From: Prevotellaceae bacterium UBA4301 | Lineage (GTDB): Bacteria > Bacteroidota > Bacteroidia > Bacteroidales > Bacteroidaceae | Direction: 5' to 3' | Assembly (NCBI GenBank): GCA_002395775.1 | Contig: DGUV01000075.1 | Location: 30,677 to 94,676, forward strand | Length of the DNA: 64,000 nucleotides | Part shown: in pieces, positions 1 to 64,000 of the stretch | How the letters are laid out: each line of letters begins with the position of its first letter | Position numbering within the stretch: the stretch's first letter is position 1 | The notes under the pieces: generated by a model | What the model saw: the letters and a program-made list of their open reading frames with translations, nothing else | The model's database searches: none | Told to the model about the DNA's origin: nothing | Position numbers and translations under genes: made by a program

Positions 1-14
1 GTGGCTGTCGTTTT

Positions 15-2024
15 TTACAGGCTTACTTCCAACATCGTGAAGGAATAGGGGGCGAGGTCCAGGCTTATGCGTTTCTTCATGCGGATGGTCTCTTTCTGGG
101 GGGCGATGGGCTGCTGGTCGAAGTTGTTCTCTTGGTCGGGCTGACCCGATAGGGTGGTCTTCGTGGCCGTGGCCTTCATGCCCTTGAAGCGGCTGAGGTC
201 GATTTCTGCCTTGCGGGCTTCGCCGGTGGCATTGCAGAGTTTCACGAAGAGGCGGCGCGTCTTCGCGTTCAGCACCACGCTCTGTCCCACACGCTCTGTG
301 CCCTCTGCCTTCTCTGTGCCCTCTGCGAATTTCACGCAGTCGCCATAGTAATACTGACCGGCGGACTGCCCGAACATCTGCTGCACATAGTAGCTGCAGG
401 TGAGGTAGGGACGTTCGTTGTCGAAGTAGATGAGGTCGGGGTTCCAGTTGGTGGCTCCCTTACGGGCAAAGAGGGGTGCATAGCTGGTCATGCACACCAC
501 GTCGCCATTGCGCTCCACGTGCAACAGGTAGAGCCCCTCGGCCAGGGCGTCGATGAGTTTCTTGTCCTTGGCGGCATACTCGCCCAGATAGACCTTGGTC
601 TTGCGGTCGCGGGGATACTGGTCATACTGCCTGCTCGTGAGGAAGTAGCGGTTGGGTTCGTAGTAGTGTTCGTCCAGGATGGGCAGTCCTATCTCCTCGG
701 CCAGTTTCCATCCGGCCTCAAAATCGCCGTTGCCGGGATGCGAACCTGGTCCGGCCGTGCCCACGATGACGATTTCGGGATGGGCCTTCGTCACGCGTTC
801 ATAGATGTACTTGAAACGTTCGATGAATTCGGGTGATATGCGTTCTTCGTTACCCAGGCCCAGATACTTGAGGCCGAAGGGGGCGGGATGGCCTTGTTCG
901 GCACGCAACCGAGCCCATTTGGAGGTAGCAGGGTCGCCGTTGGCCCACTCAATGAGGTCCAGGGCTTCGCTCACCCACTCGTCCATCTCCGACATGGGCA
1001 CTGCATCCTGCGCCTGACCTCTCATGCCCCAGCCGCCGTTCGTTCCCTGACACGACACGCCGCAGGGCAGAATGGGCAGGGCGTCCATGCCCAGGTCCTC
1101 GCACAACTGGAAGTATTCATAGTAGCCAAGTCCCATCGACTGGTGGTAGCCCCAGGTGTTCTTCAGGCTCTTGCGCTGCTCCTTGGGACCGATGGTCTGC
1201 TTCCAGCGATAGGTGTTCCACATGCCGTCGCCGCCGCCGTGCACCACGCATCCGCCGGGGAAGCGCATAAACTTCGGGTGCAGGTCGGCCAGGGCCTCCA
1301 CCAGGTCCTTGCGCAGTCCGTGTCCCTTGTAGGTGTCCTCGGGCATCAGGGAGAGGTGGTCGATGTCCAAGGCGCCCTTCGTGAGCACGAGCACCTGCAG
1401 CGAGGCATTGGCGGCGTCCTCCGAGGGGGTGAGCTGGGCTTCGCACTTCTGCCAGTCGGCATTGCGGGCTTCCAGGGTGGCCTCTGCCAACAGTTTGGGC
1501 GATTTACCCCAGCCTTGCGGCACCACCAGGGCCACGCGCACCTGCTTGGCTTCGCCTTCCACGTTGCGCAGGAAGCAGGAGAAGTCGTACTTGGCCCCGG
1601 CCTTCACCGAGATGCCGTCGAATCCGCGGTTCTCAAGTCCCACGCCTGTCCAGCCGTCGTAGTCATAATAGTGTCCCACGCGCTCCACGTGCAGGCGCAT
1701 GTAGGTGGGATTGTTGACGTGCAGGGGCTGGTCCATGCGGGGTTCCATGCGACCCAGCGAGTGCCCGGGGCGCAGGAAGTGCCAGGCCGTGGCCGGGCCC
1801 CAGCCGTCGCGCTCCGTGGGGTTGAACTCAAAGGAGCCGTTCTGCAGCAGCTCGGCATAGAGGCCGCCGTCGGCCGCAGAGGAGATGTCCTCAAAGAAGA
1901 TGCCGATGAGTTGGTCACTGATGGGTTTGCCCCCCTTGGGGCCGGTCATGGGTTTCTGGGCTTCCGTGCCCACGATTGCTGCCACAAACAGGGCAGCCAA
2001 CAGGGTTATTCGCTTCATAAACAT
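15..2024 (-). CDS. GH51-type alpha-L-arabinofuranosidase, secreted
   Basis: 669 aa ORF with an N-terminal signal peptide (MKRITLLAALFVAAIVG). It carries LYAELLQNGSFEF, RFPGGC..., and LGLGNEE (GNE acid/base motif), as in Bacteroidota GH51 enzymes. Confidence 0.8.
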   Translation of the reverse strand: MFMKRITLLAALFVAAIVGTEAQKPMTGPKGGKPISDQLIGIFFEDISSAADGGLYAELLQNGSFEFNPTERDGWGPATAWHFLRPGHSLGRMEPRMDQPLHVNNPTYMRLHVERVGHYYDYDGWTGVGLENRGFDGISVKAGAKYDFSCFLRNVEGEAKQVRVALVVPQGWGKSPKLLAEATLEARNADWQKCEAQLTPSEDAANASLQVLVLTKGALDIDHLSLMPEDTYKGHGLRKDLVEALADLHPKFMRFPGGCVVHGGGDGMWNTYRWKQTIGPKEQRKSLKNTWGYHQSMGLGYYEYFQLCEDLGMDALPILPCGVSCQGTNGGWGMRGQAQDAVPMSEMDEWVSEALDLIEWANGDPATSKWARLRAEQGHPAPFGLKYLGLGNEERISPEFIERFKYIYERVTKAHPEIVIVGTAGPGSHPGNGDFEAGWKLAEEIGLPILDEHYYEPNRYFLTSRQYDQYPRDRKTKVYLGEYAAKDKKLIDALAEGLYLLHVERNGDVVCMTSYAPLFARKGATNWNPDLIYFDNERPYLTCSYYVQQMFGQSAGQYYYGDCVKFAEGTEKAEGTERVGQSVVLNAKTRRLFVKLCNATGEARKAEIDLSRFKGMKATATKTTLSGQPDQENNFDQQPIAPQKETIRMKKRISLDLAPYSFTMLEVSL
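279..333. repeat. GGCACAGAG-type (GTE) short tandem repeat inside the GH51 ORF
   Basis: The reverse complement reads gcagagggcacagagaaggcagagggcacagag and encodes AEGTEKAEGTE. It is near-identical to 29032..29070 in an unrelated gene. Confidence 0.7.
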
Positions 2025-2048
2025 GGGTTTAAGATTGTCTTGCGCCTA

Positions 2049-2056
2049 CAAATATA
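2049..2056 (-). promoter_or_regulatory. Bacteroidota -7 promoter box (TATATTTG) for the GH51 gene
   Basis: The reverse complement of caaatata matches TAnnTTTG. It lies about 25 nt upstream of the ATG at 2024. Confidence 0.5.
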
Positions 2057-2120
2057 CGCAAAATCTTAAATTGTAACAACTTTGTAACAGGTTTTATTTG
2101 CCTGCCTGACAAGCTATCTC

Positions 2121-2128
2121 TACCTTTG
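2121..2128 (+). promoter_or_regulatory. -7 promoter box TACCTTTG
   Basis: TAnnTTTG match 29 nt upstream of the ATG at 2157. Confidence 0.55.
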
Positions 2129-2156
2129 CACCACTAAATTTAACGCACTCAAGCAA

Positions 2157-2861
2157 ATGGAAAAGAAGAAACAATCGGCAAGGATTCAGACCTCAGTGCT
2201 GAATCCCTATGAGAAAAAGCTCTTGTGTGCCATTGCACACAGGCTGCCCGCCTTCACCACCAGCGACCAACTGACGGGCCTCGGAGTCTTCGGCGCTATG
2301 CTCGTCACGCTGGGCTATGCGCTCACCTATCTGGGACCGGGATGGCTGTGGCTGGCCAATCTGGGCTTCTTTGTCAACTGGTTTGGCGATTCGCTCGACG
2401 GCACGCTGGCTCGCGAGCGCAATCAGCAGCGCCCCATCTATGGGTTCTACATCGACCACAATCTCGACTCCGTCTGCGCCTGCCTCATGGTCTTGGGTGC
2501 AGGTCTGTCGGCCTATATGAGCATGTGGTCGGCCCTGCTCATCATTGTCCCCTACCTGATGCTCGACGTGTTCGTGATGATCAATGCCCATCTCCGCAAC
2601 GAGTTCCAACTGACCTTTGCCAAACTGGGGCCCACCGAGCTGCGCCTCATCATCGTCCTGGTCAATGCGGTGTTCTTCTTCATTCCCGCCCTCCGCGAGT
2701 GGACTTGCACCTTCTCCTTCCTCGGACAAGAACAGTCGCTGACGGCACTCGACATTGCCGGACTCATCATCAGCCTGGGGCTCTTCGTCATCTATCTCTA
2801 CAGCATCTGGCGCGATGCCAAGTACTACGGCCGCATCGACCCGTTGGTGAAGAAAGGGTAA
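2157..2861 (+). CDS. CDP-alcohol phosphatidyltransferase family membrane protein
   Basis: 234 aa multi-pass hydrophobic ORF containing the DSLDGTLAR segment of the D(x)2DG(x)2AR...D signature. Confidence 0.75.
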   Translation: MEKKKQSARIQTSVLNPYEKKLLCAIAHRLPAFTTSDQLTGLGVFGAMLVTLGYALTYLGPGWLWLANLGFFVNWFGDSLDGTLARERNQQRPIYGFYIDHNLDSVCACLMVLGAGLSAYMSMWSALLIIVPYLMLDVFVMINAHLRNEFQLTFAKLGPTELRLIIVLVNAVFFFIPALREWTCTFSFLGQEQSLTALDIAGLIISLGLFVIYLYSIWRDAKYYGRIDPLVKKG

Positions 2862-2896
2862 AGCGCCCTCGCCCCATGCCCCTGAATTATCGGAAA

Positions 2897-2923
2897 GGGA
2901 ACCGACTTTCGGTTCCCTTTTCT
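2897..2923 (+). terminator. Rho-independent terminator
   Basis: Stem GGGAACCGA, loop ctt, stem TCGGTTCCC, followed by TTTTCTT. Confidence 0.7.
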
Positions 2924-2945
2924 TGTGGATGTCGGGAAAGTTATG

Positions 2946-2953
2946 TATCTTTG
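2946..2953 (+). promoter_or_regulatory. -7 promoter box TATCTTTG for radA
   Basis: TAnnTTTG match 20 nt upstream of the ATG at 2973. Confidence 0.55.
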
Positions 2954-2972
2954 ACCTCATAATCGCACAACT

Positions 2973-4409
2973 ATGGCTAAGGACAAAGTGATGTACGTCT
3001 GCTCGGAATGTGGACAGGAAGCAACGAAGTGGGTGGGCAAGTGCCCGGCCTGCGGACAGTGGAACACCATGAAGGAATTCAAAGTCGGTCCCTCTCCCCG
3101 CTCCTCTCGCGGGGGAGAGAGCCTCGCCCTACACTTGCAGGGCAGGGAGCGTCCACAGTTGTTACAGGACATTCGGGCCGACCAGGAAGTGCGCATCGAC
3201 ATGGGCGACCAAGAGCTCAACCGTGTCCTGGGCGGTGGACTGGTGCAGGGCAGCCTCGTCCTGCTTGGCGGCGAACCGGGCATCGGCAAGAGCACACTCA
3301 TCCTGCAAACCGTCCTCCGCCTTCGTGGCAAGAAGGTGCTCTACATCAGCGGGGAAGAAAGCGCCCGCCAAATCAAACTTCGCGCCGACCGTCTCTCTCC
3401 CTCACGGGGGGAGCAGGGAGAGGGGCTTCTCATCCTATGCGAAACCTCTCTCGAGGCCATCTACGAACACATCCAGGAGGAACAGCCCGACCTGGTGGTC
3501 ATCGACTCCATTCAGACCATCTCCACCGATTCCGTAGAATCCTCCCCGGGTAGCCTCAGCCAAATACGCGAATGCGCCGCCTCCTTGTTGAAGTTTGTCA
3601 AATCGTCAGGACAAGCCCTCCCCCCCACGGGCGAAGCGGGAAGAGGGACCGGACCAAGCTGTTCCATCATCCTCATCGGCCACATCACCAAGGAGGGCAC
3701 GCTGGCCGGGCCCAAGGTGCTGGAGCACATCGTCGATTGCGTCCTCCAGTTCGAGGGCGACCAGCACTACATGTACCGCATCCTGCGCAGTCAGAAGAAC
3801 CGCTTCGGCAGCACCTCCGAACTGGGCATCTATGAAATGTTGCAAGGCGGCCTGCGCCAAGTTTCCAACCCCAGCGAGCTCCTTCTCACCGAAGGCCGGG
3901 AGGGACTGAGCGGCATCGCCATCTGTTCGGCCATCGAGGGCGTGCGTCCGCTCCTCATCGAGACTCAGGCGCTGGTCTCCACCGCAGCCTACGGCACTCC
4001 GCAGCGCTCCGCCACGGGTTTCGACACGCGTCGCTTGGCCATGCTTCTGGCCGTACTGGAGAAGCGCGTGGGCTTCAAACTGGCGCAGAAGGATGTCTTC
4101 CTCAACATCGCCGGCGGACTGCGCGTCACCGACCCTGCCATGGACCTCAGCGTCATCGCGGCCGTCCTTTCCAGCAATGTGGACGCGGCCATCGAAGCCG
4201 ACACCTGCATGTGTGGCGAAGTGGGTCTCTCGGGTGAGATTCGTCCCGTGGCCCGCCTCGAACAGCGCATTGCCGAAGCCGAGAAACTGGGCTTCCGCCG
4301 CATGCTCGTCCCGGCACAAAGCTTCAAGGGCATCAATCAGGACCGACTCAACATAGAGATTGTTCCCGTCCGCCGCGTCGCCGAGGCCGTAAGGGCACTC
4401 TTCGGATAA
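2973..4409 (+). CDS. radA: DNA repair protein RadA
   Basis: It has an N-terminal zinc ribbon (CSECGQEATKWVGKCPACGQWNT), a Walker A motif (GGEPGIGKST), the KNRFG motif, and a Lon-like C-terminal domain. Confidence 0.95.
   Translation: MAKDKVMYVCSECGQEATKWVGKCPACGQWNTMKEFKVGPSPRSSRGGESLALHLQGRERPQLLQDIRADQEVRIDMGDQELNRVLGGGLVQGSLVLLGGEPGIGKSTLILQTVLRLRGKKVLYISGEESARQIKLRADRLSPSRGEQGEGLLILCETSLEAIYEHIQEEQPDLVVIDSIQTISTDSVESSPGSLSQIRECAASLLKFVKSSGQALPPTGEAGRGTGPSCSIILIGHITKEGTLAGPKVLEHIVDCVLQFEGDQHYMYRILRSQKNRFGSTSELGIYEMLQGGLRQVSNPSELLLTEGREGLSGIAICSAIEGVRPLLIETQALVSTAAYGTPQRSATGFDTRRLAMLLAVLEKRVGFKLAQKDVFLNIAGGLRVTDPAMDLSVIAAVLSSNVDAAIEADTCMCGEVGLSGEIRPVARLEQRIAEAEKLGFRRMLVPAQSFKGINQDRLNIEIVPVRRVAEAVRALFG
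3088..3150. repeat. Family A GC-rich palindromic arm(s), in-frame in radA
   Basis: cctctccccgctcctctcgcgggggagagag plus gccctacacttgcagggc. Encodes GPSPRSSRGGESLALHLQGRE in the linker after the zinc finger. Confidence 0.7.
3393..3427. repeat. Family A arm, in-frame in radA
   Basis: ctctctccctcacggggggagcagggagaggggct. Its reverse complement nearly equals the mnmA left arm. Encodes SPSRGEQGEG. Confidence 0.75.
3614..3650. repeat. Family A arm, in-frame in the radA ATPase domain
   Basis: agccctcccccccacgggcgaagcgggaagagggacc encodes ALPPTGEAGRGTG. Compare the mnmA right arm, which encodes [11 protein letters not shown]. Confidence 0.8.
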
Positions 4410-4453
4410 GTCAAATTTCCGGGTAAAGGTTTGGTGCATTTCCAAAATATGTT

Positions 4454-4461
4454 TATCTTTG
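4454..4461 (+). promoter_or_regulatory. -7 promoter box TATCTTTG
   Basis: TAnnTTTG match 31 nt upstream of the small ORF that starts at 4492. Confidence 0.5.
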
Positions 4462-4491
4462 TCCCATAATATAATATAAAGAAGAGAGAAT

Positions 4492-4668
4492 ATGCCTGCT
4501 ATTGGAGACCGCATGAGGGTTAGTCCTCAGCTTACTGCACAACCCGACTGGATAGACGGTGAAGTCATCGATGTCGAACAGAACCCCTTCTTGGGACTGG
4601 TCATATCCATTAAGGACAAACTTGGTCGCATCTTCTTTGGCCAAAGTCGATATTTCGTAGCCCTCTAA
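4492..4668 (+). CDS. Small hypothetical protein (58 aa) immediately upstream of vapD
   Basis: ATG..TAA ORF read by hand (MPAIGDRMRVSPQLTAQPDWIDGEVIDVEQNPFLGLVISIKDKLGRIFFGQSRYFVAL). Its stop lies 3 nt before the vapD ATG. It is absent from the supplied ORF list, which contains no ORF shorter than 60 aa. Confidence 0.45.
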   Translation: MPAIGDRMRVSPQLTAQPDWIDGEVIDVEQNPFLGLVISIKDKLGRIFFGQSRYFVAL

Positions 4669-4671
4669 GTC

Positions 4672-4953
4672 ATGTTTGCCATTGCGTTTGACATGGACAT
4701 CAAGGAACTCCGTAGCACCTATGGAGAGCCATATAATAACGCCTATTACGAAATCAAGATAATCCTGCGCAATTATGACTTCTATAATGCACAGGGCAGT
4801 GTCTATCTCACAGACAAAGACGATATGGCCAATCTCTTCGCTGCTATTCTTGCACTGAAGAACACACCATGGTTCAAAGCCGCCGTCCGTGACATCCGCG
4901 CCTTCAAGGTTGAAAACTGGTCGGATTTCACAAATCTTGTGAAGGACATCTGA
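4672..4953 (+). CDS. vapD: Virulence-associated protein D (VapD, Cas2-superfamily endoribonuclease)
   Basis: 93 aa with MFAIAFDMD...GSVYLT...DMANLF...VRDIRAFKVENWSDFT, matching the VapD family signature as I remember it. It sits in an AT-rich islet. Confidence 0.8.
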   Translation: MFAIAFDMDIKELRSTYGEPYNNAYYEIKIILRNYDFYNAQGSVYLTDKDDMANLFAAILALKNTPWFKAAVRDIRAFKVENWSDFTNLVKDI

Positions 4954-4973
4954 CCATCCGATTTCGTAGCAAC

Positions 4974-6629
4974 ATGACACGAGACCTACAACTGCGCATC
5001 ACGCCACGCGATGCCTACAACGAACAATCCATACGCCGATATGTGGCACGCGAACAGGGATGGGACGAACGCACCATCACCTGCGTACGCACACTGCGCC
5101 GGAGCATCGATGCCCGTCAGCGCGACATCTATGTCAACCTCTCCGTGCGCGTCTTCATCAACGAACAACCGCCCCAGGACGAGTTCCAGCCCGTGGAATA
5201 CCACGACGTGAGCGACCGCCCGCAGGTCATCGTCGTCGGTGCCGGACCGGGGGGACTCTTTGCTGCCCTCCGGCTCATCGAACTGGGCCTGCGCCCCATC
5301 GTGGTGGAGCGTGGAAAGAACGTGCGCGACCGCAAGAAGGACCTGGCCCGCATCCGACCCGAACAGCGCATCGACCCCGAGAGCAACTACTCCTTTGGCG
5401 AGGGCGGCGCAGGCGCATACTCCGACGGCAAACTCTACACCCGCAGCAAGAAGCGCGGCAACGGAGAAAAGATTCTCCGCGTCTTCTGTCAGCATGGCGC
5501 CAGCCCCAGCATTCTCTCCGATGCCCATCCCCACATCGGTACAGATAAACTGCCCCGCGTCATCGAGAACATGCGCGAAACCATCCTCCGCCATGGTGGC
5601 GAGGTGCACTTCGAGACGCGCATGAGCGCGCTTCTAATTCAAAATTCAACGCTCGGCCCAAAGGGACGCTTGCAGAGCGAAGCGGGGCAAGAATTCAAAA
5701 TTCAGCATGGGTCTGCACCTTATGTCGAAGGCATTGCCTGTGCCGACGGACGGGAGTTCCATGGCCCAGTCATCCTGGCCACGGGCCATTCCGCCCGCGA
5801 TGTCTATCGGTGGCTCTACGACAATGGCATAGAACTCGAAGCCAAGGGCCTGGCCGTGGGCGTCCGCCTCGAACATCCTGCCGAACTCATCGACCAGATA
5901 CAATACCATAATAAGCACGGACGCGGCAACTACCTGCCCGCTGCCGAGTACAGCCTGGTGCAACAGGTGGACGGACGTGGGGTCTATAGCTTCTGCATGT
6001 GTCCGGGTGGTTTCGTGGTTCCTGCCGCCAGCGGCCCCGAACAGATTGTGGTCAACGGCATGAGCCCCTCCAACCGCAACGGCCGATGGAGCAACAGCGG
6101 CATGGTGGTGGAACTGCGCCCCGAGGACGTAAAACAAATTCAAGATGAGGGAGAAGGCGACGTCCTAAAGATGATGCATTATCAAGAGGAACTGGAGCGC
6201 ACATGTTGGCAGCAAGGCAACATGCGCCAGACGGCACCCGCCCAGCGCATGGCCGACTTCGTCAACAACCGCCTCAGCTACGACCTCCCCGCATCGTCCT
6301 ATGCCCCCGGCCTCATCAGCAGCCCCCTCCACTTCTGGATGCCCGAACCCATTCGCCATCGACTGCAGCAGGCCTTCCAGACGTGGGGCCGACAGAAGCA
6401 CGGTTTCCTCACCAACGAGGCCACCGTCATCGGCGTGGAGACGCGCACCAGCAGTCCCGTACGCATCGTGCGCAATCCCGACGACCTCCAGCACATCCGT
6501 CTCCGCGGCCTCTTCCCCTGTGGCGAAGGCGCCGGCTACGCAGGCGGCATCGTCAGTGCCGGCGTCGATGGTGAGCGCTGCGCCGAAGCGGCATTGCAGT
6601 ACTTGGAGGAGGTAAGAGGTAGGAGGTAG
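4974..6629 (+). CDS. FAD-dependent oxidoreductase (COG2509-like)
   Basis: 551 aa with the dinucleotide-binding motif VVGAGPGGLFAAL, ATGHSARD, and a C-terminal GEGAGYAGGI. Confidence 0.75.
   Translation: MTRDLQLRITPRDAYNEQSIRRYVAREQGWDERTITCVRTLRRSIDARQRDIYVNLSVRVFINEQPPQDEFQPVEYHDVSDRPQVIVVGAGPGGLFAALRLIELGLRPIVVERGKNVRDRKKDLARIRPEQRIDPESNYSFGEGGAGAYSDGKLYTRSKKRGNGEKILRVFCQHGASPSILSDAHPHIGTDKLPRVIENMRETILRHGGEVHFETRMSALLIQNSTLGPKGRLQSEAGQEFKIQHGSAPYVEGIACADGREFHGPVILATGHSARDVYRWLYDNGIELEAKGLAVGVRLEHPAELIDQIQYHNKHGRGNYLPAAEYSLVQQVDGRGVYSFCMCPGGFVVPAASGPEQIVVNGMSPSNRNGRWSNSGMVVELRPEDVKQIQDEGEGDVLKMMHYQEELERTCWQQGNMRQTAPAQRMADFVNNRLSYDLPASSYAPGLISSPLHFWMPEPIRHRLQQAFQTWGRQKHGFLTNEATVIGVETRTSSPVRIVRNPDDLQHIRLRGLFPCGEGAGYAGGIVSAGVDGERCAEAALQYLEEVRGRR
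5636..5704. repeat. Family C element, in-frame in the oxidoreductase gene
   Basis: acgctcggcccaaagggacgcttgcagagcgaagcgggg is bracketed by two copies of aattcaaaattca. It is homologous to the reverse complement of 46077..46120. Confidence 0.7.
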
Positions 6630-6635
6630 GAGATT

Positions 6636-7721
6636 ATGGACAAAGACACTTACGAGAAGCAACGGGCATTTGCCGGCGAGAAGAAGCCTTCCATGAAGCG
6701 ACGCTGCGTGGGCCACGACTACACCGAGCGCCAAATGTACATGGTCACCATGACCGTCGAAGGCCGTCGCCCGCTGCTCGGCACGCTCGTAGGCAACAAC
6801 GAAACCGATGCCCAAGTCGAACTCACAGAACTCGGGAGGGCGGTGGAAGAAGAATGGTGGGCATGTACGCAACATCATCCAGAGATAGAAGTTATTGCCT
6901 TGCAAATCATGCCAGACCACATACATGGGATTTTATTTGTAAGGGAAAAAATGGAGAAGCCCTTAGGCATGGCTCTTCGAGGATTCAAACAAAGCTGTAA
7001 CAAGCACTTCCGCAGCATCATTCTAAAAAAAGAGGTCCCGTCTGTTGCGTCTGTTGCGCCAGTCCCGTCTGTTGCGTTGCCAACGCAACCTACAATACCC
7101 CAAACGCAACCAACAACACCCCAAACGCAACCAACAACCCCCCAGCGCCCAGCCTACGACCGCAACCACGGCCTCCTCTTTGCCCCCGGCTACAACGACA
7201 AGCTCCTCCTGCGCGCCGGCCAACTGGAAGTATGGAAAGCCTACCTGCGCGACAACCCACGGCGCCTTTTTGTCAAGCGCCAGCATCCCGAATTATTCCG
7301 CGTGCGCTTCGACCTCACCATCGGCAGCCAGACCTACTCGGCCCTGGGCAACCACTTCCTGCTCAGCCACCCCCTGCGCATAGCAGTGCAATGTTCGCGC
7401 CGCATGACCGAGACCCAGATAGAGCAACGGGTGGAGCAGGCCCTCGAAGCAGCCCGCCAAGGGGCAGTACACGTCTCCCCCGCCATTTCGCCCGGTGAGA
7501 AAGCCGTCATGCGCGCCCTCCTCAATGCCCACCGCCCCATCATCTTCATCGAGGAAAACGGCCTCACGCCCTACACCAAACCCGGAGGTGAGCTCTTCGA
7601 AGCCTGCAACCGAGGCCAACTGCTCATCCTCGCCCCATGGGAGCACCACAACGAGCGCATACTGATAACGCGAGACAAATGCCTCGCGCTAAACCAAATG
7701 GCAGCAGAAATCTGTAAGTAA
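6636..7721 (+). CDS. REP-associated tyrosine transposase (RAYT)/IS200-like Y1 HUH domain protein with a C-terminal extension
   Basis: GHDYTERQMYMVTMTVEGRRPLLG...IMPDHIHGILFV (HUH motif) ...GYNDKLL...AYLRDNPRR (Tyr motif region). It also has a proline-rich repeat insert and about 150 extra C-terminal residues. Confidence 0.7.
   Translation: MDKDTYEKQRAFAGEKKPSMKRRCVGHDYTERQMYMVTMTVEGRRPLLGTLVGNNETDAQVELTELGRAVEEEWWACTQHHPEIEVIALQIMPDHIHGILFVREKMEKPLGMALRGFKQSCNKHFRSIILKKEVPSVASVAPVPSVALPTQPTIPQTQPTTPQTQPTTPQRPAYDRNHGLLFAPGYNDKLLLRAGQLEVWKAYLRDNPRRLFVKRQHPELFRVRFDLTIGSQTYSALGNHFLLSHPLRIAVQCSRRMTETQIEQRVEQALEAARQGAVHVSPAISPGEKAVMRALLNAHRPIIFIEENGLTPYTKPGGELFEACNRGQLLILAPWEHHNERILITRDKCLALNQMAAEICK
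7035..7141. repeat. Palindromic tandem-repeat insert inside the RAYT-like ORF
   Basis: gtcccgtctgttgcg occurs twice. The central perfect palindrome is gttgcgttg-c-caacgcaac. ccccaaacgcaaccaacaaca then occurs twice. The region encodes PSVASVAPVPSVALPTQPTIPQTQPTTPQTQPTTPQ. Confidence 0.85.
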
Positions 7722-7739
7722 CCAACCCCTTACGGGCAA

Positions 7740-7880
7740 GATTCCCAATCATCGCCGAATCACTACCCAATCATCGCAAATTTACTTACCAATGATGAGC
7801 CGATGATTGGTAAGTGATTTCGTGATCATTGGTAATCTATTTTCTGATCATTGGGAATCTATTTCCTGATGATTGGGAAC
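7740..7880. repeat. Dyad-symmetric array of 22-bp-spaced CCAATSATS boxes
   Basis: Three cccaatcatcg-type boxes start at 7744, 7766 and 7788. Four inverted gatsattgg boxes have their attgg cores at 7806, 7828, 7850 and 7873. The symmetry centre is near 7800. Confidence 0.85.
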
Positions 7881-7883
7881 CAA

Positions 7884-7920
7884 ATCAAAAGAGCGCCCGC
7901 AACCCATCAGTTGCGAGCGC
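7884..7920 (-). terminator. Hairpin terminator for the convergent genes
   Basis: Stems gcgcccgcaac / gttgcgagcgc pair at 10 of 11 positions. On the minus strand the hairpin is followed by TCTTTTGATTTG. Confidence 0.5.
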
Positions 7921-7977
7921 CCATCTCAAAATCGTTAAACGTTAAACAGGGCAAAGCCCGATTAAACTGTTAAACTT

Positions 7978-9408
7978 TTATTGGGTTTTACCCAAAATTA
8001 TATTCACCAGTGCCGTCACGTCAGCGATAGACCTACTGCCATCGTTATTCACATCGGCTGCCTTCATATCATAGTTGTCAGACTCCGTTGCCTTACCCAG
8101 AATGATGTTCACGAGAGCCGTCACGTCAGCAATAGTCTGGGAACCATCCCTGTTTACATCGCCAGCCAGAGTCGTTTCAGCCTCAATGGGCAATACCAAT
8201 TCAGCTGTACCCGTGTATTCCAGCCACGCCTTATTCGCAGGCATCGCCGTTACCGTTTCATCGGGTTTCACGAATCCCAACTTCCCCGAGGCCGTGATGC
8301 CAAGGACGTACTTTTGGGGTTTACCCTTCTCATCAACATCTATTTTGTTGTTTGCATCGAAGGATGCTCCATTCGTTGTTGTAGTACCTTGGGTTCCAAC
8401 GGAAGCTCCTGTGTACTTGTCAAAATACATAGTCCCATCGGTATTGCAGAAGAAAGTGCCTTTCAGCAGATTTGCACCTGTATAAGAGGTAGATGGTGTT
8501 GCACTAGAAGCCACAACTGTTGGTGCACCTTCGGGTACGATATAGTTCCCTGTCTTACTGCTGCATTCGAGCAGGACTGGCGTACATGCAGGAACACTTC
8601 CTTCGATTGCCTCTATCTCAACAGTGCCGTCTTCACCGATGTTCGCAACAGCATAGGCGCTCTGTATATTTCCCCCGATTGTGTAAGGGAATGCAGTGTA
8701 ATATGTTGCGTACCATTTCCCTCCATAGGAGAATGATGGATTCACATTTAATGCAGTAACTGGCTCAATGTACCACTTGTGTTTGGCATTAGAAGAACTG
8801 TAGTTCTCGGTCATACCAAAACTTCCGCCCTCATCCAAGAAGTCTTCTGTACCGATTGTAATTGTCTTTGAAATATTATAAGATGGGACAGCCCCTGTTC
8901 CAGTTAGTTTTTCTGACACACGGTACATTGTTGAAGCCCCTGTTCCCGATACTTTTTTTACTGTAGCGAAAAGGTTGTTGAAGGTACAATTGATATTACT
9001 TGTTACATACTCTCCTGTTGTAAGTTGTACTAATCCCGTGGATTGCCCTTGGATGTCATAGTTGTCATCGGAATTCTGTTTTAGGTATATAATTGTAGAG
9101 GGTAGTTCACATGCCGAGTCATCCACCATGTGAATGTCTGTCTTCAGGTATGCACCGGCACAAGATAAGGCTGCAGGAACACCATAGTCATCTGCTATTT
9201 TCACAAATAACATGGTATAACTAAACATGTGCTTGGCCCCGTTTCCCGCAGTTGCAATAACAGTTGAATAATCGAACTTATTGTTCTCCAAACTGATGTA
9301 ATTGCCCGTACCGACATTCTTCACACGGTAATAGCCCGTTCCGTTTAACTGAGCATAAGCAGTAAGCGTTATCAATAGCAGGAACGAAATTACATAAATC
9401 TTTTTCAT
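7978..9408 (-). CDS. Secreted hypothetical protein with two C-terminal dockerin-type repeats
   Basis: It has a signal peptide (MKKIYVISFLLLITLTAYA). It ends with DVNRDGSQTIADVTALVNIILGK and DVNNDGSRSIADVTALVNIILGK. The body is paralogous to the C-terminal module of the neighbouring giant protein. Confidence 0.7.
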   Translation of the reverse strand: MKKIYVISFLLLITLTAYAQLNGTGYYRVKNVGTGNYISLENNKFDYSTVIATAGNGAKHMFSYTMLFVKIADDYGVPAALSCAGAYLKTDIHMVDDSACELPSTIIYLKQNSDDNYDIQGQSTGLVQLTTGEYVTSNINCTFNNLFATVKKVSGTGASTMYRVSEKLTGTGAVPSYNISKTITIGTEDFLDEGGSFGMTENYSSSNAKHKWYIEPVTALNVNPSFSYGGKWYATYYTAFPYTIGGNIQSAYAVANIGEDGTVEIEAIEGSVPACTPVLLECSSKTGNYIVPEGAPTVVASSATPSTSYTGANLLKGTFFCNTDGTMYFDKYTGASVGTQGTTTTNGASFDANNKIDVDEKGKPQKYVLGITASGKLGFVKPDETVTAMPANKAWLEYTGTAELVLPIEAETTLAGDVNRDGSQTIADVTALVNIILGKATESDNYDMKAADVNNDGSRSIADVTALVNIILGKTQ

Positions 9409-9483
9409 ATTCTATTTTTTTACATAGCACTCCCCCTTGCCTAGGTTTCTATTCCATCGACAAGGGGGAGGTCACTAAAGATG

Positions 9484-12400
9484 TTAGTTGTTAGGCTTAC
9501 CTAAGATAATGTTAACCAAAGCAGTCACGTCGGCAATCGTTCTCTTTGTGTCGCAATTCACATCAGCAGCCCCGAAGTCAAAGTTGTCAGGATTGTTCTC
9601 CTCCGTAACCTTACCCAGGATGATGTTCACGAGTGCCGTCACGTCGGCAATACTAATCTTACCATCGCGGTTTACATCACCAGCCTTCATTAGGCGAATT
9701 TCTGTATAAATGTCGCTGACAAGGAATGCCTTGTTGGCATTTATGTTTTCCTTATCACTTGCGAAAATAGTGCCGAATTCAGCAACATTTTCCAGAACAC
9801 ATACATTCACGTCAACTTCCTTACATTCATCCTTAGAGAGTCCGAAGAAGTACTTGTTGCCGACGGTACCGGCGTTCTTCAGCATCAGGTGCTCGTACTT
9901 CTTGAGGTAAGTCTCGTAAGCACTTTCGCCGAGGATGCTCTTGGCCATGTCGAAGAGACTTTCTACCTGAGGAGTCTTAATCTTATATTCGCTAATGAGA
10001 TAATCGGGACCCTTCAGCAGGTTGTCGGTTACGGCAGAACCAGTCTTGCTGAGCTCTAATGCCTTACTTCCTGCAGTCTCCGAGACAAGCAGAATGGGTG
10101 TTTGTTCGGCAATGCTTTGGGCATCGATTTCCTCTGTCTCAGCATAACCGTAGCAACCACTTTCCCCTATGCTTGTCACCTTCATTGCCTTCACGCCCTC
10201 GGGCAGAGTATAAGCGAAGTCGGTGTAGAGTGTGGTGTAATACTTATCACCTACCTTATTCGTCTCAGGAATTTCCACCTCGAACTTGCTGACGGGCTCC
10301 ATGGTCCAAGCCGTAGAGGCATCCTTGATAGCAACATTGCCTTCGCTGATGAAGTCAACGCCGGATGCGCTGGGCACGATGTAGTACTTGAAGTTGGGAC
10401 GGATGTTCTCCACCTTGTCGATGTACTTCGAGTAGTCGCCCAGCTTGTCCTGAATCTCGGCAAAGCGCGGATGATTCTTCAGGTTGCCCCAGTAGAGCAT
10501 AGCGGTCTGATAAGCAAAGTTCCAGACATTGGCCTCGCTTGAGAGCACTTCCTCGTAGAACTTAGCCTCGTCGTCGGCAGGATTGGTCAGCGTGCTGTCC
10601 ATGCGCTCCCAGATGGTCTGGAGGCTGAAGGGAACCAGGACACTGGCACCGCTGCCATTGGTCTTCTCCAGAACCTTCTGGATGGCCTTGTTGATGAACT
10701 CTTCCAGTTCGGGCAGCTTGGCATCCACGTTAGCCTTGTTCTCGGCATAGAAGTCAACCACGGGCTTCATGCTGGGCGTGCGGCCATAGATGCGATAAGC
10801 CTCACCGTCCTTCTTCAGATAGAGGTTATAGTCGAACGACTCGTTGAACTTGTCCATGATCTTGTCATAGCCTGTGGTACCCAGCAGTTCGCCAGCACCC
10901 TCGGCATGGAGCTTGTCAACGGCCAGCTGCACGATTTCGGGCACATAGTTCATGGCCTTCTTAGCGTAGCCGGGCAGGTCAACGCCCTGTGAGCGGAGAA
11001 CCTTGACGCCCTCGGCGTCGGCATTGACGCGGATGACGGTGCCGGCCTTGCCTTCGGCATTTTCAACCAAGGTCACGGTCTTGCGACCAGCCACGTTCAC
11101 GAACTTGCCGTCGTTGGTCTTGATGTTGTAGTAGCCGTCAGGCACCTCTGCGCCAGCCTGCTTAGCCACGATGGTGAAGGTCTTCTCCACCTCGTCGCTC
11201 TTCACGCCGTCCTTCTCGGCCCAAGCCTTCACGGTAGTGGTCTCGCTGATGGTGAAGGGAGCGGAGTAGGTCTGCTCAGCACCGCCGTTCAGCGTGTACT
11301 TCACGCCCTCGCCTGCGATGGCCACCGTCAGCTCACCCTCGTACTCACCACCATCGTGGAAGATGATGGGCTGAGCAAGCTCTGCAGTATAGCTGTAACC
11401 AGTTTCTGTTTTTGTCTCAACAATAACATAACCGGCCTCGGCAGCGCTGAAGATATTGGTCTGTTTATCGGTCTGAACAGTAACACCAGTGTTCAGTGCA
11501 ACACTGTGATCGTTCTTGTCTGCGGTGAAGTCACCAAGCAGGAAGTTGAACGAAGTGCCACTTGCCAACTGGCAGGTGATGTCCTCAGTCAGCGTGATGT
11601 TCTTCTGCAGGGCAATGAACTCACCATCGGCAAGCCAACCATTCTTGAAGGGGTCAGCAAAGCTGTAGTAGCCACCATCATATCCGCCTTCTACTGCCCA
11701 GTAGTAGTGAATCTCAGAAACATAGTTTACAGGATAGAGACCGGTTTCGTCAGCGGGATCAATAGTCTCTTGATGTGAACCGTCGAGGTATCCAGCAAAT
11801 GCGGCCTTCGTGGTGTCGTCAAGATACAGTTTGTTATTCATCAGGCTTCCCCAGTTGTGGGTAATAGCACCCCATGTCTTGTCGTTGGTCTCGTAGGTGG
11901 TCTCACCAAGGAGTTTCACGACATTGCCTTCGCCACCAAGGGTAATCAGTGACTGATAGGTGCCTTCCTTGGCACTTGAAGTAATCTTGGTATCCTTCAC
12001 CTCAATGGTGTTGTTTCCACCCTCAGTTACCAGAATAGAGAAGTTATTTGAATTGCCACTCAGACCCTGGCTCTTCATCTCGCTACCCTCAATCTTAACG
12101 GTCGAACCAGCTGCATCGGGCTTCAGATAAACATTGGCCCAGCCAATCAACTTCGAATCGGTAACTGTGATGTCGGCAGGATGACCTGCAATGATAGCAT
12201 AGTGAGCCGTACCAGCGTCGTTGGTCTTGATAACACTGCCGTTTGTGACATTCAGCGTCACGCGGCCTTCATTGCTAATCGAACCGATGGTCAACGGCTG
12301 GTTATAGCTCTTACCGTTTGTTCCATCCAGTACGGTATTGTCGAGTGTGCAAGTCAGGTTGCTGGCAATCCACAAGCAAGCCTCTGCCTTGTTGCTCTTG

Positions 12401-15400
12401 ATAGTCAAGTCCTTGATGGTTACATCCAGACCTTCGCCCTCCAATACGATGGCACGCTTGCCCTGGGCAGAGGTAATCACATGATTGTTACCATTGATGG
12501 TCACACTCTTGTTTACATTCACGTTATACTTATCGCTCGGACTGGTTGTGACAGTGGTCAGCGTGAAGTCATCCACAATGTCGATGGTCTGACCAGCCTC
12601 GGCAGCATCAACGGCAGCCTGCAGTTTGCGATAGAGCTTATCACCAACCTTGGCTACAGCGCCATCGATGGTGAGGACGTTATTCAGTTCTTCATAAACA
12701 TTATTTTCAAGAGTAGCACCGTCGTTGCGTCCAACGATGTAGTCATAAGTCGTTATTTCATAATCCTTGTAGGCATTGACATCGCTCTGGATGATGGTGG
12801 TGTTCTTAACAGTGTTGTTGGTAACAGCACCGGCAGAGTAGCCTGCAATACCACCCATGTCACGATACGCCTTGATGGTCAAACCGTCAACAGTACAATT
12901 GTTGATGGTAGAACCTGCGGTAGCATAACCAAAGATACCACCTACCTTATCGCCATTGTCGTACTCGTCACCAAGTTTCTCAGGTACAGAGGTGATGGTG
13001 CCGCCAATGACGCGGCAGTTTTCAATAGTGGGACCGTTAGAGGTGTATGCTACAATACCACCAGCATAGTGGGAACTCGTCAGGTTGACGTTTTCAACAG
13101 TCAGGTTCTTGATGGTGCCGTTAACGACGGAACCGAACAGACCAGCTACAGCGTGCTTAGGAGTCTGATCCACAACCGTCACATTCTTAATGGTGTGGCC
13201 ATTGCCGTCGAATACGCCATCGAACGACTGACCGGAATAAGCCACCAGATTGCCAATAGGCGTCCAGTTCTCCTCACCGCTCAGATCGAGGTCAGCAACC
13301 AGCAGAACATTCTTGCTCGTAACAGTTTTGTCAGCAGTATTCACTGCATCGCGGAAGGCCTTCAGTTCTTCTACATTTGAAATACGGATGGGAACATCAA
13401 CTGTTGTGCAGTAGCCACTATAGGTGGCAGGAGTACCGCCTTCCCATGTGATAGAAACTGACGAGAGATACAAAGCACCACTATTAGAACGAATACCAAC
13501 ATAAGCATAGTCGCCATCGAATGTTACAGTTCCGGTTTCAGTAAGTGAACCAATCTTTGTACCCTGATTGCTATTACCATCGGTAGCATACAAATCTGAT
13601 GCTACAGTGTAAGCGGTGTTAGAGCCATAAATGTCTATCGTATTTGAACCACTTTCAACAGCAATGGCTACACTCTTGACCTTACCACCTGAAGTCGTGC
13701 TTACAATACCGCTATTGCTATTCTTCGAACGCAACTGAATAGCACCAGTTGAATTTTTAGCTGAGTTTCCTGCATAAACAGCATTTGATGTCTTTTTGAC
13801 ATTTGAGAAATCAGTATATGTTGTTCCTGTTGCTACAAGGTCTGATGCGGTAATCTCGTCCGTTACTTCGGTTACACTACCCTCTGTATCCGCTGTTGCA
13901 AACACAGCATAATACTTCAGGTCACTGGTGGCCATGGTAGCGGAAGTAACGAAGGTGGGAGCCTCATCGATCTCGCCGTCAATGGCCTCTGCTACCCAAC
14001 CTACGAAGGTCTTACCTTCGATGGCTTCGGGAGCGGCAGGGAACTCAACGGCTGCATCCTCAAGGGCAGTGGTCATGGTCTCCTCGCCATTAACGCTCCA
14101 AACAACATTGTGTTCGGGAATCTTCTCGAAGTTGATTGTTACGGTGCAGTCGCTGGCAGGAGTTACAGTGAAGATATTGCCTTCCTGGGAAACAGTTGCT
14201 TCACCACTACTTACGGTGTACGCAGGATTGGCGAAGCGATAGCCTTCAGCTGGAGTAGCAGTGATAACTTTGCCATCAATACTTACCGTTCCGCCCTCTG
14301 AAGCCTGAGGCTCTACGGTCCAAACCGCATCAACAACGGTCAGGGTATAGCTGGCAGGTGTTGGGGTATGGTATGCAGAAGTACGTGCGCCACTGGCTGT
14401 GATGGTGGTTTCACCAAGACCCACGAGCGTAACAGTGCCGTCGCTGGCTACGGTTGCCACATTGGTGTTAGAGCTTTCGTAAACAACAGTTCCGTCATAT
14501 TCGCCCTTGATTAACTCAGGAGCCGTGAAGCCCTTGTTCAGCGCAACCTCAAATTCCGTTTCGTCGCCGAATGAGAAGGTCACGTCCTTATGGTCGTTAG
14601 AAATAAGTTTGTTGTTTGCATCCAACTCATAGGTTGAGTTGTATTTCTTTAAATCGCCATAAATAACAACCTGGTCTCCAACCTCAATGTTATTCTCTGA
14701 AGTGAATTTGTCTCCATTATAGCTCTTGCCACGATAGGCTTGCAACTGGTCAGCCGTGGTTGAGCCATCAACAGAAATATTGTAAGAGATGTTACCGTAT
14801 TGCGAACTATATGCAGTTACAATCTCAGAAACAATACCCTTCACATAAACACCTGTCAGCCCCGTTCCTGCATCAATAACTGCACGAGCCTCTGCAACAG
14901 TATAAGGCTTTTCGGCACTACCATCGTTTGCATTGGGGTCTCTTGCTACGTTAAGCGTATAACTTGCAGATGCGCTATTATATTCATCATTGCCTGCGAA
15001 GGTGGCGGTGATGACAGTGGTGCCAGCAGCAACGAGGGTCACTGCACCAGTCTCTGCATGTACAGTAGCAACACCTTCGTTGCTGCTTGAATACGTTATG
15101 CCTGTTACAGTAGGATCAGCAGTTGCCGCGGGTGCAGTGAATTCCGAACCCATTGTGGCTTCGTATGTAGTCTGAGGGAATGAGAGGGTAACGGGAGTCT
15201 TCATTGCAGTAGGTTCTGCAATAGAAATTGGGCCAACACCAACATTAGCTCCCTTTGTAAAGACTAACCGCACATATCTGTCGGCAGCATCAAAATCCTT
15301 AGAGGTCGCAAGCTCCATTGTTGAATTCTGGCTCCCGGTGATAGCTAATGTCTCTAACTCTGTAAATGTCTCCCCGTCAGAAGAATGTTGAACAGAAATA

Positions 15401-16179
15401 GAAGATTCAGTAGCACCGCCTATCATTTTAACACCAATAGTCACTTTGCCAGGCTGACCGTCAGTCTTGATTTGGATATAATCGCCGGTACCATCAAACT
15501 TTATATAATATGGAGCATTTGTTGCCGAATAATCGGAACCTAAACTATTAGTAGAAACACCTGTGAGAGCTTTAAAGCTAGCACTTGTACCGCCATCCCA
15601 TGTGAAAGGCAAAGTTGCATAATCTATTTGGGGCGTGTCACCTCCAGTAGATTCATAAGTATAAGATATATTAAATACACAGACTCCTTTCGATATATTA
15701 GTTACGGTTACTGTTAAAACCTTGCCCGTTGCATGTTGATTGGAAGTTACAGTAACATCATTCGTTCCATTTAAACTACCAGTGCCGACTGATGTCTCAC
15801 CAACCTTCAGTGTAACGCTACCAGCAGTTCCACTGAACCCCCCGAACTTAGCACTCATAGATGTAATATTAACATCCGAAGGCAAAGTTGTAGTAAATGT
15901 TATGCTTGTAGCAGGGCTTTTTGAAGAGCCCACCTGTGAATACTGTACCCCGCTTCCTGATACTTTCCCTTGAGTAAACGAAGTGGTACCTACTGTTGTA
16001 ATAGTCCAAGAGTTGTTTTTACTATCGCTACCAGTAACAGAGGCTGCATTAATTTTCACATTATCATTGCCAAACGTAATGGTGCCAGTTTCATCCGCCC
16101 AGAGATTTCCTCCAGCTCCTATAAGCATAAGCATCATGAGGAGCCATGATTTAAGATTTAAGTAAAATTTTGTTTTCAT
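9484..16179 (-). CDS. Giant secreted multi-domain protein with Big_2-like Ig domains, a GLUG/beta-helix region, a CHB_HEX_C-like domain and a C-terminal dockerin pair
   Basis: 2231 aa ORF with a signal peptide. It contains repeated Ig-like segments (ATVHAETGAVTLVAAGTTVITATFAG...) and GGIVAY/GGIFGY/GGIAGY GLUG-like motifs in a beta-helix-like stretch. It ends with DVNRDGKISIADVTALVNIILGK and DVNCDTKRTIADVTALVNIILGK. Confidence 0.8.
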   Translation of the reverse strand: MKTKFYLNLKSWLLMMLMLIGAGGNLWADETGTITFGNDNVKINAASVTGSDSKNNSWTITTVGTTSFTQGKVSGSGVQYSQVGSSKSPATSITFTTTLPSDVNITSMSAKFGGFSGTAGSVTLKVGETSVGTGSLNGTNDVTVTSNQHATGKVLTVTVTNISKGVCVFNISYTYESTGGDTPQIDYATLPFTWDGGTSASFKALTGVSTNSLGSDYSATNAPYYIKFDGTGDYIQIKTDGQPGKVTIGVKMIGGATESSISVQHSSDGETFTELETLAITGSQNSTMELATSKDFDAADRYVRLVFTKGANVGVGPISIAEPTAMKTPVTLSFPQTTYEATMGSEFTAPAATADPTVTGITYSSSNEGVATVHAETGAVTLVAAGTTVITATFAGNDEYNSASASYTLNVARDPNANDGSAEKPYTVAEARAVIDAGTGLTGVYVKGIVSEIVTAYSSQYGNISYNISVDGSTTADQLQAYRGKSYNGDKFTSENNIEVGDQVVIYGDLKKYNSTYELDANNKLISNDHKDVTFSFGDETEFEVALNKGFTAPELIKGEYDGTVVYESSNTNVATVASDGTVTLVGLGETTITASGARTSAYHTPTPASYTLTVVDAVWTVEPQASEGGTVSIDGKVITATPAEGYRFANPAYTVSSGEATVSQEGNIFTVTPASDCTVTINFEKIPEHNVVWSVNGEETMTTALEDAAVEFPAAPEAIEGKTFVGWVAEAIDGEIDEAPTFVTSATMATSDLKYYAVFATADTEGSVTEVTDEITASDLVATGTTYTDFSNVKKTSNAVYAGNSAKNSTGAIQLRSKNSNSGIVSTTSGGKVKSVAIAVESGSNTIDIYGSNTAYTVASDLYATDGNSNQGTKIGSLTETGTVTFDGDYAYVGIRSNSGALYLSSVSITWEGGTPATYSGYCTTVDVPIRISNVEELKAFRDAVNTADKTVTSKNVLLVADLDLSGEENWTPIGNLVAYSGQSFDGVFDGNGHTIKNVTVVDQTPKHAVAGLFGSVVNGTIKNLTVENVNLTSSHYAGGIVAYTSNGPTIENCRVIGGTITSVPEKLGDEYDNGDKVGGIFGYATAGSTINNCTVDGLTIKAYRDMGGIAGYSAGAVTNNTVKNTTIIQSDVNAYKDYEITTYDYIVGRNDGATLENNVYEELNNVLTIDGAVAKVGDKLYRKLQAAVDAAEAGQTIDIVDDFTLTTVTTSPSDKYNVNVNKSVTINGNNHVITSAQGKRAIVLEGEGLDVTIKDLTIKSNKAEACLWIASNLTCTLDNTVLDGTNGKSYNQPLTIGSISNEGRVTLNVTNGSVIKTNDAGTAHYAIIAGHPADITVTDSKLIGWANVYLKPDAAGSTVKIEGSEMKSQGLSGNSNNFSILVTEGGNNTIEVKDTKITSSAKEGTYQSLITLGGEGNVVKLLGETTYETNDKTWGAITHNWGSLMNNKLYLDDTTKAAFAGYLDGSHQETIDPADETGLYPVNYVSEIHYYWAVEGGYDGGYYSFADPFKNGWLADGEFIALQKNITLTEDITCQLASGTSFNFLLGDFTADKNDHSVALNTGVTVQTDKQTNIFSAAEAGYVIVETKTETGYSYTAELAQPIIFHDGGEYEGELTVAIAGEGVKYTLNGGAEQTYSAPFTISETTTVKAWAEKDGVKSDEVEKTFTIVAKQAGAEVPDGYYNIKTNDGKFVNVAGRKTVTLVENAEGKAGTVIRVNADAEGVKVLRSQGVDLPGYAKKAMNYVPEIVQLAVDKLHAEGAGELLGTTGYDKIMDKFNESFDYNLYLKKDGEAYRIYGRTPSMKPVVDFYAENKANVDAKLPELEEFINKAIQKVLEKTNGSGASVLVPFSLQTIWERMDSTLTNPADDEAKFYEEVLSSEANVWNFAYQTAMLYWGNLKNHPRFAEIQDKLGDYSKYIDKVENIRPNFKYYIVPSASGVDFISEGNVAIKDASTAWTMEPVSKFEVEIPETNKVGDKYYTTLYTDFAYTLPEGVKAMKVTSIGESGCYGYAETEEIDAQSIAEQTPILLVSETAGSKALELSKTGSAVTDNLLKGPDYLISEYKIKTPQVESLFDMAKSILGESAYETYLKKYEHLMLKNAGTVGNKYFFGLSKDECKEVDVNVCVLENVAEFGTIFASDKENINANKAFLVSDIYTEIRLMKAGDVNRDGKISIADVTALVNIILGKVTEENNPDNFDFGAADVNCDTKRTIADVTALVNIILGKPNN

Positions 16180-16233
16180 CTTTATATGTATTTAAGTTGT
16201 TAATTTAATTTCTTATAGGTTATGAGGGAGTTC

Positions 16234-16349
16234 TTGCTCCTCTTCGTTACACAAGCGTAGGCTTTGCCTCCGATTACTTGCTCCTCTTCGTTACGCAAGC
16301 GTCACTGCTTTGCAGATGCCGAGCGAAAGGGGAGTTAAAAGGGAGTTAG
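16234..16349. repeat. Upstream repeat cluster: direct repeat, diverged family C copy and family D boxes
   Basis: cttgctcctcttcgttacRcaagcgt occurs twice (16234 and 16277). It is followed by gcgtcactgctttgcagatgccgagcg, which resembles family C, and by ggagttaaaagggagtta, which is family D. Confidence 0.6.
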
Positions 16350-16374
16350 CTCCGTTTCACTCGCGTATTACTAT

Positions 16375-16650
16375 TTATTTGTCATCGTAGTGACCATAGG
16401 CCATGAGGACTAAGACTATTACTTCCGTATCCTTAATGCGGTAGACCAAACGATGTTTCTTCGTTATCTGACGGCTCCACCGACCTCCGGGTTCTCCCTT
16501 CAATGGTTCAGGGTGCCCTGTGCCAGTCTTGGGATGCATCTTCAGTTCTTCAATGAAACGAAGTGCCTTCTGAAACGCTTTAGGTTCGGACTTAGCCAAG
16601 CGAACGAGGTCTTCTTCAGCCTGCTCCGTAATCTCAATGCTATATATCAT
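16375..16650 (-). CDS. yoeB: Type II toxin, Txe/YoeB family
   Basis: MIYSIEITEQAEEDL...KHRLVYRI...VIVLVLMAYGHY matches the YoeB/Txe signature. The ATG at 16650 overlaps the upstream antitoxin ORF by 11 nt. Confidence 0.85.
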   Translation of the reverse strand: MIYSIEITEQAEEDLVRLAKSEPKAFQKALRFIEELKMHPKTGTGHPEPLKGEPGGRWSRQITKKHRLVYRIKDTEVIVLVLMAYGHYDDK

Positions 16651-16885
16651 AACCACGACGCTTCAAATAATCAGCCACATTCTCCTCGTGCAACATTGCA
16701 TGGGATTCCCCTTGCTCCGCCTCATCGAGACGGGCGAAATACTGGGCCTTTGTCATCAGGGTGGGGTCTGCCTCCTTCTCTTCCTCAAAAGAGACGAGCC
16801 GCTCTGCCAACCACTTGCGGTTACGACGCGAGAGGGATAGGCTCTTCAGGAACTCCCACAGATTGTTCATTGCTTTGGTTGTCAT
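16640..16885 (-). CDS. Putative cognate antitoxin
   Basis: 81 aa ORF (MTTKAMNNLWEFLKSL...) overlapping the toxin start. The first in-frame ATG was chosen as the start. The family is not recognised. Confidence 0.6.
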   Translation of the reverse strand: MTTKAMNNLWEFLKSLSLSRRNRKWLAERLVSFEEEKEADPTLMTKAQYFARLDEAEQGESHAMLHEENVADYLKRRGYDI

Positions 16886-16948
16886 GATATAGGTATTTTC
16901 GGTATTACACAACGCAGTTACGCGCGCACAATGTGCACGCATGGAAAG

Positions 16949-16956
16949 CAAAGGTA
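16949..16956 (-). promoter_or_regulatory. -7 promoter box TACCTTTG for the toxin-antitoxin (TA) operon
   Basis: The reverse complement of caaaggta matches TAnnTTTG. A palindrome, gcacattgtgc, lies between the box and the ATG and could be an operator. Confidence 0.45.
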
Positions 16957-17093
16957 AGAATTATTCCCGAAACGAAACAATTTTTCTTAAGGAAAATACA
17001 CCAAAAGGGGCAAAAAAGGCCAAAATGAGTGGAAAATACGGTATTTCCTCCCTATAAATTTGGTAAAACCACTATTTTCCACTGCCTCAATGG

Positions 17094-17300
17094 GGACATT
17101 GAACAAAAACCAAGAAAACACTTTGACGGAGCCTCGATTTAACAAAAACATAGAAAACACTTTGATGAAGTGGGAGGACTTCCAGTCCTCTGACCTAAGC
17201 CTCGTATAAGCTATCATGAGCAAGCTCACATAGCCTATACAACACTTCGGTCACACATTCGTGTTCCCACTTCTTCAAAGAAAAACCAAGAAAAATTATT
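17094..17300 (+). repeat. Left copy of a 207-bp direct repeat
   Basis: About 97 percent identical to 18003..18208, at an offset of 909 bp. It contains an internal 32-bp tandem unit (aacaaaaacNaagaaaacactttgaNg) and a hairpin (gaggacttccagtcctc). Confidence 0.9.
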
Positions 17301-17558
17301 ATTGTGTCATATATTTGTTTTTTATGTTTTTCTTTCCTCTCCTACATGTTCACGGAGTGAAGATTGGGGGATGAAGGAGTGAAGCCAAACTCGTTTGACT
17401 CTCACGACATCATCATGCAATCAACAAGCAAAAGCTTTGCAGCAGAGAAAAGGGTTTTCCTGGTTTTGGTTAAAAAGAATACAATAGGGCTTATTGGTTT
17501 TTGTCAACGAACTGCACAATAAAGAGGGGATGGCCTGCGTTCTCATAAAAAAGTTGCC

Positions 17559-17996
17559 ATGGAACTCAATATCAAGAAACTGACGGACACCGATAGGGTG
17601 GCGAAACTGAAGCAGTATGTTTATGACATCGTAGGATGTTGTCAGCATGTGCATGCAGAAATGGGACCATGGCTCAACGAATACATCTATCAGGAAGCAC
17701 TGCAGATTGCACTGGAACAGGCTGGCATCGCATCTGAACGAGAATACTGTTTCACAGTGTGCTACATGGGCAAAACACTTTCGAAGAAGCATTTTGTGGA
17801 TTTCCGATGCAAGGGCAATGTCTTTGTAGAGTGTAAGGCCATACAGTCGCTGGGCAATGAGCAGCGTCAGCAGTTGTGGAACTACATGAGGCTGACAAAC
17901 ACTCCCATTGGAATCCTTTTCAACTTTGCACCCGCTAAGGACCAATGTGAGAAATACTTCTACGATGCCGCCTCAAAGTCTATCTCCGCATTCTGA
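17559..17996 (+). CDS. GxxExxY family protein (PD-(D/E)XK-like, 23S IVS-associated family)
   Basis: 145 aa containing GPWLNEYIYQEAL (the G-x-x-E-x-x-Y motif), VDFRCKGNVFVECK and GILFNF. Confidence 0.8.
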   Translation: MELNIKKLTDTDRVAKLKQYVYDIVGCCQHVHAEMGPWLNEYIYQEALQIALEQAGIASEREYCFTVCYMGKTLSKKHFVDFRCKGNVFVECKAIQSLGNEQRQQLWNYMRLTNTPIGILFNFAPAKDQCEKYFYDAASKSISAF

Positions 17997-18002
17997 ACGG
18001 GA

Positions 18003-18208
18003 GGACATTGAACAAAAACCAAGAAAACACTTTGACGGAGCCTCGATTTAACAAAAACATAGAAAACACTTTGATGAAGTGGGAGGACTTCCAGTCCTCT
18101 GACCTAAGCCTCGTATAAGCTATCATGAGCAAGCTCACATAGCCTATACAATACTTCGGTCACACATTCGTGTACCCACTTCTTCAAAGAAAAACAAGAA
18201 AAAACTAT
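18003..18208 (+). repeat. Right copy of the 207-bp direct repeat
   Basis: Starts 7 nt after the GxxExxY stop codon. Weaker homology continues for another 200 bp or so on both copies. Confidence 0.9.
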
Positions 18209-18531
18209 TTCCTTGTTATGCCCTGCGGTATCAATATATGGTTTTCAAGGTTTTCATTGATGAAGCGCCTAGAACGAAGTGAAGCTATTGGGCCGTGAAT
18301 GGTGGTGGGAACTTGTTCACAAATACCATACACGGAACAAGAGAGGAAGGGCCGACAGGACATCTTGCGCTTCAACAATAGGTTTTATTGGTTTTCTTTG
18401 ATGAATCAACATGCCCTCACGCGCGTACGCGCATACATTAAATAATATTATATATGGGGGGGGTATATGGCTACGGCCTATAGGCTGCGGCACACGAAGA
18501 ACAATTGCACATTAAGCCATAAACGGGATGT

Positions 18532-19296
18532 TTATGGCTTTGTGTCTCCCTCTATGTAGTTCTCGAGATAGAGGTGCTGACCATCGAAGACGGCATAGGT
18601 GAACTGGCTGATCCAGTCGCCGAGGATGAGCATGCGACAGGTGTGGGAGAGCATGAGGTCGAGCTCGATGTGGCGATGACCGAAGATGAAGTAGTTGATG
18701 TCGGGATGGGAGGCCAGGTATTGCTTGGCATAGAGGACGAGATGTTCGCGGTCCTCACCGAGATAAGGAGGATCGCCTCCGTCGCCATGGCTGATGCGGC
18801 TGTGGCGTGCCCAGGAGAGGCCGAAGCGCATACCGAGGTCGGGATGGAGCCAACGGAAGAGCCACTGGCAAAGGGGGCTGTGGAAGATGGAGCGTATGAC
18901 GCGGAACTTGGGGTCGGGGTCGCCGAGTCCGTCGCCGTGACCGAGGTAGAAGGTCTGGTCGGCCAGGGAGAGCGTCATGGGTTGGCGGTGGAGAATGACG
19001 CCGCACTCCTCGGTGAGATAGTCCCATGTCCAGATGTCGTGGTTGCCCGTGAAGTAGTGGACTTCGACACCGAGGTCGGTGAGTTCGGATATCTTACCCA
19101 GGAAACGGGTGAAGCCGCGGGGTACGACGGTTCGGTATTCGAACCAGAAGTCGAACATGTCTCCGAGGAGATAGACGGCTTCGGCCTTGTCCTTGATTTC
19201 GTCGAGGAAACGCACGAGGCGGCGCTCCTGCTGCCTTGTGTGTTTCAAGGCTTTACTGCCCAAGTGGGCGTCAGAGAGAAAGTAGATATTCTTCAT
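18532..19296 (-). CDS. lpxH: UDP-2,3-diacylglucosamine diphosphatase
   Basis: MKNIYFLSDAHLG...GDMFDFWFEY...GNHD...GHRH are calcineurin-like metallophosphoesterase motifs typical of LpxH. Confidence 0.85.
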   Translation of the reverse strand: MKNIYFLSDAHLGSKALKHTRQQERRLVRFLDEIKDKAEAVYLLGDMFDFWFEYRTVVPRGFTRFLGKISELTDLGVEVHYFTGNHDIWTWDYLTEECGVILHRQPMTLSLADQTFYLGHGDGLGDPDPKFRVIRSIFHSPLCQWLFRWLHPDLGMRFGLSWARHSRISHGDGGDPPYLGEDREHLVLYAKQYLASHPDINYFIFGHRHIELDLMLSHTCRMLILGDWISQFTYAVFDGQHLYLENYIEGDTKP

Positions 19297-19303
19297 TTCT
19301 TAA

Positions 19304-19332
19304 GGAGTTAACGACCTGCGGTCGAGGAGTTA
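19304..19332. repeat. Family D module (GGAGTTAA-hairpin-GGAGTTA), inverted relative to 19835..19948
   Basis: ggagttaa cgacc tgc ggtcg a ggagtta. Confidence 0.8.
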
Positions 19333-19441
19333 TATTGGGAGTTATGTGGGGAGTTATATTGGGAGTTATATTGGGAGTTATGTGGGGAGTTATGTGGGGA
19401 GTTATGTGGGGAGTTATTGTTCACTGGAGTTATGTTGAGAC
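19326..19441. repeat. 12-bp tandem repeat (GGAGTTATRTKG), 7 units plus 2 degenerate units
   Basis: Units start at 19326, 338, 350, 362, 374, 386 and 398. Degenerate units start at 19410 and 19426. The array overlaps the last codons of the four-helix-bundle ORF. Confidence 0.9.
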
Positions 19442-19812
19442 TTGGCGGTAGAGGCCGAGGATTTCTCTCTTATTCCCTTGCAATAGGCATTAAGGTATAC
19501 GCTAGCACCTTCAAGAGAGTGATTGAGTTCTTCATGTTCTTCAGAACTAATGTAATCCAGATCGCGAGAAAGCATAATATAAAAACGACATTCTTCCAAA
19601 CTGCCTTGGGCAATGTTAAGGAAACGAAGTTTATCAGCTATGCTGAGCTTTTTATATCCTTCGGCAATATTAGCCGTTATTGATACGGCAGCTCTTTGGA
19701 ATTGTGACGCAAGACCATAACGCTCATAATCTGGGAATTTACGAGTTACTTTGTAAGTCATTAGCACAAACTCATAAGCCTTCTGCCATGCAATTATATC
19801 CTTGAATGTCAT
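19414..19812 (-). CDS. Four-helix-bundle protein (23S rRNA intervening-sequence protein / Avd-like family)
   Basis: 132 aa with WQKAYEFVLMTYKVTRKFP...RAAVSITANIAEGY...LNIAQGSLEE, the family signature. Confidence 0.85.
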   Translation of the reverse strand: MTFKDIIAWQKAYEFVLMTYKVTRKFPDYERYGLASQFQRAAVSITANIAEGYKKLSIADKLRFLNIAQGSLEECRFYIMLSRDLDYISSEEHEELNHSLEGASVYLNAYCKGIREKSSASTAKSQHNSSEQ

Positions 19813-19834
19813 GTATTCTTTTTTTATTACCTTT

Positions 19835-19948
19835 TAACTCCTCGACCAAAGGTCGTTAACTCCTTTTATTACCTTTTAACTCCTCAACTATGGTTGTTAA
19901 CTCCTTGCTCAAGGAGCATTAACTCCTCGACCAAAGGTCGTTAACTCC
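19835..19948. repeat. Four chained family D modules (TAACTCC-hairpin-TTAACTCC)
   Basis: Modules lie at 19835-63, 19877-904, 19898-926 and 19920-48. Their stems are cgacc/ggtcg, caac/gttg, tgctc/gagca and cgacc/ggtcg. Confidence 0.85.
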
Positions 19949-19953
19949 TTTTA

Positions 19954-20268
19954 TTACATCATCCCCAGTTCCAACTTCGCTTCTTCGGACATCATGTCCT
20001 TGTCCCACTCGGGTTCGAAGACCAGATTGACATCGACGTGGCGGAGGCCATCGATGGTCTCGAGCTTCTGGCGCACGTCCTCCATGATGAAGTCGGCGGC
20101 AGGGCAGTTGGGGGCGGTGAGCGTCATATCGACCTGAAGCTCGGTGGCATCGTCGGAGAGTTCGATGCGATAGATGAGTCCGAGGTCATAGATGTTGACG
20201 GGGATTTCGGGGTCATAGACGGTCTTGAGGAGGTCGATGACTTTTTCTTGTATCTCTATTTGGTCCAT
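19954..20268 (-). CDS. DUF59/MIP18-family Fe-S cluster assembly protein (SufT/PaaD-like)
   Basis: VYDPEIPVNIYDLGLIY...MTLTAPNCPAA. The start was set at the ATG at 20268 to avoid overlap with radC. Confidence 0.75.
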   Translation of the reverse strand: MDQIEIQEKVIDLLKTVYDPEIPVNIYDLGLIYRIELSDDATELQVDMTLTAPNCPAADFIMEDVRQKLETIDGLRHVDVNLVFEPEWDKDMMSEEAKLELGMM

Positions 20269-20305
20269 TATCAATTTCCAATTATCAATTTTCAATTTTC
20301 CATTT

Positions 20306-21070
20306 TCATATCTTCCCTTGTTCGCGATAGCTGTAGTAGCCTGTGTCGGCAACGATGATGTGGTCGGTGAACTGGATGTTCATGGTCTCACAGGCCGACT
20401 GTACGGAGCGGGTGAGGCGGTCGTCCTCGCGACTGGGGCGGAGATTGCCGCTGGGATGGTTGTGGCAAAGGATGAGGGCGGTGGCCCGTTGGAGCAGGGC
20501 CTGGCGCATGACCTCGCGCACATCGACGGCGGTGCCTGCGATGCCTCCGCGACTGATGAGGGCAGAGGAGATGATGCTGTGGTTTTGGCGCAGGAAGAGC
20601 ACGCGGCACTCCTCGAGCGGAAGGTCGCGCATGTCGGCAAAGTATTCGTAGGCCTGACTGCTGTCGGTGATGCAGCGGCGCGACACCACTTCCTCGCGAC
20701 GCCGACGGCTGCCCAGTTCGCAGGCTGCGAGCAGGGTGATGGCCTTGGCCTCGCCGATGCCCTTGTAGCGACTGGTGAGGTCGTTGATGGAGAGGCGTCC
20801 CAGGGCATTGAGACTGTTGTCGCAGTCGTGCAGGACGCGTTGCATGAGTCCGACGGCTGTCTCCTCGGCATTGCCGCTGCCGATGAGTATGGCCAGCAGC
20901 TCGGCATCGGAGAGGGCTGCGGACCCGTGGGCCATCATCTTCTCACGAGGGCGTGCGTCAAGGGGGAGGGATTTTATTGTTAATGATTTTCTTCCAATAG
21001 AAGGCTCACCCCCTTGCCCCTCCCTATTAAGGAGGGGGAATGTTACGTCTAATGTCCCGGTCTTTTTCAT
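20306..21070 (-). CDS. radC: RadC-family JAB/MPN domain protein
   Basis: SLPLDARPREKM, AELLAILIGSG and the JAMM motif HNHPSGNLRPSREDDRLT. The first ATG is at 21070 and the longer ORF begins with TTG. Confidence 0.85.
   Translation of the reverse strand: MKKTGTLDVTFPLLNREGQGGEPSIGRKSLTIKSLPLDARPREKMMAHGSAALSDAELLAILIGSGNAEETAVGLMQRVLHDCDNSLNALGRLSINDLTSRYKGIGEAKAITLLAACELGSRRRREEVVSRRCITDSSQAYEYFADMRDLPLEECRVLFLRQNHSIISSALISRGGIAGTAVDVREVMRQALLQRATALILCHNHPSGNLRPSREDDRLTRSVQSACETMNIQFTDHIIVADTGYYSYREQGKI
21003..21042. repeat. Family A arm inside the radC 5' coding end
   Basis: ggctcacccccttgcccctccctattaaggagggggaatg. On the minus strand it encodes TFPLLNREGQGGEPS, ahead of the conserved RadC N-terminal motif. 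Confidence 0.65.
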
Positions 21071-21082
21071 TACAACAATTTT

Positions 21083-21122
21083 TAACTCCTGCGCCAAAGG
21101 CGCTTAACTCCCCTTTAACTCC
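21083..21122. repeat. Family D module plus an extra TAACTCC box
   Basis: taactcc tgcgcc aaa ggcgc ttaactcc cctt taactcc. The stem differs from other copies but stays complementary. Confidence 0.8.
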
Positions 21123-21128
21123 CCTTTT

Positions 21129-22223
21129 CTATTTATAGAAAGTTTTCTCGAAGGCTTGGAGTTCCTCGTTGCGGCCAAGGACGCAGCGGAGCCACCAGGC
21201 ACGGAGGAAGCCAGAGCCGTAGCCCAGGAGCTGGATGAACGAGGCCGGGATGCTGAGCAGGCCTACGCGCAGACTGCGGTTCTGCAGGGAAGAGTCGATG
21301 AGGATGACGAGCGCATAGAGCAAGAGCGGCAGGAGGGCCAAGCCCATGAGGGCAGCTCCGAAATAGGAGACGACGAGTCCCATGTTGCATCCCGTGGGTC
21401 CGCAATAGGCTGAGCAAAGGTCGAGAATCAGGAACACGAGGCCCGTGAGGAAGACGGCGGACAGGGTGGCGACGCCTACAGTGAAGACGGCGGGCAGGAG
21501 GTGGACCAACTTGAGGCTGTCGGGATGGCGCTTATAGAGATTGATGCGCGCGATGCCGCTATTGTGGACCTGACGGAAGAACTTGCGGAAGTCTGTCCTG
21601 CGCTTGTGCCATACCCAAGCCTCGGGGAAGAGGCGACAACGGGCGCCCGACTTGAAGATGCGAATGCTGAAGTCGATGTCCTCGCCGAATCGCATGCGGG
21701 AGAAACCGCCAAGGCGGTCGTAGAGCGACTTCTGGATGCCCATGTTGAAGGAGCGGGGATAGAACTTATCGAGAGCCCCTTTCTTTTTCCCTCCGCGGAT
21801 GCCGCCGGTGGTGAAGAACGAGGTCATGGAATAGTTGATGGCCTTCTGGACAGGCGTGAAGCTCTCGTGGGCACGGTCGGGACCACCGAAGGCCTCGCAG
21901 GGGCGGTCGGTGAGTTCCTTGTCAACCTCCGAGAGATAGCCTTCGGGAAGCACCACATCGCTGTCCAGGACGATGAGATACTGGCCCCGGGCACGCTCAG
22001 CACCATAGTTGCGGCTTTGGCCTGGTCCGGAGTTGGGCTTCTCGAAATAGCGAACATCCAGCTGCTGGGCATAGCGACCGACAACATCTTCACAACGGAC
22101 TTGGGAACCATCCTCGACTATCAGGACCTCGAAATCGCGGAGAGTCTGATGCGTCAGGCTCTGCAGGAGTTCGTCCACCTCGTCGGGGCGGTTGAAAACG
22201 GGAACAATGATGCTGTATTTCAT
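21129..22223 (-). CDS. Family 2 glycosyltransferase with C-terminal transmembrane segments
   Basis: MKYSIIVPVFNRPDEVDELLQSL...VEDGS...DSD, followed by a hydrophobic C-terminus. Confidence 0.8.
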   Translation of the reverse strand: MKYSIIVPVFNRPDEVDELLQSLTHQTLRDFEVLIVEDGSQVRCEDVVGRYAQQLDVRYFEKPNSGPGQSRNYGAERARGQYLIVLDSDVVLPEGYLSEVDKELTDRPCEAFGGPDRAHESFTPVQKAINYSMTSFFTTGGIRGGKKKGALDKFYPRSFNMGIQKSLYDRLGGFSRMRFGEDIDFSIRIFKSGARCRLFPEAWVWHKRRTDFRKFFRQVHNSGIARINLYKRHPDSLKLVHLLPAVFTVGVATLSAVFLTGLVFLILDLCSAYCGPTGCNMGLVVSYFGAALMGLALLPLLLYALVILIDSSLQNRSLRVGLLSIPASFIQLLGYGSGFLRAWWLRCVLGRNEELQAFEKTFYK

Positions 22224-22246
22224 GATTATATTCGCAATTATAAGGC

Positions 22247-22295
22247 CAAAGGTACGAATAAGCCATCAAAATACCAAACATGTTTGGGCATTTTC
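22247..22295 (-). repeat. Family B promoter-like module, including -7 box TACCTTTG at 22247-22254
   Basis: caaaggtacgaataagccatcaaaataccaaacatgtttgggcatttt resembles the copies at 45876.. and 31040... Confidence 0.65.
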
Positions 22296-22308
22296 ACAGA
22301 AGAATTCG

Positions 22309-22316
22309 TATATTTG
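22309..22316 (+). promoter_or_regulatory. -7 promoter box TATATTTG for dcp
   Basis: TAnnTTTG match 30 nt upstream of the ATG at 22346. Confidence 0.5.
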
Positions 22317-22345
22317 CGGTGTCAACACCTAACAACTAACCCGCT

Positions 22346-24475
22346 ATGAAAAAGAGACTCATGACCCTGGGACTGTCGGCTGCAGTGATGTCGGCAGGCA
22401 TCGTGCCCCTGACTTCCTGTCAGCAGACCAACACAGACAACCCTCTGCTGACGGAGAGCACACTGCCCTTCGGCGCTCCCGACTTCAGCAAGATTGAAGA
22501 GAGCGACTACATGCCCGCCTTTGAGGTGGCCATCAAGGAGAAGCGCGACGAAATCAGCCAAATCGTGAAGAACGAGGAAGAGCCGACGTTCGAGAACACT
22601 ATCCTGGCCCTGGAGGAAAGCGGAAAGACGCTGGACCGCGTGAGCCGCATCTTCTTTGCCCTGGTGGAGGCCGACAAGACTCCGGGCATGGGCGAGATAG
22701 AGAAAAAGGTGACGCCCATGCTGACTGACCTGGAGAACGAGATAGCCTTCAATAAAGATTTGTTTGGACGCATCAAAACGGTGTATGACCGCGACCACGA
22801 TGCCCTGGAAGGCGAGGAACAGAAACTGCTGGAAGAAACATACAAGGACTTCGTGCGCAAGGGCGCCCTGCTCTCCGACGAGGATATGGCAAGGATGAAG
22901 GAGATAAACCTGCGCATATCGGACCTGCAGACCCAATGGGGCGAGGCTCTGCCCAAGGCCACGAACGACGCCGTGGTGTGGGTGGAGAAGAAGGAAGACC
23001 TGGCCGGACTGTCGGAGGCCGACATTGCCCAATGCAAGAAGGACGCCGAGAACCTGGGCGGAAAGGCTCCCTATGCCATCGTCATCATCAACACCACGCA
23101 GCAGCCCTTGCTGACCAGCCTGGACAATCGCGACCTGCGGCGCAAGGTGTTTGAGGCCTCGCTGCACCGGGCCGACGGCACCAACACGCACAACACCTAC
23201 CCCATCGTGGTGGAGATTGCCAAACTGCGTGCTGAACAGGCCAAGCTGATGGGATATGAGAACTATGCCTCCTACTCGCTGGAGAAGACCATGGCCGGCA
23301 CGCCCGAAAGCGTGTATGCCTTCCTGAAACAACTGATTGCCGCATACACCCCGAAGGCCGAGGCCGAGACAAAGGCCATCGAAGCCTATGCCCAACGGAT
23401 CGAGGGAGCAGACTTCCGACTGGAACCTTACGACCGTTTCTACTACTCGGCCAAGATGAAGAAAGAGATGCTGGACATCTCGGACGAAGAGGTGAAGCCC
23501 TACTTCAACGTCGATAGCGTGCTGGAGAACGGCGTGTTCTATGCGGCCAACCGCGCGTATGGCCTCAGCTTCAAGCAGCGCACCGACATCCCGACTTATC
23601 ACCCCGACATGAAGGTGTTTGAGGTGCTGGACAAGGACGGAAGCCAGCTGGCTCTGTTCTATTGCGACTACTTCCGTAGGCCCACGAAGCGCGGCGGAGC
23701 CTGGATGGACGGCTTTGCCAAGCAGAGCCACCAGAGGCAGCAGAAACCTATTATCTTCAATGTATGTAACTTTGCTAAGGCACCAGAGGGTCAGCCCTCG
23801 CTGCTGACGTGGGACGAGGTGACGACACTGTTCCACGAGTTTGGCCATGCCCTGCACGGAATCCTTTCTGACTGTCGGTACAATCGATTGAGCGGAACAT
23901 CTGTCGCACGCGACTTTGTGGAGATGCCCTCGCAGTTCAACGAGTCGTTTGCCTCCATCCCCGAGGTGTTTGACCACTATGCGCGCCACTGCGAAACGGG
24001 CGAGCCCATGCCTGCCGACCTGAAGGAGAGAATGCTGAAGTCCATCAACTTCCAGACGGCCTACGCACTGGGCGAGAACCTGGCTGCCACATGCGTGGAC
24101 ATGGCCTGGCACATGTTGCCAGCCGACCAGATTCCCACGGCCGAGGAGGCTGCCAACTTTGAGAGCGAGGCACTGAAGGCAGTGGGACTGCTGAACACAC
24201 AGATTCCGCCCCGCTACAGCACCAGTTACTTCAACCACGTTTGGGGCAGCGGCTATGCTGCTGGCTATTACAGCTATCTGTGGACCGAGGTGCTGGCCGT
24301 GAACATCGCCGATGTCTTTGCCCAACGCGGTGCCTTGGCTCCGGAAACGGGACAGGACTTCCGCGACAAGGTGCTGAGCCGCGGTAACACGGGCGACCTG
24401 ATGGAGATGTTCTCGAACTTTACGGGAATGGAGAGCCCCGATGCTTCGGGACTGCTGAAAGCAAGAGGAATGTAG
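22346..24475 (+). CDS. dcp: M3-family peptidyl-dipeptidase (Dcp-like) lipoprotein
   Basis: 709 aa with a lipobox (LTSCQ), the zinc motif HEFGHALH, and overall M3 family length. Confidence 0.85.
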   Translation: MKKRLMTLGLSAAVMSAGIVPLTSCQQTNTDNPLLTESTLPFGAPDFSKIEESDYMPAFEVAIKEKRDEISQIVKNEEEPTFENTILALEESGKTLDRVSRIFFALVEADKTPGMGEIEKKVTPMLTDLENEIAFNKDLFGRIKTVYDRDHDALEGEEQKLLEETYKDFVRKGALLSDEDMARMKEINLRISDLQTQWGEALPKATNDAVVWVEKKEDLAGLSEADIAQCKKDAENLGGKAPYAIVIINTTQQPLLTSLDNRDLRRKVFEASLHRADGTNTHNTYPIVVEIAKLRAEQAKLMGYENYASYSLEKTMAGTPESVYAFLKQLIAAYTPKAEAETKAIEAYAQRIEGADFRLEPYDRFYYSAKMKKEMLDISDEEVKPYFNVDSVLENGVFYAANRAYGLSFKQRTDIPTYHPDMKVFEVLDKDGSQLALFYCDYFRRPTKRGGAWMDGFAKQSHQRQQKPIIFNVCNFAKAPEGQPSLLTWDEVTTLFHEFGHALHGILSDCRYNRLSGTSVARDFVEMPSQFNESFASIPEVFDHYARHCETGEPMPADLKERMLKSINFQTAYALGENLAATCVDMAWHMLPADQIPTAEEAANFESEALKAVGLLNTQIPPRYSTSYFNHVWGSGYAAGYYSYLWTEVLAVNIADVFAQRGALAPETGQDFRDKVLSRGNTGDLMEMFSNFTGMESPDASGLLKARGM

Positions 24476-24541
24476 AATAATTAAATTAAAAATTAAAAGA
24501 TAAAAGTTAAGATAAAAGATATACGATATAAGATAAAAAAC

Positions 24542-24574
24542 AGCGAAGGGGCACCTTGTGGGTGTCCCTTCGCT
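24542..24574. terminator. Bidirectional hairpin between dcp and efp
   Basis: Stems agcgaaggg and cccttcgct (9 bp) lie between the convergent stop codons. Confidence 0.6.
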
Positions 24575-24595
24575 ATTTGGTGAGTCAATAAGATA

Positions 24596-25162
24596 TTAAG
24601 CCTTGACGCGACCGAGGTAAGAACCATCGCGCGTGTCAACCTCGACAATCTCGCCCTCGTTGATGAAGAGGGGAACGCGAATCTCGGCACCCGTCTCAAC
24701 CTTGGCAGGCTTGAGGGTGTTGGTGGCGGTGTCACCCTTGAGGCCGGGCTCGGTCCAAGTGATTTCGAGGTGAACCTTTGCAGGCAGTTCGGCATAGAGG
24801 ACGGTCTCAGTGCTGGCATCGGCAACGACCTCAACATTCTGACCCTCCTTCATGAACTTCACACCAGTAACCTGGTCGGCAGGAATGGTGATCTGCTCGA
24901 AGGTCTCGTTGTTCATGAAGATGTAGTCCTCGCCTTCCTTGTAGAGATACTGATAGGGACGACGCTCTACGCGTACGTCCTCCAGCTTCTCGCCGATGTT
25001 GAAGCGACGCTCCAGTACGTTGCCGCTGACAACGTCCTTGAGGGTGACGTTCATGATGGTGTTACCCTTTCCTGGCTTGCGGTGCAGGAAGTCGATGCAG
25101 AAGTAGAGCTTGCCATCCATACGGATGCAGGTGCCCTTCTTGATGTCTTGTGAATTGATCAT
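24596..25162 (-). CDS. efp: Elongation factor P
   Basis: 188 aa with MINSQDIKKGTCIRMDGKLY...KPGKGNT... Confidence 0.9.
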   Translation of the reverse strand: MINSQDIKKGTCIRMDGKLYFCIDFLHRKPGKGNTIMNVTLKDVVSGNVLERRFNIGEKLEDVRVERRPYQYLYKEGEDYIFMNNETFEQITIPADQVTGVKFMKEGQNVEVVADASTETVLYAELPAKVHLEITWTEPGLKGDTATNTLKPAKVETGAEIRVPLFINEGEIVEVDTRDGSYLGRVKA

Positions 25163-25313
25163 ATATATAAAAGTTTAACGGGTTAACGGGTTAACGGGGT
25201 AACGGGGGGAATTTTTATGCGTTTTATGTGGGTTATTGGGGTAACTTGCAGGGGTTATATGATTTTTCGGGTGCAAAAGTAGTAAAAAATTTGCACGTAT
25301 CAAAAAAAGTCTG

Positions 25314-25321
25314 TAATTTTG
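25314..25321 (+). promoter_or_regulatory. -7 promoter box TAATTTTG for rpmH
   Basis: TAnnTTTG match 35 nt upstream of the ATG at 25356. Confidence 0.5.
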
Positions 25322-25355
25322 CAGGCCGAAAATAATAAAAACGATATAAAATAAG

Positions 25356-25511
25356 ATGAAGAGAACATTCCAACCCCACAATCGCCGTCGCAACAACAAG
25401 CACGGTTTCCGTCAGAGAATGGCTACCGCCAACGGTCGCCGAGTATTGGCTGCGCGCCGCGCTAAGGGCCGCAAGAAGTTGACCGTAGCTGACGAGCATC
25501 ACGGAAAGTGA
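25356..25511 (+). CDS. rpmH: 50S ribosomal protein L34
   Basis: Hand-translated 51 aa ORF: [51 protein letters not shown]. It is absent from the supplied ORF list, which contains no ORF shorter than 60 aa. Confidence 0.9.
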
Positions 25512-25534
25512 TTGCACGCAAAAAAGGACTAAGA

Positions 25535-25558
25535 GAGCAGGTTTCCCTGCTCTTTTTT
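25535..25558 (+). terminator. Rho-independent terminator after rpmH
   Basis: Stem GAGCAGG, loop tttc, stem CCTGCTC, followed by TTTTTT. Confidence 0.8.
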
Positions 25559-25614
25559 GTTTTATAGGAAAAGATTTTGTAATTTTACCCCCTAAATAAA
25601 AGAAGATTACGCGC

Positions 25615-26250
25615 ATGAGCCTGAAAAAGAAACTCCTGAGCCCCATCATCTGGGGCAATCTGCTGGTGATGGCACTGGCCGTGGTGGCATTGAGCATAGG
25701 CCTGTGGGTGGGACTGGACAAGTACACCCATCACGGTGAGGAAATCATGGTGCCCGATGTGGAAGGCAAACTCATCGGCGATGCCGAATACACACTGGAG
25801 ATGCTCGACCTGGTGGCCGTGGTCGTGGATTCGACCTACAACAGGCAATTGCCCTCGGGAGCCGTCATGCTGCAGCAGCCCAAAGGCGGCAGCAAGGTGA
25901 AGTCGGGGAGAGAAATCTACCTGACCATCAACTCACGCGAATCGCCCACGGTGGGCCTGCCCGACATTGCCGACAACTGCTCGATGCGCGAAGCAGAGGA
26001 CCGACTGCGCTCGCTGGGCTTCAGACTGGGGCCCGTGGAAATGGTGGCAGGCGACAAAGACTGGGTGTATGGGGTGAAATGCAAGGGCCGCACCGTGATG
26101 ACGGGCGAGCGCATCCCCACCGATGCCGTGCTGACCCTGATGGTGGGCAACGGCGTGCAAGAGGAAGAATGGTTTGACTACGACGACGAGGAACCCGACA
26201 GTCTGGGGACCGACGTTGAAGCAGAACCCGAAACTGACGTGGATGAATAG
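25615..26250 (+). CDS. PASTA domain-containing membrane protein
   Basis: It has an N-terminal transmembrane helix followed by repeated segments of about 65 aa (VPDVEGK...G..V..Q.P..G..V..G..I.L) typical of PASTA repeats. Confidence 0.7.
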   Translation: MSLKKKLLSPIIWGNLLVMALAVVALSIGLWVGLDKYTHHGEEIMVPDVEGKLIGDAEYTLEMLDLVAVVVDSTYNRQLPSGAVMLQQPKGGSKVKSGREIYLTINSRESPTVGLPDIADNCSMREAEDRLRSLGFRLGPVEMVAGDKDWVYGVKCKGRTVMTGERIPTDAVLTLMVGNGVQEEEWFDYDDEEPDSLGTDVEAEPETDVDE

Positions 26251-27304
26251 CGAAGAAGAAATTCTTGACGACGACCTGCTGATTGACGACCTCCCCCTGG
26301 AGGAGGCGACAGAGGAGACGTTGTATGAGCACCGACGCGTGGTGGCCGACAAAGGGCAGAGCCCGATGCGCGTCGATAAATTCCTGATGGACCACCTGGG
26401 CGACACCAGCCGCAACCGCATACAAAAGGCTGCCGAGGCGGGATTCATACAGGTGAACGGGAAACCCGTGAAGAGCAACTATAAGGTGAAGGCCAACGAC
26501 GTGGTCACCCTGATGCTCGACCGCCCGAAGCGCGACTGGGAAATCATTCCCGAAGACATTCCCCTGGATGTGACTTACGAAGACGAGGACTTGCTGGTTG
26601 TGAACAAACCGGCCGGACTGGTGGTGCACCCGGGGTGCGGAAACTTCTCCGGGACATTGGTCAATGCACTGGCCTGGCATCTGAAAGACGACAAGCGATT
26701 CGACCCCAACGACCCCACCGTGGGACTGGTGCACCGCATCGACAAGGATACAAGCGGACTGCTGGTCATCGCCAAGACCCCCGAGGCAAAGACCGACCTG
26801 TGCGGACAATTCTTTGTCCATTCGACACGTCGCCTCTACAATGCCCTTGTGTGGGGACCCTTTGCCGAGGACGAGGGAACGATAAGAGGAAACATAGGGC
26901 GCAACCCGAAGGACCGCCTGCAAATGGCCATCCTGCCCGACGACAACCCCAACGGCAAACCGGCAGTGACACACTACCGCGTGCTGGAACGCCTGGGACA
27001 CGTCACTCTGGTGGAATGTCGGTTGGAGACGGGACGGACGCATCAGATACGCGTACACATGAAAAGCCTGGGACATACGCTTTTCAACGACGAACGCTAC
27101 GGCGGACAGGAAATCCTGAGAGGCGAAAGGAGCAGTTCGTACAAGGCCTTCATCCACAACTGCTTTGAGGTGTGTCCGCGACAAGCACTGCACGCCCGCA
27201 CACTGGGATTCCGACATCCGCGGACGGGCAAAGAAATGGACTTTACGAGTGAATTACCACAAGATATGACCCAATTACTGGAAAAATGGAGAAAAAAACA
27301 ATAG
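26243..27304 (+). CDS. rluD: RluA-family 23S rRNA pseudouridine synthase (RluD-like)
   Basis: It has an S4-like N-terminus (RVDKFL...SRNRIQKA) and the catalytic HRIDKDTSGLLV motif. The start was set at the ATG at 26243, which overlaps the PASTA gene stop as ATGA. Confidence 0.85.
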   Translation: MNSEEEILDDDLLIDDLPLEEATEETLYEHRRVVADKGQSPMRVDKFLMDHLGDTSRNRIQKAAEAGFIQVNGKPVKSNYKVKANDVVTLMLDRPKRDWEIIPEDIPLDVTYEDEDLLVVNKPAGLVVHPGCGNFSGTLVNALAWHLKDDKRFDPNDPTVGLVHRIDKDTSGLLVIAKTPEAKTDLCGQFFVHSTRRLYNALVWGPFAEDEGTIRGNIGRNPKDRLQMAILPDDNPNGKPAVTHYRVLERLGHVTLVECRLETGRTHQIRVHMKSLGHTLFNDERYGGQEILRGERSSSYKAFIHNCFEVCPRQALHARTLGFRHPRTGKEMDFTSELPQDMTQLLEKWRKKQ

Positions 27305-28266
27305 CCATCATCTGCGGAGGGGACTCTGCAGAACATGATGTCAGCATGCGCAGTGCAGCCGGCATCGAATCGTTCCTCGACAAGGAGCGCTACACGGTTT
27401 ACAAAGTAGAGATACACGCCCGTCACTGGGAAGCCATACTTGGTGACGGAAGCCGGAGCAAGGTGGACCGCAACGACTTCACCTTCCTGGACAACGGGAA
27501 ACAGGTGAAGCCCGACTACGCCTATATCACCATCCACGGTGCCCCGGGCGAGAATGGTGTCCTGCAGGGCTACTTCGACCTGATAGGTATGCCCTACTCC
27601 ACCTGCAACGTACTCGTCGAGGCCATGACCTACGACAAGTTTGTGCTGAACACCTACATGCGTGGCCTGGGCGTGAGCGTAGCCGACAGTCTGACCGTGA
27701 AGATTGGTCACGACAAGGAAGTGAGCGACGAGGACATCATCTCGCGCATCGGCCTGCCCTGCTTCGTGAAGCCCGCACGCGGCGGAAGCAGTTTCGGTAC
27801 CACAAAGGTGAAGACGCCCGAGCAGTTGCGCCCGGCCATCGAGGTGGCCCTGAAGGAGGGCGAGGACGTGATGGTGGAAGCCTTCATGCAAGGCACGGAA
27901 CTCACCTGCGGCTGCTACAAGACACGGACGGGCGGCCACGTGTTCCCCATCACGGAAGTGGTCTCGAAGAACGAATTCTTCGACTATGCCGCCAAATACA
28001 ACAACGAAAGCGACGAAATCACTCCGGCCCGCATCTCCGACCGTCTCACTGAACGCGTGCAGCAACTGACCTCGATGATCTATGACATCCTGGGCTGCCA
28101 CGGCATCATCCGCATCGACTACATCATCACCGAGGGCGAAAAGATTAATCTCTTGGAAATCAACACCACGCCGGGCATGACGGCCACCAGCTTCATTCCC
28201 CAGCAGGTGCGTGCCGCCGGGCTGGACATCAAGGATGTGCTGACGGAGATTATTGAGGATAAATAG
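27286..28266 (+). CDS. ddl: D-alanine--D-alanine ligase
   Basis: MEKKTIAIICGGDSAEHDVS...HGAPGENG..QG... with an ATP-grasp C-terminal half. Confidence 0.9.
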   Translation: MEKKTIAIICGGDSAEHDVSMRSAAGIESFLDKERYTVYKVEIHARHWEAILGDGSRSKVDRNDFTFLDNGKQVKPDYAYITIHGAPGENGVLQGYFDLIGMPYSTCNVLVEAMTYDKFVLNTYMRGLGVSVADSLTVKIGHDKEVSDEDIISRIGLPCFVKPARGGSSFGTTKVKTPEQLRPAIEVALKEGEDVMVEAFMQGTELTCGCYKTRTGGHVFPITEVVSKNEFFDYAAKYNNESDEITPARISDRLTERVQQLTSMIYDILGCHGIIRIDYIITEGEKINLLEINTTPGMTATSFIPQQVRAAGLDIKDVLTEIIEDK

Positions 28267-28404
28267 GCCCCTACCCCCAATCCCCTCCCGAGGGAGGGGC
28301 GTGAACACAGGCATAAAGATAAGTTACAATATATGAATATCGGGAAAAACATAATTAGCAATAATGCCCACTCCTCCCCCTCGGAGGAGGTCGGAAGAGG
28401 GGCC
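28266..28404. repeat. Family A inverted doublet (REPIN/MITE-like) spanning the ddl-acyltransferase junction
   Basis: Left arm: ggcccctacccccaatcccctcccgagggaggggcg. Right arm: gcccactcctccccctcggaggaggtcggaagaggggcc. The reverse complement of the right arm resembles the left arm. A 64-bp AT-rich core between them contains the ATG at 28333. Confidence 0.7.
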
Positions 28405-29589
28405 ATTGGGAGTTCGGAATTCGACCAAATCCGCCCTTACAACGATGACGAGGTGAAGGAGGCCATCGAGAGTTTGCTTCAGGACCGACAGTTTTCGCGC
28501 ATTCTCAAGCGAATCCTTCCTCTCTTGCCCTTGGGCATGAGTCGCGGCGTGCTGAAACTGGCCACGCTGGGCATACACTCGACGCTCGACTTCCAGCTGC
28601 GATTCATGAAGCCTGTGGTAAACTACATCCTGCGGAAGTGCTCGACGGGCCACACCTTCCGGCACGACGGCATTACGCCTGGTCCGGACCGCTACACCTT
28701 CATCAGCAACCATCGCGACATTGTGCTCGACAGTGCCATCCTGGACGTGATGCTCCACGATGCCAAGTTCCCAACCACCTGTGAGATAGCCATCGGCGAC
28801 AATCTCCTGATATATCCCTGGATTCGCACACTGGTGCGACTGAACAAGGCCTTCATCGTGCGGCGCAACATCTCGCGTCGCGAACTCTTCGAGAGCAGTC
28901 TGCTCATGAGCCGATACATGCACCATGTCATTCAGGAGAAGCGGGAGAACATCTGGATAGCCCAGCGCGAAGGCCGGGCCAAGGATTCGAGCGACCACAC
29001 ACAGGAGGCGCTGCTGAAGATGCTGACCCTCGCAGGCACAGAGGGCACAGAGAAGACCGAGGGCACGGAGTCTTTGCAGGAAAGCATCCGGCAGTTGAAC
29101 ATCGTTCCGCTATCGATAAGCTACGAATACGACCCTTGCGACTATCTGAAGGCTAAGGAGTTCCAGCAGAAGCGCGACGATGCCTCGTGGAAGAAATCGA
29201 AACAGGACGACCTCACGAACATGAAGACGGGCATCTTCGGAAAGAAAGGCCATGTGCACTACCAGACCGGGCGACCCGTGAACGAGTGGATAGACGAACT
29301 GAAGGACCTTGACAAGAGCGAGTTCTATGCCGAACTGGCCCGTCGCATCGACATTGAGATCTATCGCAACTACCGTCTGTTCCCAGGCAACTATGTGGCC
29401 GCCGACCTGCTTGCCAATCGACCCTCCCATGCCAGTCAGTACACCCACAAGGACAAGGTAACCTTTGAAAAATACATAAAGGAACGCATGGCCTTGGTGG
29501 ACTTGTCCAACCGAGACGAGGACTTCCTGCGCGAACGTCTGCTCACCATGTATGCCAATCCCGTACTGAACTATGAAAAGACGATATAA
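28333..29589 (+). CDS. Glycerol/lysophospholipid acyltransferase family protein
   Basis: 418 aa with the HX4D motif SNHRDIVLDSA. The first 24 or so codons lie inside the family A doublet. Confidence 0.7.
   Translation: MNIGKNIISNNAHSSPSEEVGRGAIGSSEFDQIRPYNDDEVKEAIESLLQDRQFSRILKRILPLLPLGMSRGVLKLATLGIHSTLDFQLRFMKPVVNYILRKCSTGHTFRHDGITPGPDRYTFISNHRDIVLDSAILDVMLHDAKFPTTCEIAIGDNLLIYPWIRTLVRLNKAFIVRRNISRRELFESSLLMSRYMHHVIQEKRENIWIAQREGRAKDSSDHTQEALLKMLTLAGTEGTEKTEGTESLQESIRQLNIVPLSISYEYDPCDYLKAKEFQQKRDDASWKKSKQDDLTNMKTGIFGKKGHVHYQTGRPVNEWIDELKDLDKSEFYAELARRIDIEIYRNYRLFPGNYVAADLLANRPSHASQYTHKDKVTFEKYIKERMALVDLSNRDEDFLRERLLTMYANPVLNYEKTI
29032..29070. repeat. GGCACAGAG (GTE) short tandem repeat, in-frame
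   Basis: gcaggcacagagggcacagagaagaccgagggcacggag encodes AGTEGTEKTEGTE. It shares a 17-nt identical core with the reverse complement of 294..326. Confidence 0.75.
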
Positions 29590-30289
29590 AGGAGTTAAAA
29601 GGGAGTTAAAGGGGAGTTATACTCGCTTTGCTCGTGGAGTTAAAGGGACAATTCGCCTACCAATCAAATACATTCGTCCCTTTACCTTCTTCTTAACGCC
29701 CCTTCTATTACTTTTAACTTTCTTTTCATTGTCGTCATGTCGTGACGACAATGATGATGCCCCCTACCCCAGCATCATCACCGAAATGGCCGACTGCCCC
29801 ACCAACAGCGACGGCACCATGGTGAAGATTGTGCTTGACGATGATACCGAACTGCCGCTCAGCAACCCACAAACGGGGTTGAAAGCCGATGTCATCTATC
29901 GCTGCCTGGCCGGCTACACCTTAGACAAAGGGCAAGCCACCCTCTATAGCCTGAAGTCTGCTGCCCTGCTGCGCGACTCCACGTCGGTGGCCCAGTGCGA
30001 CCCTGTGAATGTCGTAAGCCTGTGGCAGACACGCCGCTACATCAACCTCCATCTCATGCCCAAGACACAAGACCAAGGGACGCACTCGTGGGGATTCATC
30101 ACCGACAGCATCCGAGGCCGCCATGCCTACCTGCGGCTACACCACCGACAGGGCTCCGACCCAACGGCCTACAGCACCGACGTCTATGCCTCACTGCCCC
30201 TCCACCTCGTAGCGGCCGATACCATCACCCTGCGCATCCGCACCTTCTCTGGCACGAATGAGCAGACGTTTCCCTTAGAAAGCAAGTAA
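29573..30289 (+). CDS. Hypothetical lipoprotein, tentatively NigD-like
   Basis: It has the lipobox FFSLSSC. Its N-terminal 25 codons run through the family D GGAGTTA boxes. The family assignment is from memory only. Confidence 0.45.
   Translation: MKRRYKGVKRELKGSYTRFARGVKGTIRLPIKYIRPFTFFLTPLLLLLTFFSLSSCRDDNDDAPYPSIITEMADCPTNSDGTMVKIVLDDDTELPLSNPQTGLKADVIYRCLAGYTLDKGQATLYSLKSAALLRDSTSVAQCDPVNVVSLWQTRRYINLHLMPKTQDQGTHSWGFITDSIRGRHAYLRLHHRQGSDPTAYSTDVYASLPLHLVAADTITLRIRTFSGTNEQTFPLESK
29590..29641. repeat. Family D GGAGTTA boxes, 4 copies
   Basis: ggagtta occurs at 29590, 29601, 29612 and 29635. Confidence 0.75.
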
Positions 30290-30295
30290 AGCAGA

Positions 30296-30976
30296 CTACT
30301 GCTGACGTGCCTTCTCCACCAGACGGCGGCCCAGCTCGAAGGCATTCTGCAGGTCGATGGGGAAATGTTCGTCACGATAGCGGCGCTTGTCCTCCTCGGA
30401 GAAGAGGTTGAAGTCGTAGCGCGAATAGTCGTTGAACTGATAGGTGTTGCAGGCATAGAGCATCTCGCTATAGCCATAGATGTCGGCCATCACCTTCGTG
30501 TTCTCCTCCAGTATGGGGGGATAGCCTATCTGGCGCATGTAATCCTGAGGACAATTCATGGTGAAAATCATTGCGGTGGGAATGACCTTGTCCCGCAAAG
30601 TGATGTGTTTGCCATTCTCATACAGATACGTACCGATGGGGAACAGCAGACGCTCCATGAAGGAACGCAGTTCGCCTGTGGGATAGCTGTAATAGACGGG
30701 CGAACCCAACACGACGACATCGGCCTGGCGCATGCGTTCCAGCACGGGGCGCAAGTCGTCCTTGATGACACAAACGCCGTTGCACTTCGAGTTCTTCAGC
30801 TTGCAGGCGAAGCAACTCTTACAGCCCTTAAAGTCAATGTCATAGAGATGAATCATCTCGCACTCGGCCCCAGCCTCCTGGGCACCCTTCATGGCACTAT
30901 CCAGCATCAGGAATGTGTTCTTGGTCTTGCGTGGACTGCCGTTCACGAAGAATGCTTGCAGTTTCTTTTCTTCCAT
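30296..30976 (-). CDS. Flavodoxin-like fold / NADPH-dependent FMN reductase family iron-sulfur flavoprotein
   Basis: [17 protein letters not shown]... with a cysteine cluster (CKSCFACK...C) and VLGSPVYY. Confidence 0.7.
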
Positions 30977-31039
30977 ACAAAATAGTTTTAGTGTACGCAA
31001 AGATACGATTTTTTCCTGGCACGGCCGCATTTCAAAAGT

Positions 31040-31170
31040 CAGAAAACGGCAAAGTTCTTTGTTTTTTCGCTCGCTTAATCGTACCTTTAACCTGCGGTTT
31101 TAGGTACTACCGCTCGGAAAAAACAAAAGTTCTTTGTTTTTTCGCTCGCTTAATCGTACCTTTGTGCCCA
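31040..31170 (+). repeat. Family B: duplicated promoter-like module with a hairpin, upstream of mnmA
   Basis: agttctttgttttttcgctcgcttaatcgtaccttt occurs twice. The first copy runs into the palindrome gtacctttaacc tgc ggttttaggtac. The second copy ends in the -7 box TACCTTTG (31157-31164). Confidence 0.8.
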
Positions 31171-31182
31171 AATAGCAAGGGC

Positions 31183-32430
31183 ATGAAGAATATAGCTGTA
31201 CTGATATCGGGCGGCGTGGACAGCGCCGTAGTGGTTCACCAATTGTGTGAACACGGTTACAAACCCGACCTTCATTATATTAAGATAGGTATGGAAGGCG
31301 AGGACTCGTCTTGCTCGGCCGAGGAGGATATTGAACTCTCGCAGGCCACGGCAAGGAAGTATGGTCTGAAGCTGGAAGTCACCGACCTGCAGAAAGAATA
31401 CTGGGAAAAGGTGGTGGGCTATGCCATAGAGCGCGTGAAGGAAGGACTGACGCCGAACCCCGACGTAATGTGCAACCGACTCATCAAGTTCGGAGCCTTC
31501 GAGGAACGCATCGGCAAGGATTACGACCTCGTGGCAACGGGGCACTATGCAACACGCAAGGCCCCTCTCCCTGCTCCCCCCGTGGGGGGGAGAGTCTTGC
31601 CTTTCCTGTTGAATGATGTTGAACTAAAGACAGAAACGCTGGAGGACATTGCCCTCGAAGGAGAAGCCCTCCCCCCCACGGGGGGAGCGGGGAGAGGGGC
31701 CATTTTTCTGGGCACCGCCAAGGACCCCGTGAAGGACCAGACGGACTTCCTTGCCCAACTCACCTACGAACAACTCCAGCATACCATCTTCCCCATTGGT
31801 CACCTAATGAAGGAAGAGGTGCGGGACATTGCCATCCGGGCAGGATTGCCCAGTGCGCGCCGTAAGGACAGTCAGGGCATCTGCTTCCTGGGCAAGATAA
31901 ACTACAACGACTTCCTGCGCCGTTTTCTGGGCGAACAGGAAGGCCGCATCATCGACATTGAGACGGGTAAGGTGGTGGGTAGGCACCGGGGATTCTGGTT
32001 CCACACCATCGGGCAGCGCAAGGGATTGGGACTGAGCGGCGGCCCCTGGTTCGTGGTGAAGAAGAACGTCAAGAAGAACATTGTCTTCGTGGCCCGCGGC
32101 TGGGACACGCAGTTGCAGTATGGTCACGACTTCCGCCTGGCCGACATGCACTTCATCACAAGCAATCCTTGGGAAGAAGAGACGAATGAAGAGGGGAACG
32201 TGAAGCGCGGAGAATCAGAATTAATCAAGAAGGGCTTGCCCATTTCGTTCAAGATTCGGCACGTCGATCACTTCATGCCCGGCATCATCACACTGGACGA
32301 CGAAGGCTATCACATCCACTCCGACGAACCCATTCAGGGCATTGCCCCCGGCCAGTTCGGATGCATCTACGACGCCGAACACCGCATCTGCTACGGCAGT
32401 GGCGAGATAGCCATATACAAAGACCGATAA
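31183..32430 (+). CDS. mnmA: tRNA 2-thiouridine(34) synthase MnmA
   Basis: It has the PP-loop [29 protein letters not shown] and [10 protein letters not shown]. The start was set at the ATG at 31183. The upstream ORF extension is translated repeat sequence. Confidence 0.9.
31561..31700. repeat. Family A inverted doublet inserted in-frame in mnmA
   Basis: Left arm: gcccctctccctgctccccccgtgggggggagag. The reverse complement of the right arm is gcccctctccccgctccccccgtgggggggagggc. The core is about 70 bp. The region encodes [47 protein letters not shown]. Confidence 0.85.
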
Positions 32431-32442
32431 AACGGAGCGAGA

Positions 32443-34137
32443 CTAATCCGTCATTTTGGACTCGAGGCGGGCCTGGACAACATTCACCACATAGCCGCCC
32501 AGTTTGCCACACTCATTGACAATGTCCATGAAGATTGTGCCAACGGCATAGGAGTATTCCTGTTCGTTGATGGCATTCACGTTATCATTCTTCAGCCACT
32601 GACACATCTGTCTGATTTCATCCTCGATGTGAAGGGTTGCCGCAATGTCGTGATTGACTTTCCGCCCCTCCATGGCCACATTCATTTGCGTCAGAGCCTC
32701 ATTCGCCAGGTCCATGATGCTCCGCACCTGCCGATACTGAGATGGAGTGAAATTATGTATGGACTCACGGAGTCGGACAAGGGTTCGGGACATGTTGCGA
32801 CAAGAGTCGCCAATGCTCTCCAACTCACAGATTTCACGCATCAGCCTGCGCACCTTGGACTTGGTCATGTCACTCAGGTGGTTTTCACTCACCTGTTCCA
32901 GGTAATTGGCAATGCTTATCTCCATCTTGTCCGTGCTGTCCTCGTCGTGCTCAACCTCGGCAGAGAGGTTTTCGAAGTCCTTGTCCGATGAAGTGTCGAG
33001 CATGGTCCTCACCTTACCGAACATCTGCTGCACAAACTGAGCAAAACGCTGAGTCTCGCGCTGTGCCTGCAGGACAGCAATTTCCGGTGTCTGCACCAGG
33101 TTGGACTCGATGTAGCGCAAACGAAATTCCTCCTGCTCGGGTTTCTTCTCTTCCGGAAGGATGAAACAAACCAGACGTTCCAACTGAGGCACAAAGCCGA
33201 TGAGCAGGAAGGTGTTGACGACATTGAAACAAGTGTGGAAGGTGGCCAACACGACGGGGAGCCGCTCGGCCTGTCCGCCTGCAGAGAGGTCGTAGCCCGA
33301 CAGGTGGCACACGACCCTTACCAACGGGAAGAACACCACCAGCACCCACATTACACCAAAGACATTGAACACAAGATGAGCCAAAGCAGCCCGACGGGCC
33401 GGAACACCTGCGCCCAAGGCCACCAGATTGGCCGTTGCCGTGGTGCCGATGTTCTCACCCATCACCAGAGCGATGCCCAGATGGATGGGCAGGACGCCTG
33501 TGGAACAAAGCAGAATGGTGAGCGCCATGACGGCGGCCGACGACTGCACAATGCAGGTGATGAGCGTTCCCAGACCGAGGAATGAAAGGATGGTGAGGTA
33601 GCTGCCCGTGTCAAACGAAGCAAAGAACTGGACTACCGACTCGTTGTGAGCAAGGTCGAGCTCGCGGCCGGCAGTACTCAACATCACCAAAGAAAGGAAC
33701 ATGAAGGCTATACCAAACAGGAAGTCGCCCACAAGCCGACGACGCTTCTTGAACATCAGCACCATGCCCAGGAAGAAGGCCGGGAACACGATGTTGGTCA
33801 AATCGACATTATAGCCAAGAGACATAATCCATGCCGTGAGCGTGGTGCCGATGTTGGCGCCCATGATGACGGATATGGCCTGAGCCAATGTAAGCAGTCC
33901 TGCCGAAACGAAAGAAACTGCCATGACCGTGGTTGCCGAGGAAGACTGCACCAGACAGGTGACCAGCATGCCCGTGAGCATGCCCGTGAACCGATTTGTG
34001 GTCATGGTACCCAGTGTGTGACGCAGTTGCGGACCTGCCAGTTTCTGCAGGGCGTCACTCATCATGCGCATACCATAGATTAGCAATCCCAGTGCGCCCA
34101 GCAGTTTCATTGCTGACATGAAATAATCTTGTGCCAT
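32443..34137 (-). CDS. Na/Pi cotransporter family protein with a PhoU-like C-terminal domain
   Basis: 564 aa with duplicated QSSSATT/QSSAAV motifs in the transmembrane half and a soluble helical C-terminus. Confidence 0.8.
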   Translation of the reverse strand: MAQDYFMSAMKLLGALGLLIYGMRMMSDALQKLAGPQLRHTLGTMTTNRFTGMLTGMLVTCLVQSSSATTVMAVSFVSAGLLTLAQAISVIMGANIGTTLTAWIMSLGYNVDLTNIVFPAFFLGMVLMFKKRRRLVGDFLFGIAFMFLSLVMLSTAGRELDLAHNESVVQFFASFDTGSYLTILSFLGLGTLITCIVQSSAAVMALTILLCSTGVLPIHLGIALVMGENIGTTATANLVALGAGVPARRAALAHLVFNVFGVMWVLVVFFPLVRVVCHLSGYDLSAGGQAERLPVVLATFHTCFNVVNTFLLIGFVPQLERLVCFILPEEKKPEQEEFRLRYIESNLVQTPEIAVLQAQRETQRFAQFVQQMFGKVRTMLDTSSDKDFENLSAEVEHDEDSTDKMEISIANYLEQVSENHLSDMTKSKVRRLMREICELESIGDSCRNMSRTLVRLRESIHNFTPSQYRQVRSIMDLANEALTQMNVAMEGRKVNHDIAATLHIEDEIRQMCQWLKNDNVNAINEQEYSYAVGTIFMDIVNECGKLGGYVVNVVQARLESKMTD

Positions 34138-34209
34138 AATCGTTCGTTTTAATCAGAATTTATGGCACAAAGATAAGAGGTGTTTTTCACAATTCAACTA
34201 TAAAAGGTA

Positions 34210-34845
34210 TTACAATCTGGTTACGTTTGGTCTTGTAATCATATTGTAATGAGTCATCAGCCTGCGCCATTTGAAGTAACCAAAGACTGCAATAATGACG
34301 TAGAGGCCGTAGAGCGAGGCCTTGAAGGGAATGTCCTTGTAGAAATAAAGCACACAGGTGACCACATCGACGGCTATCCAAATGAACCACTGTTCCAGAT
34401 ATTTGTGTGCCAATGCCCAGATGCCCAGGATGCTGAGGGCCGTCGTGAAGGAGTCGGCAAGGGGCACGTTGGAATTGGTGAACGTAACGAGCAGCCAATA
34501 AATGGTGGCCCACACCGCAGCCGTGAGCAACAGCCACGGCAAGACAAGGCGACGCGGGAAATGGCATATGGGCCTCTCCCCACCCCCTCCCTCAAGGGAA
34601 GGGGCTTCCACTCCCCCAACGGCTTTGACAGGGCGGAGCCAACGCCACCAACCGTAGATGGTCATCAACAGATAGTAGAACTCCATGCCGCAGTCGGCAT
34701 AGAGTCCTTTCTGATAGTAAAGCACGATGCCCAGGCTCTGCATGAGGAATCCTACGAACCACATCCAGATGCTGGCCTTGAACTCCAGCAGAATGTAGGC
34801 CAAGCCGAGCAGGGTGGTGACGATGTCAAGCCAATTCACAGACAT
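34210..34845 (-). CDS. PnuC-family transporter, probably the thiamine-type PnuT given the operon riboswitch
   Basis: 211 aa multi-pass protein with YGWWRW and a WxxxxNxxLA-like segment. It lies downstream of the TonB receptor, under a TPP riboswitch. Confidence 0.75.
   Translation of the reverse strand: MSVNWLDIVTTLLGLAYILLEFKASIWMWFVGFLMQSLGIVLYYQKGLYADCGMEFYYLLMTIYGWWRWLRPVKAVGGVEAPSLEGGGGERPICHFPRRLVLPWLLLTAAVWATIYWLLVTFTNSNVPLADSFTTALSILGIWALAHKYLEQWFIWIAVDVVTCVLYFYKDIPFKASLYGLYVIIAVFGYFKWRRLMTHYNMITRPNVTRL
34570..34616. repeat. Family A arm, in-frame in the PnuC-family gene
   Basis: ggcctctccccaccccctccctcaagggaaggggcttccactccccc. On the minus strand it encodes GGVEAPSLEGGGGERP, in the loop after YGWWRW. 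Confidence 0.7.
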
Positions 34846-34848
34846 AGC

Positions 34849-34973
34849 GGCCCCCTCCCCTTACCCTCCCCGAGGGGAGGGAGTTGATACTTACATATAG
34901 AATTATCTTCTGCCATATTTTCCTCTTATTTGTAACCACTCCCCTCCCCTCGGGAGGGGTAAGGGGGTGGGGC
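34849..34973. repeat. Family A inverted doublet, between the TonB receptor and PnuC-family cistrons
   Basis: Left arm: ggccccctccccttaccctccccgaggggagggag. The reverse complement of the right arm is gccccacccccttacccctcccgaggggaggggagtgg. The AT-rich core is 52 bp. Confidence 0.85.
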
Positions 34974-34978
34974 TTCGA

Positions 34979-37435
34979 TTAGAACTTGAGCGTCACGCTG
35001 CCCATTGCCGTGAAGCCAGCCATGGGAACATAGCCAATCTGATAATAACGGTTCTGCTCGGGATAGTCACTGCCGACGATGGCCGAGTACACCCAGCCCG
35101 ACGAAGCATAGCGACGATTGAAGATGTTGCGCAAATCGACACCGAAGACGATGTGCTTCAGACCTTTTCTCATTTTCTCATTTCCTCCACCTCTCATTTT
35201 CAGGTCATATCCCAGGTGGATGTTGGTCTGCGTGTACTTGGGCAGCGACCGATCCTTGTTGCAGGTGTTGTCGAGATACTGTCGCGAGACGAAGTTGGTG
35301 TGCCACGTAGCCTCGAAGCCCTTGACGTGGAAGTCGGCAAAACCATTCAGTATGGCCGCAGGCGAGAAGGCGAGCGTGGAATTGTCGTAGTGGACGGTGG
35401 TGGCCGGAAGGTCGTTCCAGTCGGCATCGTAGGTCTCTACGACCTCGTCGAAGTCACGAATCGTATTCTTGCTGATGGCGGCATTGGCTTCCAGAGAGAA
35501 CCACTTCGTCACATCTACTCCGGCCGACAGCTCCATGCCCAGCCTGTAGCTGCGATGGATGTTGGTGGTCAGTTTCTCACCGATGTCACTGTAGAGGCCC
35601 GTCTGCACGAACTGGTTGTCGTAGTACATCGAGTAGAGCCCGATGCCGGCGTGCCAGCGACTGCCTTGATAGTTGTAACCCAGTTCCACGTCGTGCAGGC
35701 TCTCTGCCTTAGGGGCAGGATAGTTGCCGTTGTCGGTGAAGTTGTTGCGCTCCGGTTCACGATGGCTGAGGGCATACGACACATAGGCCGAATGGCCATT
35801 CTGGTGGAACGAGATGCCCACCTTGGGGTTCAGGAAGTCGTACTGTTTCTTGATGTCGAGGAGATGGGCCTTGTAGGTGCCGTCCGCCTGCTTCACGAAA
35901 CTGTCGTGCGTGCCGCTGGTTATATATCCCACATGGCGATACTGCACGTCGGCAAAGGCATCCCAGGCCTTCGTGATGTGGAACATGCCCTTGAGGAAGA
36001 TTTGTCCGTCGGTCTTCGTGGCATCGTTGTCGTAGTAGTGATACCAGCCATGCTTGTCGCTGAAGAGGTCGGCCTGCAACTGGTCGTTGCTGGTGTAGGT
36101 AAGGTAACCATAGTGGTTGGCCTCGAAGTTCTGCAGCGAGACTCCGCCGATGACATCCCAACGGTTGTCCTGATAGTTGACGTTCCACACCATTCCGTAG
36201 CCGTCCTGCTTCATGCCCTTGCGGCGCACGTAGTCGGCCTTGCCCAGCGATGAGCCGTCGGAGAGCACCTCGGGCAGACCAAACTTCTTGGGCTTATTCT
36301 GGAGACGGAAACTCTGGTAGTAGCCGTGTCCGTGGGTGTAATGGAGCGTTCCGCTGGTGGTCCAGTGGTCGCTGATGTGCCACGAGAGGTTCAGCAAGTT
36401 GTGATTCTGCCAGAAGTTGTCGGTGGCACCGGGATAGAAACTTCCGTCTTTCATCTGATAGCGGCCGACAGTCCATCCGCCGTTCCAGTCGGGCGTAAAG
36501 GCTTCGTAGAGTTCGTTGTAGCGTCCGAGCCCCATCTTGTAGAGGTCCTTGTAGGTCTTCACCCCGTCGTAGGAGTTCAGACTATACTCATTGTCGCCCG
36601 GGCATACGCCGTTCCAGGCCTGTCCCGTCCGCTCGTAGTTACCGATATTCTTGTAACTCAGCTTCAGCGTCCCATCATTATTAATATAGGTAAGGCCGCC
36701 ATAGTAACTGCCGCTCCGTCCGTCGGTGCCATGGATGAATCCGTCGGTGCGCGTTCCGTGGTAGGCGCCGTCGATGATGACACCTCCCCCGGCCCCTCCC
36801 AAGGAGGGGTGATTGTCCTTGCCCTTTTTCCTCTGCAGCAGCCCTGTGGAGAACGAGCCGCCGAAGTTCCAGGTGTTGTAGGAACCGCCCGAGGCCGAAA
36901 GTTCGAGCGAGGGGAAGGGGTTCGGGGCCTTCGTTTGCAGGGCCACCGTACCGCCAAAGGCTCCGTCACCATTGGTAGATGTACCCACACCGCGCTGTAT
37001 CTGGACGTTGGAGAGCAAAGCTGAGTAGGAGTTCATGTTGGCCCAGAAGACACACTGGTCCTCGGGCGAATTAAGTGACACGCCGTCCAGTGTCACGTTG
37101 ATGCGCGAGTCGCCAGCCCCACGGATGCGCATGTAGGTCGTTCCCGTGCCCAGTCCGTTCTCGCTCCAGGCCATCACGCCCGGGGTGCGGGCAAAGAGGA
37201 AGGGCAGTTCCTGTCCCGTCCGGGAGAAGGTCTCCAGTTGCTTGCGGTCGATCTTCGTCACGGCAAAGGGAGCATTCGCAGGAGCCTTTACGGCCTTCAC
37301 AACTACTTCGTTCAGAGCCTCCATCTTCATTGAGTCGGAGACCTCATTCACTTGGGCAAATCCCACCTGTGTCATACTCATCATGAGCACGACAGCTACT
37401 AATTTCTGCATAGTATTCTTATTTATAATGTTCAT
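34979..37435 (-). CDS. TonB-dependent outer-membrane receptor, probably for thiamine uptake
   Basis: 818 aa with a signal peptide, a plug domain, beta-barrel repeats and a terminal aromatic residue (TLKF). It lies directly downstream of a TPP riboswitch. Confidence 0.85.
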   Translation of the reverse strand: MNIINKNTMQKLVAVVLMMSMTQVGFAQVNEVSDSMKMEALNEVVVKAVKAPANAPFAVTKIDRKQLETFSRTGQELPFLFARTPGVMAWSENGLGTGTTYMRIRGAGDSRINVTLDGVSLNSPEDQCVFWANMNSYSALLSNVQIQRGVGTSTNGDGAFGGTVALQTKAPNPFPSLELSASGGSYNTWNFGGSFSTGLLQRKKGKDNHPSLGGAGGGVIIDGAYHGTRTDGFIHGTDGRSGSYYGGLTYINNDGTLKLSYKNIGNYERTGQAWNGVCPGDNEYSLNSYDGVKTYKDLYKMGLGRYNELYEAFTPDWNGGWTVGRYQMKDGSFYPGATDNFWQNHNLLNLSWHISDHWTTSGTLHYTHGHGYYQSFRLQNKPKKFGLPEVLSDGSSLGKADYVRRKGMKQDGYGMVWNVNYQDNRWDVIGGVSLQNFEANHYGYLTYTSNDQLQADLFSDKHGWYHYYDNDATKTDGQIFLKGMFHITKAWDAFADVQYRHVGYITSGTHDSFVKQADGTYKAHLLDIKKQYDFLNPKVGISFHQNGHSAYVSYALSHREPERNNFTDNGNYPAPKAESLHDVELGYNYQGSRWHAGIGLYSMYYDNQFVQTGLYSDIGEKLTTNIHRSYRLGMELSAGVDVTKWFSLEANAAISKNTIRDFDEVVETYDADWNDLPATTVHYDNSTLAFSPAAILNGFADFHVKGFEATWHTNFVSRQYLDNTCNKDRSLPKYTQTNIHLGYDLKMRGGGNEKMRKGLKHIVFGVDLRNIFNRRYASSGWVYSAIVGSDYPEQNRYYQIGYVPMAGFTAMGSVTLKF
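36781..36811. repeat. Family A arm, in-frame in the TonB receptor gene
   Basis: cacctcccccggcccctcccaaggaggggtg. On the minus strand it encodes HPSLGGAGGGV. Confidence 0.7.
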
Positions 37436-37437
37436 AC

Positions 37438-37514
37438 TCTCTACGCCAGCATTACCTGGTTCAGATTCTTAGGGTCTGTTCTCAGCCACGCCAAAAGACG
37501 AGGCACCCCTGATT
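37438..37514 (-). promoter_or_regulatory. TPP (THI-box) riboswitch
   Basis: The minus strand reads caggggtgcctcgtcttttggcgtggctgagaacagaccctaagaatctgaaccaggtaatgctggcgtagagag. The GGGGUGC, CUGAGA, ACCC and GAACC..GGUAAUGC..GCG elements appear in the canonical order. The element ends 2 nt before the ATG. Confidence 0.85.
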
Positions 37515-37522
37515 AACGACTG

Positions 37523-37530
37523 CAAAGGTA
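37523..37530 (-). promoter_or_regulatory. -7 promoter box TACCTTTG upstream of the riboswitch
   Basis: The reverse complement of caaaggta, within ttattcgtacctttgcag. Confidence 0.55.
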
Positions 37531-37903
37531 CGAATAATTCGCCGACCCTGCAATAGTCTGCGTACTTTTTATATAAAATCATGATAACGTGCGCTTAGGA
37601 GCAGCGTCCAAAACATATAGAAGCATAGGCCCATACACATAATAGCATAGGCGTATGCTCATAGGAGCATTCCTTGTTCCTTGCCGAAGAACGAATATTC
37701 GCCGTCGAGGAACATAAATTCCCCGTCGGCGAACATTCGTTCTCTGACGGGGAACATATTTTACAGACAGCCCTTTCGAGGGCCCATTCCTAACTGCAAA
37801 GATAAGAAAAAAACAGGAGCAAAAGCAAATAAATGTGCCTATTATTTGCCGGGAAAGTCCAGTCCCCTCTCGTAGAGTGTCGAGAAGATGACCTGCGCTC
37901 CCC

Positions 37904-38455
37904 CTATCCCAACATCTCCAGGATGTCCTGCTCCATCTTCTCGGGCTCCGTGGTGGGGGCATAACGTTTTATGGTCTGCCCGTCGCGCGAGATGAGGAAC
38001 TTGGTGAAGTTCCACTTGATGTCGCAGTCCTTCTCCACGCTCTTGCTGATCTTCTTAAACAGGGCCTTCATGCCTTTGGCCTTCAGTCCGTTGTACTCTT
38101 CCGTGGGGACCTGAGCCTTCAGGTACTCGAAGATGGGTGTAGCCTCGGGGCCGTTGACGTCCACCTTCTTCATGATTTGGAACGTGACGCCATAGTTCAG
38201 TTGGCAGAAACCCTCAATCTCGCTGTCAGAGCCCGGGTCCTGCTTCAGGAACTGGTTGCAGGGGAAGCCCACAATGCAAAGGCCGCGGTCCTTATACTTC
38301 TGATAGAGCGCCTCCAGCCCAGCAAACTGCGGGGTAAAGCCACACTTGCTGGCGGTGTTCACTACGATAAGTACCTTTCCCTCAAACTGGGCAAAGTCCA
38401 GCTCCTTGCCTCGGCTGGTCAGGGCCTTGAAATCATAAATCTTTTCCATAATCAT
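37904..38455 (-). CDS. Glutathione peroxidase
   Basis: [15 protein letters not shown]...GFPCNQF...WNFTKFL are GPx family motifs. Confidence 0.9.
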
Positions 38456-38585
38456 TATATTCTAAACAGTTTTCGTTGCAAAGATACACAAAAGAGAAAG
38501 AACAATGCTAACAATTTGAGAACTATTCGTTGACCTATTGATTTTTTTCTTAAATTTGTGCAAGATATCAATAACAACAAGGAGT

Positions 38586-39524
38586 ATGAAAACAAAGAAT
38601 CTTGCGATGATTTTGCTCGCTGCCACGATGCTGACAGCATGTACGAACAAGGAAGAACAACTGCGCCAACGCGCCACGGAGCTGTGCCAATACATCCCTG
38701 GCCAAGAGCTGAAGAAAGAGGCCCGAGGCTTCATGACCGCAGACTTCTACAATGTGCTGGACACCCTGTTCAACCACCTGCCTAAGCATGAGGCCATGGA
38801 CCACGAATGGCTTCATTACTTCGTGACTGGCAACGGAGGAACGATTGCCGACTACGAAGTCGTGGGTGTGGAACAGACCGATGCGACACATGCCATAGCA
38901 ACCATAAACGTGCGTCAAAAGTGGGAGGACGGTTCATTTGATGAGACAAGCGACGTCGAAGAACACCACCTCTACATGGAGAAAGTGGACGGCAAATGGC
39001 TAATGTCTGACTTCGACGAACATAAGCAGGACTGCATCCGCCACATCGAAATCAACCACAGGAAACAGGCTCTGCGCGATGCCATGAGCGACTACTTGGT
39101 GAAGGAAGTAGGCGAACATTACCTAAAAGGTGATATGTGCATTCCCTCGCTGATGGTGGTAGCTTCGGAGAAGACCAACCCAACGGAAACTCGCGTGTGG
39201 TGCGACTGCTGGGTATGGTGGTATGAACTGTCGGGCGACACACTGAAGACCATATCGGGTGGCAATCATTCGGGTTGCATGACCATTGAGGCGAAAGGCG
39301 GCAAACCTGTCGTTACTGCCTTCGAACAGACCACCGATGGTGCCAGTTTCACACCCAGTGCCAAGCGCATCTTCGGTAAGCACTACGACATGTTACAGCT
39401 GATGCACGCCAACCACGACGTTGCCGAGGCTGTACGCAAAGAGCAGCTGGGCGAATACGTCCGTCGCCACAATATCCCCGTCCGCTACTATCAGGACTAT
39501 GGTTGGGATGCCGTGGAACTGTGA
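38586..39524 (+). CDS. Hypothetical lipoprotein
   Basis: It has a signal peptide and lipobox (MKTKNLAMILLAATMLTAC). The family is not recognised. The start was set at the ATG at 38586. Confidence 0.55.
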   Translation: MKTKNLAMILLAATMLTACTNKEEQLRQRATELCQYIPGQELKKEARGFMTADFYNVLDTLFNHLPKHEAMDHEWLHYFVTGNGGTIADYEVVGVEQTDATHAIATINVRQKWEDGSFDETSDVEEHHLYMEKVDGKWLMSDFDEHKQDCIRHIEINHRKQALRDAMSDYLVKEVGEHYLKGDMCIPSLMVVASEKTNPTETRVWCDCWVWWYELSGDTLKTISGGNHSGCMTIEAKGGKPVVTAFEQTTDGASFTPSAKRIFGKHYDMLQLMHANHDVAEAVRKEQLGEYVRRHNIPVRYYQDYGWDAVEL

Positions 39525-39533
39525 TTGTTCGCC

Positions 39534-40469
39534 TTATTGATTTGTATCGCTACGGGAATAGATGCGAGCAACAAGCGCCCCGCTGATGTTGTGCCATACG
39601 CTGAAGATGGCGCCAGGAATCGTGGCCATGGGATAAGCGGCGAAGTGGAGGGTGGCCAACGAAGAGGCCAGACCTGAATTCTGCATCCCAACCTCGATGG
39701 AGATGGCTCTGCGCTTGGCACTCGGAAGGTCGAGCACCCGCCCTATGGTGTAGCCTGCTGCCAGCCCTATCACATTGTGGAGCATGACCACAAGCACGAC
39801 CAGCATGCCGCCCGTGAGCAGGCGGTCGGCCGTATGCGACACGACCAAAGCCACCGCGAAGGCTATCACCAACGTGGAGAAAGCGGGAAGATAGGTCACG
39901 ATGCGCTGTGTGAAACGAGGGAAAAAGTGTTGCACCAAAAAGCCTACGGCAATGGGGGCAACAACCACATAGAGGATGGAGAGCAACATACCCACGGTAT
40001 CAACATCGACCATTGTCCCTGCCATCAACCACACCAGCAGAGGAGTAAGCACAGGAGCCACGAGGGTGCTCATGGCTGTCATCCCGACCGAGAGAGCAAG
40101 ATCGCCACGGGCCAGAAACGTGATGACGTTCGACGCCGTGCCACCCGGACAACAACCCACGAGGATGACGCCCAACGCCAGTTCGTCGGGCAAAGCGAAC
40201 AGCTTCACCAAGAGCCAGGCAATGAGAGGCATAGCCGTGAATTGGGCCAGGCAACCGATGAGCACATCCTTGGGATGCTGAAAGACGACACGGAAGTCCT
40301 GTGGCTTCAGGGTCAGTCCCATGCCAAACATGATTACTCCCAACAAGGGATTTATCATCCACATATCCAAGGGCAGAAACACCTCTGGCACTAACACGGC
40401 CACAATGCCCGACAGCAGCACCACGGCACCCATCCACCGGGCTATGAAGTTACAAACGGCCTGTATCAT
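39534..40469 (-). CDS. Bile acid:sodium symporter (BASS) family transporter
   Basis: 311 aa multi-pass protein with CCPGGTASNVITFLARGDLALSV. Confidence 0.8.
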   Translation of the reverse strand: MIQAVCNFIARWMGAVVLLSGIVAVLVPEVFLPLDMWMINPLLGVIMFGMGLTLKPQDFRVVFQHPKDVLIGCLAQFTAMPLIAWLLVKLFALPDELALGVILVGCCPGGTASNVITFLARGDLALSVGMTAMSTLVAPVLTPLLVWLMAGTMVDVDTVGMLLSILYVVVAPIAVGFLVQHFFPRFTQRIVTYLPAFSTLVIAFAVALVVSHTADRLLTGGMLVVLVVMLHNVIGLAAGYTIGRVLDLPSAKRRAISIEVGMQNSGLASSLATLHFAAYPMATIPGAIFSVWHNISGALVARIYSRSDTNQ

Positions 40470-40511
40470 CTATTCCATTCGTAATATTATGAGAAGGAAC
40501 TAAAGTACAAA

Positions 40512-41966
40512 TTATTTCTTCTTATCCATTCGCTTGGCCAATCCGATGGCCCCCACCGGACAAACTAAGCGACAGAGGTGACAGCCTACGCACTTTTGGC
40601 CGACAATACGAGGTCGGCGCGTATCGAGGTCAAAGACTATAGCCTGATGGCCACCATCCTGACAGGAAATCTGACAACGGCCACAGCCTACACACCGCTC
40701 GCGGTCAATCTTAGGAAAGACCATGGTGTCACGGTCAAGGTCGGAAGGCAAGACAAATGAGTCAAGTCGTTCGCCCACGATATCATCCAGACTCTTGACT
40801 CCTCGCTCCTGCATGTAGGTCTGCAAACCCAGGACGAGGTCATCGATGATGCGATAGCCATATTCCATGACGGCCGTGCATACCTGCACGTTGCGGCAGG
40901 ACAATTGGATGAACTCCAACGCATCACGCCATGTCTCTATTCCACCAATGCCGCTAAACTGAATATTCTTCATGAGCGGATTCTTTGCCATTTCGAGGAT
41001 ATGACGCAGGGCGATGGGCTTGACGGCACGACCCGAGTAGCCCGACACGGTATGCTTCTCACTGACCTCGGCCGAGGTTGACATGGTTACACTCTTAATC
41101 GTATTGATGGCCGATATGGCATCGGCTCCAGCAAAGTAGGCCCCCATTGCCGGATTGTTGATTTGCGTGATGTTGGGAGTCATCTTGGGAATGACGGGAA
41201 TCTTCACTGCACGCTTAACGTAAACCGTATAGAAAGTAACGAGCTCGGGGTTCTGCCCGACATCGCTTCCCATACCTGCCAGTCGCATCTGCGGACACGA
41301 GAAATTCAGCTCCACGGCATCGCAACCTGCAGCCTCAGCCATCTTGGCCAGTTCAATCCATTCCTCTTCGACCTGTCCCATGATGGAAGCCACGACCACC
41401 TTCGAAGGATAGTTCTGCTTCAAGCGGCGCAGGATGTCGAAATCAACCTCATACGGATTCTCCGACAATTGTTCCATATTGCGGAAGCCGGCGAATGAGG
41501 TTCCCTGCTTGACGGCATCAAAACGAGGTGACACCTCACGAATCTCCTGCTTGCAGATGGTCTTGTAAAAGACACCAGCCCACCCCATATCAAATGCCCG
41601 GGCCACCATCTCATAGTTCGTGCATACGGCAGATGATGCCAAGAAAAAGGGATTCTCACAGTGTATGCCACAGAAGTCGATGGCCAGGCTGGGCAATGAA
41701 GTGCCTGGGTTAGAAGCACATTTGACCGAACGAAGCATTTCGCGAATACGAATTGGGCGGTCATAATGAATACAAGCCTGTTCTGCCTTTTCAAGGTCAG
41801 CATCCGTACAGTCTGCTACCCATCGCCAGACATTCTTCTCGTTGGCGAAGCGAATAGCGCGTATGGCTCGCGCAGGGTCGCCGCTCTCACATACTTTCGT
41901 ACATGGTGCATCTTGGCACAGCAGACATCGGGCGGCCTCTTCTTGGATGTTCATTTTGTGTGTCAT
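40512..41966 (-). CDS. Dihydroorotate/dihydropyrimidine dehydrogenase-family flavoprotein with C-terminal 2x[4Fe-4S] (PreA-like)
   Basis: It has a TIM-barrel DHOD-like core (ELNFSCPQ, GGI). The C-terminus has CVGCGRCQISC and CVGCHLCRLVCP. An extra N-terminal cysteine motif is CLLCQDAPCTKVC. Confidence 0.7.
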   Translation of the reverse strand: MTHKMNIQEEAARCLLCQDAPCTKVCESGDPARAIRAIRFANEKNVWRWVADCTDADLEKAEQACIHYDRPIRIREMLRSVKCASNPGTSLPSLAIDFCGIHCENPFFLASSAVCTNYEMVARAFDMGWAGVFYKTICKQEIREVSPRFDAVKQGTSFAGFRNMEQLSENPYEVDFDILRRLKQNYPSKVVVASIMGQVEEEWIELAKMAEAAGCDAVELNFSCPQMRLAGMGSDVGQNPELVTFYTVYVKRAVKIPVIPKMTPNITQINNPAMGAYFAGADAISAINTIKSVTMSTSAEVSEKHTVSGYSGRAVKPIALRHILEMAKNPLMKNIQFSGIGGIETWRDALEFIQLSCRNVQVCTAVMEYGYRIIDDLVLGLQTYMQERGVKSLDDIVGERLDSFVLPSDLDRDTMVFPKIDRERCVGCGRCQISCQDGGHQAIVFDLDTRRPRIVGQKCVGCHLCRLVCPVGAIGLAKRMDKKK

Positions 41967-42008
41967 ATCCCTTTAAGTATTAATGAAGAACTATGGTTTC
42001 AAGACAAT

Positions 42009-42043
42009 AACAGGCACACCTGCATGATACGGGTGTGCCTGTT
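42009..42043 (-). terminator. Hairpin after the acyl-CoA dehydrogenase gene
   Basis: aacaggcacacc ... ggtgtgcctgtt forms a 12-bp perfect stem 10 nt downstream of the stop codon. Confidence 0.6.
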
Positions 42044-42052
42044 GATATAGGT

Positions 42053-43792
42053 TTACGCCTGACGGTAGTTGTCGATGCTTTCGCTGGTCATGCGGCAAAC
42101 GAGGGAGGCATGCTTCTCCACTTCAGCCTCAGCCAGGTTGACATACACCTGCAGGCTCTTGGCAAAGAGCTCGGGGCAACTAACGGCGTTCTGCAGGAGC
42201 AGGAGCGACATGATGACATCAGCAGCCATCTCATAGAGGTGACGGGCACAGAGGTCGTGGACCACGTTCTTGTCCTCGCCTGCAGCCTCGGCACGCTCCT
42301 GGGCTTCCTTCACCTGAGCGATGGCTGCGTTGAACTTGTCAGCCATAGCGCGCAGACGGGCAACGTAAGTCTGGCACTCAGCAGGAACTTCCTGAGCCAG
42401 CATTTCCTCAATGACCTGACTGTACAGGCCCGTAGTGACATAGCGGATGGCAGCCACGGTCTGCAACTGTGTGGTACCCTCGTAGATGCTGGTAATGCGG
42501 GCATCGCGATAGATGCGCTGGCAGGCATATTCGAGCATGAAGCCTGAACCGCCGTGCACCTGAATGCAGTCGTAGCCGTTCTGGTTGGCATACTCCGAAT
42601 TCATACCCTTGGCCAGGGGCGTGAAGGCATCGGCCAGGCGGCTGTACTTCTTCAGTTCCTGACGCTCTTCGGGCTCCAGTTTGCGGTCGCGGGCAATGTC
42701 CTCCAGGGCCTTGTAGATATCGACGTAGCGAGCGGTCTGGTACAGCAGGGCACGACCGGCATCCAGACGGGCCTTGATGTTGCTAATCATCTCTGCCACA
42801 GCGGGGAACTCGATGATGGCCTTGCCGAACTGCTTGCGGTCGCGCGCATAGGCCAGGGCTTCGTTGTAGGCAGCCTGAGAGAGGCCTACCGACTGGGCAG
42901 CGATACCCAGACGTGCACCGTTCATCAGCGACATGACGTACTTGATCAGTCCCAGCTTGCGGTCACCGCAGAGTTCGCACTTGGCATTCTTATAGACCAG
43001 TTCGCAGGTTGGCGACCCGTGGATACCAAGTTTGTTCTCGATGCGGCGCACGTTCACGCCTCCGTCGCGCTTGTCGTAGATGAACATCGACAGGCCACGA
43101 CCGTCGCGCGTGCCAGCCTCGGAGCGAGCCAGTACGAGATGGATGTCCGAGTCGCCGTTGGTGATGAAGCGCTTCGAGCCATTCAAGCGCCAGCATTGGT
43201 TTTCCTCGTCGTAGGTGGCCTTGAGCATAACGCTCTGCAGGTCGGAACCGGCATCGGGCTCAGTGAGGTCCATGGACATGGTCTCGCCGGCACAAACACG
43301 GGGGATATACTTCTGACGCTGTTCTTCGTTACCGAAGCAATAGAGTGTCTCGATGCAGTCCTGCAGAGACCAGATGTTCTCGAATCCGGCATCACCGGCG
43401 CTGACGATTTCATTGGCAGCAGTATAGACCGTGACGGGCAGGTTCAGGCCACCGTAGCGGCGGGGCATGGTCATGCCGTTCAGGCCAGCCTGGCGCATAG
43501 CATCCAGGTTCTCGTAGGTCTTCTCGGCATAGCGCACACGACCGTTCTCGCAGTGGGGGCCTTCGGCATCCACTGCCTCAGCGTTGGGTGCCACGATATT
43601 ACCAACAATGTCGCCCACAACGTCCAGCACCTTGTCATATGAGTCCATGGCATCTGCCACGTCCTGCGGTGCTTCGTCATACTGGTCCTTGTCGGCGAAA
43701 TTGCGTTCTTTCAGCTCCACGATGCGCTGCATCAGCGGACTGTTCTCCAGTTCGAACTTTATCTCTGGAATATCAGTATAGTAATTACTCAT
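42053..43792 (-). CDS. Acyl-CoA dehydrogenase (long form)
   Basis: 579 aa with EPDAGSD, GSKRFITNG, QVHGGSGF and IYEGT motifs. It lies downstream of etfB-etfA. Confidence 0.85.
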   Translation of the reverse strand: MSNYYTDIPEIKFELENSPLMQRIVELKERNFADKDQYDEAPQDVADAMDSYDKVLDVVGDIVGNIVAPNAEAVDAEGPHCENGRVRYAEKTYENLDAMRQAGLNGMTMPRRYGGLNLPVTVYTAANEIVSAGDAGFENIWSLQDCIETLYCFGNEEQRQKYIPRVCAGETMSMDLTEPDAGSDLQSVMLKATYDEENQCWRLNGSKRFITNGDSDIHLVLARSEAGTRDGRGLSMFIYDKRDGGVNVRRIENKLGIHGSPTCELVYKNAKCELCGDRKLGLIKYVMSLMNGARLGIAAQSVGLSQAAYNEALAYARDRKQFGKAIIEFPAVAEMISNIKARLDAGRALLYQTARYVDIYKALEDIARDRKLEPEERQELKKYSRLADAFTPLAKGMNSEYANQNGYDCIQVHGGSGFMLEYACQRIYRDARITSIYEGTTQLQTVAAIRYVTTGLYSQVIEEMLAQEVPAECQTYVARLRAMADKFNAAIAQVKEAQERAEAAGEDKNVVHDLCARHLYEMAADVIMSLLLLQNAVSCPELFAKSLQVYVNLAEAEVEKHASLVCRMTSESIDNYRQA

Positions 43793-43797
43793 AATCA

Positions 43798-43927
43798 GAC
43801 CCCCTCCCCGCTCCCCCTTGTTGGGGGAGAGTAGAATGATTTGTGGGAGGGTATTCTACTTCAAAAATATAATAATAATGAAATGTAACCGCTCCCCGCC
43901 CTACAAGGGAGGGGCCGGGGGCGGGTC
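43798..43927. repeat. Family A inverted doublet between etfA and the acyl-CoA dehydrogenase gene
   Basis: Left arm: gaccccctccccgctcccccttgttgggggagag. The reverse complement of the right arm is gacccgcccccggcccctcccttgtagggcggggagcgg. The core is AT-rich. Confidence 0.8.
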
Positions 43928-43928
43928 T

Positions 43929-44951
43929 TTACTTGCTATTCTGCTTATAGTATTTAATCAGTTTCGGAACCACCTCCTCGACGGTGCCCGTGATGACGTA
44001 GTCGGCAATCTGGTTGATGGGGGCATTCTCGTCGCTGTTGATAGAGATGATGATGCCCGACTCCTTCATGCCGGCCACATGCTGGATGGCACCACTGATG
44101 CCGCAGGCGATGTAGACCTTCGGACGGACGGTGACACCCGTCTGACCAATCTGCAGGTCGTGGTCGGCGAAACCGGCATCGACAGCAGCACGCGAGGCAC
44201 CGACTTCGGCGTGGAGCACCTTGGCCAGTTCGTAGAGTTGGCCGAAGCCTTCCTTAGAACCTACGCCATAGCCACCGGCCACGATGATGCTGGCACCCTT
44301 CAGGTTGTTCTTGGCGGCCTGCACATGACGGTCCAAGACCTTGGTGACATACTCGGTCTCGGGTACGAACTTGGCCACGTCCTCGATGATGACCTCACCG
44401 GGATAGTTGGGGTCGAGTACCTCGGCCTTCATCACACCAGAACGCACAGTGGCCATCTGGGGACGGTTTTCGGGATTGACGATGGTGGCCACGATATTAC
44501 CACCGAAGGCGGGACGAATCTGATAGAGCAGATTATCGTAGTGCTTGCCCAGTTTCTTGTCGTCATGGGGACCTATCTCCAAAGCCGTGCAGTCGGCGGT
44601 CAGCCCGCTATGCAGGGCACTGCTGACACGGGGACCCAGGTCGCGACCCACCACGTCGGCACCCATCAGGCAAATCTGTGGTTGTTCCTGCTTGAACAGG
44701 TTCACCAGCACGGCCGTATGGGGCTTCGAGGTGTAGGGAGCGAGGCCCTCGGCATCGAAGATGTGCAACTTATCCACGCCATAGGGGAGAATCTGACTCT
44801 CCACCTTGCCCGTGATGCCGCTACCGACAGCCACGGCCTCCAACTGCACACCCAGCGTGTTGGCCAACTTACGGCCCTTGGTGAGCAGTTCCTGACTTAC
44901 TTCGGCAACCTTTGTGCCTTCAAGTTCACAATATACGAATACGTTGTTCAT
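43929..44951 (-). CDS. etfA: Electron transfer flavoprotein subunit alpha
   Basis: 340 aa with ...IVAGGYGVGS...RAAVDAG...QIGQTG..V.P..YIACGISGAIQH. Confidence 0.9.
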   Translation of the reverse strand: MNNVFVYCELEGTKVAEVSQELLTKGRKLANTLGVQLEAVAVGSGITGKVESQILPYGVDKLHIFDAEGLAPYTSKPHTAVLVNLFKQEQPQICLMGADVVGRDLGPRVSSALHSGLTADCTALEIGPHDDKKLGKHYDNLLYQIRPAFGGNIVATIVNPENRPQMATVRSGVMKAEVLDPNYPGEVIIEDVAKFVPETEYVTKVLDRHVQAAKNNLKGASIIVAGGYGVGSKEGFGQLYELAKVLHAEVGASRAAVDAGFADHDLQIGQTGVTVRPKVYIACGISGAIQHVAGMKESGIIISINSDENAPINQIADYVITGTVEEVVPKLIKYYKQNSK

Positions 44952-45838
44952 TATCCTATCGTATGACTTGCCAATAACTCCTTGACCAGTCCGTTGATGT
45001 CCTCGTCGGAACCAGTCAGTTGCTTACTCTCTTTGGCCTTGAAGACGATGTTCTCCACAGCCTTCACCTTCGTGGGCGAACCGGCCAGCCCGCACTGCTG
45101 CAGGTCGGCATTCACGTCGGCCGTAGTCAGTTGCTGAATACGCAGGTATTGCTTCTTGCCATACTGGTCGGCATAGGGCATATCCTCATAGGTCTGTCCC
45201 TGCGGCAACTCCAGGGGAGCCAGCGCACGCTTGAACTTCATCACACGCTTCACGTTGCGAGGGCGACAGGGAGCAGCCGATCCGTTCACAGTCAGCACGC
45301 AGGGCAGTGGGCTCTCCACCGTTTCCACGCCGCCGTCGATGTGGCGGGTTACAGTTATTTTACCATCTTTCAAGGAAAGGATTTCCTCCGTGTAAGTAAT
45401 CTGGTTCAGTCCCAACTTCTCAGCCACCTGAGGCCCCACCTGGGCGGTATCGCCGTCGATGGCCTGACGACCACCTATGATGAGGTCCACATTGGGGCAA
45501 ACATGCTTGATGGCTGTAGCCAGAGCATAACTGGTGGCCAGCGTGTCGGCGCCGGCAAATGCACGGTCGGTGAGCAGATAGCCGCCATCGGCCCCACGAT
45601 ACATAGCCTCACGAATAACTTCAGCGGCACGTCCGGGGCCCATAGTCAGAATCTGAACTGTGGTGCCAGGAAATTGATCTTTCAGTCTGAGAGCCTGCTC
45701 CAAGGCATTCAAATCCTCCGGATTGAAAATAGCAGGCAGTGCGCTGCGGTTCACTGTGCCTTCGGGTGTCATGGCATCGGGACCCACATTGCGCGTGTCA
45801 GGCACTTGCTTAGCAAGTACTACAATCTTTAAACTCAT
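44951..45838 (-). CDS. etfB: Electron transfer flavoprotein subunit beta
   Basis: 295 aa with MSLKIVVLAKQVPDT...NP.D..ALE.AL...GRQAIDGDT.QVGP. Confidence 0.9.
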   Translation of the reverse strand: MSLKIVVLAKQVPDTRNVGPDAMTPEGTVNRSALPAIFNPEDLNALEQALRLKDQFPGTTVQILTMGPGRAAEVIREAMYRGADGGYLLTDRAFAGADTLATSYALATAIKHVCPNVDLIIGGRQAIDGDTAQVGPQVAEKLGLNQITYTEEILSLKDGKITVTRHIDGGVETVESPLPCVLTVNGSAAPCRPRNVKRVMKFKRALAPLELPQGQTYEDMPYADQYGKKQYLRIQQLTTADVNADLQQCGLAGSPTKVKAVENIVFKAKESKQLTGSDEDINGLVKELLASHTIG

Positions 45839-45872
45839 ACGCTATTATATTAATATATAATGTATAAAATCG

Positions 45873-46183
45873 GCACAAAGGTACGAATAAGTGAGTAAAA
45901 TGCCAAACTTGTTTGAGCATTTTCGAACGGAAGTACCTAAAACCACAGGTTAGAGGTACGAATAAGTGAGTAAAATGCCAAATTTTGGAGCAACGAATGC
46001 AAAGATTTGCTTGCATAGTCTTTGCTGAGTCGCGACAAAATAAGGCCAAAGGCCAAACTTGTTTGAGCATTTCTTTCCCCGCTTCGCTCTGAAAGCGTCA
46101 CCCTTCGGGATGCCGAGCGTCGAACGGAAGTACCTAAAACCGCAAGTTAAAGGCACGAATAAGTGAGTAAAATGCCATGTTTC
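45873..46183. repeat. Family B: three promoter-like modules with hairpins in the etfB / lipoprotein divergent region
   Basis: aggtacgaataagtgagtaaaatgcca occurs at about 45879 and 45954, and as aggcacgaataagtgagtaaaatgcca at about 46151. Hairpins are gtacctaaaacc aca ggttagaggtac (45932-58) and its relative at about 46130. The real -7 box for etfB lies at 45876-45883. Confidence 0.8.
46077..46120. repeat. Family C element nested in a family B copy (filled site)
   Basis: ccccgcttcgctctgaaagcgtcacccttcgggatgccgagcgt interrupts gagcattt..cgaacggaagtacc. That flanking sequence is uninterrupted at 45914-45937, which is the empty site. Confidence 0.8.
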
Positions 46184-46262
46184 AAGGAGAATCCCGACAA
46201 TGTATAGGAAAATTCCCAAACAAGAATAGGGGAACACCCTTGCACAGTCGAGAATAATGCCT

Positions 46263-46270
46263 TATCTTTG
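46263..46270 (+). promoter_or_regulatory. -7 promoter box TATCTTTG
   Basis: TAnnTTTG match 30 nt upstream of the ATG at 46300. Confidence 0.5.
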
Positions 46271-46299
46271 CACTATCAAACCTTATAACAGACACAATT

Positions 46300-46878
46300 A
46301 TGAAAAAGATGAACAAGTACTTCTGGATGCTGATAGCCCTGATGGGACTGTCACTGACCCTGACCAGCTGCTACGACGAGGACGATAATATTGGCAGCTA
46401 TGTCAGCGGGCACTGGTTCGGCGACATGGATATGTGGATTGACGGTGAAAAGGCACGCGGCTCGGAAATCGAGTTCACGCCCACCGGCTGGGGCTACACC
46501 TCAGGCTATGGCTACGAAATCGACTACTACCGCTTTGGAAGTATGACTCACCGTTTCAACTGGCAAGTGCGCAACGAGGTCATCTACCTGACATTTGACG
46601 ACCCCGCCCTCGACTGCGCCATCGTGGACTATCGCCTGAGTTACTACAAATTCACGGGTTACATTGCCGACTATTACACGCTGGAGAACCTTACCTACTT
46701 CTCGCTACGCAACTATGACCGCGAATGGGACACCTACGGCTATGGCGGCTACTACTACGACCCCTACTATGTAAAGGGTAAGAAGGAGGCAACTAACGAC
46801 TCCATCATCACCGAGACAACGGAGAGAAGCGAACCCAAGTGCGTGCGCGGTGTGAACAGACGAAAAGCAACGAACTGA
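46300..46878 (+). CDS. Hypothetical Tyr-rich lipoprotein
   Basis: It has a signal peptide and lipobox (LSLTLTSC). The family is not recognised. Confidence 0.55.
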   Translation: MKKMNKYFWMLIALMGLSLTLTSCYDEDDNIGSYVSGHWFGDMDMWIDGEKARGSEIEFTPTGWGYTSGYGYEIDYYRFGSMTHRFNWQVRNEVIYLTFDDPALDCAIVDYRLSYYKFTGYIADYYTLENLTYFSLRNYDREWDTYGYGGYYYDPYYVKGKKEATNDSIITETTERSEPKCVRGVNRRKATN

Positions 46879-46883
46879 GGATT

Positions 46884-47573
46884 ATGAGAATCATAATCGG
46901 CGAAGACATCAGACAGCGGTGCCCCGAAATGACGGGTGCCGCTGTCTTGGCATCTGTCAGGAACACAGAGACGAACGAGGCCTTATGGACAGAAATTGAC
47001 CATTTTATCGAAGATTATCGTCTTCGCTACACTCCCGACAGCATCAAACTCATGCCCTCGATTGAAGCCACGCGCGAAGCCTACAAACGATGCGGCAAGG
47101 ACCCCAGCCGCTATCGTCCCAGCGGCGAGGCCCTGGTGCGGCGGACACTGAAGGGACATGACCTCTATCATGTGTCCACACTGGTGGACCTCATCAATCT
47201 GGCCTCCATCCGCTACGGATACAGCATCGGCGGTTTCGATGCCGACAAGATACATGGCGAATGCCTCACGTTGGGCATCGGGCGTGAAGGTGAGCCTTAC
47301 GAGGGCATTGGTCGCGGACCGCTTAACATTCAGGGACTACCAGTTTACAGGGATGAGGAAGGCGGAATCGGCACACCCACCAGCGATCACGAGCGCACGA
47401 AACTGTCGCTCCAAACCACTCGCCTTTTGGCCATTGTCAACGGTTATGACGGGAATCGTGCTGAGACGCTGGCCTGTGCACAATTCATACAGGAACTGCT
47501 GTCCCGATATGCCGAAAGCGACGGGGGCGAGATTATCCTTTTCTCCGCTAATGATAGTACCTTGGTTCCATGA
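46884..47573 (+). CDS. B3/B4 domain protein (PheT beta-subunit related)
   Basis: MRIIIGEDIRQRCPEM...YRPSGEAL.RR...LINLASIRYGYSIGGFD resembles stand-alone B3/4 domain proteins. The start was set at the ATG at 46884. Confidence 0.6.
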   Translation: MRIIIGEDIRQRCPEMTGAAVLASVRNTETNEALWTEIDHFIEDYRLRYTPDSIKLMPSIEATREAYKRCGKDPSRYRPSGEALVRRTLKGHDLYHVSTLVDLINLASIRYGYSIGGFDADKIHGECLTLGIGREGEPYEGIGRGPLNIQGLPVYRDEEGGIGTPTSDHERTKLSLQTTRLLAIVNGYDGNRAETLACAQFIQELLSRYAESDGGEIILFSANDSTLVP

Positions 47574-47634
47574 CGAGGAAGATGAAGATTACAAATTGTA
47601 GGCTGAAAGAAGGTTGTGGTCAGATAATTTTTCG

Positions 47635-47642
47635 TACCTTTG
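47635..47642 (+). promoter_or_regulatory. -7 promoter box TACCTTTG, only 4 nt before the GH115 ATG
   Basis: ttcgtacctttgtggtATG. This spacing implies a leaderless or near-leaderless mRNA if the box is used. Confidence 0.4.
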
Positions 47643-47646
47643 TGGT

Positions 47647-49860
47647 ATGAAACCACTGGCAACCATCGTTCTGCTGACCCTGAGCCTGCAAGTTGCAGCC
47701 TTCGAGTTACATCGCGGCGACACCCTGCGGATGGCATGTGACACAACCCAATTCGCCCCCATCGTGTCACAAGCCATCCGCATGCTGCAAGACGACGTCA
47801 AGCGAGTGCTTGGCAGTGAGATTATTCTCGATGAAATGGGCGATTTCATCGTCTGCCTGGACTCAAAAACATTCGGTGGACAGAAGGAAGCTTTCAGACT
47901 GGAGGTACAAGCAAATCGGCTCATCGTCACGGGAAGCGACAGCCATGGTGTGGCATACGGATTGTTGGAAATCTCCCGTCTCATAGGCGTATCACCCTGG
48001 GAATGGTGGGCCGATGCCAGTCCGAAGAAATTAGCATCGTTCAGTTTACCTCACGGATTCAGAAGCGAGCAAGCTCCCGATGTGGAATTCCGTGGCATCT
48101 TCATCAATGACGAAGACTGGGGCATGCTGCCATGGGCCACCACCCACGAACCCACCAATGTAAAAGGACGCATAGGGCCACGCACCCACGAACGCATCTT
48201 CCAGTTGCTCCTGCGACTTCGGGCCAACACGTTCTGGCCTGCCATGCACGAATGCAGCGAACCTTTCTTCCTCTGCAACGAGAACCGGCAGATGGCATCA
48301 CGCTATGGCATCTACATAGGTACCAGTCATTGCGAACCCATGGCTTGCAATGTGAATGGCGAATGGAAAGTGCGCGGACAGGGCGATTATGACTACACCA
48401 CCAACAGCAACCAGGTGAAGCCTTTTTGGGAAGAGCGCGTCAGGAATGTAGCCGGGCAACCCATCATCTACACGCTGGGAATGAGAGGAGTACATGACGG
48501 GGCCATGCAGGGTGCCCGAACCACCGAGGAACAGCGAAATGTGCTGCAACAGGTCATCCACGACCAGCGAGAGATGCTTAAAAGGCATGTTAATGCCGAC
48601 CTTTCGCACGTTCCCCAAGTTTTCATCCCCTACAAGGAAGTGCTTGATGTTTACAACTCCGGCCTCTCCGTTCCCGATGACGTCTGCTTGATGTGGTGCG
48701 ATGACAACTACGGGTACATACGCCACTTCCCGAACAAGGAGGAACGTCGTCGCAAGGGAGGCAACGGGCTATACTACCACATTTCCTATTGGGGGCGGCC
48801 ACACGACTATCTTTGGCTTGGCACCTTCTCCCCCGGCCTCCTCTTCCAGCAAATGACTACCGCCTTTGAGCGCGGTATCCAACGGATGTGGATATTGAAT
48901 GTGGGTGACCTGAAACCAGCCGAATACCAGATTGAACTGTTCATGGACATGGCTTGGGACATCGCCCGAGTAAAGCAGACTGGGGTTGAAGGCCACCTGA
49001 AACAATTCCTCTCCCGAGAATTTGGTTCCAAACTGGGAGCCCCACTCACCGCATTGCTGACCGAACACTACCAATTGGCCTTCGAACGGAAGCCCGAGTT
49101 CTTGGCCAACACACGAACAGAAGAACGCGACCCCATGTGGCGTACGGCTAAGGACCTGCCATGGAGCATGAGAGAAATCGACCAGCGCATGGCTCGTTAC
49201 CAACTCATTGAGGACCAAGTGGAAATGATGTGGAAGGAGGTCCCCGAAGCGCGTCGTGATGCCTTCTTCCATTTGGTGAAATACCCCTTGCAGGCAGCGG
49301 CCGAGATGAACAAGAAATGGCTGTTTGCCCAGAAAGCCCGTCACCATCTGGCCGACTGGAGCGAAAGCCACATGGCACACGACAGCATCGAAGCACTCAC
49401 CCGCATCTACAACCGAGGGAAATGGAAAGGAATAATGAGCTGCTGCCCTCGCCAACTGACCGTTTTCAGGAAAGCCGAAGAGGCAACAGGCCGGGAGCAC
49501 AACGAGGTCAGCGAATTCCGGGTCATCAAGGCCTTCAAGCCATTCCAACCGACGAAGCACTTCAGCGTCAGCCTCGACAAGTGCAAGGAAGATTCCGTAG
49601 AGGTTGAAATCCGATTGCTGCCCACCCATGCCGTCGAAGGGGATTCCCTGCGATTCCAACTTCGCATGGGACGATGGAAAAGCCCCGTCACCAACTTTGA
49701 AACCTACGGCCGCAGTAAAGAATGGAAGGAAAATGTGCTGCGCAACTATGCCATGCGCCGTTTTGTTGTGCCCATCCGTAAAAACAAGGAAAACACACTG
49801 CATTTCATGGCACTTGACGAGGGAGTTGTGGTGGATAAAGTGTTAATAAAGCAAAAATAA
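47647..49860 (+). CDS. GH115-family glycoside hydrolase (alpha-glucuronidase type)
   Basis: It has a signal peptide, FRGIFINDEDWG, LLLRLRANTFWPAMH and a length typical of GH115. Confidence 0.75.
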   Translation: MKPLATIVLLTLSLQVAAFELHRGDTLRMACDTTQFAPIVSQAIRMLQDDVKRVLGSEIILDEMGDFIVCLDSKTFGGQKEAFRLEVQANRLIVTGSDSHGVAYGLLEISRLIGVSPWEWWADASPKKLASFSLPHGFRSEQAPDVEFRGIFINDEDWGMLPWATTHEPTNVKGRIGPRTHERIFQLLLRLRANTFWPAMHECSEPFFLCNENRQMASRYGIYIGTSHCEPMACNVNGEWKVRGQGDYDYTTNSNQVKPFWEERVRNVAGQPIIYTLGMRGVHDGAMQGARTTEEQRNVLQQVIHDQREMLKRHVNADLSHVPQVFIPYKEVLDVYNSGLSVPDDVCLMWCDDNYGYIRHFPNKEERRRKGGNGLYYHISYWGRPHDYLWLGTFSPGLLFQQMTTAFERGIQRMWILNVGDLKPAEYQIELFMDMAWDIARVKQTGVEGHLKQFLSREFGSKLGAPLTALLTEHYQLAFERKPEFLANTRTEERDPMWRTAKDLPWSMREIDQRMARYQLIEDQVEMMWKEVPEARRDAFFHLVKYPLQAAAEMNKKWLFAQKARHHLADWSESHMAHDSIEALTRIYNRGKWKGIMSCCPRQLTVFRKAEEATGREHNEVSEFRVIKAFKPFQPTKHFSVSLDKCKEDSVEVEIRLLPTHAVEGDSLRFQLRMGRWKSPVTNFETYGRSKEWKENVLRNYAMRRFVVPIRKNKENTLHFMALDEGVVVDKVLIKQK

Positions 49861-49893
49861 ACAAGTTTATTTTCGTTTTCAAAGGCTTTGTTG

Positions 49894-49901
49894 TATATTT
49901 G
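49894..49901 (+). promoter_or_regulatory. -7 promoter box TATATTTG
   Basis: TAnnTTTG match 25 nt upstream of the ATG at 49926. Confidence 0.5.
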
Positions 49902-49925
49902 TGGCCGATAAAATGAAATGCGACC

Positions 49926-51557
49926 ATGAAAAAGATATTTTTCAGTCTGATTCTGCTCTGCTGCTCAGCAGCAATCTGTTCACAAGAACGTTTCCGCCCC
50001 ATGGAGGACGTAAACAAAGTCGTTGACCTCACACTTGATTCTCTCGAGAAAGCCCAAACGGCTCGTCCCGTTGCCGGGAGCAGCCGCAAGGGCAATAATC
50101 CGGTGCTTTTTCTCGTGGGCAACAGCACCATGCGCACAGGTACACTGGGCAATGGCGACAATGGTCAGTGGGGCTGGGGATATTTTGCTCATGAATACTT
50201 CGACGAGAATTGCATCACGGTGGAGAACCAGGCACTGGGAGGAACATCGAGTCGCACCTTCTATCGCAGGCTTTGGCCCGATGTGAAGAAGGGCATCCGT
50301 CCGGGCGACTATGTCATCATCGAACTCGGTCACAACGACAACGGCCCCTTTGATTCAGGCCGTGCCCGTGCCACCATTCGCGGCATCTCTGCCACCGACT
50401 CACTGGTTGTCACCATAAAGGAAACAGGAGTTCGCGAGACCGTCTATTCCTATGGCGAATACATGCGGCGCTTCGTTCGCGAGACGCGTGCACTGGGAGC
50501 TCATCCCATACTGATGAGCCTCACCCCCCGCAATGCCTACGACAGCCCGGGCCATGTCGGTCGGGTTGACAAGACGTTTGGTCTCTGGGCCCGGCAGATT
50601 GCCGAAGAACTGAACTGTCCCTTTGTAGATCTCAATGAAATCTCGGCACAGAAATACGAAAAGATGTCGGAATGGAAGTTCAACTATCACTTCTATCTCG
50701 ACCACATCCACACCTCGGCCTTCGGCGCACGGCTGAATGCCCGCTCGGCTGCCGACGGACTGATGCAATGCGAGCATCCCGAGGTACAGCCCCTGAAACA
50801 AATGATGAAGACCGACCTTCCCACCACCGGCATCCGTCGTGAACCTGGCAAGCCTGCCGTGTTCATCACTGGCGACTCCACCGTGAAGAACACCGACCGT
50901 GACGAGGATGGCATGTGGGGCTGGGGCAGTCAGGCAACCGAAATATTCGACACCACACGCATCACCGTCATGAATGCCGCCATGGCAGGTCGTTCATGCC
51001 GTTCCTACCTGCGCGAAGGCCGTTGGGACAAAGTCATCAACGACGTACAGCCAGGCGATTTCGTGCTCATACAGTTTGGCCACAACGACGCCGGCAAGGA
51101 ACTGGACTCGGGCAAGGCGCGTAACGACATCATGGGCACCGCCGACTCGAGCCACGTCTATCGGGTACGCACCGACAAGGAAGTCCGCAACGAAGTGGTT
51201 TACACCTTCGGCTGGTATCTCAGAAAGATGATTGACGACGTGAAGGAAAAGGGTGCAACCCCCATACTTGTCAGTCTCACACCCCGCAACGAATGGACCG
51301 ACGGCCGCATCGAGCGCCGCAACGACTCGTTTGGCCGCTGGTATCGCGATGTGGTGGAACTGACGGGAGTGCAGTTCATCGACCTTCACAACATCACTGC
51401 CGATGCCCTCGACCGCATCGGTCAGGCTGAAGCCCAATACTTCTACAAGAAGGACCACACGCACACCAGCCGCATGGGAGCCTTGCTCAACGCAATGGGC
51501 ATCGCCGAGGGACTGAAAGAGTGCAACAGCGAACTGGCAAAATACCTACTGAAATAA
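49926..51557 (+). CDS. Tandem SGNH/GDSL hydrolase (CE12 rhamnogalacturonan acetylesterase-like, two domains)
   Basis: There are two repeats, each with a block I motif (VGNSTM / TGDSTV), a GHND motif, and D..H(T) near its end. Confidence 0.75.
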   Translation: MKKIFFSLILLCCSAAICSQERFRPMEDVNKVVDLTLDSLEKAQTARPVAGSSRKGNNPVLFLVGNSTMRTGTLGNGDNGQWGWGYFAHEYFDENCITVENQALGGTSSRTFYRRLWPDVKKGIRPGDYVIIELGHNDNGPFDSGRARATIRGISATDSLVVTIKETGVRETVYSYGEYMRRFVRETRALGAHPILMSLTPRNAYDSPGHVGRVDKTFGLWARQIAEELNCPFVDLNEISAQKYEKMSEWKFNYHFYLDHIHTSAFGARLNARSAADGLMQCEHPEVQPLKQMMKTDLPTTGIRREPGKPAVFITGDSTVKNTDRDEDGMWGWGSQATEIFDTTRITVMNAAMAGRSCRSYLREGRWDKVINDVQPGDFVLIQFGHNDAGKELDSGKARNDIMGTADSSHVYRVRTDKEVRNEVVYTFGWYLRKMIDDVKEKGATPILVSLTPRNEWTDGRIERRNDSFGRWYRDVVELTGVQFIDLHNITADALDRIGQAEAQYFYKKDHTHTSRMGALLNAMGIAEGLKECNSELAKYLLK

Positions 51558-51593
51558 AACAACACAACAATACCAACATTTGAAGAGAACGAG

Positions 51594-54500
51594 ATGAAGA
51601 AGACTTTCATATTTTTCATGCTGCTCAGTGCGGCCACGACCGCGCTGAACGCCATCAGCTGGAAGGCCCCTGTGCTGAAAACCACAACCGACATCGATGA
51701 AAGCAAGAGTTTCTACCTTTACCATGTCGGCCAGAAGCAGATGCTGACCTACGGAGGTACATGGGGCACACATGCCGTGCTCGACAGCACCGGAGTGAAT
51801 GCCCTACCCTACACTTTCACCATGACGTTCAACGGCTACACGCTCTACAGCCCCCAAGCCGGGAGCATGGGCTACCTGTTCCGCGAGCACACAGGAACTG
51901 GCGTATATACCGACTTCAACAACAACGGCAACTCTTCACGCTATTGGGACTTCGCCCTGAACAACAATGGCACCTTCACCATCACCACTTCAGCCAGCGA
52001 CTACATCTGGGGACAGTCGGGCACCATGGTGACAAATGACGAATATGCCTATCAGCTGGGATGGGACCCCGATGCCCAGGACCTCGACAACAACGGAAAT
52101 GCCATGGGGAGCAATCAAGCCGTGTATATGCTCAAACCGAATGTCGCAGGCTACGAAACCCAATGGGCACTGATCGAAACCACCGAATACGACCTCTATC
52201 AAGCTCGTCTCCGACTCTACAACACTGCCTTGATAGCCGAAACCATCGGCATCGACTACTCGCCATACACAACAGCCTACAACGGCACCGACATTTCGGC
52301 CATCAATGCTGCCATCGATAAACTGAAGGCACAGATTGACGGAACTCCCGGTGAGGAAGAGGACACAGAGATGGGCGAAGCCATCTTCGTCACGCTCACC
52401 GACAGCAGCAGCATGATCTTCCCGAAGAAATACATCGAGAAACAGGAAGAAGACAAGGACGCACTCTTCTTTACACTTGTCGGCGACACCATCGTTGGTA
52501 TAGCCAAATCACACATCGTAAGCATCGACGAACAGTTCCAAGGCGAACTTCCACGGTTCCTGAGCTATAAGTTCAACAACAAGTTCAACGACCAACTCTT
52601 CACCGATGCCATTGGCGAGATTGACAGCATCAACAACCACATCACCGTCCAGGTGGGCTGCATCGGCAAGCGCCTGACACCTTCTTTCCAACTGCCCGAG
52701 GGGGCCAGTGCCTACGTCAACGGTGTACGCCAGCATAGCAAAGAGACACGCCTGCGTTTCGACGCTCCCGTACGTTACACGGTGGCCTATCCCCGCCAGT
52801 ATGTGTACAAGGTGATAAAGACCAAGGAAGCCATCTGGAGCAATCCGGAGACCTCAGACGAACAATGGCTCTCCAGCAAGGTGGAACTGACCGAAAGCAT
52901 GCTCTCGACCAATGCGCCCACTAACCACGGCGACCATCTGGCCAACATCCTCGACGGCGACCACAATACGATTTTCCATTCCACCTGGGGCTCAGGCGCC
53001 TACACCCCGCTCACCTGGTACGATGGCGCCACCTATGGCGACGGCACCAGCGAGTGGCCTTATGTACAGATTTCCCTGCCCGAACCCCTCTATCGCCTGA
53101 AGTTTGAATACACCACCCGAAACTCTGGCACCTACGCCCCACTGGGCCTCATCCTGCAAGGCAGCAATGACGGACAGACGTGGGACGACATACAGTCCTT
53201 CACCGTCAGCAAAGACAATCTGCCCACCAACAACGACGAGACCTACGTGAGCCCCGTCATCAATCTGGGTGGGTCATACAGCCAACTGCGCCTGCAACTA
53301 ACCGAGAGTCAGCGCAAGAACTATCTCGTGTTCAGCGAACTGGCCATCTACAAGGTGGAAGAGAATCCCGACTATCAGCAGCAGGAGCCCACCCTCATCT
53401 CCCCTGCCGAGTACCAGAAGGGCTTTGTTCCCTTTGGCTGTGACTACACTGTCGATGTCGATTTCCTCACCGACCATCCCACCAGCCAGTACAATGTTCC
53501 GCGCATCGACATCACCTTCGGCGACGGCGTTTCGTGGGACAATTCGACATGGATTAGCACCAAGGACACCTATTTCGATGCCACCATCAAGATTGACGGT
53601 GCCGGTGTCTTCCCCGACATGGTTGAGACGCCCGTGCAAATCAAGGGTCGCGGCAACAGCAGTTGGAGCGGTTCGCCCAACAGCAAGAATCCTTATCGCC
53701 TGAAGTTCGCCGAAAAGCAAAAGCCCTTTGGCATGACAAAGGGAAAGTCGTGGGTGCTGCTGGCCAACAAGATTGGCAACTCCATGACCACCAATGCCAT
53801 AGCCATGAAGGTTGCCGACATGGTGCAGTCCGACGGATGCAACCACATCGTTCCCTGCGAACTATACATCAATGGCCACTATCGTGGTTCCTACAACTTC
53901 ACCGAGAAGACCGGATTCTCCAACAACAGCATCGACCTCGTTGACGAGTCCTATGCCACCATGCTTGAACTCGACTCCTATTACGACGAGACCTACAAGT
54001 TCCACGATTCCTTCTACAACTTGCCCGTCAATGTCAAGGAACCCGATTTCTCCGACCCCGAGAACACCAGCCTCATCACCTTTGCCGATGTGAAGCAGGC
54101 CTTCAACAACTTCACCAACGACGTGAAGAACTCCACCGAATACGCCCTCTTCGACGTGCAGAGCTTTGCCCGCGCCCTCTTTGTCAACGACTTCGTGCGC
54201 AACGAGGAATGTAAGCATCCCAAGAGCTGGTTCATTTACAATGCCGACATCCTTGCCGACTCCCTCTGGCACCTCGGTCCCGTGTGGGACTTCGACTGGT
54301 CGTTTGGCTACGAAGGCACCAGCACCTACTTCGTGCGCAACGCCGAGGTTGACCTTTTCTCAAACATGGGCTCGGGCAACACGGGTTATCCCTTCTTCCG
54401 CCAGCTGCTGCGCGGCAGTGAGAAGGTAAAGAAAGCCTACTTCCTCCTCTGGCACGACTTCATCACCAGCGGAAAGCTGGACGAACTCATCGAGTACTGC

Positions 54501-54866
54501 GACGACTATTTCCAGTATGTCGAACCCTCGTTCCAACACAACAGCACGGGCGACGACTACTACCTCTGGGGCGACGGCACGCAATATGCCACCATCACAG
54601 CCAATGCCAAGAACTGGCTCACCAAACGTGCCAATTACATCTACAACAACCTCGACAAGTACGACCTGCCTGGCGAGGACATCGACCCCGCCGACGACTA
54701 TGGCCAGCCCGACCGCGTCAGCCTGTCCGAAGTTGCCAACAAGCCTGTCGATGTCTATACGATTCACGGCATTCTCATCCGCAGCCAGGTTCCCTATGGC
54801 GACTTCCACAAGGGTCTCATGCCAGGCATCTACATTGTTAACGGCAAGAAGATTGCCATCCGATGA
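51594..54866 (+). CDS. Secreted CotH-family protein with an F5/8 type C (discoidin) domain and a T9SS C-terminal sorting domain
   Basis: 1090 aa. The discoidin-like segment contains NILDGDHNTIFHSTW. The CotH core is IKGRGNSSW...NPYRLKF...KSWVLLAN...ELYINGHYRGSYNFTE. The C-terminal beta-sandwich tail is VDVYTIHGILIR...GIYIVNGKKIAIR. Confidence 0.7.
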   Translation: MKKTFIFFMLLSAATTALNAISWKAPVLKTTTDIDESKSFYLYHVGQKQMLTYGGTWGTHAVLDSTGVNALPYTFTMTFNGYTLYSPQAGSMGYLFREHTGTGVYTDFNNNGNSSRYWDFALNNNGTFTITTSASDYIWGQSGTMVTNDEYAYQLGWDPDAQDLDNNGNAMGSNQAVYMLKPNVAGYETQWALIETTEYDLYQARLRLYNTALIAETIGIDYSPYTTAYNGTDISAINAAIDKLKAQIDGTPGEEEDTEMGEAIFVTLTDSSSMIFPKKYIEKQEEDKDALFFTLVGDTIVGIAKSHIVSIDEQFQGELPRFLSYKFNNKFNDQLFTDAIGEIDSINNHITVQVGCIGKRLTPSFQLPEGASAYVNGVRQHSKETRLRFDAPVRYTVAYPRQYVYKVIKTKEAIWSNPETSDEQWLSSKVELTESMLSTNAPTNHGDHLANILDGDHNTIFHSTWGSGAYTPLTWYDGATYGDGTSEWPYVQISLPEPLYRLKFEYTTRNSGTYAPLGLILQGSNDGQTWDDIQSFTVSKDNLPTNNDETYVSPVINLGGSYSQLRLQLTESQRKNYLVFSELAIYKVEENPDYQQQEPTLISPAEYQKGFVPFGCDYTVDVDFLTDHPTSQYNVPRIDITFGDGVSWDNSTWISTKDTYFDATIKIDGAGVFPDMVETPVQIKGRGNSSWSGSPNSKNPYRLKFAEKQKPFGMTKGKSWVLLANKIGNSMTTNAIAMKVADMVQSDGCNHIVPCELYINGHYRGSYNFTEKTGFSNNSIDLVDESYATMLELDSYYDETYKFHDSFYNLPVNVKEPDFSDPENTSLITFADVKQAFNNFTNDVKNSTEYALFDVQSFARALFVNDFVRNEECKHPKSWFIYNADILADSLWHLGPVWDFDWSFGYEGTSTYFVRNAEVDLFSNMGSGNTGYPFFRQLLRGSEKVKKAYFLLWHDFITSGKLDELIEYCDDYFQYVEPSFQHNSTGDDYYLWGDGTQYATITANAKNWLTKRANYIYNNLDKYDLPGEDIDPADDYGQPDRVSLSEVANKPVDVYTIHGILIRSQVPYGDFHKGLMPGIYIVNGKKIAIR

Positions 54867-54905
54867 GGTCGCAATTAGTCACATCATGAATCATGGATTG
54901 ATATT

Positions 54906-55694
54906 ATGAAGTTCATAAGTTGGAACGTCAACGGCCTTCGCGCCGTCATGGGCAAGGGCTTCAGTGAAAGTCTGGAAGCCTTGGATGCCGACTTCGTCTG
55001 TCTGCAGGAAACCAAACTTCAGGAAGCCAACCTCAAGGAGTTGGGACTTGCGGCCACGTCCGACGAAGCCCTAATCCCTAATCTCAAATACGCATACTGG
55101 AACTATGCTGAGAAGAAGGGTTACTCGGGCACAGCCATCTTCACCAAGCACCAGCCACTCTCGGTAAGATATGGCATGGGCATAGAGGAGCACGACCACG
55201 AAGGCCGACTCATCACTCTCGAGTATCCTCAGTTCTTCCTTGTATGTTGCTACACGCCCAATAGCCAGGACGGACTGCGCCGTCTCGACTACCGCATGCA
55301 GTGGGAAGAGGATTTCCGCCAGTATATGCACTCTCTGGATGCCCAGAAGCCCGTCATTCTCTGCGGAGACCTCAATGTGGCCCATGAGGAGATTGACCTG
55401 AAGAATCCCAAGACCAACCGCATGAACGCAGGTTTCACCGACCAAGAACGAGAGAAAATGACCACGCTTCTTGGCAGTGGGTTTACCGACACCTTCCGCC
55501 ACTTCTACCCTACCCTGACCGATGCCTATTCGTGGTGGAGCTATCGTTTCCGTGCCCGTGAGAAGAATGCAGGGTGGCGCATCGACTACTTCATCGTCTC
55601 CAGCCGACTGGTGCCTAACCTGCAGTCAGCCAGCATCCACAACGAAATCTTTGGCAGCGACCACTGTCCCGTGGAGGTGGTCATCGACCTTTAG
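54906..55694 (+). CDS. xth: Exodeoxyribonuclease III
   Basis: MKFISWNVNGLRA...CLQETK...GDLNVAH...WWSYR...GSDHCPV. Confidence 0.9.
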   Translation: MKFISWNVNGLRAVMGKGFSESLEALDADFVCLQETKLQEANLKELGLAATSDEALIPNLKYAYWNYAEKKGYSGTAIFTKHQPLSVRYGMGIEEHDHEGRLITLEYPQFFLVCCYTPNSQDGLRRLDYRMQWEEDFRQYMHSLDAQKPVILCGDLNVAHEEIDLKNPKTNRMNAGFTDQEREKMTTLLGSGFTDTFRHFYPTLTDAYSWWSYRFRAREKNAGWRIDYFIVSSRLVPNLQSASIHNEIFGSDHCPVEVVIDL

Positions 55695-55722
55695 CCGATT
55701 GCCAATAAACCAGAGAAAACAT

Positions 55723-55762
55723 AATCCCTCGCCTCCCAGCCTCGGGAAGCGAGGGATTTGTT
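55723..55762 (+). terminator. Hairpin terminator after xth, at the left edge of the AT-rich island
   Basis: aatccctcgc ... gcgagggatt forms a 10-bp stem followed by tgtt. Confidence 0.6.
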
Positions 55763-55764
55763 AT

Positions 55765-55937
55765 AAGGAACTTGTACGGCTAAAGTTCAGGCTCGGTGTT
55801 CACGTCACCAAAGAGACCACCATATGGATAGTAATGCGTCACCTGCTCTATCTCTCCGTCCTCGCTGACCACGACGCGATTATCGCCGAGATGGTCACGA
55901 CAATAGTAGTGGAAGTGGGATGTGTATGGGATATATG
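55765..55937 (-). repeat. Rhs/YD-repeat fragment, copy 1 (truncated by TAG)
   Basis: Encodes YIPYTSHFHYYCRDHLGDNRVVVSEDGEIEQVTHYYPYGGLFGDVNTEPEL then a stop. Copy 3 has CAG where this copy has TAG. Confidence 0.85.
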
Positions 55938-56427
55938 CATTATTGTTCACATGGTTAATTGTGAAAGTAACATATCCTACATCAAGATTGCTAGATGCCG
56001 CATACGAAAGTGGTATACATAATAAAAGTTGTATAAGAAATAGGAATTTTTTATCCTTTCGGAGACATTTATTTAAAAAAGTATATAGAAGAAATAAAAG
56101 GTTGGGGATAACAACCGGTAAGCAGCAAGCAAAACCGAATATTGTCACAAATAATATTAGTATCACAATTGCGAACAACACCCACGAAAATTGCAGTACA
56201 ACAAACGCTCTTCCACGAATCTCAAAGCGTTCTTTCAAGCCTGATGCCGTCCACATGAGTGGGACAAATATTTTTGCAAAACAATATATTAGATGAAGCG
56301 TTATATAAAAATAACATATTATTCCGTCTATAAGAAAATCACTATCATATGCTACATGCCAGTTTAAAGCAATGTATACTAAAGATAGGAGTAATTCAAG
56401 AATGGCTATAAGGATAAATAAAATCAT
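55780..56427 (-). pseudogene. Multi-pass membrane ORF fused in-frame to the Rhs fragment (probable chimeric remnant)
   Basis: About 160 hydrophobic AT-rich codons (MILFILIAILELLL...) run directly into GC-rich Rhs fragment copy 1. The longer ORF, which starts at 56583, overlaps the upstream gene. Confidence 0.5.
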
Positions 56428-56440
56428 TTCGGTAAAAGAT

Positions 56441-56833
56441 TTATAATGAAGGGATATTCTTATTCTTTGAGCAAAACAATACAAATTGTATGGAGTCCAT
56501 TGGGCCATATACTGTATCACATTTCTTATCAACAACCCAATAATAGTATTTGTCATCGCCGTCAAAGCTCCGTCCTGCGACATTGAACCACGTGGTATCT
56601 AACATTCCCAAATGCAGATATTGCTTAGCTACTATATATCTTCTATTATGAGCGTGAGCCACTACTTCATGCGGAATATCAATTTGCTGCAACTTATTTC
56701 CATATATTGCACGTGTATTATCATCATATGTATACCCTCCCCCCAGTCTTTCTCCTGGAAAGAAATAATTTACAATAAAGGTTATCAGCACTAAAGATAC
56801 TATTACAATAAAGGTTGTCCTTATTTTTGCCAT
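56441..56833 (-). CDS. Hypothetical membrane-anchored protein (candidate immunity-type ORF)
   Basis: 130 aa with an N-terminal transmembrane helix, in the AT-rich island. Confidence 0.5.
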   Translation of the reverse strand: MAKIRTTFIVIVSLVLITFIVNYFFPGERLGGGYTYDDNTRAIYGNKLQQIDIPHEVVAHAHNRRYIVAKQYLHLGMLDTTWFNVAGRSFDGDDKYYYWVVDKKCDTVYGPMDSIQFVLFCSKNKNIPSL

Positions 56834-56874
56834 GGGAAGAGTGTTTTAAGTTTTTATTTTCATAGAGTATTATT

Positions 56875-57573
56875 TCATATGGAGTACCTTTTCCCGCATA
56901 TGCTATTCTTTTTATATTTTCGTTTTGACACATCCGCCTTATAGTAACGCAAAGATTCTTCTCCTTTTTTCATAACCATAAAATAGAAAAAATGGTCTTC
57001 CCCAAAGAAATAACTATTATCCATAATAGGTGTATAATAGTCATATGAAGATTTAATCTCGGCACATTGTTTTACAGTATCTTTATTTAGTTGATAGAAA
57101 CGATACCAAACGTATTCGTCACAGTCAAAACCTTCATGGGACACATATAGATTCTCATCCACAAGACCATAGCCAAAAATCCCTTCGCTAATGCGTTTCC
57201 CATCCGTCCTATAAACGTATGCGCGGTCCTTTATTGGGTAATATACATTTACAATATATAGGCTATCGTCATCTATCATAACTTTTTCAACATTCACCAA
57301 TTTATTTCCAAACATATCTGTACTTTCCCAATGAAAAGGTTCGCCAAAGACTTCTTTTATTGAATCTGCAAATTCATTCATAAATGATTGCATTATTAAG
57401 ACTTTTTCATCGCATCTATTAAGTTGATTGACTTTATTCTTGCTCGCCTGATTATATTCTTCAATCCCAATCTCCACAAAGTCTATACCTCTTGTATGTA
57501 TTGGCTGGCAAGATGAAAAGAAGAGCAAACTGCTGACAAAAAAGCTTACAAGTACTTTTATTTTTGTTTTCAT
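56875..57573 (-). CDS. Hypothetical lipoprotein (candidate immunity-type ORF)
   Basis: 232 aa with the lipobox LLFFSSCQ. AT-rich. Confidence 0.55.
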   Translation of the reverse strand: MKTKIKVLVSFFVSSLLFFSSCQPIHTRGIDFVEIGIEEYNQASKNKVNQLNRCDEKVLIMQSFMNEFADSIKEVFGEPFHWESTDMFGNKLVNVEKVMIDDDSLYIVNVYYPIKDRAYVYRTDGKRISEGIFGYGLVDENLYVSHEGFDCDEYVWYRFYQLNKDTVKQCAEIKSSYDYYTPIMDNSYFFGEDHFFYFMVMKKGEESLRYYKADVSKRKYKKNSICGKRYSI

Positions 57574-57644
57574 TATACTTATGTTACTATTTTAGTATTA
57601 GTGAGAACCTCCTCCCATTAACTCATCAAAATGCCGTGAAGCCT

Positions 57645-57938
57645 TTATTGATTCTGATGGAATGTATTTGCAACAGCACCTCCTACTCCAGGTTTCCGCC
57701 ATTCTGCTCCATCATTAGGGGAGATGATGGGATATGTCCCTTCGGGGAGACCACCATAGGGATAGTAATGCGTCACCTGCTCTATCTCACCATCCTCGCT
57801 GACCACGACGCGATTATCGCCGAAATGGTCACGGCAGTAGTAGTGGAAATGGGATGTGTAGGGGATATATGTAAGCACCTTTACAAATCCACCACTGGCA
57901 GAAAGAATTAATGATATTACAAATAAAGCACGAATCAT
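57645..57938 (-). pseudogene. Rhs/YD-repeat fragment, copy 2, with a short divergent tail
   Basis: MIRALFVISLILSASGGFVKVLT + YIPYTSHFHYYCRDHFGDNRVVVSEDGEIEQVTHYYPYGGL + a 33-aa unique tail. The conserved DNA spans 57746..57871. Confidence 0.7.
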
Positions 57939-57949
57939 ACTATGTAATA

Positions 57950-58411
57950 TTACTCATCTTCATAGATAGAGTTAATCTGTCCTCCATTTGTTATTGGTTC
58001 TGGAGTTGTTACAACCCTAAAACTATCACATTTGATGCGAATAAAACCTTTGGGCTCATGGCAGAAGTTTAATTGAACGATGTATTCATCATCTATCTTT
58101 TTGTATATAAAGCCATGGATTTCAAGGTTGAAACACTTTTTTATTTTACATGTATCCTTCAACACTGAATTCTCTCTTAGTTCAATTTTAATATCCTTAC
58201 AATTTTGAAATTCCATGACAATAGGGTCTCCTTCCGACCAATCTATTGTAAGAGATAAAATGATGGGATACTGGGAAAAATTTACTTCCATAATTGAACT
58301 TTCATAGAAGTTTACCTTTTCAACATCTTCATTAATAAAGTATTTTCTCTGCGATTCCATATTTGTAACGATTGGCGATGCAAAGTTCCACGTTTCTAAT
58401 ATATCTTGCAA
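57950..58411 (-). CDS. Hypothetical cytoplasmic protein (candidate immunity-type ORF)
   Basis: 153 aa ORF. Its first codon is TTG and the first ATG is at 58360. AT-rich and acidic. Confidence 0.5.
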   Translation of the reverse strand: MQDILETWNFASPIVTNMESQRKYFINEDVEKVNFYESSIMEVNFSQYPIILSLTIDWSEGDPIVMEFQNCKDIKIELRENSVLKDTCKIKKCFNLEIHGFIYKKIDDEYIVQLNFCHEPKGFIRIKCDSFRVVTTPEPITNGGQINSIYEDE

Positions 58412-58560
58412 ATATTTCGTGTTTCAATGTGTTTCACAAGGGCAAATTGCCCTAGCATAAAAGTAAACTAAATATATATTTAACCTCATGATTTCATAAT
58501 GTCTTGCATCATTCCAGCAAAATTACTCATTTCTCCTAATCCAACAAATACTATTTGCTG

Positions 58561-59166
58561 CTATGCTTCATCATGTGGGATTTTTCGTACAAAGGTAAAG
58601 GATTCTGTAATTCCCATATCTATCTTTTCAAAATCTATGCCCATCCGCTTCAAATATTCAATAAGAATCTTACTGTTCAATCTGTCACGGACAAGACGAC
58701 TTTTATACAAGTTCAAATCTTCAAAATCCAAGGGATCTCCCTCTTCATAAAAAACCCAACGTGGGTCTTTATACGCAAGCACATCCCTTTCTCTACCATC
58801 AGCGCCTCCATAATGAAAACTATAGCCTTGGCTATCCCTCTCATTAGAGAATAGACATTGTACAAAACCACAATGCAATCGTCGATGCAATACATTGCAT
58901 AAAGTATACCACCCGTCTATTATAGAGGCTGTAAAGAAAATCTTATTAGGGTATGATTCGGTTTTCCAAAAACATGCTACTTCTTCAATATGATAATCAT
59001 ATGTCGGGGCGTAAAATTTACTAATATCAAAATCATTCTCTGTCAGGGAAGCACTTCCTGACAAAAAATCCGTCTCGAATAAATCTTTTATTACCTCCTT
59101 TACGTTTAGGATTTCACTATAGTCAAATACTGTAAGAGAAAACCTAAGGATATCACTCTCTTTCAT
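58561..59166 (-). CDS. Hypothetical protein (candidate immunity-type ORF)
   Basis: 201 aa, AT-rich, with no signal peptide. It lies directly downstream of Rhs fragment copy 3. Confidence 0.55.
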   Translation of the reverse strand: MKESDILRFSLTVFDYSEILNVKEVIKDLFETDFLSGSASLTENDFDISKFYAPTYDYHIEEVACFWKTESYPNKIFFTASIIDGWYTLCNVLHRRLHCGFVQCLFSNERDSQGYSFHYGGADGRERDVLAYKDPRWVFYEEGDPLDFEDLNLYKSRLVRDRLNSKILIEYLKRMGIDFEKIDMGITESFTFVRKIPHDEA

Positions 59167-59261
59167 AGATTAATTTATTAAATTTAACAAGGTCCTTTTC
59201 ATGGTAAGTCCCTATTATATTGCTTTATCACATCATCTGCCACAAAATTAAGGATAATCCC

Positions 59262-59717
59262 TCATCGGGGCAAAGGATTAACAATATTTAAATGACCATC
59301 TGGCCTACTTTGCGTCTGTTCTGTCTTTAGGTACTCCTTCATCTGTGCCTTTTCGCTGTTGCCATCCTTATCCAGGAAGTCATCGACGAAACATCCGTCC
59401 CGTTCCTTCACGAGCACCAACGCCACAGGCTGCGTTGCTGTGCAATTAGACTCCTTTCCACCATATTTATATGGCTGAAGTCCCGGTTCTGTGTTCACGT
59501 CACCAAAGAGACCACCATAGGGATAGTAATGTGTAACCTGCTCTATCTCACCATCCTCGCTGACCACGACGCGGTTGTTGCCGAGATGGTCACGGCAGTA
59601 GTCGTGGAAATGGGATGTGTAGGGGATATATGTATGTGCCCCTATAGGCAAAATCAGAGCACAGGTACATATTGCCACCCATATACTCTTCAGTTTATCT
59701 ATATTTGAGCTTTTCAT
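59262..59717 (-). pseudogene. Rhs/YD-repeat fragment, copy 3, with an 80-aa divergent tail
   Basis: ...HTYIPYTSHFHDYCRDHLGNNRVVVSEDGEIEQVTHYYPYGGLFGDVNTEPGLQPYKYGGKE... followed by unique sequence. The conserved DNA spans 59452..59632. The start overlaps the upstream ORF stop. Confidence 0.7.
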
Positions 59718-60295
59718 TGGTACTCCTCTACACTTATTCCATTGCCCTTAACATCCCATAAATAGAAACCTCCCGAAGTATCATTTACATCAAACCTGTA
59801 ACTTGGTTGCTTTATAAAGGTGGAGTCTGTGTAATAAAAGAAACACGGGAATTCATAAGGTCTTTCATCATTAGTATATTCAATGACGAAAGAATCCTTT
59901 CTAACATATTTCACTTCTTTTATGTCAAAATAATCTTCTTCAATCTTAAGAAAATCTTTAGTGATATCCGCCGTATCATATACGTTCACTACAGCATACA
60001 GATTTGTAGGAGGAATATAATATACGGTAAGGTCGCACCAATCAGCATGATTGGCAAATTCAATAAAGTCACCCTTACACTGCCTGTCTTTACTAAAACT
60101 AATTCTTTCATTTCTTTCTCCATGAAAGGGTCTATGCTCCATTTTGACATATAAATTCAAATCTGGTATGTAAAACTTTCTATGTCTTGGCCATGCCATT
60201 AGAAGTACAAAAGCCAGGAATAGCAGCACTAACAATATTACGATGGGCAGTAAGCACCCATTTATGCAAGCTTTTCTATTCTGTTCTATTCCCAT
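59714..60295 (-). CDS. Hypothetical membrane-anchored protein
   Basis: 193 aa with an N-terminal transmembrane helix (LLPIVILLVLLFLAFVLLMAW). AT-rich. Confidence 0.55.
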   Translation of the reverse strand: MGIEQNRKACINGCLLPIVILLVLLFLAFVLLMAWPRHRKFYIPDLNLYVKMEHRPFHGERNERISFSKDRQCKGDFIEFANHADWCDLTVYYIPPTNLYAVVNVYDTADITKDFLKIEEDYFDIKEVKYVRKDSFVIEYTNDERPYEFPCFFYYTDSTFIKQPSYRFDVNDTSGGFYLWDVKGNGISVEEYQ

Positions 60296-60310
60296 ATCGT
60301 TACATATTTA

Positions 60311-60565
60311 TTATTTAAATAGGGTATTCCACAAAGACTTAAATAAGCTGCGGAATGAAGATGATATATTGTTGACATTTTGTATTGTGTCAGTATTTCG
60401 ATATCCCATTTTCCAACCATAATACTCTGCATTTCCTGTGGATTTATCTTCTATGGTAAATTCTTCATTTATCTTAGACTCGTAAGCATCAAATGCCATT
60501 CTTGAAGACATCCAACTCATCCCATTAATAGCAGCAACAAAGCACAAGTACATATTGCCACCCAT
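60311..60565 (-). CDS. Hypothetical small protein
   Basis: The first ATG is at 60565 and the ORF list entry starts with TTG at 60586. Its 5' end contains the 28-nt motif shared with 59657..59684. Confidence 0.4.
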   Translation of the reverse strand: MGGNMYLCFVAAINGMSWMSSRMAFDAYESKINEEFTIEDKSTGNAEYYGWKMGYRNTDTIQNVNNISSSFRSLFKSLWNTLFK

Positions 60566-60601
60566 ATGAAATTGAGCGTTTTCCAATTCATCTTTTCTAT
60601 T

Positions 60602-61390
60602 TCATTTCCTTTTTACCCTACGGACTTTACCATTTAAGAATTCTTTTCGATTGGGAAATGCGGCATCAAAAGAGTCCATATTTGCTTTTATATACTCCTC
60701 TATTGTAAGTTCTTCTGCATCAACGGACATCCCAGAGCTGTCATCGCCACACAGATAATAGACAACTTTATAATATAGATTCTTGTTGTCATTATAGTCG
60801 AAGTGTGGATAGGGTGCGTCCATAGCAGCATGATTATAATTAAACCAAAAGACATTAATGAGTCCCAATAGAAACCTCGCTCTTTTTGCCTTGAATTTTA
60901 CAACATACATGGTGTCATTTCCCAATGCTCTTTTATCTACCAACTCGTCGAGGAAATCCTCATTCCATTCAAAATATGCATAATCATCATCTGGTTTATC
61001 TCTAAAACGGTCTCTACCATCCATATCATCAAAATAGTCTTTAGAAAATAGGTAGATGTCAGTTCGTTTAAAGAAATTATTGAAATCATATGAGACCGAA
61101 TTTACATACTTCCACACATACTGAGGTACGACGTATTCAAATCCATTATAATAGACATATAATGGCGAATTTATTGTGAGCGTGTCCACTACATACATGA
61201 GTTTATAGTAAGGATTGAGAACTCTTTCCGTACCGACATACCCAATGAGTTGGGCTTCAGCCTCCTCTTCAGGAGTCAACTTCTTCATATATGTCTTATA
61301 CTTAGAAATTCTTTTGTATCTTAATGAACCACATGAACCTAAAGTCATGAGCAATAGCCCACAAATGAGGGGGAATAAAATCTTTTTCAT
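60602..61390 (-). CDS. Hypothetical lipoprotein
   Basis: 262 aa with the lipobox LMTLGSC. AT-rich. Confidence 0.55.
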   Translation of the reverse strand: MKKILFPLICGLLLMTLGSCGSLRYKRISKYKTYMKKLTPEEEAEAQLIGYVGTERVLNPYYKLMYVVDTLTINSPLYVYYNGFEYVVPQYVWKYVNSVSYDFNNFFKRTDIYLFSKDYFDDMDGRDRFRDKPDDDYAYFEWNEDFLDELVDKRALGNDTMYVVKFKAKRARFLLGLINVFWFNYNHAAMDAPYPHFDYNDNKNLYYKVVYYLCGDDSSGMSVDAEELTIEEYIKANMDSFDAAFPNRKEFLNGKVRRVKRK

Positions 61391-61522
61391 TTTTGATGTA
61401 CTTGTCCGTTTAGAAATAATTTTTGTTTATATCTTCAAGGATGTTCCACATAATCGTCAATCCAAATCTGGATTCTCTTAATCAATTTTCCAGCCATTTT
61501 CTTGTAAATACTCTTTTGGTTT

Positions 61523-62017
61523 TTAAGGATTCCTCATCCTGACCAGTTCAATGGCCTCCTTGCCAGTCATGTGCTCAATATCCATACGGATTATCACCAT
61601 ATGGTTGAAACCTTTGGCAAGTTCCTTCTGAAGCGCATCATCATGGTTTGGGTTGTAGTGGTTGCCCAGACAAAGGGCGGCCTCTCTCTTTTCCCCTTCG
61701 TCCTCTATGAGACGTATGTGTCCAAAGGCTATCACGCTACGGAAATATGTGGTGTACTCCTCGCCATGCACGTCGTCCTTATCGATGATGCAGAAGGATG
61801 CCTTGTCGTAGTTTCTGATGGCATCTATCTTATGGCCTGACAAGGCACTGTGGAAGTACAACTTTCCGTCCCTATAGACATAACTGATGGGCACGGCGTA
61901 TGGATAGCCCCCGTCGCCAAGAAGGGCGAGGGTGCCGGCCGTGGACGTTTCCAAGATTCTTATACACTCCTCGTCTGTAAGTTGCTGACGCTTGCGTCGC
62001 ATTTCCCTAAACTCCAT
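61523..62017 (-). CDS. Pyridoxamine 5'-phosphate oxidase-family protein, Nim (5-nitroimidazole reductase)-like
   Basis: 164 aa with MEFREMRRKRQQL...GYPYAVP.SYVY..GK.YFHSA..GHKIDAI...YTTYFRSVI.FG...HMTGKEAIELV. This is the N-terminal and C-terminal signature I associate with Nim proteins. Confidence 0.7.
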   Translation of the reverse strand: MEFREMRRKRQQLTDEECIRILETSTAGTLALLGDGGYPYAVPISYVYRDGKLYFHSALSGHKIDAIRNYDKASFCIIDKDDVHGEEYTTYFRSVIAFGHIRLIEDEGEKREAALCLGNHYNPNHDDALQKELAKGFNHMVIIRMDIEHMTGKEAIELVRMRNP

Positions 62018-62018
62018 C

Positions 62019-62342
62019 TTAGCCTACAAGTTTTAGTCCGACAATAGACACTATGAGTGTTGTGATGAAGAACAGCCGCCAGAATGTGGCCGGCTCATGA
62101 AAGACGAAGATGCCCATCAGCACTGTGCCGACAGCCCCGATGCCTGTCCACACCGGATAGGCAATGCTCAGTGGCAACGTCTGTATGGCTTTTGCCAGAA
62201 GCACCATGCTGAGAATGTAGATGAGCACAAATCCGCCCATCCACATCCACCATTCCATACCCGCGAGTCCCTTGGCACGGCCAAGGCAATAAGTGAAACC
62301 GACCTCGCAACACCCTGCGAGAATCAAGACAATCCAATTCAT
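62019..62342 (-). CDS. sugE: SMR-family small multidrug/guanidinium exporter (SugE/Gdx-like)
   Basis: 107 aa with four transmembrane helices, the conserved CEV (Glu in TM1) and AYPVWTGIGAVGT. Confidence 0.8.
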   Translation of the reverse strand: MNWIVLILAGCCEVGFTYCLGRAKGLAGMEWWMWMGGFVLIYILSMVLLAKAIQTLPLSIAYPVWTGIGAVGTVLMGIFVFHEPATFWRLFFITTLIVSIVGLKLVG

Positions 62343-62377
62343 GTGAATCTTACATGTTACCTGTCTGGGTAGTTCTT

Positions 62378-64000
62378 CTATTTTATCACCACCTTCCGAC
62401 CGTCTATGATGTAGAGGCCGGGCTTCAGGTTACCATTTCCAAGGCGCCGTCCGCTGAGGTCGTAGCATTTTCCATCCATCCATCTTCCATTCAATGACTC
62501 GCTGGGAGCAGACACAGCCTCTATGCCATCGATGATGACGTCGTCCTGTTTCTGACCGAAGTTCAGGCAGAAGACACCCTTCGAGAGGTCCCATGCATCG
62601 CCGTCGGGGCCGAAGCCCGAGCGCAGACCCGTATTGCCGTTGGAGGTGATGTCCTGAACGTCGCCGCCCGTCTGGTTGAAGGGGTAGTAGAGCAGGAGGT
62701 AGTAGTTGACATGGCTGCCGGAGATGTATTCCTCATAGTCCTCAAGCGGCTGGTTGCAGAAGCCCTGGATGAGTGTCTGCGTGAGGGTGCAGCGCCAAAC
62801 GCGGAACTCGTCGATGCTGCCCGTCATCTGGGCCGACGAGGTGCCGATGCTGAAGGACGAGGGCCTTGACAGGGTGGAGCCTGCGCCTGTGACGGAGGTC
62901 ACCTGCTTGCCGTCGCGATAGAACTTGACCGTGCCCTTGTTATAGACCACGGCATAGTGGTGCCACTGGCCGGCGATGACGAATCCCGAGGCACTCTTCA
63001 CCGAACGGTTGGCATTGTGGAAGTACATGACTCCGTCGGCATCGGTGCGCAACATGAAGGTGCTGGTGGTCTGGCCTATGCCCAGGCAGTAGCTGCTCAG
63101 TTTGCTGGGATTCATCCACCAGTCGAGGGTGAGCACCGTGGTGGATTCCTCCTCAAAGAGGGGTTTCGAAAGGGTGACCTGCGCGGCACTCTGACTGAAG
63201 GAGAGCCCGTTGTGGGAGTCGGCATTGGTGACGATGAGGGCTCTTTCCTGGGTCTTGGAGTTCGTGCCTCGGGCATTGGTAGCCTTGAGGGTGATGTCGT
63301 AGATGCCGGGTTCCTCGGGCGTGAAACGGAAGGTCTCACCGCCCTGCACGATGGTCTTCTGCACGGTGCCGGCAAGGGTCCATTCCAGGCTGGTGGGATT
63401 GTGGCGCGACCTGTTGCTGAGATTCACCGACTCGCCCTTCAGTATGACAGGTTCCGAAACTGCGAAGTCGGCCTCCGGGGCCACCTCCGTCACCTCCACG
63501 GTCTTGCTCTGCCGGGCAGTCTGTCCCGAGGGCGTGGTCACCACAAGTGTCACCTCGTAGGTGCCTGCCCGCTGATAGGAGGCTCCGGCGGTGAGGGTGC
63601 TGGCCGTCTCAACCTCGGCACCCGGCATCTGCCACTGATAGGCATAGCCGCTGACGGGATGGAGCACCGAGAAACTGATGCGGTCGCCGCTGGCCACGCT
63701 GGTGGCAGTGGCCGAGAACTGGGCATCGGGCTTGGGCGAGGAGCCCACGGTGATGGTGCGCGTGGCCGTGATTTCGCGGGCCACGCCTTCGGTGCCGTCG
63801 GCCTCGTAGTCGTAGCCGGTCACGCTCACTTCATACTCCCCTGGCTTGTCAAAAGTCAGCGAGGGGGAGGTTATCTTCCAGCCGCTGATGTCGAGGGCCG
63901 GAACGTTCCAGACGAGGGTGCGTATGCCATCGCCGCGCGTGGTGGTGAGGGTGACGGGAATGCCTGCGCACACTTCCTCTGTGGGTTCGTTGATGGAGAG
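62378..64000 (-). CDS. Secreted PKD-repeat / LamG-like protein with a T9SS C-terminal sorting domain (5' end outside the window)
   Basis: The ORF is open to the window edge. It has repeated PKD-like modules (YEVTLVVTT, YDITLKATN), a concanavalin/LamG-like region (WHHYAVVYNKGTVKFYRDG) and a CTD ending in GLYIIDGRKVVIK. Confidence 0.7.
   Translation of the reverse strand, partial: LSINEPTEEVCAGIPVTLTTTRGDGIRTLVWNVPALDISGWKITSPSLTFDKPGEYEVSVTGYDYEADGTEGVAREITATRTITVGSSPKPDAQFSATATSVASGDRISFSVLHPVSGYAYQWQMPGAEVETASTLTAGASYQRAGTYEVTLVVTTPSGQTARQSKTVEVTEVAPEADFAVSEPVILKGESVNLSNRSRHNPTSLEWTLAGTVQKTIVQGGETFRFTPEEPGIYDITLKATNARGTNSKTQERALIVTNADSHNGLSFSQSAAQVTLSKPLFEEESTTVLTLDWWMNPSKLSSYCLGIGQTTSTFMLRTDADGVMYFHNANRSVKSASGFVIAGQWHHYAVVYNKGTVKFYRDGKQVTSVTGAGSTLSRPSSFSIGTSSAQMTGSIDEFRVWRCTLTQTLIQGFCNQPLEDYEEYISGSHVNYYLLLYYPFNQTGGDVQDITSNGNTGLRSGFGPDGDAWDLSKGVFCLNFGQKQDDVIIDGIEAVSAPSESLNGRWMDGKCYDLSGRRLGNGNLKPGLYIIDGRKVVIK

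Follow-up and report, generated by a model that had tools for sequence, protein, structure and literature searches.

An S23p-family gene between inverted tandem-repeat arms at a sufT/lpxH junction in Prevotellaceae: a candidate intervening-sequence-type cassette

Introduction

What is a small four-helix-bundle gene doing between inverted repeat arrays at the junction of two protein-coding genes? The question is raised by the window analyzed here, a stretch of 64,000 nucleotides from Prevotellaceae bacterium UBA4301. The initial annotation had seen such a gene flanked by hairpin modules, and had suspected a discrete mobile or regulated element with links to the Avd proteins of diversity-generating retroelements (DGRs) and to the ORFs of 23S rRNA intervening sequences. 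Intervening sequences of 23S rRNA with S23p ORFs have been familiar for thirty years. In the Coxiella element the terminal inverted repeats make a stem of 28 bp, interrupted by one mismatch and a bulge. Immediately upstream of the ATG of its S23p ORF, which is reported as decaying, are tandem heptamers (GACAGAT) whose number differs among strains, and the stem is cut by RNase III (PMC4990558). Work cited in the same paper describes S23p as a homopentameric ring. For the cassettes reported below we found no published description in the literature on Prevotella repeats, the four-helix-bundle family and GxxExxY, and the repeat sequence itself returned unrelated primer matches only.

Anatomy of the cassette

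The block at 19302-19950 consists of an S23p-family gene between inverted tandem arrays of one 8-nt box (Table 1). Read on the gene strand, which is also that of sufT and lpxH, the box is GGAGTTAA upstream and TTAACTCC downstream of the promoterless gene. The 5' arm begins 4 nt past the sufT stop codon and holds four 22-bp hairpin units (CGACC-TTT, TGCTC-CTT, CAACC-ATA and CGACC-TTT), interrupted by one non-hairpin unit, AAAGGTAATAAAA. Most of the 3' arm is the 12-bp tandem array that had been noted at the left end (19326-19417, 7.7 copies, 92% matches by Tandem Repeats Finder), reading (CCACA/CAATA)TAACTCC on the gene strand. Two further degenerate units extend into the gene at its 3' end, where the final ~10 codons are encoded by degenerate repeat units. 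The outermost module of this arm stops 6 nt short of the lpxH ATG. Its sequence (19302-19332) is 94% complementary to both 19835-19865 and 19920-19950; together with the outermost module on the right it makes up an inverted repeat of 31 nt.

Table 1 Features of the window. Hairpin modules are given as read on the strand on which the box is GGAGTTAA.
Feature	Position	Strand	Details
lpxH-like gene (UDP-2,3-diacylglucosamine diphosphatase)	18532-19296	-	downstream neighbor
3' arm, outermost hairpin module	19302-19332	+	AAGGAGTTAA-CGACC-TGC-GGTCG-A-GGAGTTA; repeat finder
3' arm, inner part	19326-19443	+	12-bp array GGAGTTATRTKG and two degenerate units
Four-helix-bundle gene (S23p / 23S rRNA intervening-sequence protein family)	19414-19812	-	132 aa
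A-rich leader, last box to gene ATG	19813-19834	-	AAAAGGTAATAAAAAAAGAATAC; sequence
5' arm	19835-19950	-	six GGAGTTAA boxes; sequence and repeat finders
sufT-like SUF-associated Fe-S assembly gene	19954-20268	-	upstream neighbor
Hairpin module	19304-19332		CGACC TGC GGTCG; opposite orientation, left of gene
Hairpin module	19863-19835		CGACC TTT GGTCG; right of gene
Hairpin module	19904-19877		CAACC ATA GTTG; right of gene
Hairpin module	19926-19898		TGCTC CTT GAGCA; right of gene
Hairpin module	19948-19920		CGACC TTT GGTCG; right of gene
Hairpin module	21111-21083		GCGCC TTT GGCGC; GT2/radC array
GGAGTTA cluster	16331-16348	+	two-box remnant (GGAGTTAAAAGGGAGTTAG)
GGAGTTA cluster	19304-19432	+
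GGAGTTA cluster	19835-19948	-
GGAGTTA cluster	21083-21122	-
Solo array of the GGAGTTAA family, GT2/radC junction	21049-21122	-	three boxes, one hairpin unit (GCGCC-TTT-GGCGC)
GGAGTTA cluster	29591-29642	+
Solo array, canonical 11-bp type	29591-29655	+	starts 2 nt past the stop codon of the upstream gene

The arms differ between strains. The 5' arm has six boxes in the window, seven in loci L003 and L004 and twelve in L246, with a different order of units, and the 3' arm has 10, 11 or more. Unit content varies even between strains with identical LpxH, as expected from slippage or unequal exchange.

The gene product matches PF05635 (E 7.9e-35) and the "four helix bundle protein" model TIGR02436, on which it scores 112 bits (cut-off 24), in agreement with the family first proposed for it. 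Its nearest solved structure is Xanthomonas S23p XCC0516 (PDB 2GSC, E 1.7e-21), and 6005 relatives are found at E <= 1e-20. With a dN/dS of 0.11 against the L246 orthologue, and pN of 0.16-0.19 (L013 0.26) at saturated pS against homologues at other junctions, the protein is under purifying selection. The suggested link to DGRs holds at the level of the fold, which is homologous to that of Avd. A role as the Avd accessory of a DGR would be in line with the weak similarity to the bAvd model PF22296 and the DGR Avd equivalog NF033474, but both curated cut-offs are missed (30.3 bits against 40 and 41.3 against 80), no reverse transcriptase lies nearby in the window, none of the gene tables for six syntenic loci shows an RT domain, and the cassette differs from a DGR in having no template/variable repeat pair. 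The neighborhood genes are lpxH, sufT, radC, GT2 and an M3 peptidase. This reading, to which we assign a negligible probability, is refuted for practical purposes.

Covarying hairpins in an array of boxes

Inspection of the sequence shows the hairpin modules exactly as first described: one inverted copy left of the gene, four on the right and one at 21083-21111. The stems had been said to differ, and two of the four right-hand modules are in fact identical. The typical hairpin spacer has a 5-bp stem and a 3-nt loop. Covariation persisted when the sample was enlarged to 22 distinct units from at least 12 contigs, in which 93.6% of cells are paired and 42 changes are double-sided. The covariation score was 0.97 compared with 0.21 in shuffles, none of 500 shuffles scored as high, and slid registers, used as a control, gave 24-36% pairing. 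In all, 15 distinct perfect 5-bp stems were found, and the complementarity is almost purely Watson-Crick. A first genome scan with the pattern GGAGTTAA-N13-AGGAGTTAA mostly caught two 11-bp periods rather than hairpins, so H/D positions were used as a filter in the metagenome scan. Among the 146 box-N13-box matches of an unbiased metagenome pattern scan, 21 have 5/5 Watson-Crick pairs, whereas we estimate that ~0.25 would be expected; the distribution is bimodal.

The hairpin is nevertheless not the core of the element. This role falls to the array of boxes, which mostly has an 11-bp period and lacks hairpins; hairpin spacers are rarer than the 11-bp-period spacer and limited to a few lineages, and in the close relative L246 the hairpin units have decayed into hybrid, mismatched ones. 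Searching the whole window with Rfam 15 at gathering thresholds gave a TPP riboswitch elsewhere as the sole match and no rRNA, and the interval 19200-21200 gave no match up to E = 1.

As evidenced by shuffling, the box is strongly enriched in the window: GGAGTTA occurs 27 times on both strands against 5.2 ± 2.2 expected (maximum 11, dinucleotide shuffles), and all except two matches fall into five intergenic clusters, including the looser ones noted near 16331 and 29590. The solo array at 29591 terminates in the family tail GGAGTTAAAGGGACAATTCG, and the tail motif GGGACATTAG closes the array at the GT2/radC junction (21058-21049). The latter array is an insertion relative to species in which GT2 and radC overlap, and it now provides the start codon of radC (ATG at 21070). 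GGAGTTAA is the core of a very abundant intergenic tandem-repeat family of Prevotellaceae, usually with a period of 11 bp. The exact box is common to Prevotellaceae genera, many species and many junctions, and arrays occur at many unrelated genes in both orientations.

Most arrays in these genomes are solo or without an ORF. We counted ~25 "empty" inverted pairs with centers of 31-170 bp, besides many solo arrays per genome, and ORF-less copies are numerous within single metagenome-assembled genomes such as RUG13201 and RGIG6036. One empty pair (L139) has the arm asymmetry of the window, with 22-bp hairpin units in one arm and 12-bp units in its partner. The unique motif that is best conserved sits at the inner end of the arrays, not at their tips. 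A phage origin was considered and rejected, the three-unit 11-bp array pattern being present in just one contig among 2.9 million viral contigs. Arrays have practical side effects: assembly breaks (an N gap in L004), spurious ORF calls and shifted start codons of neighbors, as for radC here. At the same junctions, other species have unrelated 7-8-mer arrays, (GTTTAGA)5-6 and (TAATTCG)3, and GAAAATT/GATAATT is found in the window.

Insertion and recurrence at operon junctions

In relatives with LpxH 76-87% identical, the sufT stop codon overlaps the lpxH start (ATGA, junction cTATGAag), and the 658-bp block is therefore an insertion between the two genes. The empty site reads ...GGAATGCTATGAAGAAT and the filled site ...GATGATGTAATAAAA[cassette]TTAAGAAATGAAGAAT. 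Five more operon junctions hold homologues of the gene, 59-93% identical: one in front of an ABC ATPase gene (L013), the others between mannitol dehydrogenase and altronate dehydratase (L248), between an epimerase and NTP_transf_5 (L249-258), between araA and FGGY (L259-261), and at the orthologous sufT/lpxH junction (L246/247). All lie on the strand of their neighbors and share one layout, in which a stop codon is followed by (GGAGTTAA)n, the ORF, (TTAACTCC)m and the next ATG, with the GGAGTTAA arms abutting the flanking genes; at L259 the arms read GAAGTTAA/TTAACTTC.

In a second lineage of four-helix-bundle genes, at 35-39% identity, the arms are AAGGTCA/TGACCTT in all species inspected, and the lineage is syntenic across species; a third has CAATTGA-type arms, and PDDEXK_3 genes (PD-(D/E)XK) have CGGAAAT or ACACGGAT arms. 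The arms co-vary with the protein lineage. Different small ORFs occupy the same junction in near-identical strains. ORFs between distant inverted arrays are ordinary genes (DUF4468, helicase, URO-D).

The view of gene and repeats as a discrete cassette is therefore upheld by its absence from the overlapping junction in relatives, and the related genes are flanked in the same way. The proposed tie between modules and four-helix-bundle genes stands in one direction: the homologues are bracketed, but arrays far outnumber genes and many are solo or empty. That the cassette is mobile finds weak support. No clear target-site duplication is visible at sufT/lpxH, the single (and diverged) junction with an empty site, no transposase or integrase lies beside or inside any array pair examined, and the copies at different junctions are saturated at synonymous sites.

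Arm pairing and competing explanations

The RNA fold of 19290-19965 (minus strand) has a minimum free energy (MFE) of -187.4 kcal/mol compared with -144.1 ± 4.1 in shuffles (z -10.6), and in the predicted MFE and centroid folds the terminal modules pair and close the whole cassette. The arm duplex of the window has a z of -11.2, and arm-arm complementarity is significant in nine of the ten cassettes tested (z -5.9 to -11.9). Because the 3' arm of the closest relative (L246/247) has just two boxes and no significant pairing (z -0.6), the stem is not obligatory. A comparison of sense and antisense arm pairing in 17 cassettes gave a mixed picture with no strand bias (in the window the antisense duplex is 18 kcal/mol more stable than the sense one), so nothing specifically favors RNA over DNA as the level of the complementarity.

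By analogy with the rRNA elements, we give about an even chance to the reading that 19302-19950 is a cassette of the intervening-sequence type which has a protein-coding operon, not 23S rRNA, as its host. In its favor count the protein family, the terminal inverted repeat with its predicted fold, the arm complementarity in nine of ten cassettes, the recurrence at other junctions, the lineage-specific arms, the insertion at sufT/lpxH, the Coxiella precedent, the strain-variable arrays and the purifying selection. When the operon is transcribed, the two arms would pair, the outermost 31 nt forming a near-perfect duplex and the inner boxes pairing box to box, while the palindromic spacers may fold locally into 5-bp hairpins that keep unmatched spacer nucleotides aside. 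The ORF would then be the loop of a long stem. RNase III, as in the 23S intervening sequences of Coxiella and Leptospira, may cut this stem and free the flanking cistrons as separate, still translatable mRNAs, which would explain why an insertion is tolerated in a tight operon. Against this reading weigh the missing strand bias and the dispensable stem, among other observations. A solo array cannot form a stem, so the abundance of such arrays counts against it, and pairing alone does not explain why the exact box is kept where the ORFs are saturated at synonymous sites.

The complementarity could instead belong to the DNA. The inverted arrays would then be the (sub)terminal repeats of a non-autonomous transposable element, a minisatellite MITE of the BrickBuilt type (PMC4596501), moved by an enzyme encoded elsewhere; the four-helix-bundle gene would be cargo or an accessory factor, the ORF-less inverted pairs miniature derivatives and the RNA pairing a by-product. 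We consider this possible though not probable. It would account for the nearly pure Watson-Crick complementarity without sense-strand bias, for the empty pairs and solo arrays, among them the L139 pair with the window's asymmetry, for the insertion of the block relative to related species and for the exchange of small ORFs at one junction. It has a precedent in Bacteroidales in BrickBuilt, and terminal inverted repeats as in MITEs are present, as the 31-nt pair here and as inverted array pairs in ~25 other loci. Against it stand the lack of a clear target-site duplication at the sole, diverged junction with an available empty site, the lack of a transposase or integrase at the array pairs examined, and the best-conserved unique motif, which is placed at the inner array ends rather than the tips. 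Nothing points to recent transposition: the cassettes at different junctions are old, as judged by synonymous saturation, and synteny of the second lineage extends across species. A different answer, which we hold to be unlikely, is that the boxes are RNA or DNA binding sites of the enclosed protein, one box per lineage, through which it would regulate how it is itself expressed or processed and would also work in trans on the many solo arrays. Box type tracks lineage in three four-helix-bundle lineages, and a box that stays exact amid saturated synonymous sites and spans genera implies a sequence-specific reader. Avd, a relative, binds nucleic acid. The S23p ring would fit the same idea, insofar as it is cited in PMC4990558. 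However, co-inheritance of arms and ORF as a unit would give the same correlation, PD-(D/E)XK genes of an unrelated fold have the same kind of arms, and arrays vastly outnumber genes.

Two further explanations fare worse. The arrays might be functionless slippage repeats at operon junctions, with the gene as a hitch-hiker and the hairpins accidental, as the unrelated 7-8-mer arrays at the same junctions in different species, the free variation of copy number between strains and the hairpin-breaking hybrid units of L246 would allow. This reading is already disfavored, and we regard it as very unlikely: the same box recurs across many species and junctions, an inverted partner array is consistently present (z -6 to -12), the arms co-vary by lineage, the 15 perfect stems were matched by none of 500 shuffles, and 21 perfect hairpins stand against ~0.25 expected. 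The arrays might also serve as terminators or attenuators of a generic kind, or as a contingency (phase-variable) tract by which the level of lpxH expression is set; they are intergenic, and the 12-bp tract with its strain-variable number of units lies directly upstream of lpxH. That the modules act only as generic terminators, which would have undone the original proposal, was rejected, as none has a T tract or was called in a consensus scan, and what comes after the stems is A-GGAGTTAA. The region has about as many terminator-like sites as chance would give (4 vs 3.4), the stems have just 5 bp, and the same arrays accompany many unrelated genes in both orientations, which leaves this explanation highly improbable.

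Discussion

The 23S intervening sequences of Coxiella burnetii and Leptospira (PMC4990558) are among the closest known systems. In both these and the cassette, the loop encodes a protein of the S23p/PF05635 family in the sense direction of the host transcript, the ORF is enclosed by terminal inverted repeats that can form a stem of ~28-31 bp with one or two imperfections, and the 5' side of the stem consists of short tandem repeats of strain-variable number with the ATG directly after. The host differs: helix 45 of 23S rRNA, a helix-tip site, in one case, and a polycistronic mRNA junction, between protein-coding sufT and lpxH, in the other, so that the analogy is structural. The arrays of the cassette are also much longer (6-12 units), with an 8-nt box, periods of 11, 12 or 22 bp and possible hairpin spacers, and its genomes are rich in ORF-less and solo arrays. 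Whereas the Coxiella ORF is reported as decaying, the cassette protein is under purifying selection, and RNase III cleavage, shown for the 23S elements, is putative here.

Correia elements (CREE/NEMIS) of Neisseria are likewise short, abundant between genes and bounded by inverted repeats; they are transcribed together with their neighbors, RNase III binds to their hairpin and either cuts or protects it, and they alter the expression of adjacent genes (PMC2649163). Their terminal repeats are fixed at 26 bp, they duplicate a TA target and they contain no ORF, whereas the arms here are tandem arrays of variable make-up, no clear duplication is visible and a gene is present in some elements. BrickBuilt of Porphyromonas gingivalis (PMC4596501) is, like the present family, a strictly intergenic Bacteroidales element with many partial forms and a variable-number tandem array of 22-23-nt units between a conserved leader and tail. 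It lacks an ORF and consists of a single direct array framed by small terminal inverted repeats, in contrast to the two inverted arrays found here, which can have a gene at their center, and its units bear no sequence relation to ours. REP/BIME sequences share the placement of extragenic palindromic units just past stop codons, and integron attC sites the association of promoterless ORFs with a sequence-variable but structure-conserved site. Unlike in these systems, no RAYT or integrase gene was noticed close to any of the loci, and box-plus-spacer tandem arrays stand on both sides of the ORF in place of one imperfect palindrome.

PF05635 genes are very numerous and annotated merely as "four helix bundle protein". 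There is a small but appreciable chance that S23p-type proteins are sequence-specific readers of their own boxes (GGAGTTAA, AAGGTCA or CAATTGA), a ring-shaped oligomer binding the periodic repeats on RNA or DNA, controlling the processing, expression or spread of intervening-sequence-type elements and acting in trans on solo arrays at gene boundaries. If true, rRNA intervening sequences and operon cassettes would be one class of selfish or regulatory element, able to colonize any site that tolerates a break in the RNA. Our comparison of genomes shows that in Prevotellaceae S23p-family genes sit at operon junctions inside the stem-of-tandem-repeats architecture of the rRNA elements. In this important gut and rumen clade, the cassettes offer a concrete, testable system for RNase III processing of mRNA, recognition of boxes by proteins and the turnover of small ORFs at fixed junctions.

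The cassette is a discrete insertion in a compact operon

The 132-aa ORF between sufT and lpxH is a PF05635 member (E 7.9e-35) that scores 112 bits with TIGR02436 'four helix bundle protein', where the cut-off is 24, and its nearest relative of solved structure is Xanthomonas S23p XCC0516 (PDB 2GSC, E 1.7e-21). The initial annotation had placed it in the family that takes in DGR Avd proteins and 23S IVS ORFs; the Avd link is one of fold homology only, the scores lying under the curated cut-offs for bAvd and the DGR Avd equivalog. On the gene strand, the sufT stop codon is followed after 4 nt by six GGAGTTAA boxes (core GGAGTTA, TAACTCC on the other strand) with 13-nt spacers, four of them perfect or near-perfect 5-bp/3-nt hairpins, and an A-rich leader separates this 5' arm from the ORF. 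Downstream of the ORF, the 12-bp array (CCACA/CAATA)TAACTCC runs for 7.7 copies into a final hairpin module, 6 nt past which the lpxH ATG starts. The outermost modules are inverted copies of each other, 31 nt long and 94% complementary. The window has 27 copies of GGAGTTA, where shuffled sequence has 5.2 +/- 2.2, and almost all of them fall inside five intergenic clusters. The initial description of array, gene and inverted modules is therefore borne out.

Features of the window by position
Feature	Position	Strand	Remarks
Inverted arrays of 22-bp units, CCCAATCATCGC... facing ...GATCATTGGGAA	7745-7879		between convergent genes
31-nt direct repeat GAGTTCTTGCTCCTCTTCGTTACACAAGCGT	16228-16302		two copies 44 nt apart
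207-nt direct repeats	17094-17300, 18003-18209		97% identical
Short inverted repeats	17491-17504 / 18012-18025		
GxxExxY / PDDEXK_3 gene	17559-17996	plus	opposite to neighbours
lpxH-like gene	18532-19296	minus	
Four-helix-bundle ORF	19414-19812	minus	PF05635, TIGR02436
sufT-like gene	19954-20268	minus	SUF-associated Fe-S
Heptamer array GAAAATT/GATAATT	20267-20308		radC|sufT junction
radC	between GT2 and sufT-like genes, 18.5-22.2 kb region	minus	present start ATG 21070
Altered ancestral radC ATG region	20940-21100		
Three-box array	21083-21122		
Family-2 glycosyltransferase (GT2) gene	21129-22223	minus	
AT-rich 7-mer arrays	24483-24538		after M3 peptidase gene
(TTAACGGG)x4	25175-25206		upstream of efp
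TPP riboswitch	37421-37520	minus	Rfam RF00059, 61.9 bits vs gathering score 54.3

Species with LpxH 76-87% identical have a compact operon in which GT2 and radC overlap, the sufT TGA overlaps the lpxH ATG (cTATGAag) and, in some (L262), only 5 nt separate radC from sufT. Thus, by comparison with these relatives, both the 658-bp block of the window and the three-box array are insertions. As the initial annotation had proposed, the cassette is discrete, the block being missing where sufT and lpxH overlap. Active mobility finds little support: comparison with the empty site in relatives gave no evident target duplication, and no transposase or integrase lies near the cassette or the array pairs looked at.

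The present start of radC lies inside the inserted repeat element, so that the reading frame is longer at its N terminus by ~36 codons than in relatives; gene callers differ (210 aa vs 254 aa in the comparison loci L002 and L004). In related species (L262-L275) the radC|sufT junction contains (GTTTAGA)5-6, CACAATT-type repeats or just 5 nt, and L272 has (TAATTCG)3 at sufT|lpxH. Since the units differ among these species and the window, unrelated short tandem arrays repeatedly arise at the same operon junctions; every unit has a stop codon, and the periods are never multiples of three. The genome has other short intergenic arrays besides, such as those at 24483-24538 and 25175-25206.

Boxes persist while arrays turn over

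Compared with its orthologue at the sufT|lpxH junction of the closest relative (L246), the four-helix-bundle gene has a dN/dS of 0.11. Compared with other junctions, pN is 0.16-0.19 (0.26 for L013, upstream of an ABC ATPase gene) and synonymous sites are saturated. The protein is under purifying selection, and the saturation implies that cassettes at different junctions are old. Across them the boxes remain exactly GGAGTTA/TAACTCC, which points either to a constraint on the box sequence itself, over and above its pairing, or to concerted evolution.

The arrays themselves change quickly in evolution. On metagenome scaffolds whose encoded LpxH is 100% identical to that of the window, the four-helix-bundle gene is the same and the arrays differ. 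L002 has the array content of the window; in L003 and L004 the upstream boxes number seven, with units unseen in the window (TGCCC-TTC-GGGCA, TGCTC-TTT-GAGCA), no non-hairpin unit and more downstream 12-bp units, and the L004 assembly break falls within the array. In the related species (L246/247; protein 93% identical), twelve boxes lie upstream and only two downstream, and some of the upstream units are hybrids whose stems contain mismatches (TGACC-TTC-GGGCA, for instance), so the constraint on the hairpins is not strict.

A large array family in which hairpin spacers are the minority

A scan for GGAGTTAA-N13-AGGAGTTAA with one genome per species returned at least 119 stretches. Those listed come overwhelmingly from rumen, gut and mouth Prevotella/Prevotellaceae genomes, and the majority are tandem arrays of the 11-bp unit GGAGTTAAARR, not hairpins. 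Among the matches listed, the ~700 adjacent-box spacings include 303 of 11 bp, 119 of 22 bp, 69 of 8 bp and 49 of 12 bp; the usual terminus is a palindromic tail (...GGAGTTAAAGGGACATATGT... or ...GGAGTTAAGACAAATG...), and the outer end adjoins a gene boundary, at a median of 13 nt past the stop codon of the same-strand upstream gene. About 25 of the listed arrays are facing inverted pairs, 31-170 bp apart, that occupy the entire intergenic space. Viral contigs essentially lack the arrays (three-unit 11-bp pattern: one contig among 2.9 million), and we found no account of the GGAGTTA repeat in the searchable literature.

In several Prevotella MAGs (L017, L031, L032, L109, L112, L113, L123 and others), many of the 11-bp arrays have a conserved leader, AAGTTTCGCnnnCGCTCAACTTTCA, on their 5' side, which suggests a larger repeat unit of leader, array and tail. 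One ORF-less inverted pair (L139, about 5073-5333) has 22-bp hairpin units in one arm and GGAGTTATATGG 12-bp units in the other, the arm asymmetry of the window cassette. The element at 7745-7879 is also of the ORF-less inverted-array type, with a box different from GGAGTTA. The direct repeat at 16228-16302 adjoins a two-box GGAGTTA remnant and lies on the downstream side of the ParE/YoeB-type toxin genes, a pair seen in syntenic loci.

A second hairpin scan, of metagenomes and with a filter leaving out 11-bp arrays, found 146 matches that split into two groups: 5/5 Watson-Crick pairs in 21, against about 0.25 expected (our own estimate), and mostly 0-2 of 5 in the others, a bimodal distribution. 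All 22-bp units of arrays holding at least one perfect hairpin, a set partly ascertained on having a hairpin, came to 22 different sequences, and 15 of these have a perfect stem. Of the cells, 93.6% were paired; shuffled units reached 56.5%, and sliding the register gave 24-36%. With this pairing, 42 double-sided changes and a covariation score of 0.97 vs 0.21 (0/500 shuffles as high), the stem covariation first noticed in the window holds on this larger, partly hairpin-ascertained sample. Pairs are nearly all Watson-Crick (two G-U cells), the loop-closing pair is almost always C-G, and loops are T-rich. Hairpin spacers, in either arm, were seen in the lineage of the window and in a small number of others (L072, L139, L154, L169, L192, L207, L222); the module is structured and co-varying, but an embellishment of the far larger box-array family.

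Inverted arrays flank several kinds of small ORF

In ~0.9 Mb of loci chosen for arrays alone, the only other four-helix-bundle gene, in L013, was flanked by inverted GGAGTTAA arrays. Further homologues, picked by protein similarity only (74-93% identical), lie at four further places: the new junctions mannitol dehydrogenase|altronate dehydratase (L248), epimerase|NTP_transf_5 (L249-258) and araA|FGGY (L259-261), and the orthologous sufT|lpxH of L246/247. At all four the ORF lies on its neighbours' strand, in the order stop codon, [GGAGTTAAARG]n, AAGGACATTAG, ATG, then ORF stop, CTATCGTCC, [ CTTTAACTCC ]m and the next ATG. Related genes, whose flanks the initial annotation had wished to see compared, thus all carry inverted arrays at these places and in L013. 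Given the shared layout, the ORF therefore sits at the centre of a palindrome known elsewhere ORF-less.

The arms of a second four-helix-bundle lineage (35-39% identical) were AAGGTCA/TGACCTT in all species examined, a third has CAATTGA-type boxes (for example L287, 2071-2427), a type also present among the operon-junction arrays described above, and PDDEXK_3 (GxxExxY) genes lie between inverted arrays of CGGAAAT or ACACGGAT boxes. Arm-arm complementarity was significant in 9/10 cassettes (z from -5.9 to -11.9). A given junction can hold a four-helix-bundle, PDDEXK_3 or DUF559 gene in different strains.

Junctions of Prevotella sugar-nucleotide operons (L249-L258, L277-L287; GHMP kinase, NTP transferase, epimerase, NTP_transf_5) house four-helix-bundle, PDDEXK_3, DUF559 and GIY-YIG ORFs, the last two without inverted arrays; what a given junction holds varies among strains whose four-helix-bundle protein, encoded at another place in the operon, is identical. 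The GxxExxY gene of the window, flanked by the 207-nt direct repeats and surrounded by short inverted repeats, is called in L002 and not in L003/L004, despite identical LpxH.

The cassette resembles an intervening sequence

The nearest described system is the Coxiella 23S rRNA intervening sequence, which contains an S23p ORF, has inverted repeats at its ends that pair into a 28-bp stem interrupted by one mismatch and one bulge, and carries tandem heptamers (GACAGAT) in strain-variable number directly 5' of the ATG (PMC4990558). The anatomy is alike (S23p-family ORF, terminal inverted repeats, tandem repeats), but the Coxiella element lies in 23S rRNA and the window cassette between protein-coding cistrons. 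In the predicted fold (z -10.6), a 31-bp terminal duplex encloses the ORF, inner boxes pair and palindromic spacers form local hairpins. From the Coxiella-like anatomy and this fold, we infer that the cassette may be an intervening-sequence-type element within mRNA. Cleavage of the arm stem without ligation would be harmless between cistrons, as at an rRNA helix tip. The Correia elements of Neisseria, where RNase III acts on inverted-repeat elements in mRNAs, are a second precedent (PMC2649163).

A DNA-level role, with the arrays as ends of a non-autonomous mobile element, is a serious rival, and such a role has been proposed for BrickBuilt of P. gingivalis (PMC4596501). Arm duplexes are on average equally stable in sense and antisense, solo arrays are unable to form an arm-arm stem, and the L246 relative is without a real 3' arm. 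The arrays may also be binding sites for the encoded four-helix-bundle protein. Overall, lineage-specific inverted tandem arrays systematically flank the small four-helix-bundle and PD-(D/E)XK ORFs found in operons of Prevotellaceae, and the cassette is best placed among intervening-sequence-like elements outside rRNA.

Follow-up and report, generated by a model that had tools for sequence, protein, structure and literature searches.

How does a housekeeping gene come to carry an entire inverted-repeat element within its reading frame? The question is posed by mnmA, located at positions 31183 to 32430 (plus strand) of a 64-kb stretch of DNA from a rumen Prevotella-like bacterium (Bacteroidaceae in the GTDB sense), hereafter the window. 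The gene begins with the ATG at 31183 and encodes a tRNA 2-thiouridine(34) synthase of 415 residues, an assignment based on TIGR00420, Pfam, an AF2 model and dN/dS, and it is host to a palindromic doublet that is translated along with it.

An inverted-repeat doublet within MnmA

The element spans positions 31561 to 31701 (plus strand), a length of 141 nt or 47 codons corresponding to residues 127-173 of MnmA, as delimited by repeat search, translation, alignment with orthologues and structures, and folding. An initial annotation of the locus had proposed a doublet of about 140 bp in frame in mnmA, which these coordinates bear out, as does the match that it described between the arms: positions 31561-31594 and the reverse complement of 31667-31700 agree at 32/34 positions. 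The core of 70 bp that it placed between them was approximately right, the interval between the 34-nt arms being 72 nt by our count. The arms can be extended to 44 nt (31560-31603 and 31658-31701), at which length they are 86% complementary and 54 nt apart. Repeat search and nhmmer resolve the doublet into a left 36-nt unit (31560-31595, plus strand), made of a tail, GCCCCTCTCCCTG, and a hairpin, CTCCCCCC-GT-GGGGGGAG, with the inverted-repeat arm reaching 31603, and an inverted right 36-nt unit (31667-31702, minus strand), which encodes 12 residues and whose arm begins at 31658. Between them lies a spacer (31596-31666, plus strand) with the core TETLxD, characterized by alignment and the AF2 model. 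A 32-mer of the arm occurs at 3 places in the window and 0 times in 100 shuffles, and a 163-nt stretch spanning the doublet folds at -103.7 kcal/mol (z = -8.7). The reading frame runs on from ATGHYATRK through the 47 doublet codons to downstream MnmA sequence, the left unit being open in 6/6 frames; the peptide of the insert is the one predicted from this open frame. An intein or intron was rejected on the grounds that the segment is too small, lacks such motifs and leaves the frame uninterrupted.

The host gene has the features of a working enzyme. TIGR00420 matches the window MnmA with 316 bits, above its equivalog cutoff of 237, and both this match and those of Pfam (PF03054, PF20259 and PF20258, i.e. 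HUP, PRC-barrel and C-terminal barrel) are split in two by a gap at aa 125-173, which is the insert. The PP-loop motif SGGVDS (aa 9) and the motifs NPDVMCN (aa 92) and DSQGICF (aa 229) are intact and invariant across the MnmA orthologue alignment; the two Cys motifs are presumably catalytic, a role that we carry over from E. coli MnmA. Outside the insert, comparison with two lineages carrying the same insert gives dS of 0.79-1.53 and dN of 0.06-0.10, for a dN/dS of ~0.08 (range ~0.06-0.10). Judged from these substitution rates, mnmA is under strong purifying selection and the enzyme is not disabled by the insert. A pseudogene, the possibility that the initial annotation had raised against its own reading, is excluded by this ratio together with the intact motifs. 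The window holds one copy of mnmA; MnmA paralogues can occur in Bacteroides genomes.

Relative to orthologues and solved structures, the mnmA segment is an insertion. Where the window MnmA has 49 residues, the enzymes of B. subtilis (9hlv), S. pneumoniae (2hma) and E. coli (2der) have 8, in line with the earlier expectation that other MnmA proteins are short at this point. We scored 80 species-representative Bacteroidales loci and found the TGHY...KDQT motif in 74; TGHY and KDQT are 27 residues apart in 66/74 of these loci and 28 apart in 4/74, compared with 69 in the window. Close orthologues, 76-88% identical (e.g. P0043, P0053 and P0081), have the short form RI-EEDGLVW-LGTA, against which the insert is extra sequence. 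A comparable segment of 45-50 residues in orthologues from repeat-free genomes, which would have pointed away from insertion, is lacking there. The MnmA loop at this position is expanded in many lineages, and in an Alloprevotella MAG it contains one single unit.

It is the N-terminal PP-loop/HUP domain (PF03054, aa 3-238) that contains the insert, which does not lie between the catalytic and central domains as had first been supposed. An AF2 model built on a 77-sequence alignment (pLDDT 76, pTM 0.80) places strands at aa 123-128 and 175-178 on either side of it. Confidence falls below pLDDT 50 at aa 133-140 and 161-170, the two arm-encoded segments, while the spacer, modeled with moderate confidence (~71-73), includes a short strand and a helix at aa 148-158. 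Foldseek matches the model to MnmA 2hma/2deu with a target-normalised TM of 0.83. The model thus predicts a Pro/Gly-rich loop of 47 residues at the tip of a beta-hairpin in the PP-loop domain, with the arm-encoded segments disordered and the remaining enzyme retaining the MnmA fold and catalytic motifs.

A dispersed family of 36-nt units

The mnmA doublet belongs to a dispersed repeat family built from units of 36 nt (12 codons), in each of which a C/T-rich tail, GCCCCTCTCCCC, is followed by 1-3 nt and then by a C-run/G-run hairpin. Units occur alone or as inverted pairs flanking a spacer, the canonical pair being 36+36+36 = 108 nt, and 108-nt elements with homologous spacers are found in four different genes. 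The unit starts at R|GCCCCTCTCCCC and ends at GGGGC|Y, and whole elements end as R|GCCCC...GGGGC|Y. The exact hairpin is ambiguous because the G-rich half can pair with the tail too. Across loci at least 9 distinct stem sequences occur, each with its exact complement, a descriptive count since the scan itself demanded pairing. The unit is free of stops in 5-6 of 6 frames (in 4 for one window copy), and doublet length is divisible by 3 in 16/20 cases. Since the unit is 36 nt long and nearly stop-free, its frame-neutrality is partly built in, and selection would therefore filter mainly spacer length, stops in the spacer and insertion site. This modifies the proposal that such insertions are selected to be frame-neutral or are purged: the element is indeed in frame in a gene under purifying selection, but part of its neutrality is a property of the unit.

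An nhmmer census with six seed units detected ~13 units in the 64 kb, of which seven are read in frame. Three lie in radA, at 3087-3122 (plus strand, GPSPRSSRGGES), 3393-3428 (minus strand, LSPSRGEQGEGL) and 3616-3651 (minus strand, ALPPTGEAGRGT), and all three coincide with gaps relative to the solved RadA 5lkm, the last falling inside a gap of 16 residues. Besides the two in mnmA, one unit is in frame in a PnuC-family transporter gene (34573-34608, plus strand, APSLEGGGGERP), where comparison finds it absent in loci L083 and L087, and one in a TonB-dependent receptor (36779-36814, plus strand, encoding HPSLGGAGGGV). The remaining copies form two more doublets and two intergenic singles. One doublet (28266-28404) starts from the ddl stop codon and has its right arm in the called 5' end of an acyltransferase ORF; the other (34849-34974; -74.8 kcal/mol, z = -5.7) is intergenic and fills the space from the TonB-dependent receptor stop to the pnuC-family start. 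The single units lie upstream of a RadC-like gene (21003-21040, plus strand; probably intergenic, Pfam domains beginning at aa 41 of the ORF) and directly upstream of the acyl-CoA dehydrogenase start (43798-43833, plus strand).

Beyond the window, searching metagenomes for exact copies of a 31-mer of the arm yielded 45 stretches of rumen-type origin in ~30 distinct contexts. Among the 49 exact-arm copies, 36 are inside ORFs open for >200 nt on each side and 20 are in doublets. Host ORFs, recognized by their motifs and without Pfam, include IspG, Pth, TruA, TrmH-like and RsmB-like methyltransferases, AcrB, a GH2 enzyme, HemN, AsnB, an NtrC-type regulator and MetH, and, over this set of hosts, translation uses at least 4 of the 6 frames of the 36-nt unit. 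A strict hairpin scan detected the family in 9/18 Prevotella-like loci and in 3/62 loci of Bacteroides, Phocaeicola, Parabacteroides, Paludibacter and others.

Searches for a mobilizing agent or a named counterpart returned negative results. Pfam identified no transposase or RAYT among 20 window ORFs scanned, and tblastn over 1.7 Mb of fetched loci, with approximate probes for IS200 TnpA and the E. coli RAYT, gave nothing genuine; a match in L119 was spurious, lying inside MetH. As nothing resembling a transposase or RAYT turned up in either the window or the fetched loci, mobility is deduced from distribution only. Target-site duplications of at least 5 nt were not found at any of 17 doublets, and shorter matches are the element's own GC ends. 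No exact arms were present in IMG/VR and no blastn match was obtained in a phage collection, which gives no indication of phage origin. Rfam returned no family match, only sub-threshold microRNA-precursor-like hits typical of any long hairpin, and a known RNA family was rejected on that basis. An analogy to uptake signal sequences was also rejected, as the units are 12-codon insertions and not point-substitution motifs. Searches of the accessible literature brought up neither this family nor in-frame repeats in Prevotella; an automated bulk catalogue of Bacteroidota MITEs exists and may include the family unannotated (PMC11602168).

Turnover and probable spread of doublets at the mnmA site

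Near-identical strains carry different elements at the mnmA site. The window and L082, from the same study, are 98% identical over 15 kb, and, alignment ends excepted, the mnmA doublet is the most divergent 200-nt bin between them (117/200). At this position L082 has another doublet, whose two arms match each other, and the flanks are identical to within ~6 nt of the element. Similarly, L086 and L084 are 96-97% identical over 4 kb, and L086 has the window type and L084 a third type, so that three different doublets occupy an identical position in mnmA. Among the near-identical strains compared, no clean pair of empty and filled sites was found.

The window's doublet type recurs in L086/L136 and L087, although mnmA identity among these lineages and the window is 78-85%; the element has 97, 92 and 94% nucleotide identity where the rest of the gene has 85, 81 and 78%, and the boundaries are sharp. 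Element dS is 0.05-0.14 against ~0.8-1.5 for the gene, and the binomial P for the excess identity ranges from 6e-7 to 1e-4 when the whole element is taken and is ~1e-3 when only the central spacer is. The AsnB doublet behaves in the same way (112/114 against 76-80% in its flanks). Excess conservation of elements is not universal: the pnuC-family unit differs at 5/36 positions between clades, like its gene, and between L111 and L126 the spacer has been replaced within flanks that are 93-96% identical. The allele P0121/L135 combines clade A and clade B sequence in a mosaic whose breakpoints fall near 31363, at the element and near 32320. The distribution of sequences most likely reflects a recent spread of the window's type between lineages, in which resident doublets would have been displaced by recombination, the presumed mechanism.

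All compared sequences are metagenome assemblies, and shared arms could in principle lead assemblers to splice the spacer of one species between the flanks of another. Every locus is a metagenome contig or MAG, and co-occurring species have arms in common that show no differences over 31-44 nt. We consider such an artefact extremely unlikely. The window allele is present in 5 contigs and the type-1 allele of clade B on at least 35, of up to 417 kb and from different assemblers and samples, so the latter is no one-off chimera. The elements are not identical between lineages, differing by 4-11 nt, and the closest pair of elements (window and L086) is also the closest pair of flanks. Both the reads and the final assembly k-mers exceed the arms in length, and the insertion and its frame are independent of the artefact question.

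Selection on the nucleic acid could be an alternative cause of the low synonymous divergence seen throughout the element. The element would then be kept for its structure, a 33-bp GC stem in mRNA or ssDNA serving as a regulatory, processing or protein-binding site, and the protein loop would be a by-product; a host-useful role of nucleic-acid structure has been proposed for REP/BIME elements as well. The stability of the predicted fold agrees with this, as do the synonymous sites, at which arms and spacer have diverged 6-15 times less than the gene, the stems that vary between family subtypes and always pair, and the precise placement of intergenic copies between genes of one operon. It is nevertheless a rather improbable account. 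In close relatives the mnmA site tolerates three unrelated doublets and an arm-less version, and spacers vary between loci, which leaves no common sequence function. The excess conservation fails in the pnuC-family unit and in L111 and L126, Rfam contributes only its sub-threshold hairpin hits, and the discordant distribution of alleles and the mosaic allele are a better fit to recombination.

Selection on the peptide fares worse. An adaptive protein module, recruited for a new MnmA interaction and kept by selection at the peptide level, would agree with the 87-96% conservation of the insert peptide among three lineages, with the small strand and helix predicted in the spacer (pLDDT ~72) and with loop expansion in many lineages. 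Synonymous conservation is equally strong, however, and the insert's dN/dS of ~0.4-0.7 argues against peptide-level selection. Near-identical strains have unrelated peptides at this site, 70/74 scored species loci have a short loop of 27-28 residues, and the same DNA unit is translated in several frames in unrelated proteins. We regard an adaptive module as very unlikely.

The doublet may also not have arrived in mnmA as one piece, because an arm-less allele, RILADGRTETLNDLETSREVQW, found in L083 and P0004/6/12/15, shares the spacer core and can be aligned end to end with the type-1 spacer. In one direction, an old doublet would have lost its arms in some lineages and left a new loop behind; in the other, an older loop expansion with the core ...TETLxD...E would already have been present, and two single units would have been added later, one to each side. 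Single units do insert alone (three in radA, and others in the pnuC-family gene, the TonB-dependent receptor, Pth and elsewhere), and one IspG site carries a lone unit in one lineage and, in a second, a doublet. The TETLxD core is common to the window type, the arm-less allele and the type-3 doublet of L084, in which the core is retained with different, non-matching hairpins. On the other side, the close likeness of the window's arms and the identical hairpin shared by the arms of the unrelated L082 allele are what origin and movement of the doublet as a unit would lead one to expect, many doublets have the canonical 108-nt build with homologous spacer ends, and hairpin-stimulated deletion of arms accounts for L083 equally well. 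We hold piecemeal assembly to be unlikely, while giving it some weight.

We therefore favor, with a probability of roughly three in four, the reading that the mnmA segment is translated, that it is one copy of a GC-rich palindromic family, non-autonomous and harbored by rumen Prevotella-like Bacteroidales, and that its type has been spread by recombination. The pair of units and its 72-nt spacer would be tolerated at the tip of the MnmA hairpin as a loop of 47 residues. Persistence may follow from a unit whose length and composition are neutral with respect to frame and stops, with selection presumably purging insertions outside permissive loops. Homologous recombination would have spread the window type, the conserved element itself providing an island of homology. 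A bolder version, which we offer as speculation, sees the family as a mobile system adapted to coding sequence: its 12-codon hairpin arms, open in six frames, would act as portable recombination sites, and the spacers would be in-frame peptide cassettes that surface loops of housekeeping enzymes could trade, whether from locus to locus, from strain to strain or even across species (dS about 1), driven by a hairpin-recognising enzyme or by arm-primed homologous recombination. If this doubtful proposal were true, the abundant Prevotella of gut and rumen would have a natural, ongoing exchange of loop cassettes and not merely old selfish scars.

Significance and comparison with known palindromic repeats

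In-frame palindromic repeats have mostly been viewed as a Rickettsia curiosity; a 2024 review treats the Rickettsia palindromic elements (RPEs) as the extreme case and only speculates on similar elements elsewhere (PMC10969869). Here an RPE-like phenomenon occurs at high density in rumen Prevotella-like bacteria, which are free-living, abundant and culturable and for which population data are plentiful; this makes testable how elements enter genes, why proteins tolerate them and whether they seed new protein segments. The arm-less allele, which retains only the spacer, looks like the seed of such a segment. In practical terms, the units inflate and fragment protein families in metagenomic catalogues, create recombination hot spots within core genes, and can mislead marker-gene phylogenies and strain typing.

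Inverted repeats translated within coding sequence are also known as PARCELs in Mollicutes (PMC2996958) and from mitochondrial genes of Nematomorpha (PMC6649704). The former are tandem amphipathic repeat domains and the latter long, perfect palindromes arising within genes, and both differ from the present family in organism, size and sequence. Bacterial MITEs offer a closer likeness, with in-frame fusions reported for intragenic ERIC, Correia/NEMIS and Nezha (reviewed in PMC10969869). The mnmA doublet resembles them in its terminal inverted repeats (44-nt arms, 86%), a size of 100-150 bp, the lack of a transposase gene and insertion in frame. It differs in that no target-site duplication was detected at 17 doublets, and intragenic location is the rule here and the exception there.

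REP sequences and REPINs, which are associated with RAYT transposases (Bertels & Rainey 2011, PMC3116915; Di Nocera et al. 2013, PMC3733652), are likewise short hairpin units in high copy, single or in inverted doublets with a spacer and able to fold into a long hairpin. The 36-nt unit agrees with the size and copy definition of a REP (a palindrome of 20-40 nt, high copy, doublets), and some REPs lie inside ORFs of repair and RNA-modification genes (PMC3733652). Tagged REP superfamilies are defined by a GTAG or CGTC head (PMC3733652); neither occurs at the unit ends, which places the family outside those superfamilies. Moreover, the present units are mostly intragenic (7/13 in the window and 36/49 metagenome copies in ORFs) where REPs are predominantly extragenic, their hairpin sequence varies widely between subtypes, and a RAYT was not found within the window and the fetched loci. 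Of the REPIN/MITE-like label given in the initial annotation, the inverted doublet of a dispersed family stands and the REPIN part is reduced to a resemblance.

RPEs are dispersed palindromic repeats found in frame in many genes (Ogata et al. 2000, Science 290:347; Ogata et al. 2002, Genome Res 12:808; summarized in PMC10969869 and PMC3733652). The likeness is considerable: in both cases dispersed palindromes of ~100-150 bp are in frame in unrelated housekeeping genes whose products are apparently functional, and insertions occupy permissive surface segments without a transposase of their own. The differences begin with the hosts, here free-living rumen anaerobes of the Bacteroidales, and with composition, C-run/G-run hairpins as opposed to AT-rich Rickettsia. 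The present family is also modular, its 36-nt unit inserting alone too, and it encodes Pro/Gly-rich linkers that are predicted to be disordered. Homology to the RPE families is very unlikely, given the difference in host and in GC-homopolymeric composition, and the resemblance would be functional only. RPEs and intragenic REPs are the closest functional analogues (PMC3733652, PMC10969869), although membership of either is not supported. Two features of the Prevotella-like family are noteworthy and set it apart from RPEs: the turnover of alleles at a single site, where several compete within a species, and elements that are far less diverged than their host genes.

Recombination and a second variable loop in mnmA

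The mnmA allele of metagenome locus L135 (orthologue P0121, MBQ6188886.1), which matches window positions 31183-32430, is a mosaic assembled from two lineages approximately 15% apart, the mnmA clades A and B. In window coordinates, this allele resembles clade A over 31183-31362 and clade B over 31363-31542, then clade A again over 31720-32319 and clade B from 32320 onward. A mosaic of this kind shows homologous recombination between species within a core gene.

MnmA also has a second hypervariable loop, located between NPW and PISFK (window 32170-32240; residues ~330-352). In other lineages (orthologues P0037, P0042, P0047, P0048, and P0120) this loop contains either the GC-rich hairpin units, translated as PLPLPLEGRG, or members of another repeat family, translated as NRTPVRATLAERSGxRN; lineages carrying the latter family in the second loop have it in the first loop as well.

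Closely upstream of mnmA are two copies of a 38-nt direct repeat (aaagttctttgttttttcgctcgcttaatcgtaccttt; 31051-31088 and 31126-31163). Because each copy contains Bacteroidetes-type promoter-like motifs (TTTG ... TAnnTTTG), the repeat resembles a promoter that has been duplicated. Compared with the window, L082, the 98% identical strain, differs in the 10 nt preceding the mnmA ATG.

Tandem hairpin units and the IspG loop

The 36-nt hairpin unit is also found in head-to-tail tandem arrays lying within open reading frames on two metagenome contigs, L130 (2019-2109) and L127 (~350-502). The L130 array has a period of ~60 nt, in which the 36-nt unit is followed by AGCTTCGTTTCCGCTTG...

A loop of IspG near KIA(V/I)MGCIVNGPGE contains a single unit in one lineage and a doublet in another (L091 versus L105), inserted at the identical site but read in different frames. 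These differing frames suggest independent insertions into a single permissive loop.

Intergenic arrays and inverted repeats

Where the hairpin unit lies between genes, a CCTCGC-AAG-CGAGG hairpin and short tandem arrays often come after it. Such intergenic arrays, of the forms (GGGTTAAC)n, (GTTAAGR)n, and (CTAATCY)n, were noted at window ~25180-25207, in L082, in a relative with an arm-less mnmA allele (L083, 12238-12328), and in metagenome loci L096, L103, L110, and L128. The L082 array corresponding to window 25180 is longer by 49 nt.

An inverted-repeat cluster at 7739-7879, with arms of 55-58 nt that are 72-73% complementary and composed of CCAATCATCG-like motifs, fills part of the gap separating the ORFs at 6636..7721 and 7978..9408.

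Dockerin proteins and a probable riboswitch-associated operon

Two neighboring proteins (7981-9408 and 9487-16179, both on the minus strand), one of them 2231 aa long, have C-terminal dockerin type I domains (PF00404), an unusual feature in a Bacteroidales genome.

A TPP riboswitch (RF00059, 61.9 bits; 37421-37520, minus strand) precedes genes for a TonB-dependent receptor (34979..37435, minus strand) and a PnuC-family transporter (34210..34845, minus strand). The receptor and transporter pair probably constitutes a thiamine-uptake operon (PnuT-like), rather than one for nicotinamide riboside uptake. The intergenic repeat doublet at 34849-34974 lies within it.

Follow-up and report, generated by a model that had tools for sequence, protein, structure and literature searches.

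A 42- to 49-nt two-hairpin repeat of rumen Prevotellaceae that enters DNA as an exact unit 3' of TT

The window analysed here, 64,000 nt of DNA from Prevotellaceae bacterium UBA4301, holds two copies of a repeat, family B, with common flanks in the spacer between etfB and a lipoprotein-like gene (Table 1). In one copy the flanks are contiguous; in the other they are separated by a short sequence, family C. The initial annotation took the two for an empty and a filled target site lying side by side, and as direct evidence that C inserts as a discrete unit. The locus raises the question whether C is a mobile unit with a history of its own, or a former part of B which was lost from one of the copies.

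Two B copies in the spacer upstream of etfB

Read directly from the sequence, the flanks of B copy 1 meet as ...AAATGCCAAACTTGTTTGAGCATTT^TCGAACGGAAGTACCTAAAACC..., and in B copy 2 ...AAAGGCCAAACTTGTTTGAGCATTT is separated from TCGAACGGAAGTACCTAAAACC... by the insert CTTTCCCCGCTTCGCTCTGAAAGCGTCACCCTTCGGGATGCCGAGCG. This 47-nt insert cannot be shifted by 1 base, carries no direct repeat at its ends and, on comparison of the two copies, is not accompanied by a target duplication. The 44-mer proposed initially (46077-46120, plus about 3 extra bases) had the right total length, but its ends were offset: the first CTTT was missing on the left, and one T of the flank was included on the right. Flank and element recur in the window far above expectation, which excludes chance. 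The 21-nt right flank has two exact occurrences and a third with 2 mismatches at 31096-31116 (0.00 expected), 13-nt CCCCGCTTCGCTC, the start of the 44-mer, is found at 46077 and at 5675-5687 (0.06 expected), and blastn aligned 46071-46099 with 5665-5693 over 29 nt (93% identity, E = 9e-7). C1 matches the cores in L075 and L081, which belong to another species, at 100% identity. Together with C2, C3 and a partial tandem copy at 16233-16258, it makes up the family C complement of the window.

Table 1. Positions of repeats, genes and other features in the window
Feature	Position	Strand	Remarks
Gene for FAD-dependent protein (PF21688, PF00890), 551 aa	4974-6629	+	host gene of C2
Heptamer array (ATTCAAA)n	5637-5705	+	split by C2; left part 5637-5649, right part 5692-5705
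C2, family C copy, 42 nt	5650-5691	-	in frame, 14 codons LGPKGRLQSEAGQE; indel versus empty allele 5651-5692
C3, family C copy, 49 nt	16277-16325	+	second hairpin CTGC-TTT-GCAG; partial tandem copy 16233-16258 before, AAAGGGGAGTTAAAAGGGAGTTA repeat after
Single B X promoter module plus palindrome	22247-22295	+	without linker, without C
Family B locus X - linker - X	31039-31168	-	75-nt period, without C; upstream of plus-strand gene
TPP riboswitch, RF00059	37421-37520	-	61.9 bits; only Rfam family in the window
etfB, electron transfer flavoprotein beta subunit, PF01012	44951-45838	-	gene served by promoter repeat
etfB promoter, Bacteroidota-type TTTG-N20-TAccTTTG	45876-45907	-	first X module of family B
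B copy 1 linker	45898-45944	+	imperfect palindrome AAATGCCAAAC-TT-GTTTGAGCATTT (45898-45922), then TCGAACGGAAGTACCTAAAACC
'Empty' equivalent in B copy 1, GAGCATTT^TCGAACGG	45915-45930	+	junction 45922^45923
Block missing from short alleles (L003, L006, L007), 197 bp	45949-46145		second X module, unique middle part, truncated B copy 2, C1
B copy 2, 5'-truncated	46048-46141	+	left flank 46048-46072, C1, right flank 46120-46141
C1, family C copy, 47 nt, B-associated subtype	46073-46119	+	second hairpin A-CCC-TTC-GGG-ATG; separates flanks of B copy 2
Lipoprotein-like gene	46300-46878	+	other border of etfB intergenic region

Family B had been described as a repeat family. Its units are indeed repeated, but they are not free-standing elements: B combines the adjacent gene's promoter, of the Bacteroidota -33/-7 type, with a local duplication of 75 nt. 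Its gene-proximal part (CAAAGGTACGAATAAGTGAG...TGCCAAA, on the other strand) is the canonical Bacteroidota promoter TTTG-N18-22-TAnnTTTG, a consensus with 12 matches in the window (0.47 expected). Three of these are B modules (22247-22278, minus strand; 31133-31164, plus strand; 45876-45907, minus strand), each correctly positioned before the start of a gene. On its upstream side the promoter adjoins a linker, (T)YCGAGCGG-NAGTACCTAAAACC-loop, which forms an inverted repeat with the region of the -7 box; beyond it follows a second, locus-specific copy of the promoter module, with a period of 75 nt both at etfB and at 31 kb. At etfB, X modules (ACGAATAAGTGAGTAAAATGCC) are repeated at 45883-45904, 45958-45979 and 46155-46176, and in the linker of copy 1 GTACCTAAAACC is paired with GGTTAGAGGTAC (hairpin 45933-45959). 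The same architecture was found in other MAGs, with compensatory changes such as GTATCT...AGATAC in L062, and in rumen metagenomes the conserved part of B had a read depth of ~160x that of single-copy flanks. C1 lies where C recurs in promoter-repeat units, at the 3' foot of their palindrome, ~170 nt upstream of the etfB core promoter, where it is probably neutral.

The duplicated X part is locus-specific and 29-64 nt long (45876-45985 and 31039-31168 in the window, L085:241-500, L075), and the start of the B linker, YCGAGCG, is the same as the right end of C.

Among contigs encoding an identical EtfB, the spacer measures 461, 475 or 264 nt. The short alleles lack a 197-bp block, whose placement is ambiguous within flanking direct repeats; their junction is a copy 1/copy 2 recombinant. 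When reads and contigs of 8 rumen runs were placed on 45600-46500, further alleles were recovered, one without 75 nt (45879-45953) and one without 129 nt (46051-46179), besides a B-C junction belonging to another locus; the spacer exists in at least five recombinant structural alleles. An assembly or chimera artefact of the metagenome contig might be suspected in such a repeat-rich spacer, as short-read contigs break at repeated modules. It is, however, scarcely credible here, because the long allele has the identical arrangement in independent assemblies of different samples (L001, L004), L002 contains the same C-filled second copy inside the 475-nt spacer variant, and Logan contigs, which also show the long arrangement, bridge 45956-46097 and 46094-46500.

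Comparison of strains for insertion polymorphism, as the initial annotation had proposed, revealed only the 197-bp, 75-nt and 129-nt block differences at this locus, and an allele differing by C alone was not found among the related contigs and the 8 rumen runs. Two scans with 0 matches were uninformative, namely an exact-match scan for a hypothetical copy 2 without C (one collection, JGI metagenomes) and a degenerate scan for the B-C junction (one collection, exact matching needed). Since the alleles found differ by blocks, none by C alone, the pair compares paralogues in a recombination-prone spacer: the shared flanks and the exact insert stand, but the two sites are not the filled and empty states of one target. 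In other genomes, B units next to unrelated genes contain this subtype of C at the equivalent junction, and copy 2 may therefore have arrived already filled with C. The pair is a correct and useful clue, and the decisive evidence lies at the gene copy C2 and in related genomes.

Other repeats of the window comprise a G/C-rich palindrome family (GGCCCCTCTCCCCGCTCCCCCCGTGGGGGGGAGAG-like), often in inverted pairs (3087-3128, 3385-3427, 3608-3650, 28269-28299, 31560-31701, 34850-34973 and 43800-43829). Arrays and dispersed copies of GGAGTTA or TTAACTCC type are located at 19326-19417, 19822-19957, 21104-21127, 16326-16348 and 29587-29619; these units have periods of 11, 12, 22 and 42, and one directly abuts C3. 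Tandem repeats account for 42 TRF rows in the window, many with a period of 7-12. A small overlapping gene pair on the minus strand (16375-16656 and 16640-16951) lies beside the C3 repeat cluster; judged by eye from the translations, its downstream ORF is YoeB/Txe-type toxin-like and its upstream ORF antitoxin-like.

Filled and empty alleles of a gene for a FAD-dependent protein

That C is tolerated in frame within a gene, as had been noted initially, was borne out by C2, which lies within the ORF of a FAD-dependent protein. Among 120 close homologues, the peptide LGPKGRLQSEAGQE is limited to the immediate relatives of the window protein, and more than 100 lack the insert. The protein P0004 (537 aa), which is 99.1% identical to that of the window, lacks exactly these 14 residues. 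Its empty-site DNA, CTAATTCAAAATTCAAC^ATTCAAAATTCAG, was found in three independent contigs and defines an unambiguous 42-nt indel with no duplication. The window allele corresponds to (ATTCAAA)4 plus a canonical 42-nt core at ATTCAA^A (GAATT^TTGAAT in the orientation of C), and the outgroup allele L129 (87% identical) has an uninterrupted (ATTCAAA)4. The intact outgroup array and the more than 100 homologues without the 14 residues identify the insertion of C2 as the derived state. With 42 nt being 6 x 7 as well as 14 x 3, both the heptamer phase and the reading frame are kept. The exact 42-nt difference between 99%-identical gene alleles and the exact 47-nt difference between the B copies confirm the initial view of C as a discrete unit. 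A 13-nt target duplication around C2 (AATTCAAAATTCA) was considered and rejected, as the heptamer array existed before the insertion.

Four runs placed on the C2 gene copy all contained the filled allele. The empty P0004 is nested among filled alleles, and its junction, ATTCAAC^ATTCAAA, has a C where the outgroups have an A; this C is the same as the first base of the element. It could be the footprint of a loss offset by one base, it could mean that this allele is truly ancestral to the insertion, the terminal G of C then counting as homology, or it could be a coincidental SNP. Precise loss of the C core probably occurs. The documented junctions differ by 1 nt (CTT...GAGCG vs TCTT...GAGC).

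The loop encoded by 5630-5710 is hypervariable across species (protein lengths of 515-594 aa, P0001-P0120) and often contains translated heptamer repeats, for example IQNSKFKIQN, which corresponds to (ATTCAAA)n, IHNSQFTIHN or LNSQLST; P0001 and P0005-P0007, with 711-835 aa, contain large internal duplications. In another species, the loop of P0012 (L130:201-1847) contains a degenerate C-like segment, TTCTGCCCTAACGAGCGAAGCGCCGCAAGCGTCGAGCG, in sense orientation, opposite to that of C2, which suggests an independent hit of the same array.

Family C in related genomes

Further copies were collected by one degenerate 21-mer scan of species-representative genomes, which returned at least 114 loci; among the matches listed, ~95 loci lie in ~30 MAGs of rumen Prevotellaceae or 'Bacteroidaceae', in which the copies of C number at least ~96. 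The consensus is TT^CTTKCYCCKCTTCGCTMYRMAAGCGTC-(short GC hairpin)-CCGAGCG, and the copies listed measure 42-49 nt, mostly 42, the others 44, 45, 47 or 49. Hairpin 1, CTTKC-N13-GMAAG, is followed by a GC stem of 3-4 bp and then by CCGAGCG. The read depth of the core was ~10-700x that of single-copy flanks. Six loci (L037, L043, L050, L052, L106 and L117, Acidaminococcus) harbour an unrelated multi-copy repeat (…CATGTTTCTCGGACTTCCGCTTCGCTCCAAAAGCGTCCTTCGAAACTCCGGGCG…) which matches the degenerate 21-mer. L111:4252-4450 contains at least 3 head-to-tail repeats, with a period of 66 nt, of a unit made up of the C core and a 22-nt spacer; this tandem composite has a superficial likeness to a repeat-spacer array.

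Both hairpins are supported by covariation, as indicated by an excess of pairing and by two-sided changes. In 26 distinct 42-mers, 96.6% of the cells of the two hairpins were paired, compared to 88% in shuffles (0/500); four pairs had changes on both sides, and slid controls reached at most 56%. The K:M pair is T:A in 62 copies, G:C in 36 and of any other kind in 0. The stability of the hairpins is not unusual (z about 0), a search of 45800-46320 against Rfam 15 gave no match at E <= 1, and no intrinsic terminator or terminator-like tail was found at C.

Long ORFs are the site of 24 of the 98 copies, 13 of them in sense and 11 in antisense orientation; the length of C is a multiple of 3 in 20 of these 24 copies and in 38 of the 74 outside ORFs. 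Copies verified in genes include, besides C2, one in a CTP synthase, where the insert splits the Pfam match to the N-terminal domain, and one in a GH88/DUF4861 protein (L062), with a net gain of 14 aa versus all homologues. As a second filled/empty DNA pair, L062 is limited by the closest empty homologue, which at 82% identity leaves the DNA junction not resolvable. Relative to host genes, C occurs in either orientation. The retention of both hairpins, the conservation of the sequence across species and the association with promoter-repeat units are also in keeping with a selected cis-acting site (a protein-binding site, or an RNA hairpin serving REP-like mRNA stability, termination or nucleoid organisation), the distribution of which would reflect function, not mobility. 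We consider this improbable: besides the missing terminator-like tail and Rfam match, a quarter of the copies lie in ORFs, and their occurrence in both orientations under a multiple-of-3 constraint makes them translated passengers; moreover, presence of C differs between near-identical alleles of a housekeeping-type gene.

The dinucleotide TT directly precedes the core in 95-96 of the 96 copies listed and pre-existed in both empty sites; C enters DNA as an exact unit 3' of TT, without target duplication. In 40 of 96 copies (4.3 expected), three or more 6-mers are common to both flanks. Copies lie within short tandem arrays (TTGAGAA, GTTGAGC, GACAAGTT, CAAGGAGTT), the phase of which runs on across the core (TT^GAGAA); for this reason, 7-nt flanking repeats such as GAGAGTT and GAGAATT were rejected as target duplications. 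Other copies are found in loops between flanking inverted repeats or in the middle of larger composites, of which AAACCCTGCATT-C-ATAGCCGCCCCTTATCAAGGGGCTCTAAAT occurs about 10 times in RUG178. Copies in L029, L083 and L107 lie in unique coding sequence without arrays.

Copies with identical cores within a genome share on average 9.6 flank 6-mers, versus 2.3 for copies with different cores. The core variant is thus tied to the type of flank, indicating that most copies spread with their flanks or by homology. Nevertheless, in 7 of 59 within-genome pairs identical cores lie in unrelated flanks which have nothing but TT in common.

A subtype of C with the second hairpin A-CCC(C)-loop-GGG(G)-ATG is associated with B and occupies two fixed positions of B-like units. 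The first, that of the window, recurs in L075 and L081, and L028 has the same junction with a different core variant; the second was found at five loci of ruminal_MAG_90. All these copies adjoin unrelated genes. Between loci and species, the B-associated cores are 98-100% identical, whereas the 20-nt B flanks are only 25-90% identical, which argues for a separate history of C, under its own constraint, and upholds the initial statement that it is nested inside another repeat. The initial annotation had itself raised the alternative that the segment is ancestral to B and was deleted at 45924 (here the junction 45922^45923), so that its discreteness would reflect precise loss. The empty P0004 allele and its junction base suggest that near-precise loss is possible, and the identity of the linker start of B with the right end of C fits such an origin. 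The data are nonetheless strongly against it, and we regard it as very unlikely. Most B copies were seen without C (the 31-kb locus, copy 1, L062, L085) and ~90 copies of C lie in non-B contexts, from which it follows that C is not ancestral to B; in addition, C occupies two different positions of B-like units, and its cores are far more conserved than the B flanks.

Origin of the copies and comparison with known small repeats

Family C is a small non-autonomous bacterial repeat, many copies of which multiply with their surroundings or through homology. As to its origin, we favour dedicated insertion in trans followed by passive multiplication of the copies with their flanks, to which we assign a probability of about 0.5. 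An enzyme acting in trans would recognise the hairpins of C on single-stranded DNA in the style of HUH/Y1 transposases (IS200/IS605 or RAYT), and would insert C immediately 3' of TT without target duplication. Once inserted, copies would multiply passively along with their flanks as repeats recombine, arrays expand and segments are duplicated locally. The trans-acting activity on single-stranded hairpin DNA is one that we infer by analogy with these enzymes.

In ~900 kb of C-bearing loci, neither a C-specific mobilising enzyme nor a longer parent element or insertion sequence with C-like ends was found. The sole Y1 transposase gene in these loci (L044, PF01797, E = 1.5e-11), detected by tblastn with sequences of IS200 TnpA and E. 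coli RAYT as queries, lies 1.2 kb from a C copy. It has a flanking palindromic repeat of its own which differs from C. This gene (L044:2356-3564, minus strand) is RAYT-like with a C-terminal HTH; the repeat, AAAAGTGTGGAGAAACTTCAAATTC-N-GAATTTGAAAAAGTGTGGAGAAAA, is located at 3640-3705, 2295-2355 and, internally, 2605-2665, and gene and palindrome likely constitute a REP/RAYT pair unrelated to C. Hairpin 1 of C begins directly at the left junction, where a guide segment of the kind published for IS608 would have no room, and the small size of C does not suit ends of the IS608 type. The linkage of core variants to flank type, the 1-nt difference between the documented junctions, the ordinary stability of the hairpins and the lack of a C-only polymorphism among the alleles found at the 46-kb locus also count against dedicated insertion.

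Alternatively, there may be no dedicated transposition at all, and C may have been copied by homology or microhomology between similar heptamer arrays, B units and composite repeats, for instance through short-patch gene conversion or template switching during replication, with the hairpins promoting fork stalling and the switch of template. This is a serious possibility, although we would not bet on it. The tight linkage of core variant and flank type within genomes, the short repeat units common to both flanks in 40 of 96 copies with their phase preserved, the recurrence of the B-specific subtype at the same B position, the missing target duplication and the five or more recombinant alleles of the etfB spacer all accord with such copying; likewise, the 1-nt difference between the documented junctions vanishes if the terminal G of C provides homology with GTTGAAT. 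On the other hand, gene conversion would be expected to have evened out the flanks as well, and the B flanks are far more divergent than the cores; the seven pairs of identical cores with only TT in common and the insertions in unique, array-free coding sequence also oppose it.

Taking dedicated insertion further, C might tentatively be viewed as a class of ultra-small mobile DNA not described so far, a Bacteroidota unit of 42 nt which a putative host- or element-encoded enzyme inserts at TT and also excises. Its TT targets would lie in heptamer arrays and hairpin loops, again with no target duplication, and C would remodel surface loops of proteins, essential ones included, as well as regions upstream of promoters; we hold this picture as a whole to be possible but doubtful. 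If it is true that C is mobile as a 42-nt unit, it would rank with the smallest mobile DNAs known, and no family of this sort would have been described before in Bacteroidota; a description of such elements in Prevotella or Bacteroidota was not found in the literature searched. With its abundant copies, cultivable relatives and natural filled and empty alleles, C offers a tractable case for the movement of DNA without coding capacity, inverted ends or target duplication. Together, C and the heptamer arrays generate rapid in-frame length variation in protein loops (the FAD-dependent protein, CTP synthase, GH88) and structural variation upstream of promoters. In rumen Prevotellaceae, short-read assemblies are broken at these modules, which also make strains look more different than they are.

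Like IS200/IS605 elements and PATEs, C is inserted 3' of a short specific target without duplication; in both, subterminal hairpins take the place of terminal inverted repeats, and excision may be precise. A cognate Y1 transposase and a strand bias towards the lagging-strand template are further marks of IS200/IS605-derived elements. Known IS200/IS605 ends, however, comprise ~40-60 nt each, with guide segments between cleavage site and hairpin, whereas C comprises 42 nt in all, has hairpin 1 at the junction and is without a cognate tnpA in the sampled loci. In MITEs, which usually exceed 100 bp, the termini are inverted repeats and the target site is duplicated; none of this applies to C. Its termini, CTTKCY... 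and ...CCGAGCG, do not form reverse complements, such inverted repeats as it has belong to the internal hairpins, and a target-site duplication is absent from both filled/empty pairs. Resemblance to MITEs such as Correia, ERIC, RUP and the BrickBuilt elements of P. gingivalis (PMC4596501) is limited to being non-autonomous, multi-copy and sometimes intragenic, some MITEs also having internal tandem repeats.

With the REP/BIME sequences, which are associated with RAYT (Y1/HUH) transposases (PMC2817692), C has in common short GC-rich hairpins, a high copy number, the occurrence as modules of mosaic composites and the lack of target duplication. REPs are extragenic, have a conserved 5' tetranucleotide beside one palindrome and are clustered around a RAYT gene; C, by contrast, has two hairpins and is often intragenic, with about a quarter of its copies in long ORFs, and no linkage to a RAYT gene was seen in the ~900 kb of C-bearing loci. 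C thus lacks the terminal inverted repeats and target duplication that define MITEs and, with its intragenic copies, departs from REPs.

Elhai et al. reportedly described the small dispersed repeats SDR1-8 of Nostocaceae cyanobacteria in 2008 in Genome Res 18:1484. C resembles SDRs in behaviour only: both are very small, non-coding and devoid of a transposase, both occur nested within other repeats and tandem heptamer arrays, and the mobility of SDRs was reportedly likewise deduced from comparison of orthologous sites. SDRs have no sequence similarity to C, measure 21-27 nt and are confined to Nostocaceae, whereas C measures 42-49 nt, has two hairpins and belongs to Bacteroidota; to our knowledge, SDRs are not noted for lying frequently in frame within ORFs. 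A secondary description of SDRs is given in PMC5861425.

In-frame residence in protein-coding genes, with a reading frame open through the element, is a trait that C shares with the Rickettsia palindromic elements (RPEs). These are said to have been described by Ogata et al. in 2000; they measure ~100-150 bp and belong to Alphaproteobacteria, whereas C, from Prevotellaceae, is three times smaller and is tied to heptamer arrays and promoter repeats. RPEs are selfish palindromic repeats which lie in frame in unrelated, even essential, protein-coding genes and add a segment of peptide to the products (PMC10969869). In concept, C is closest to the SDRs of cyanobacteria and the RPEs of Rickettsia.
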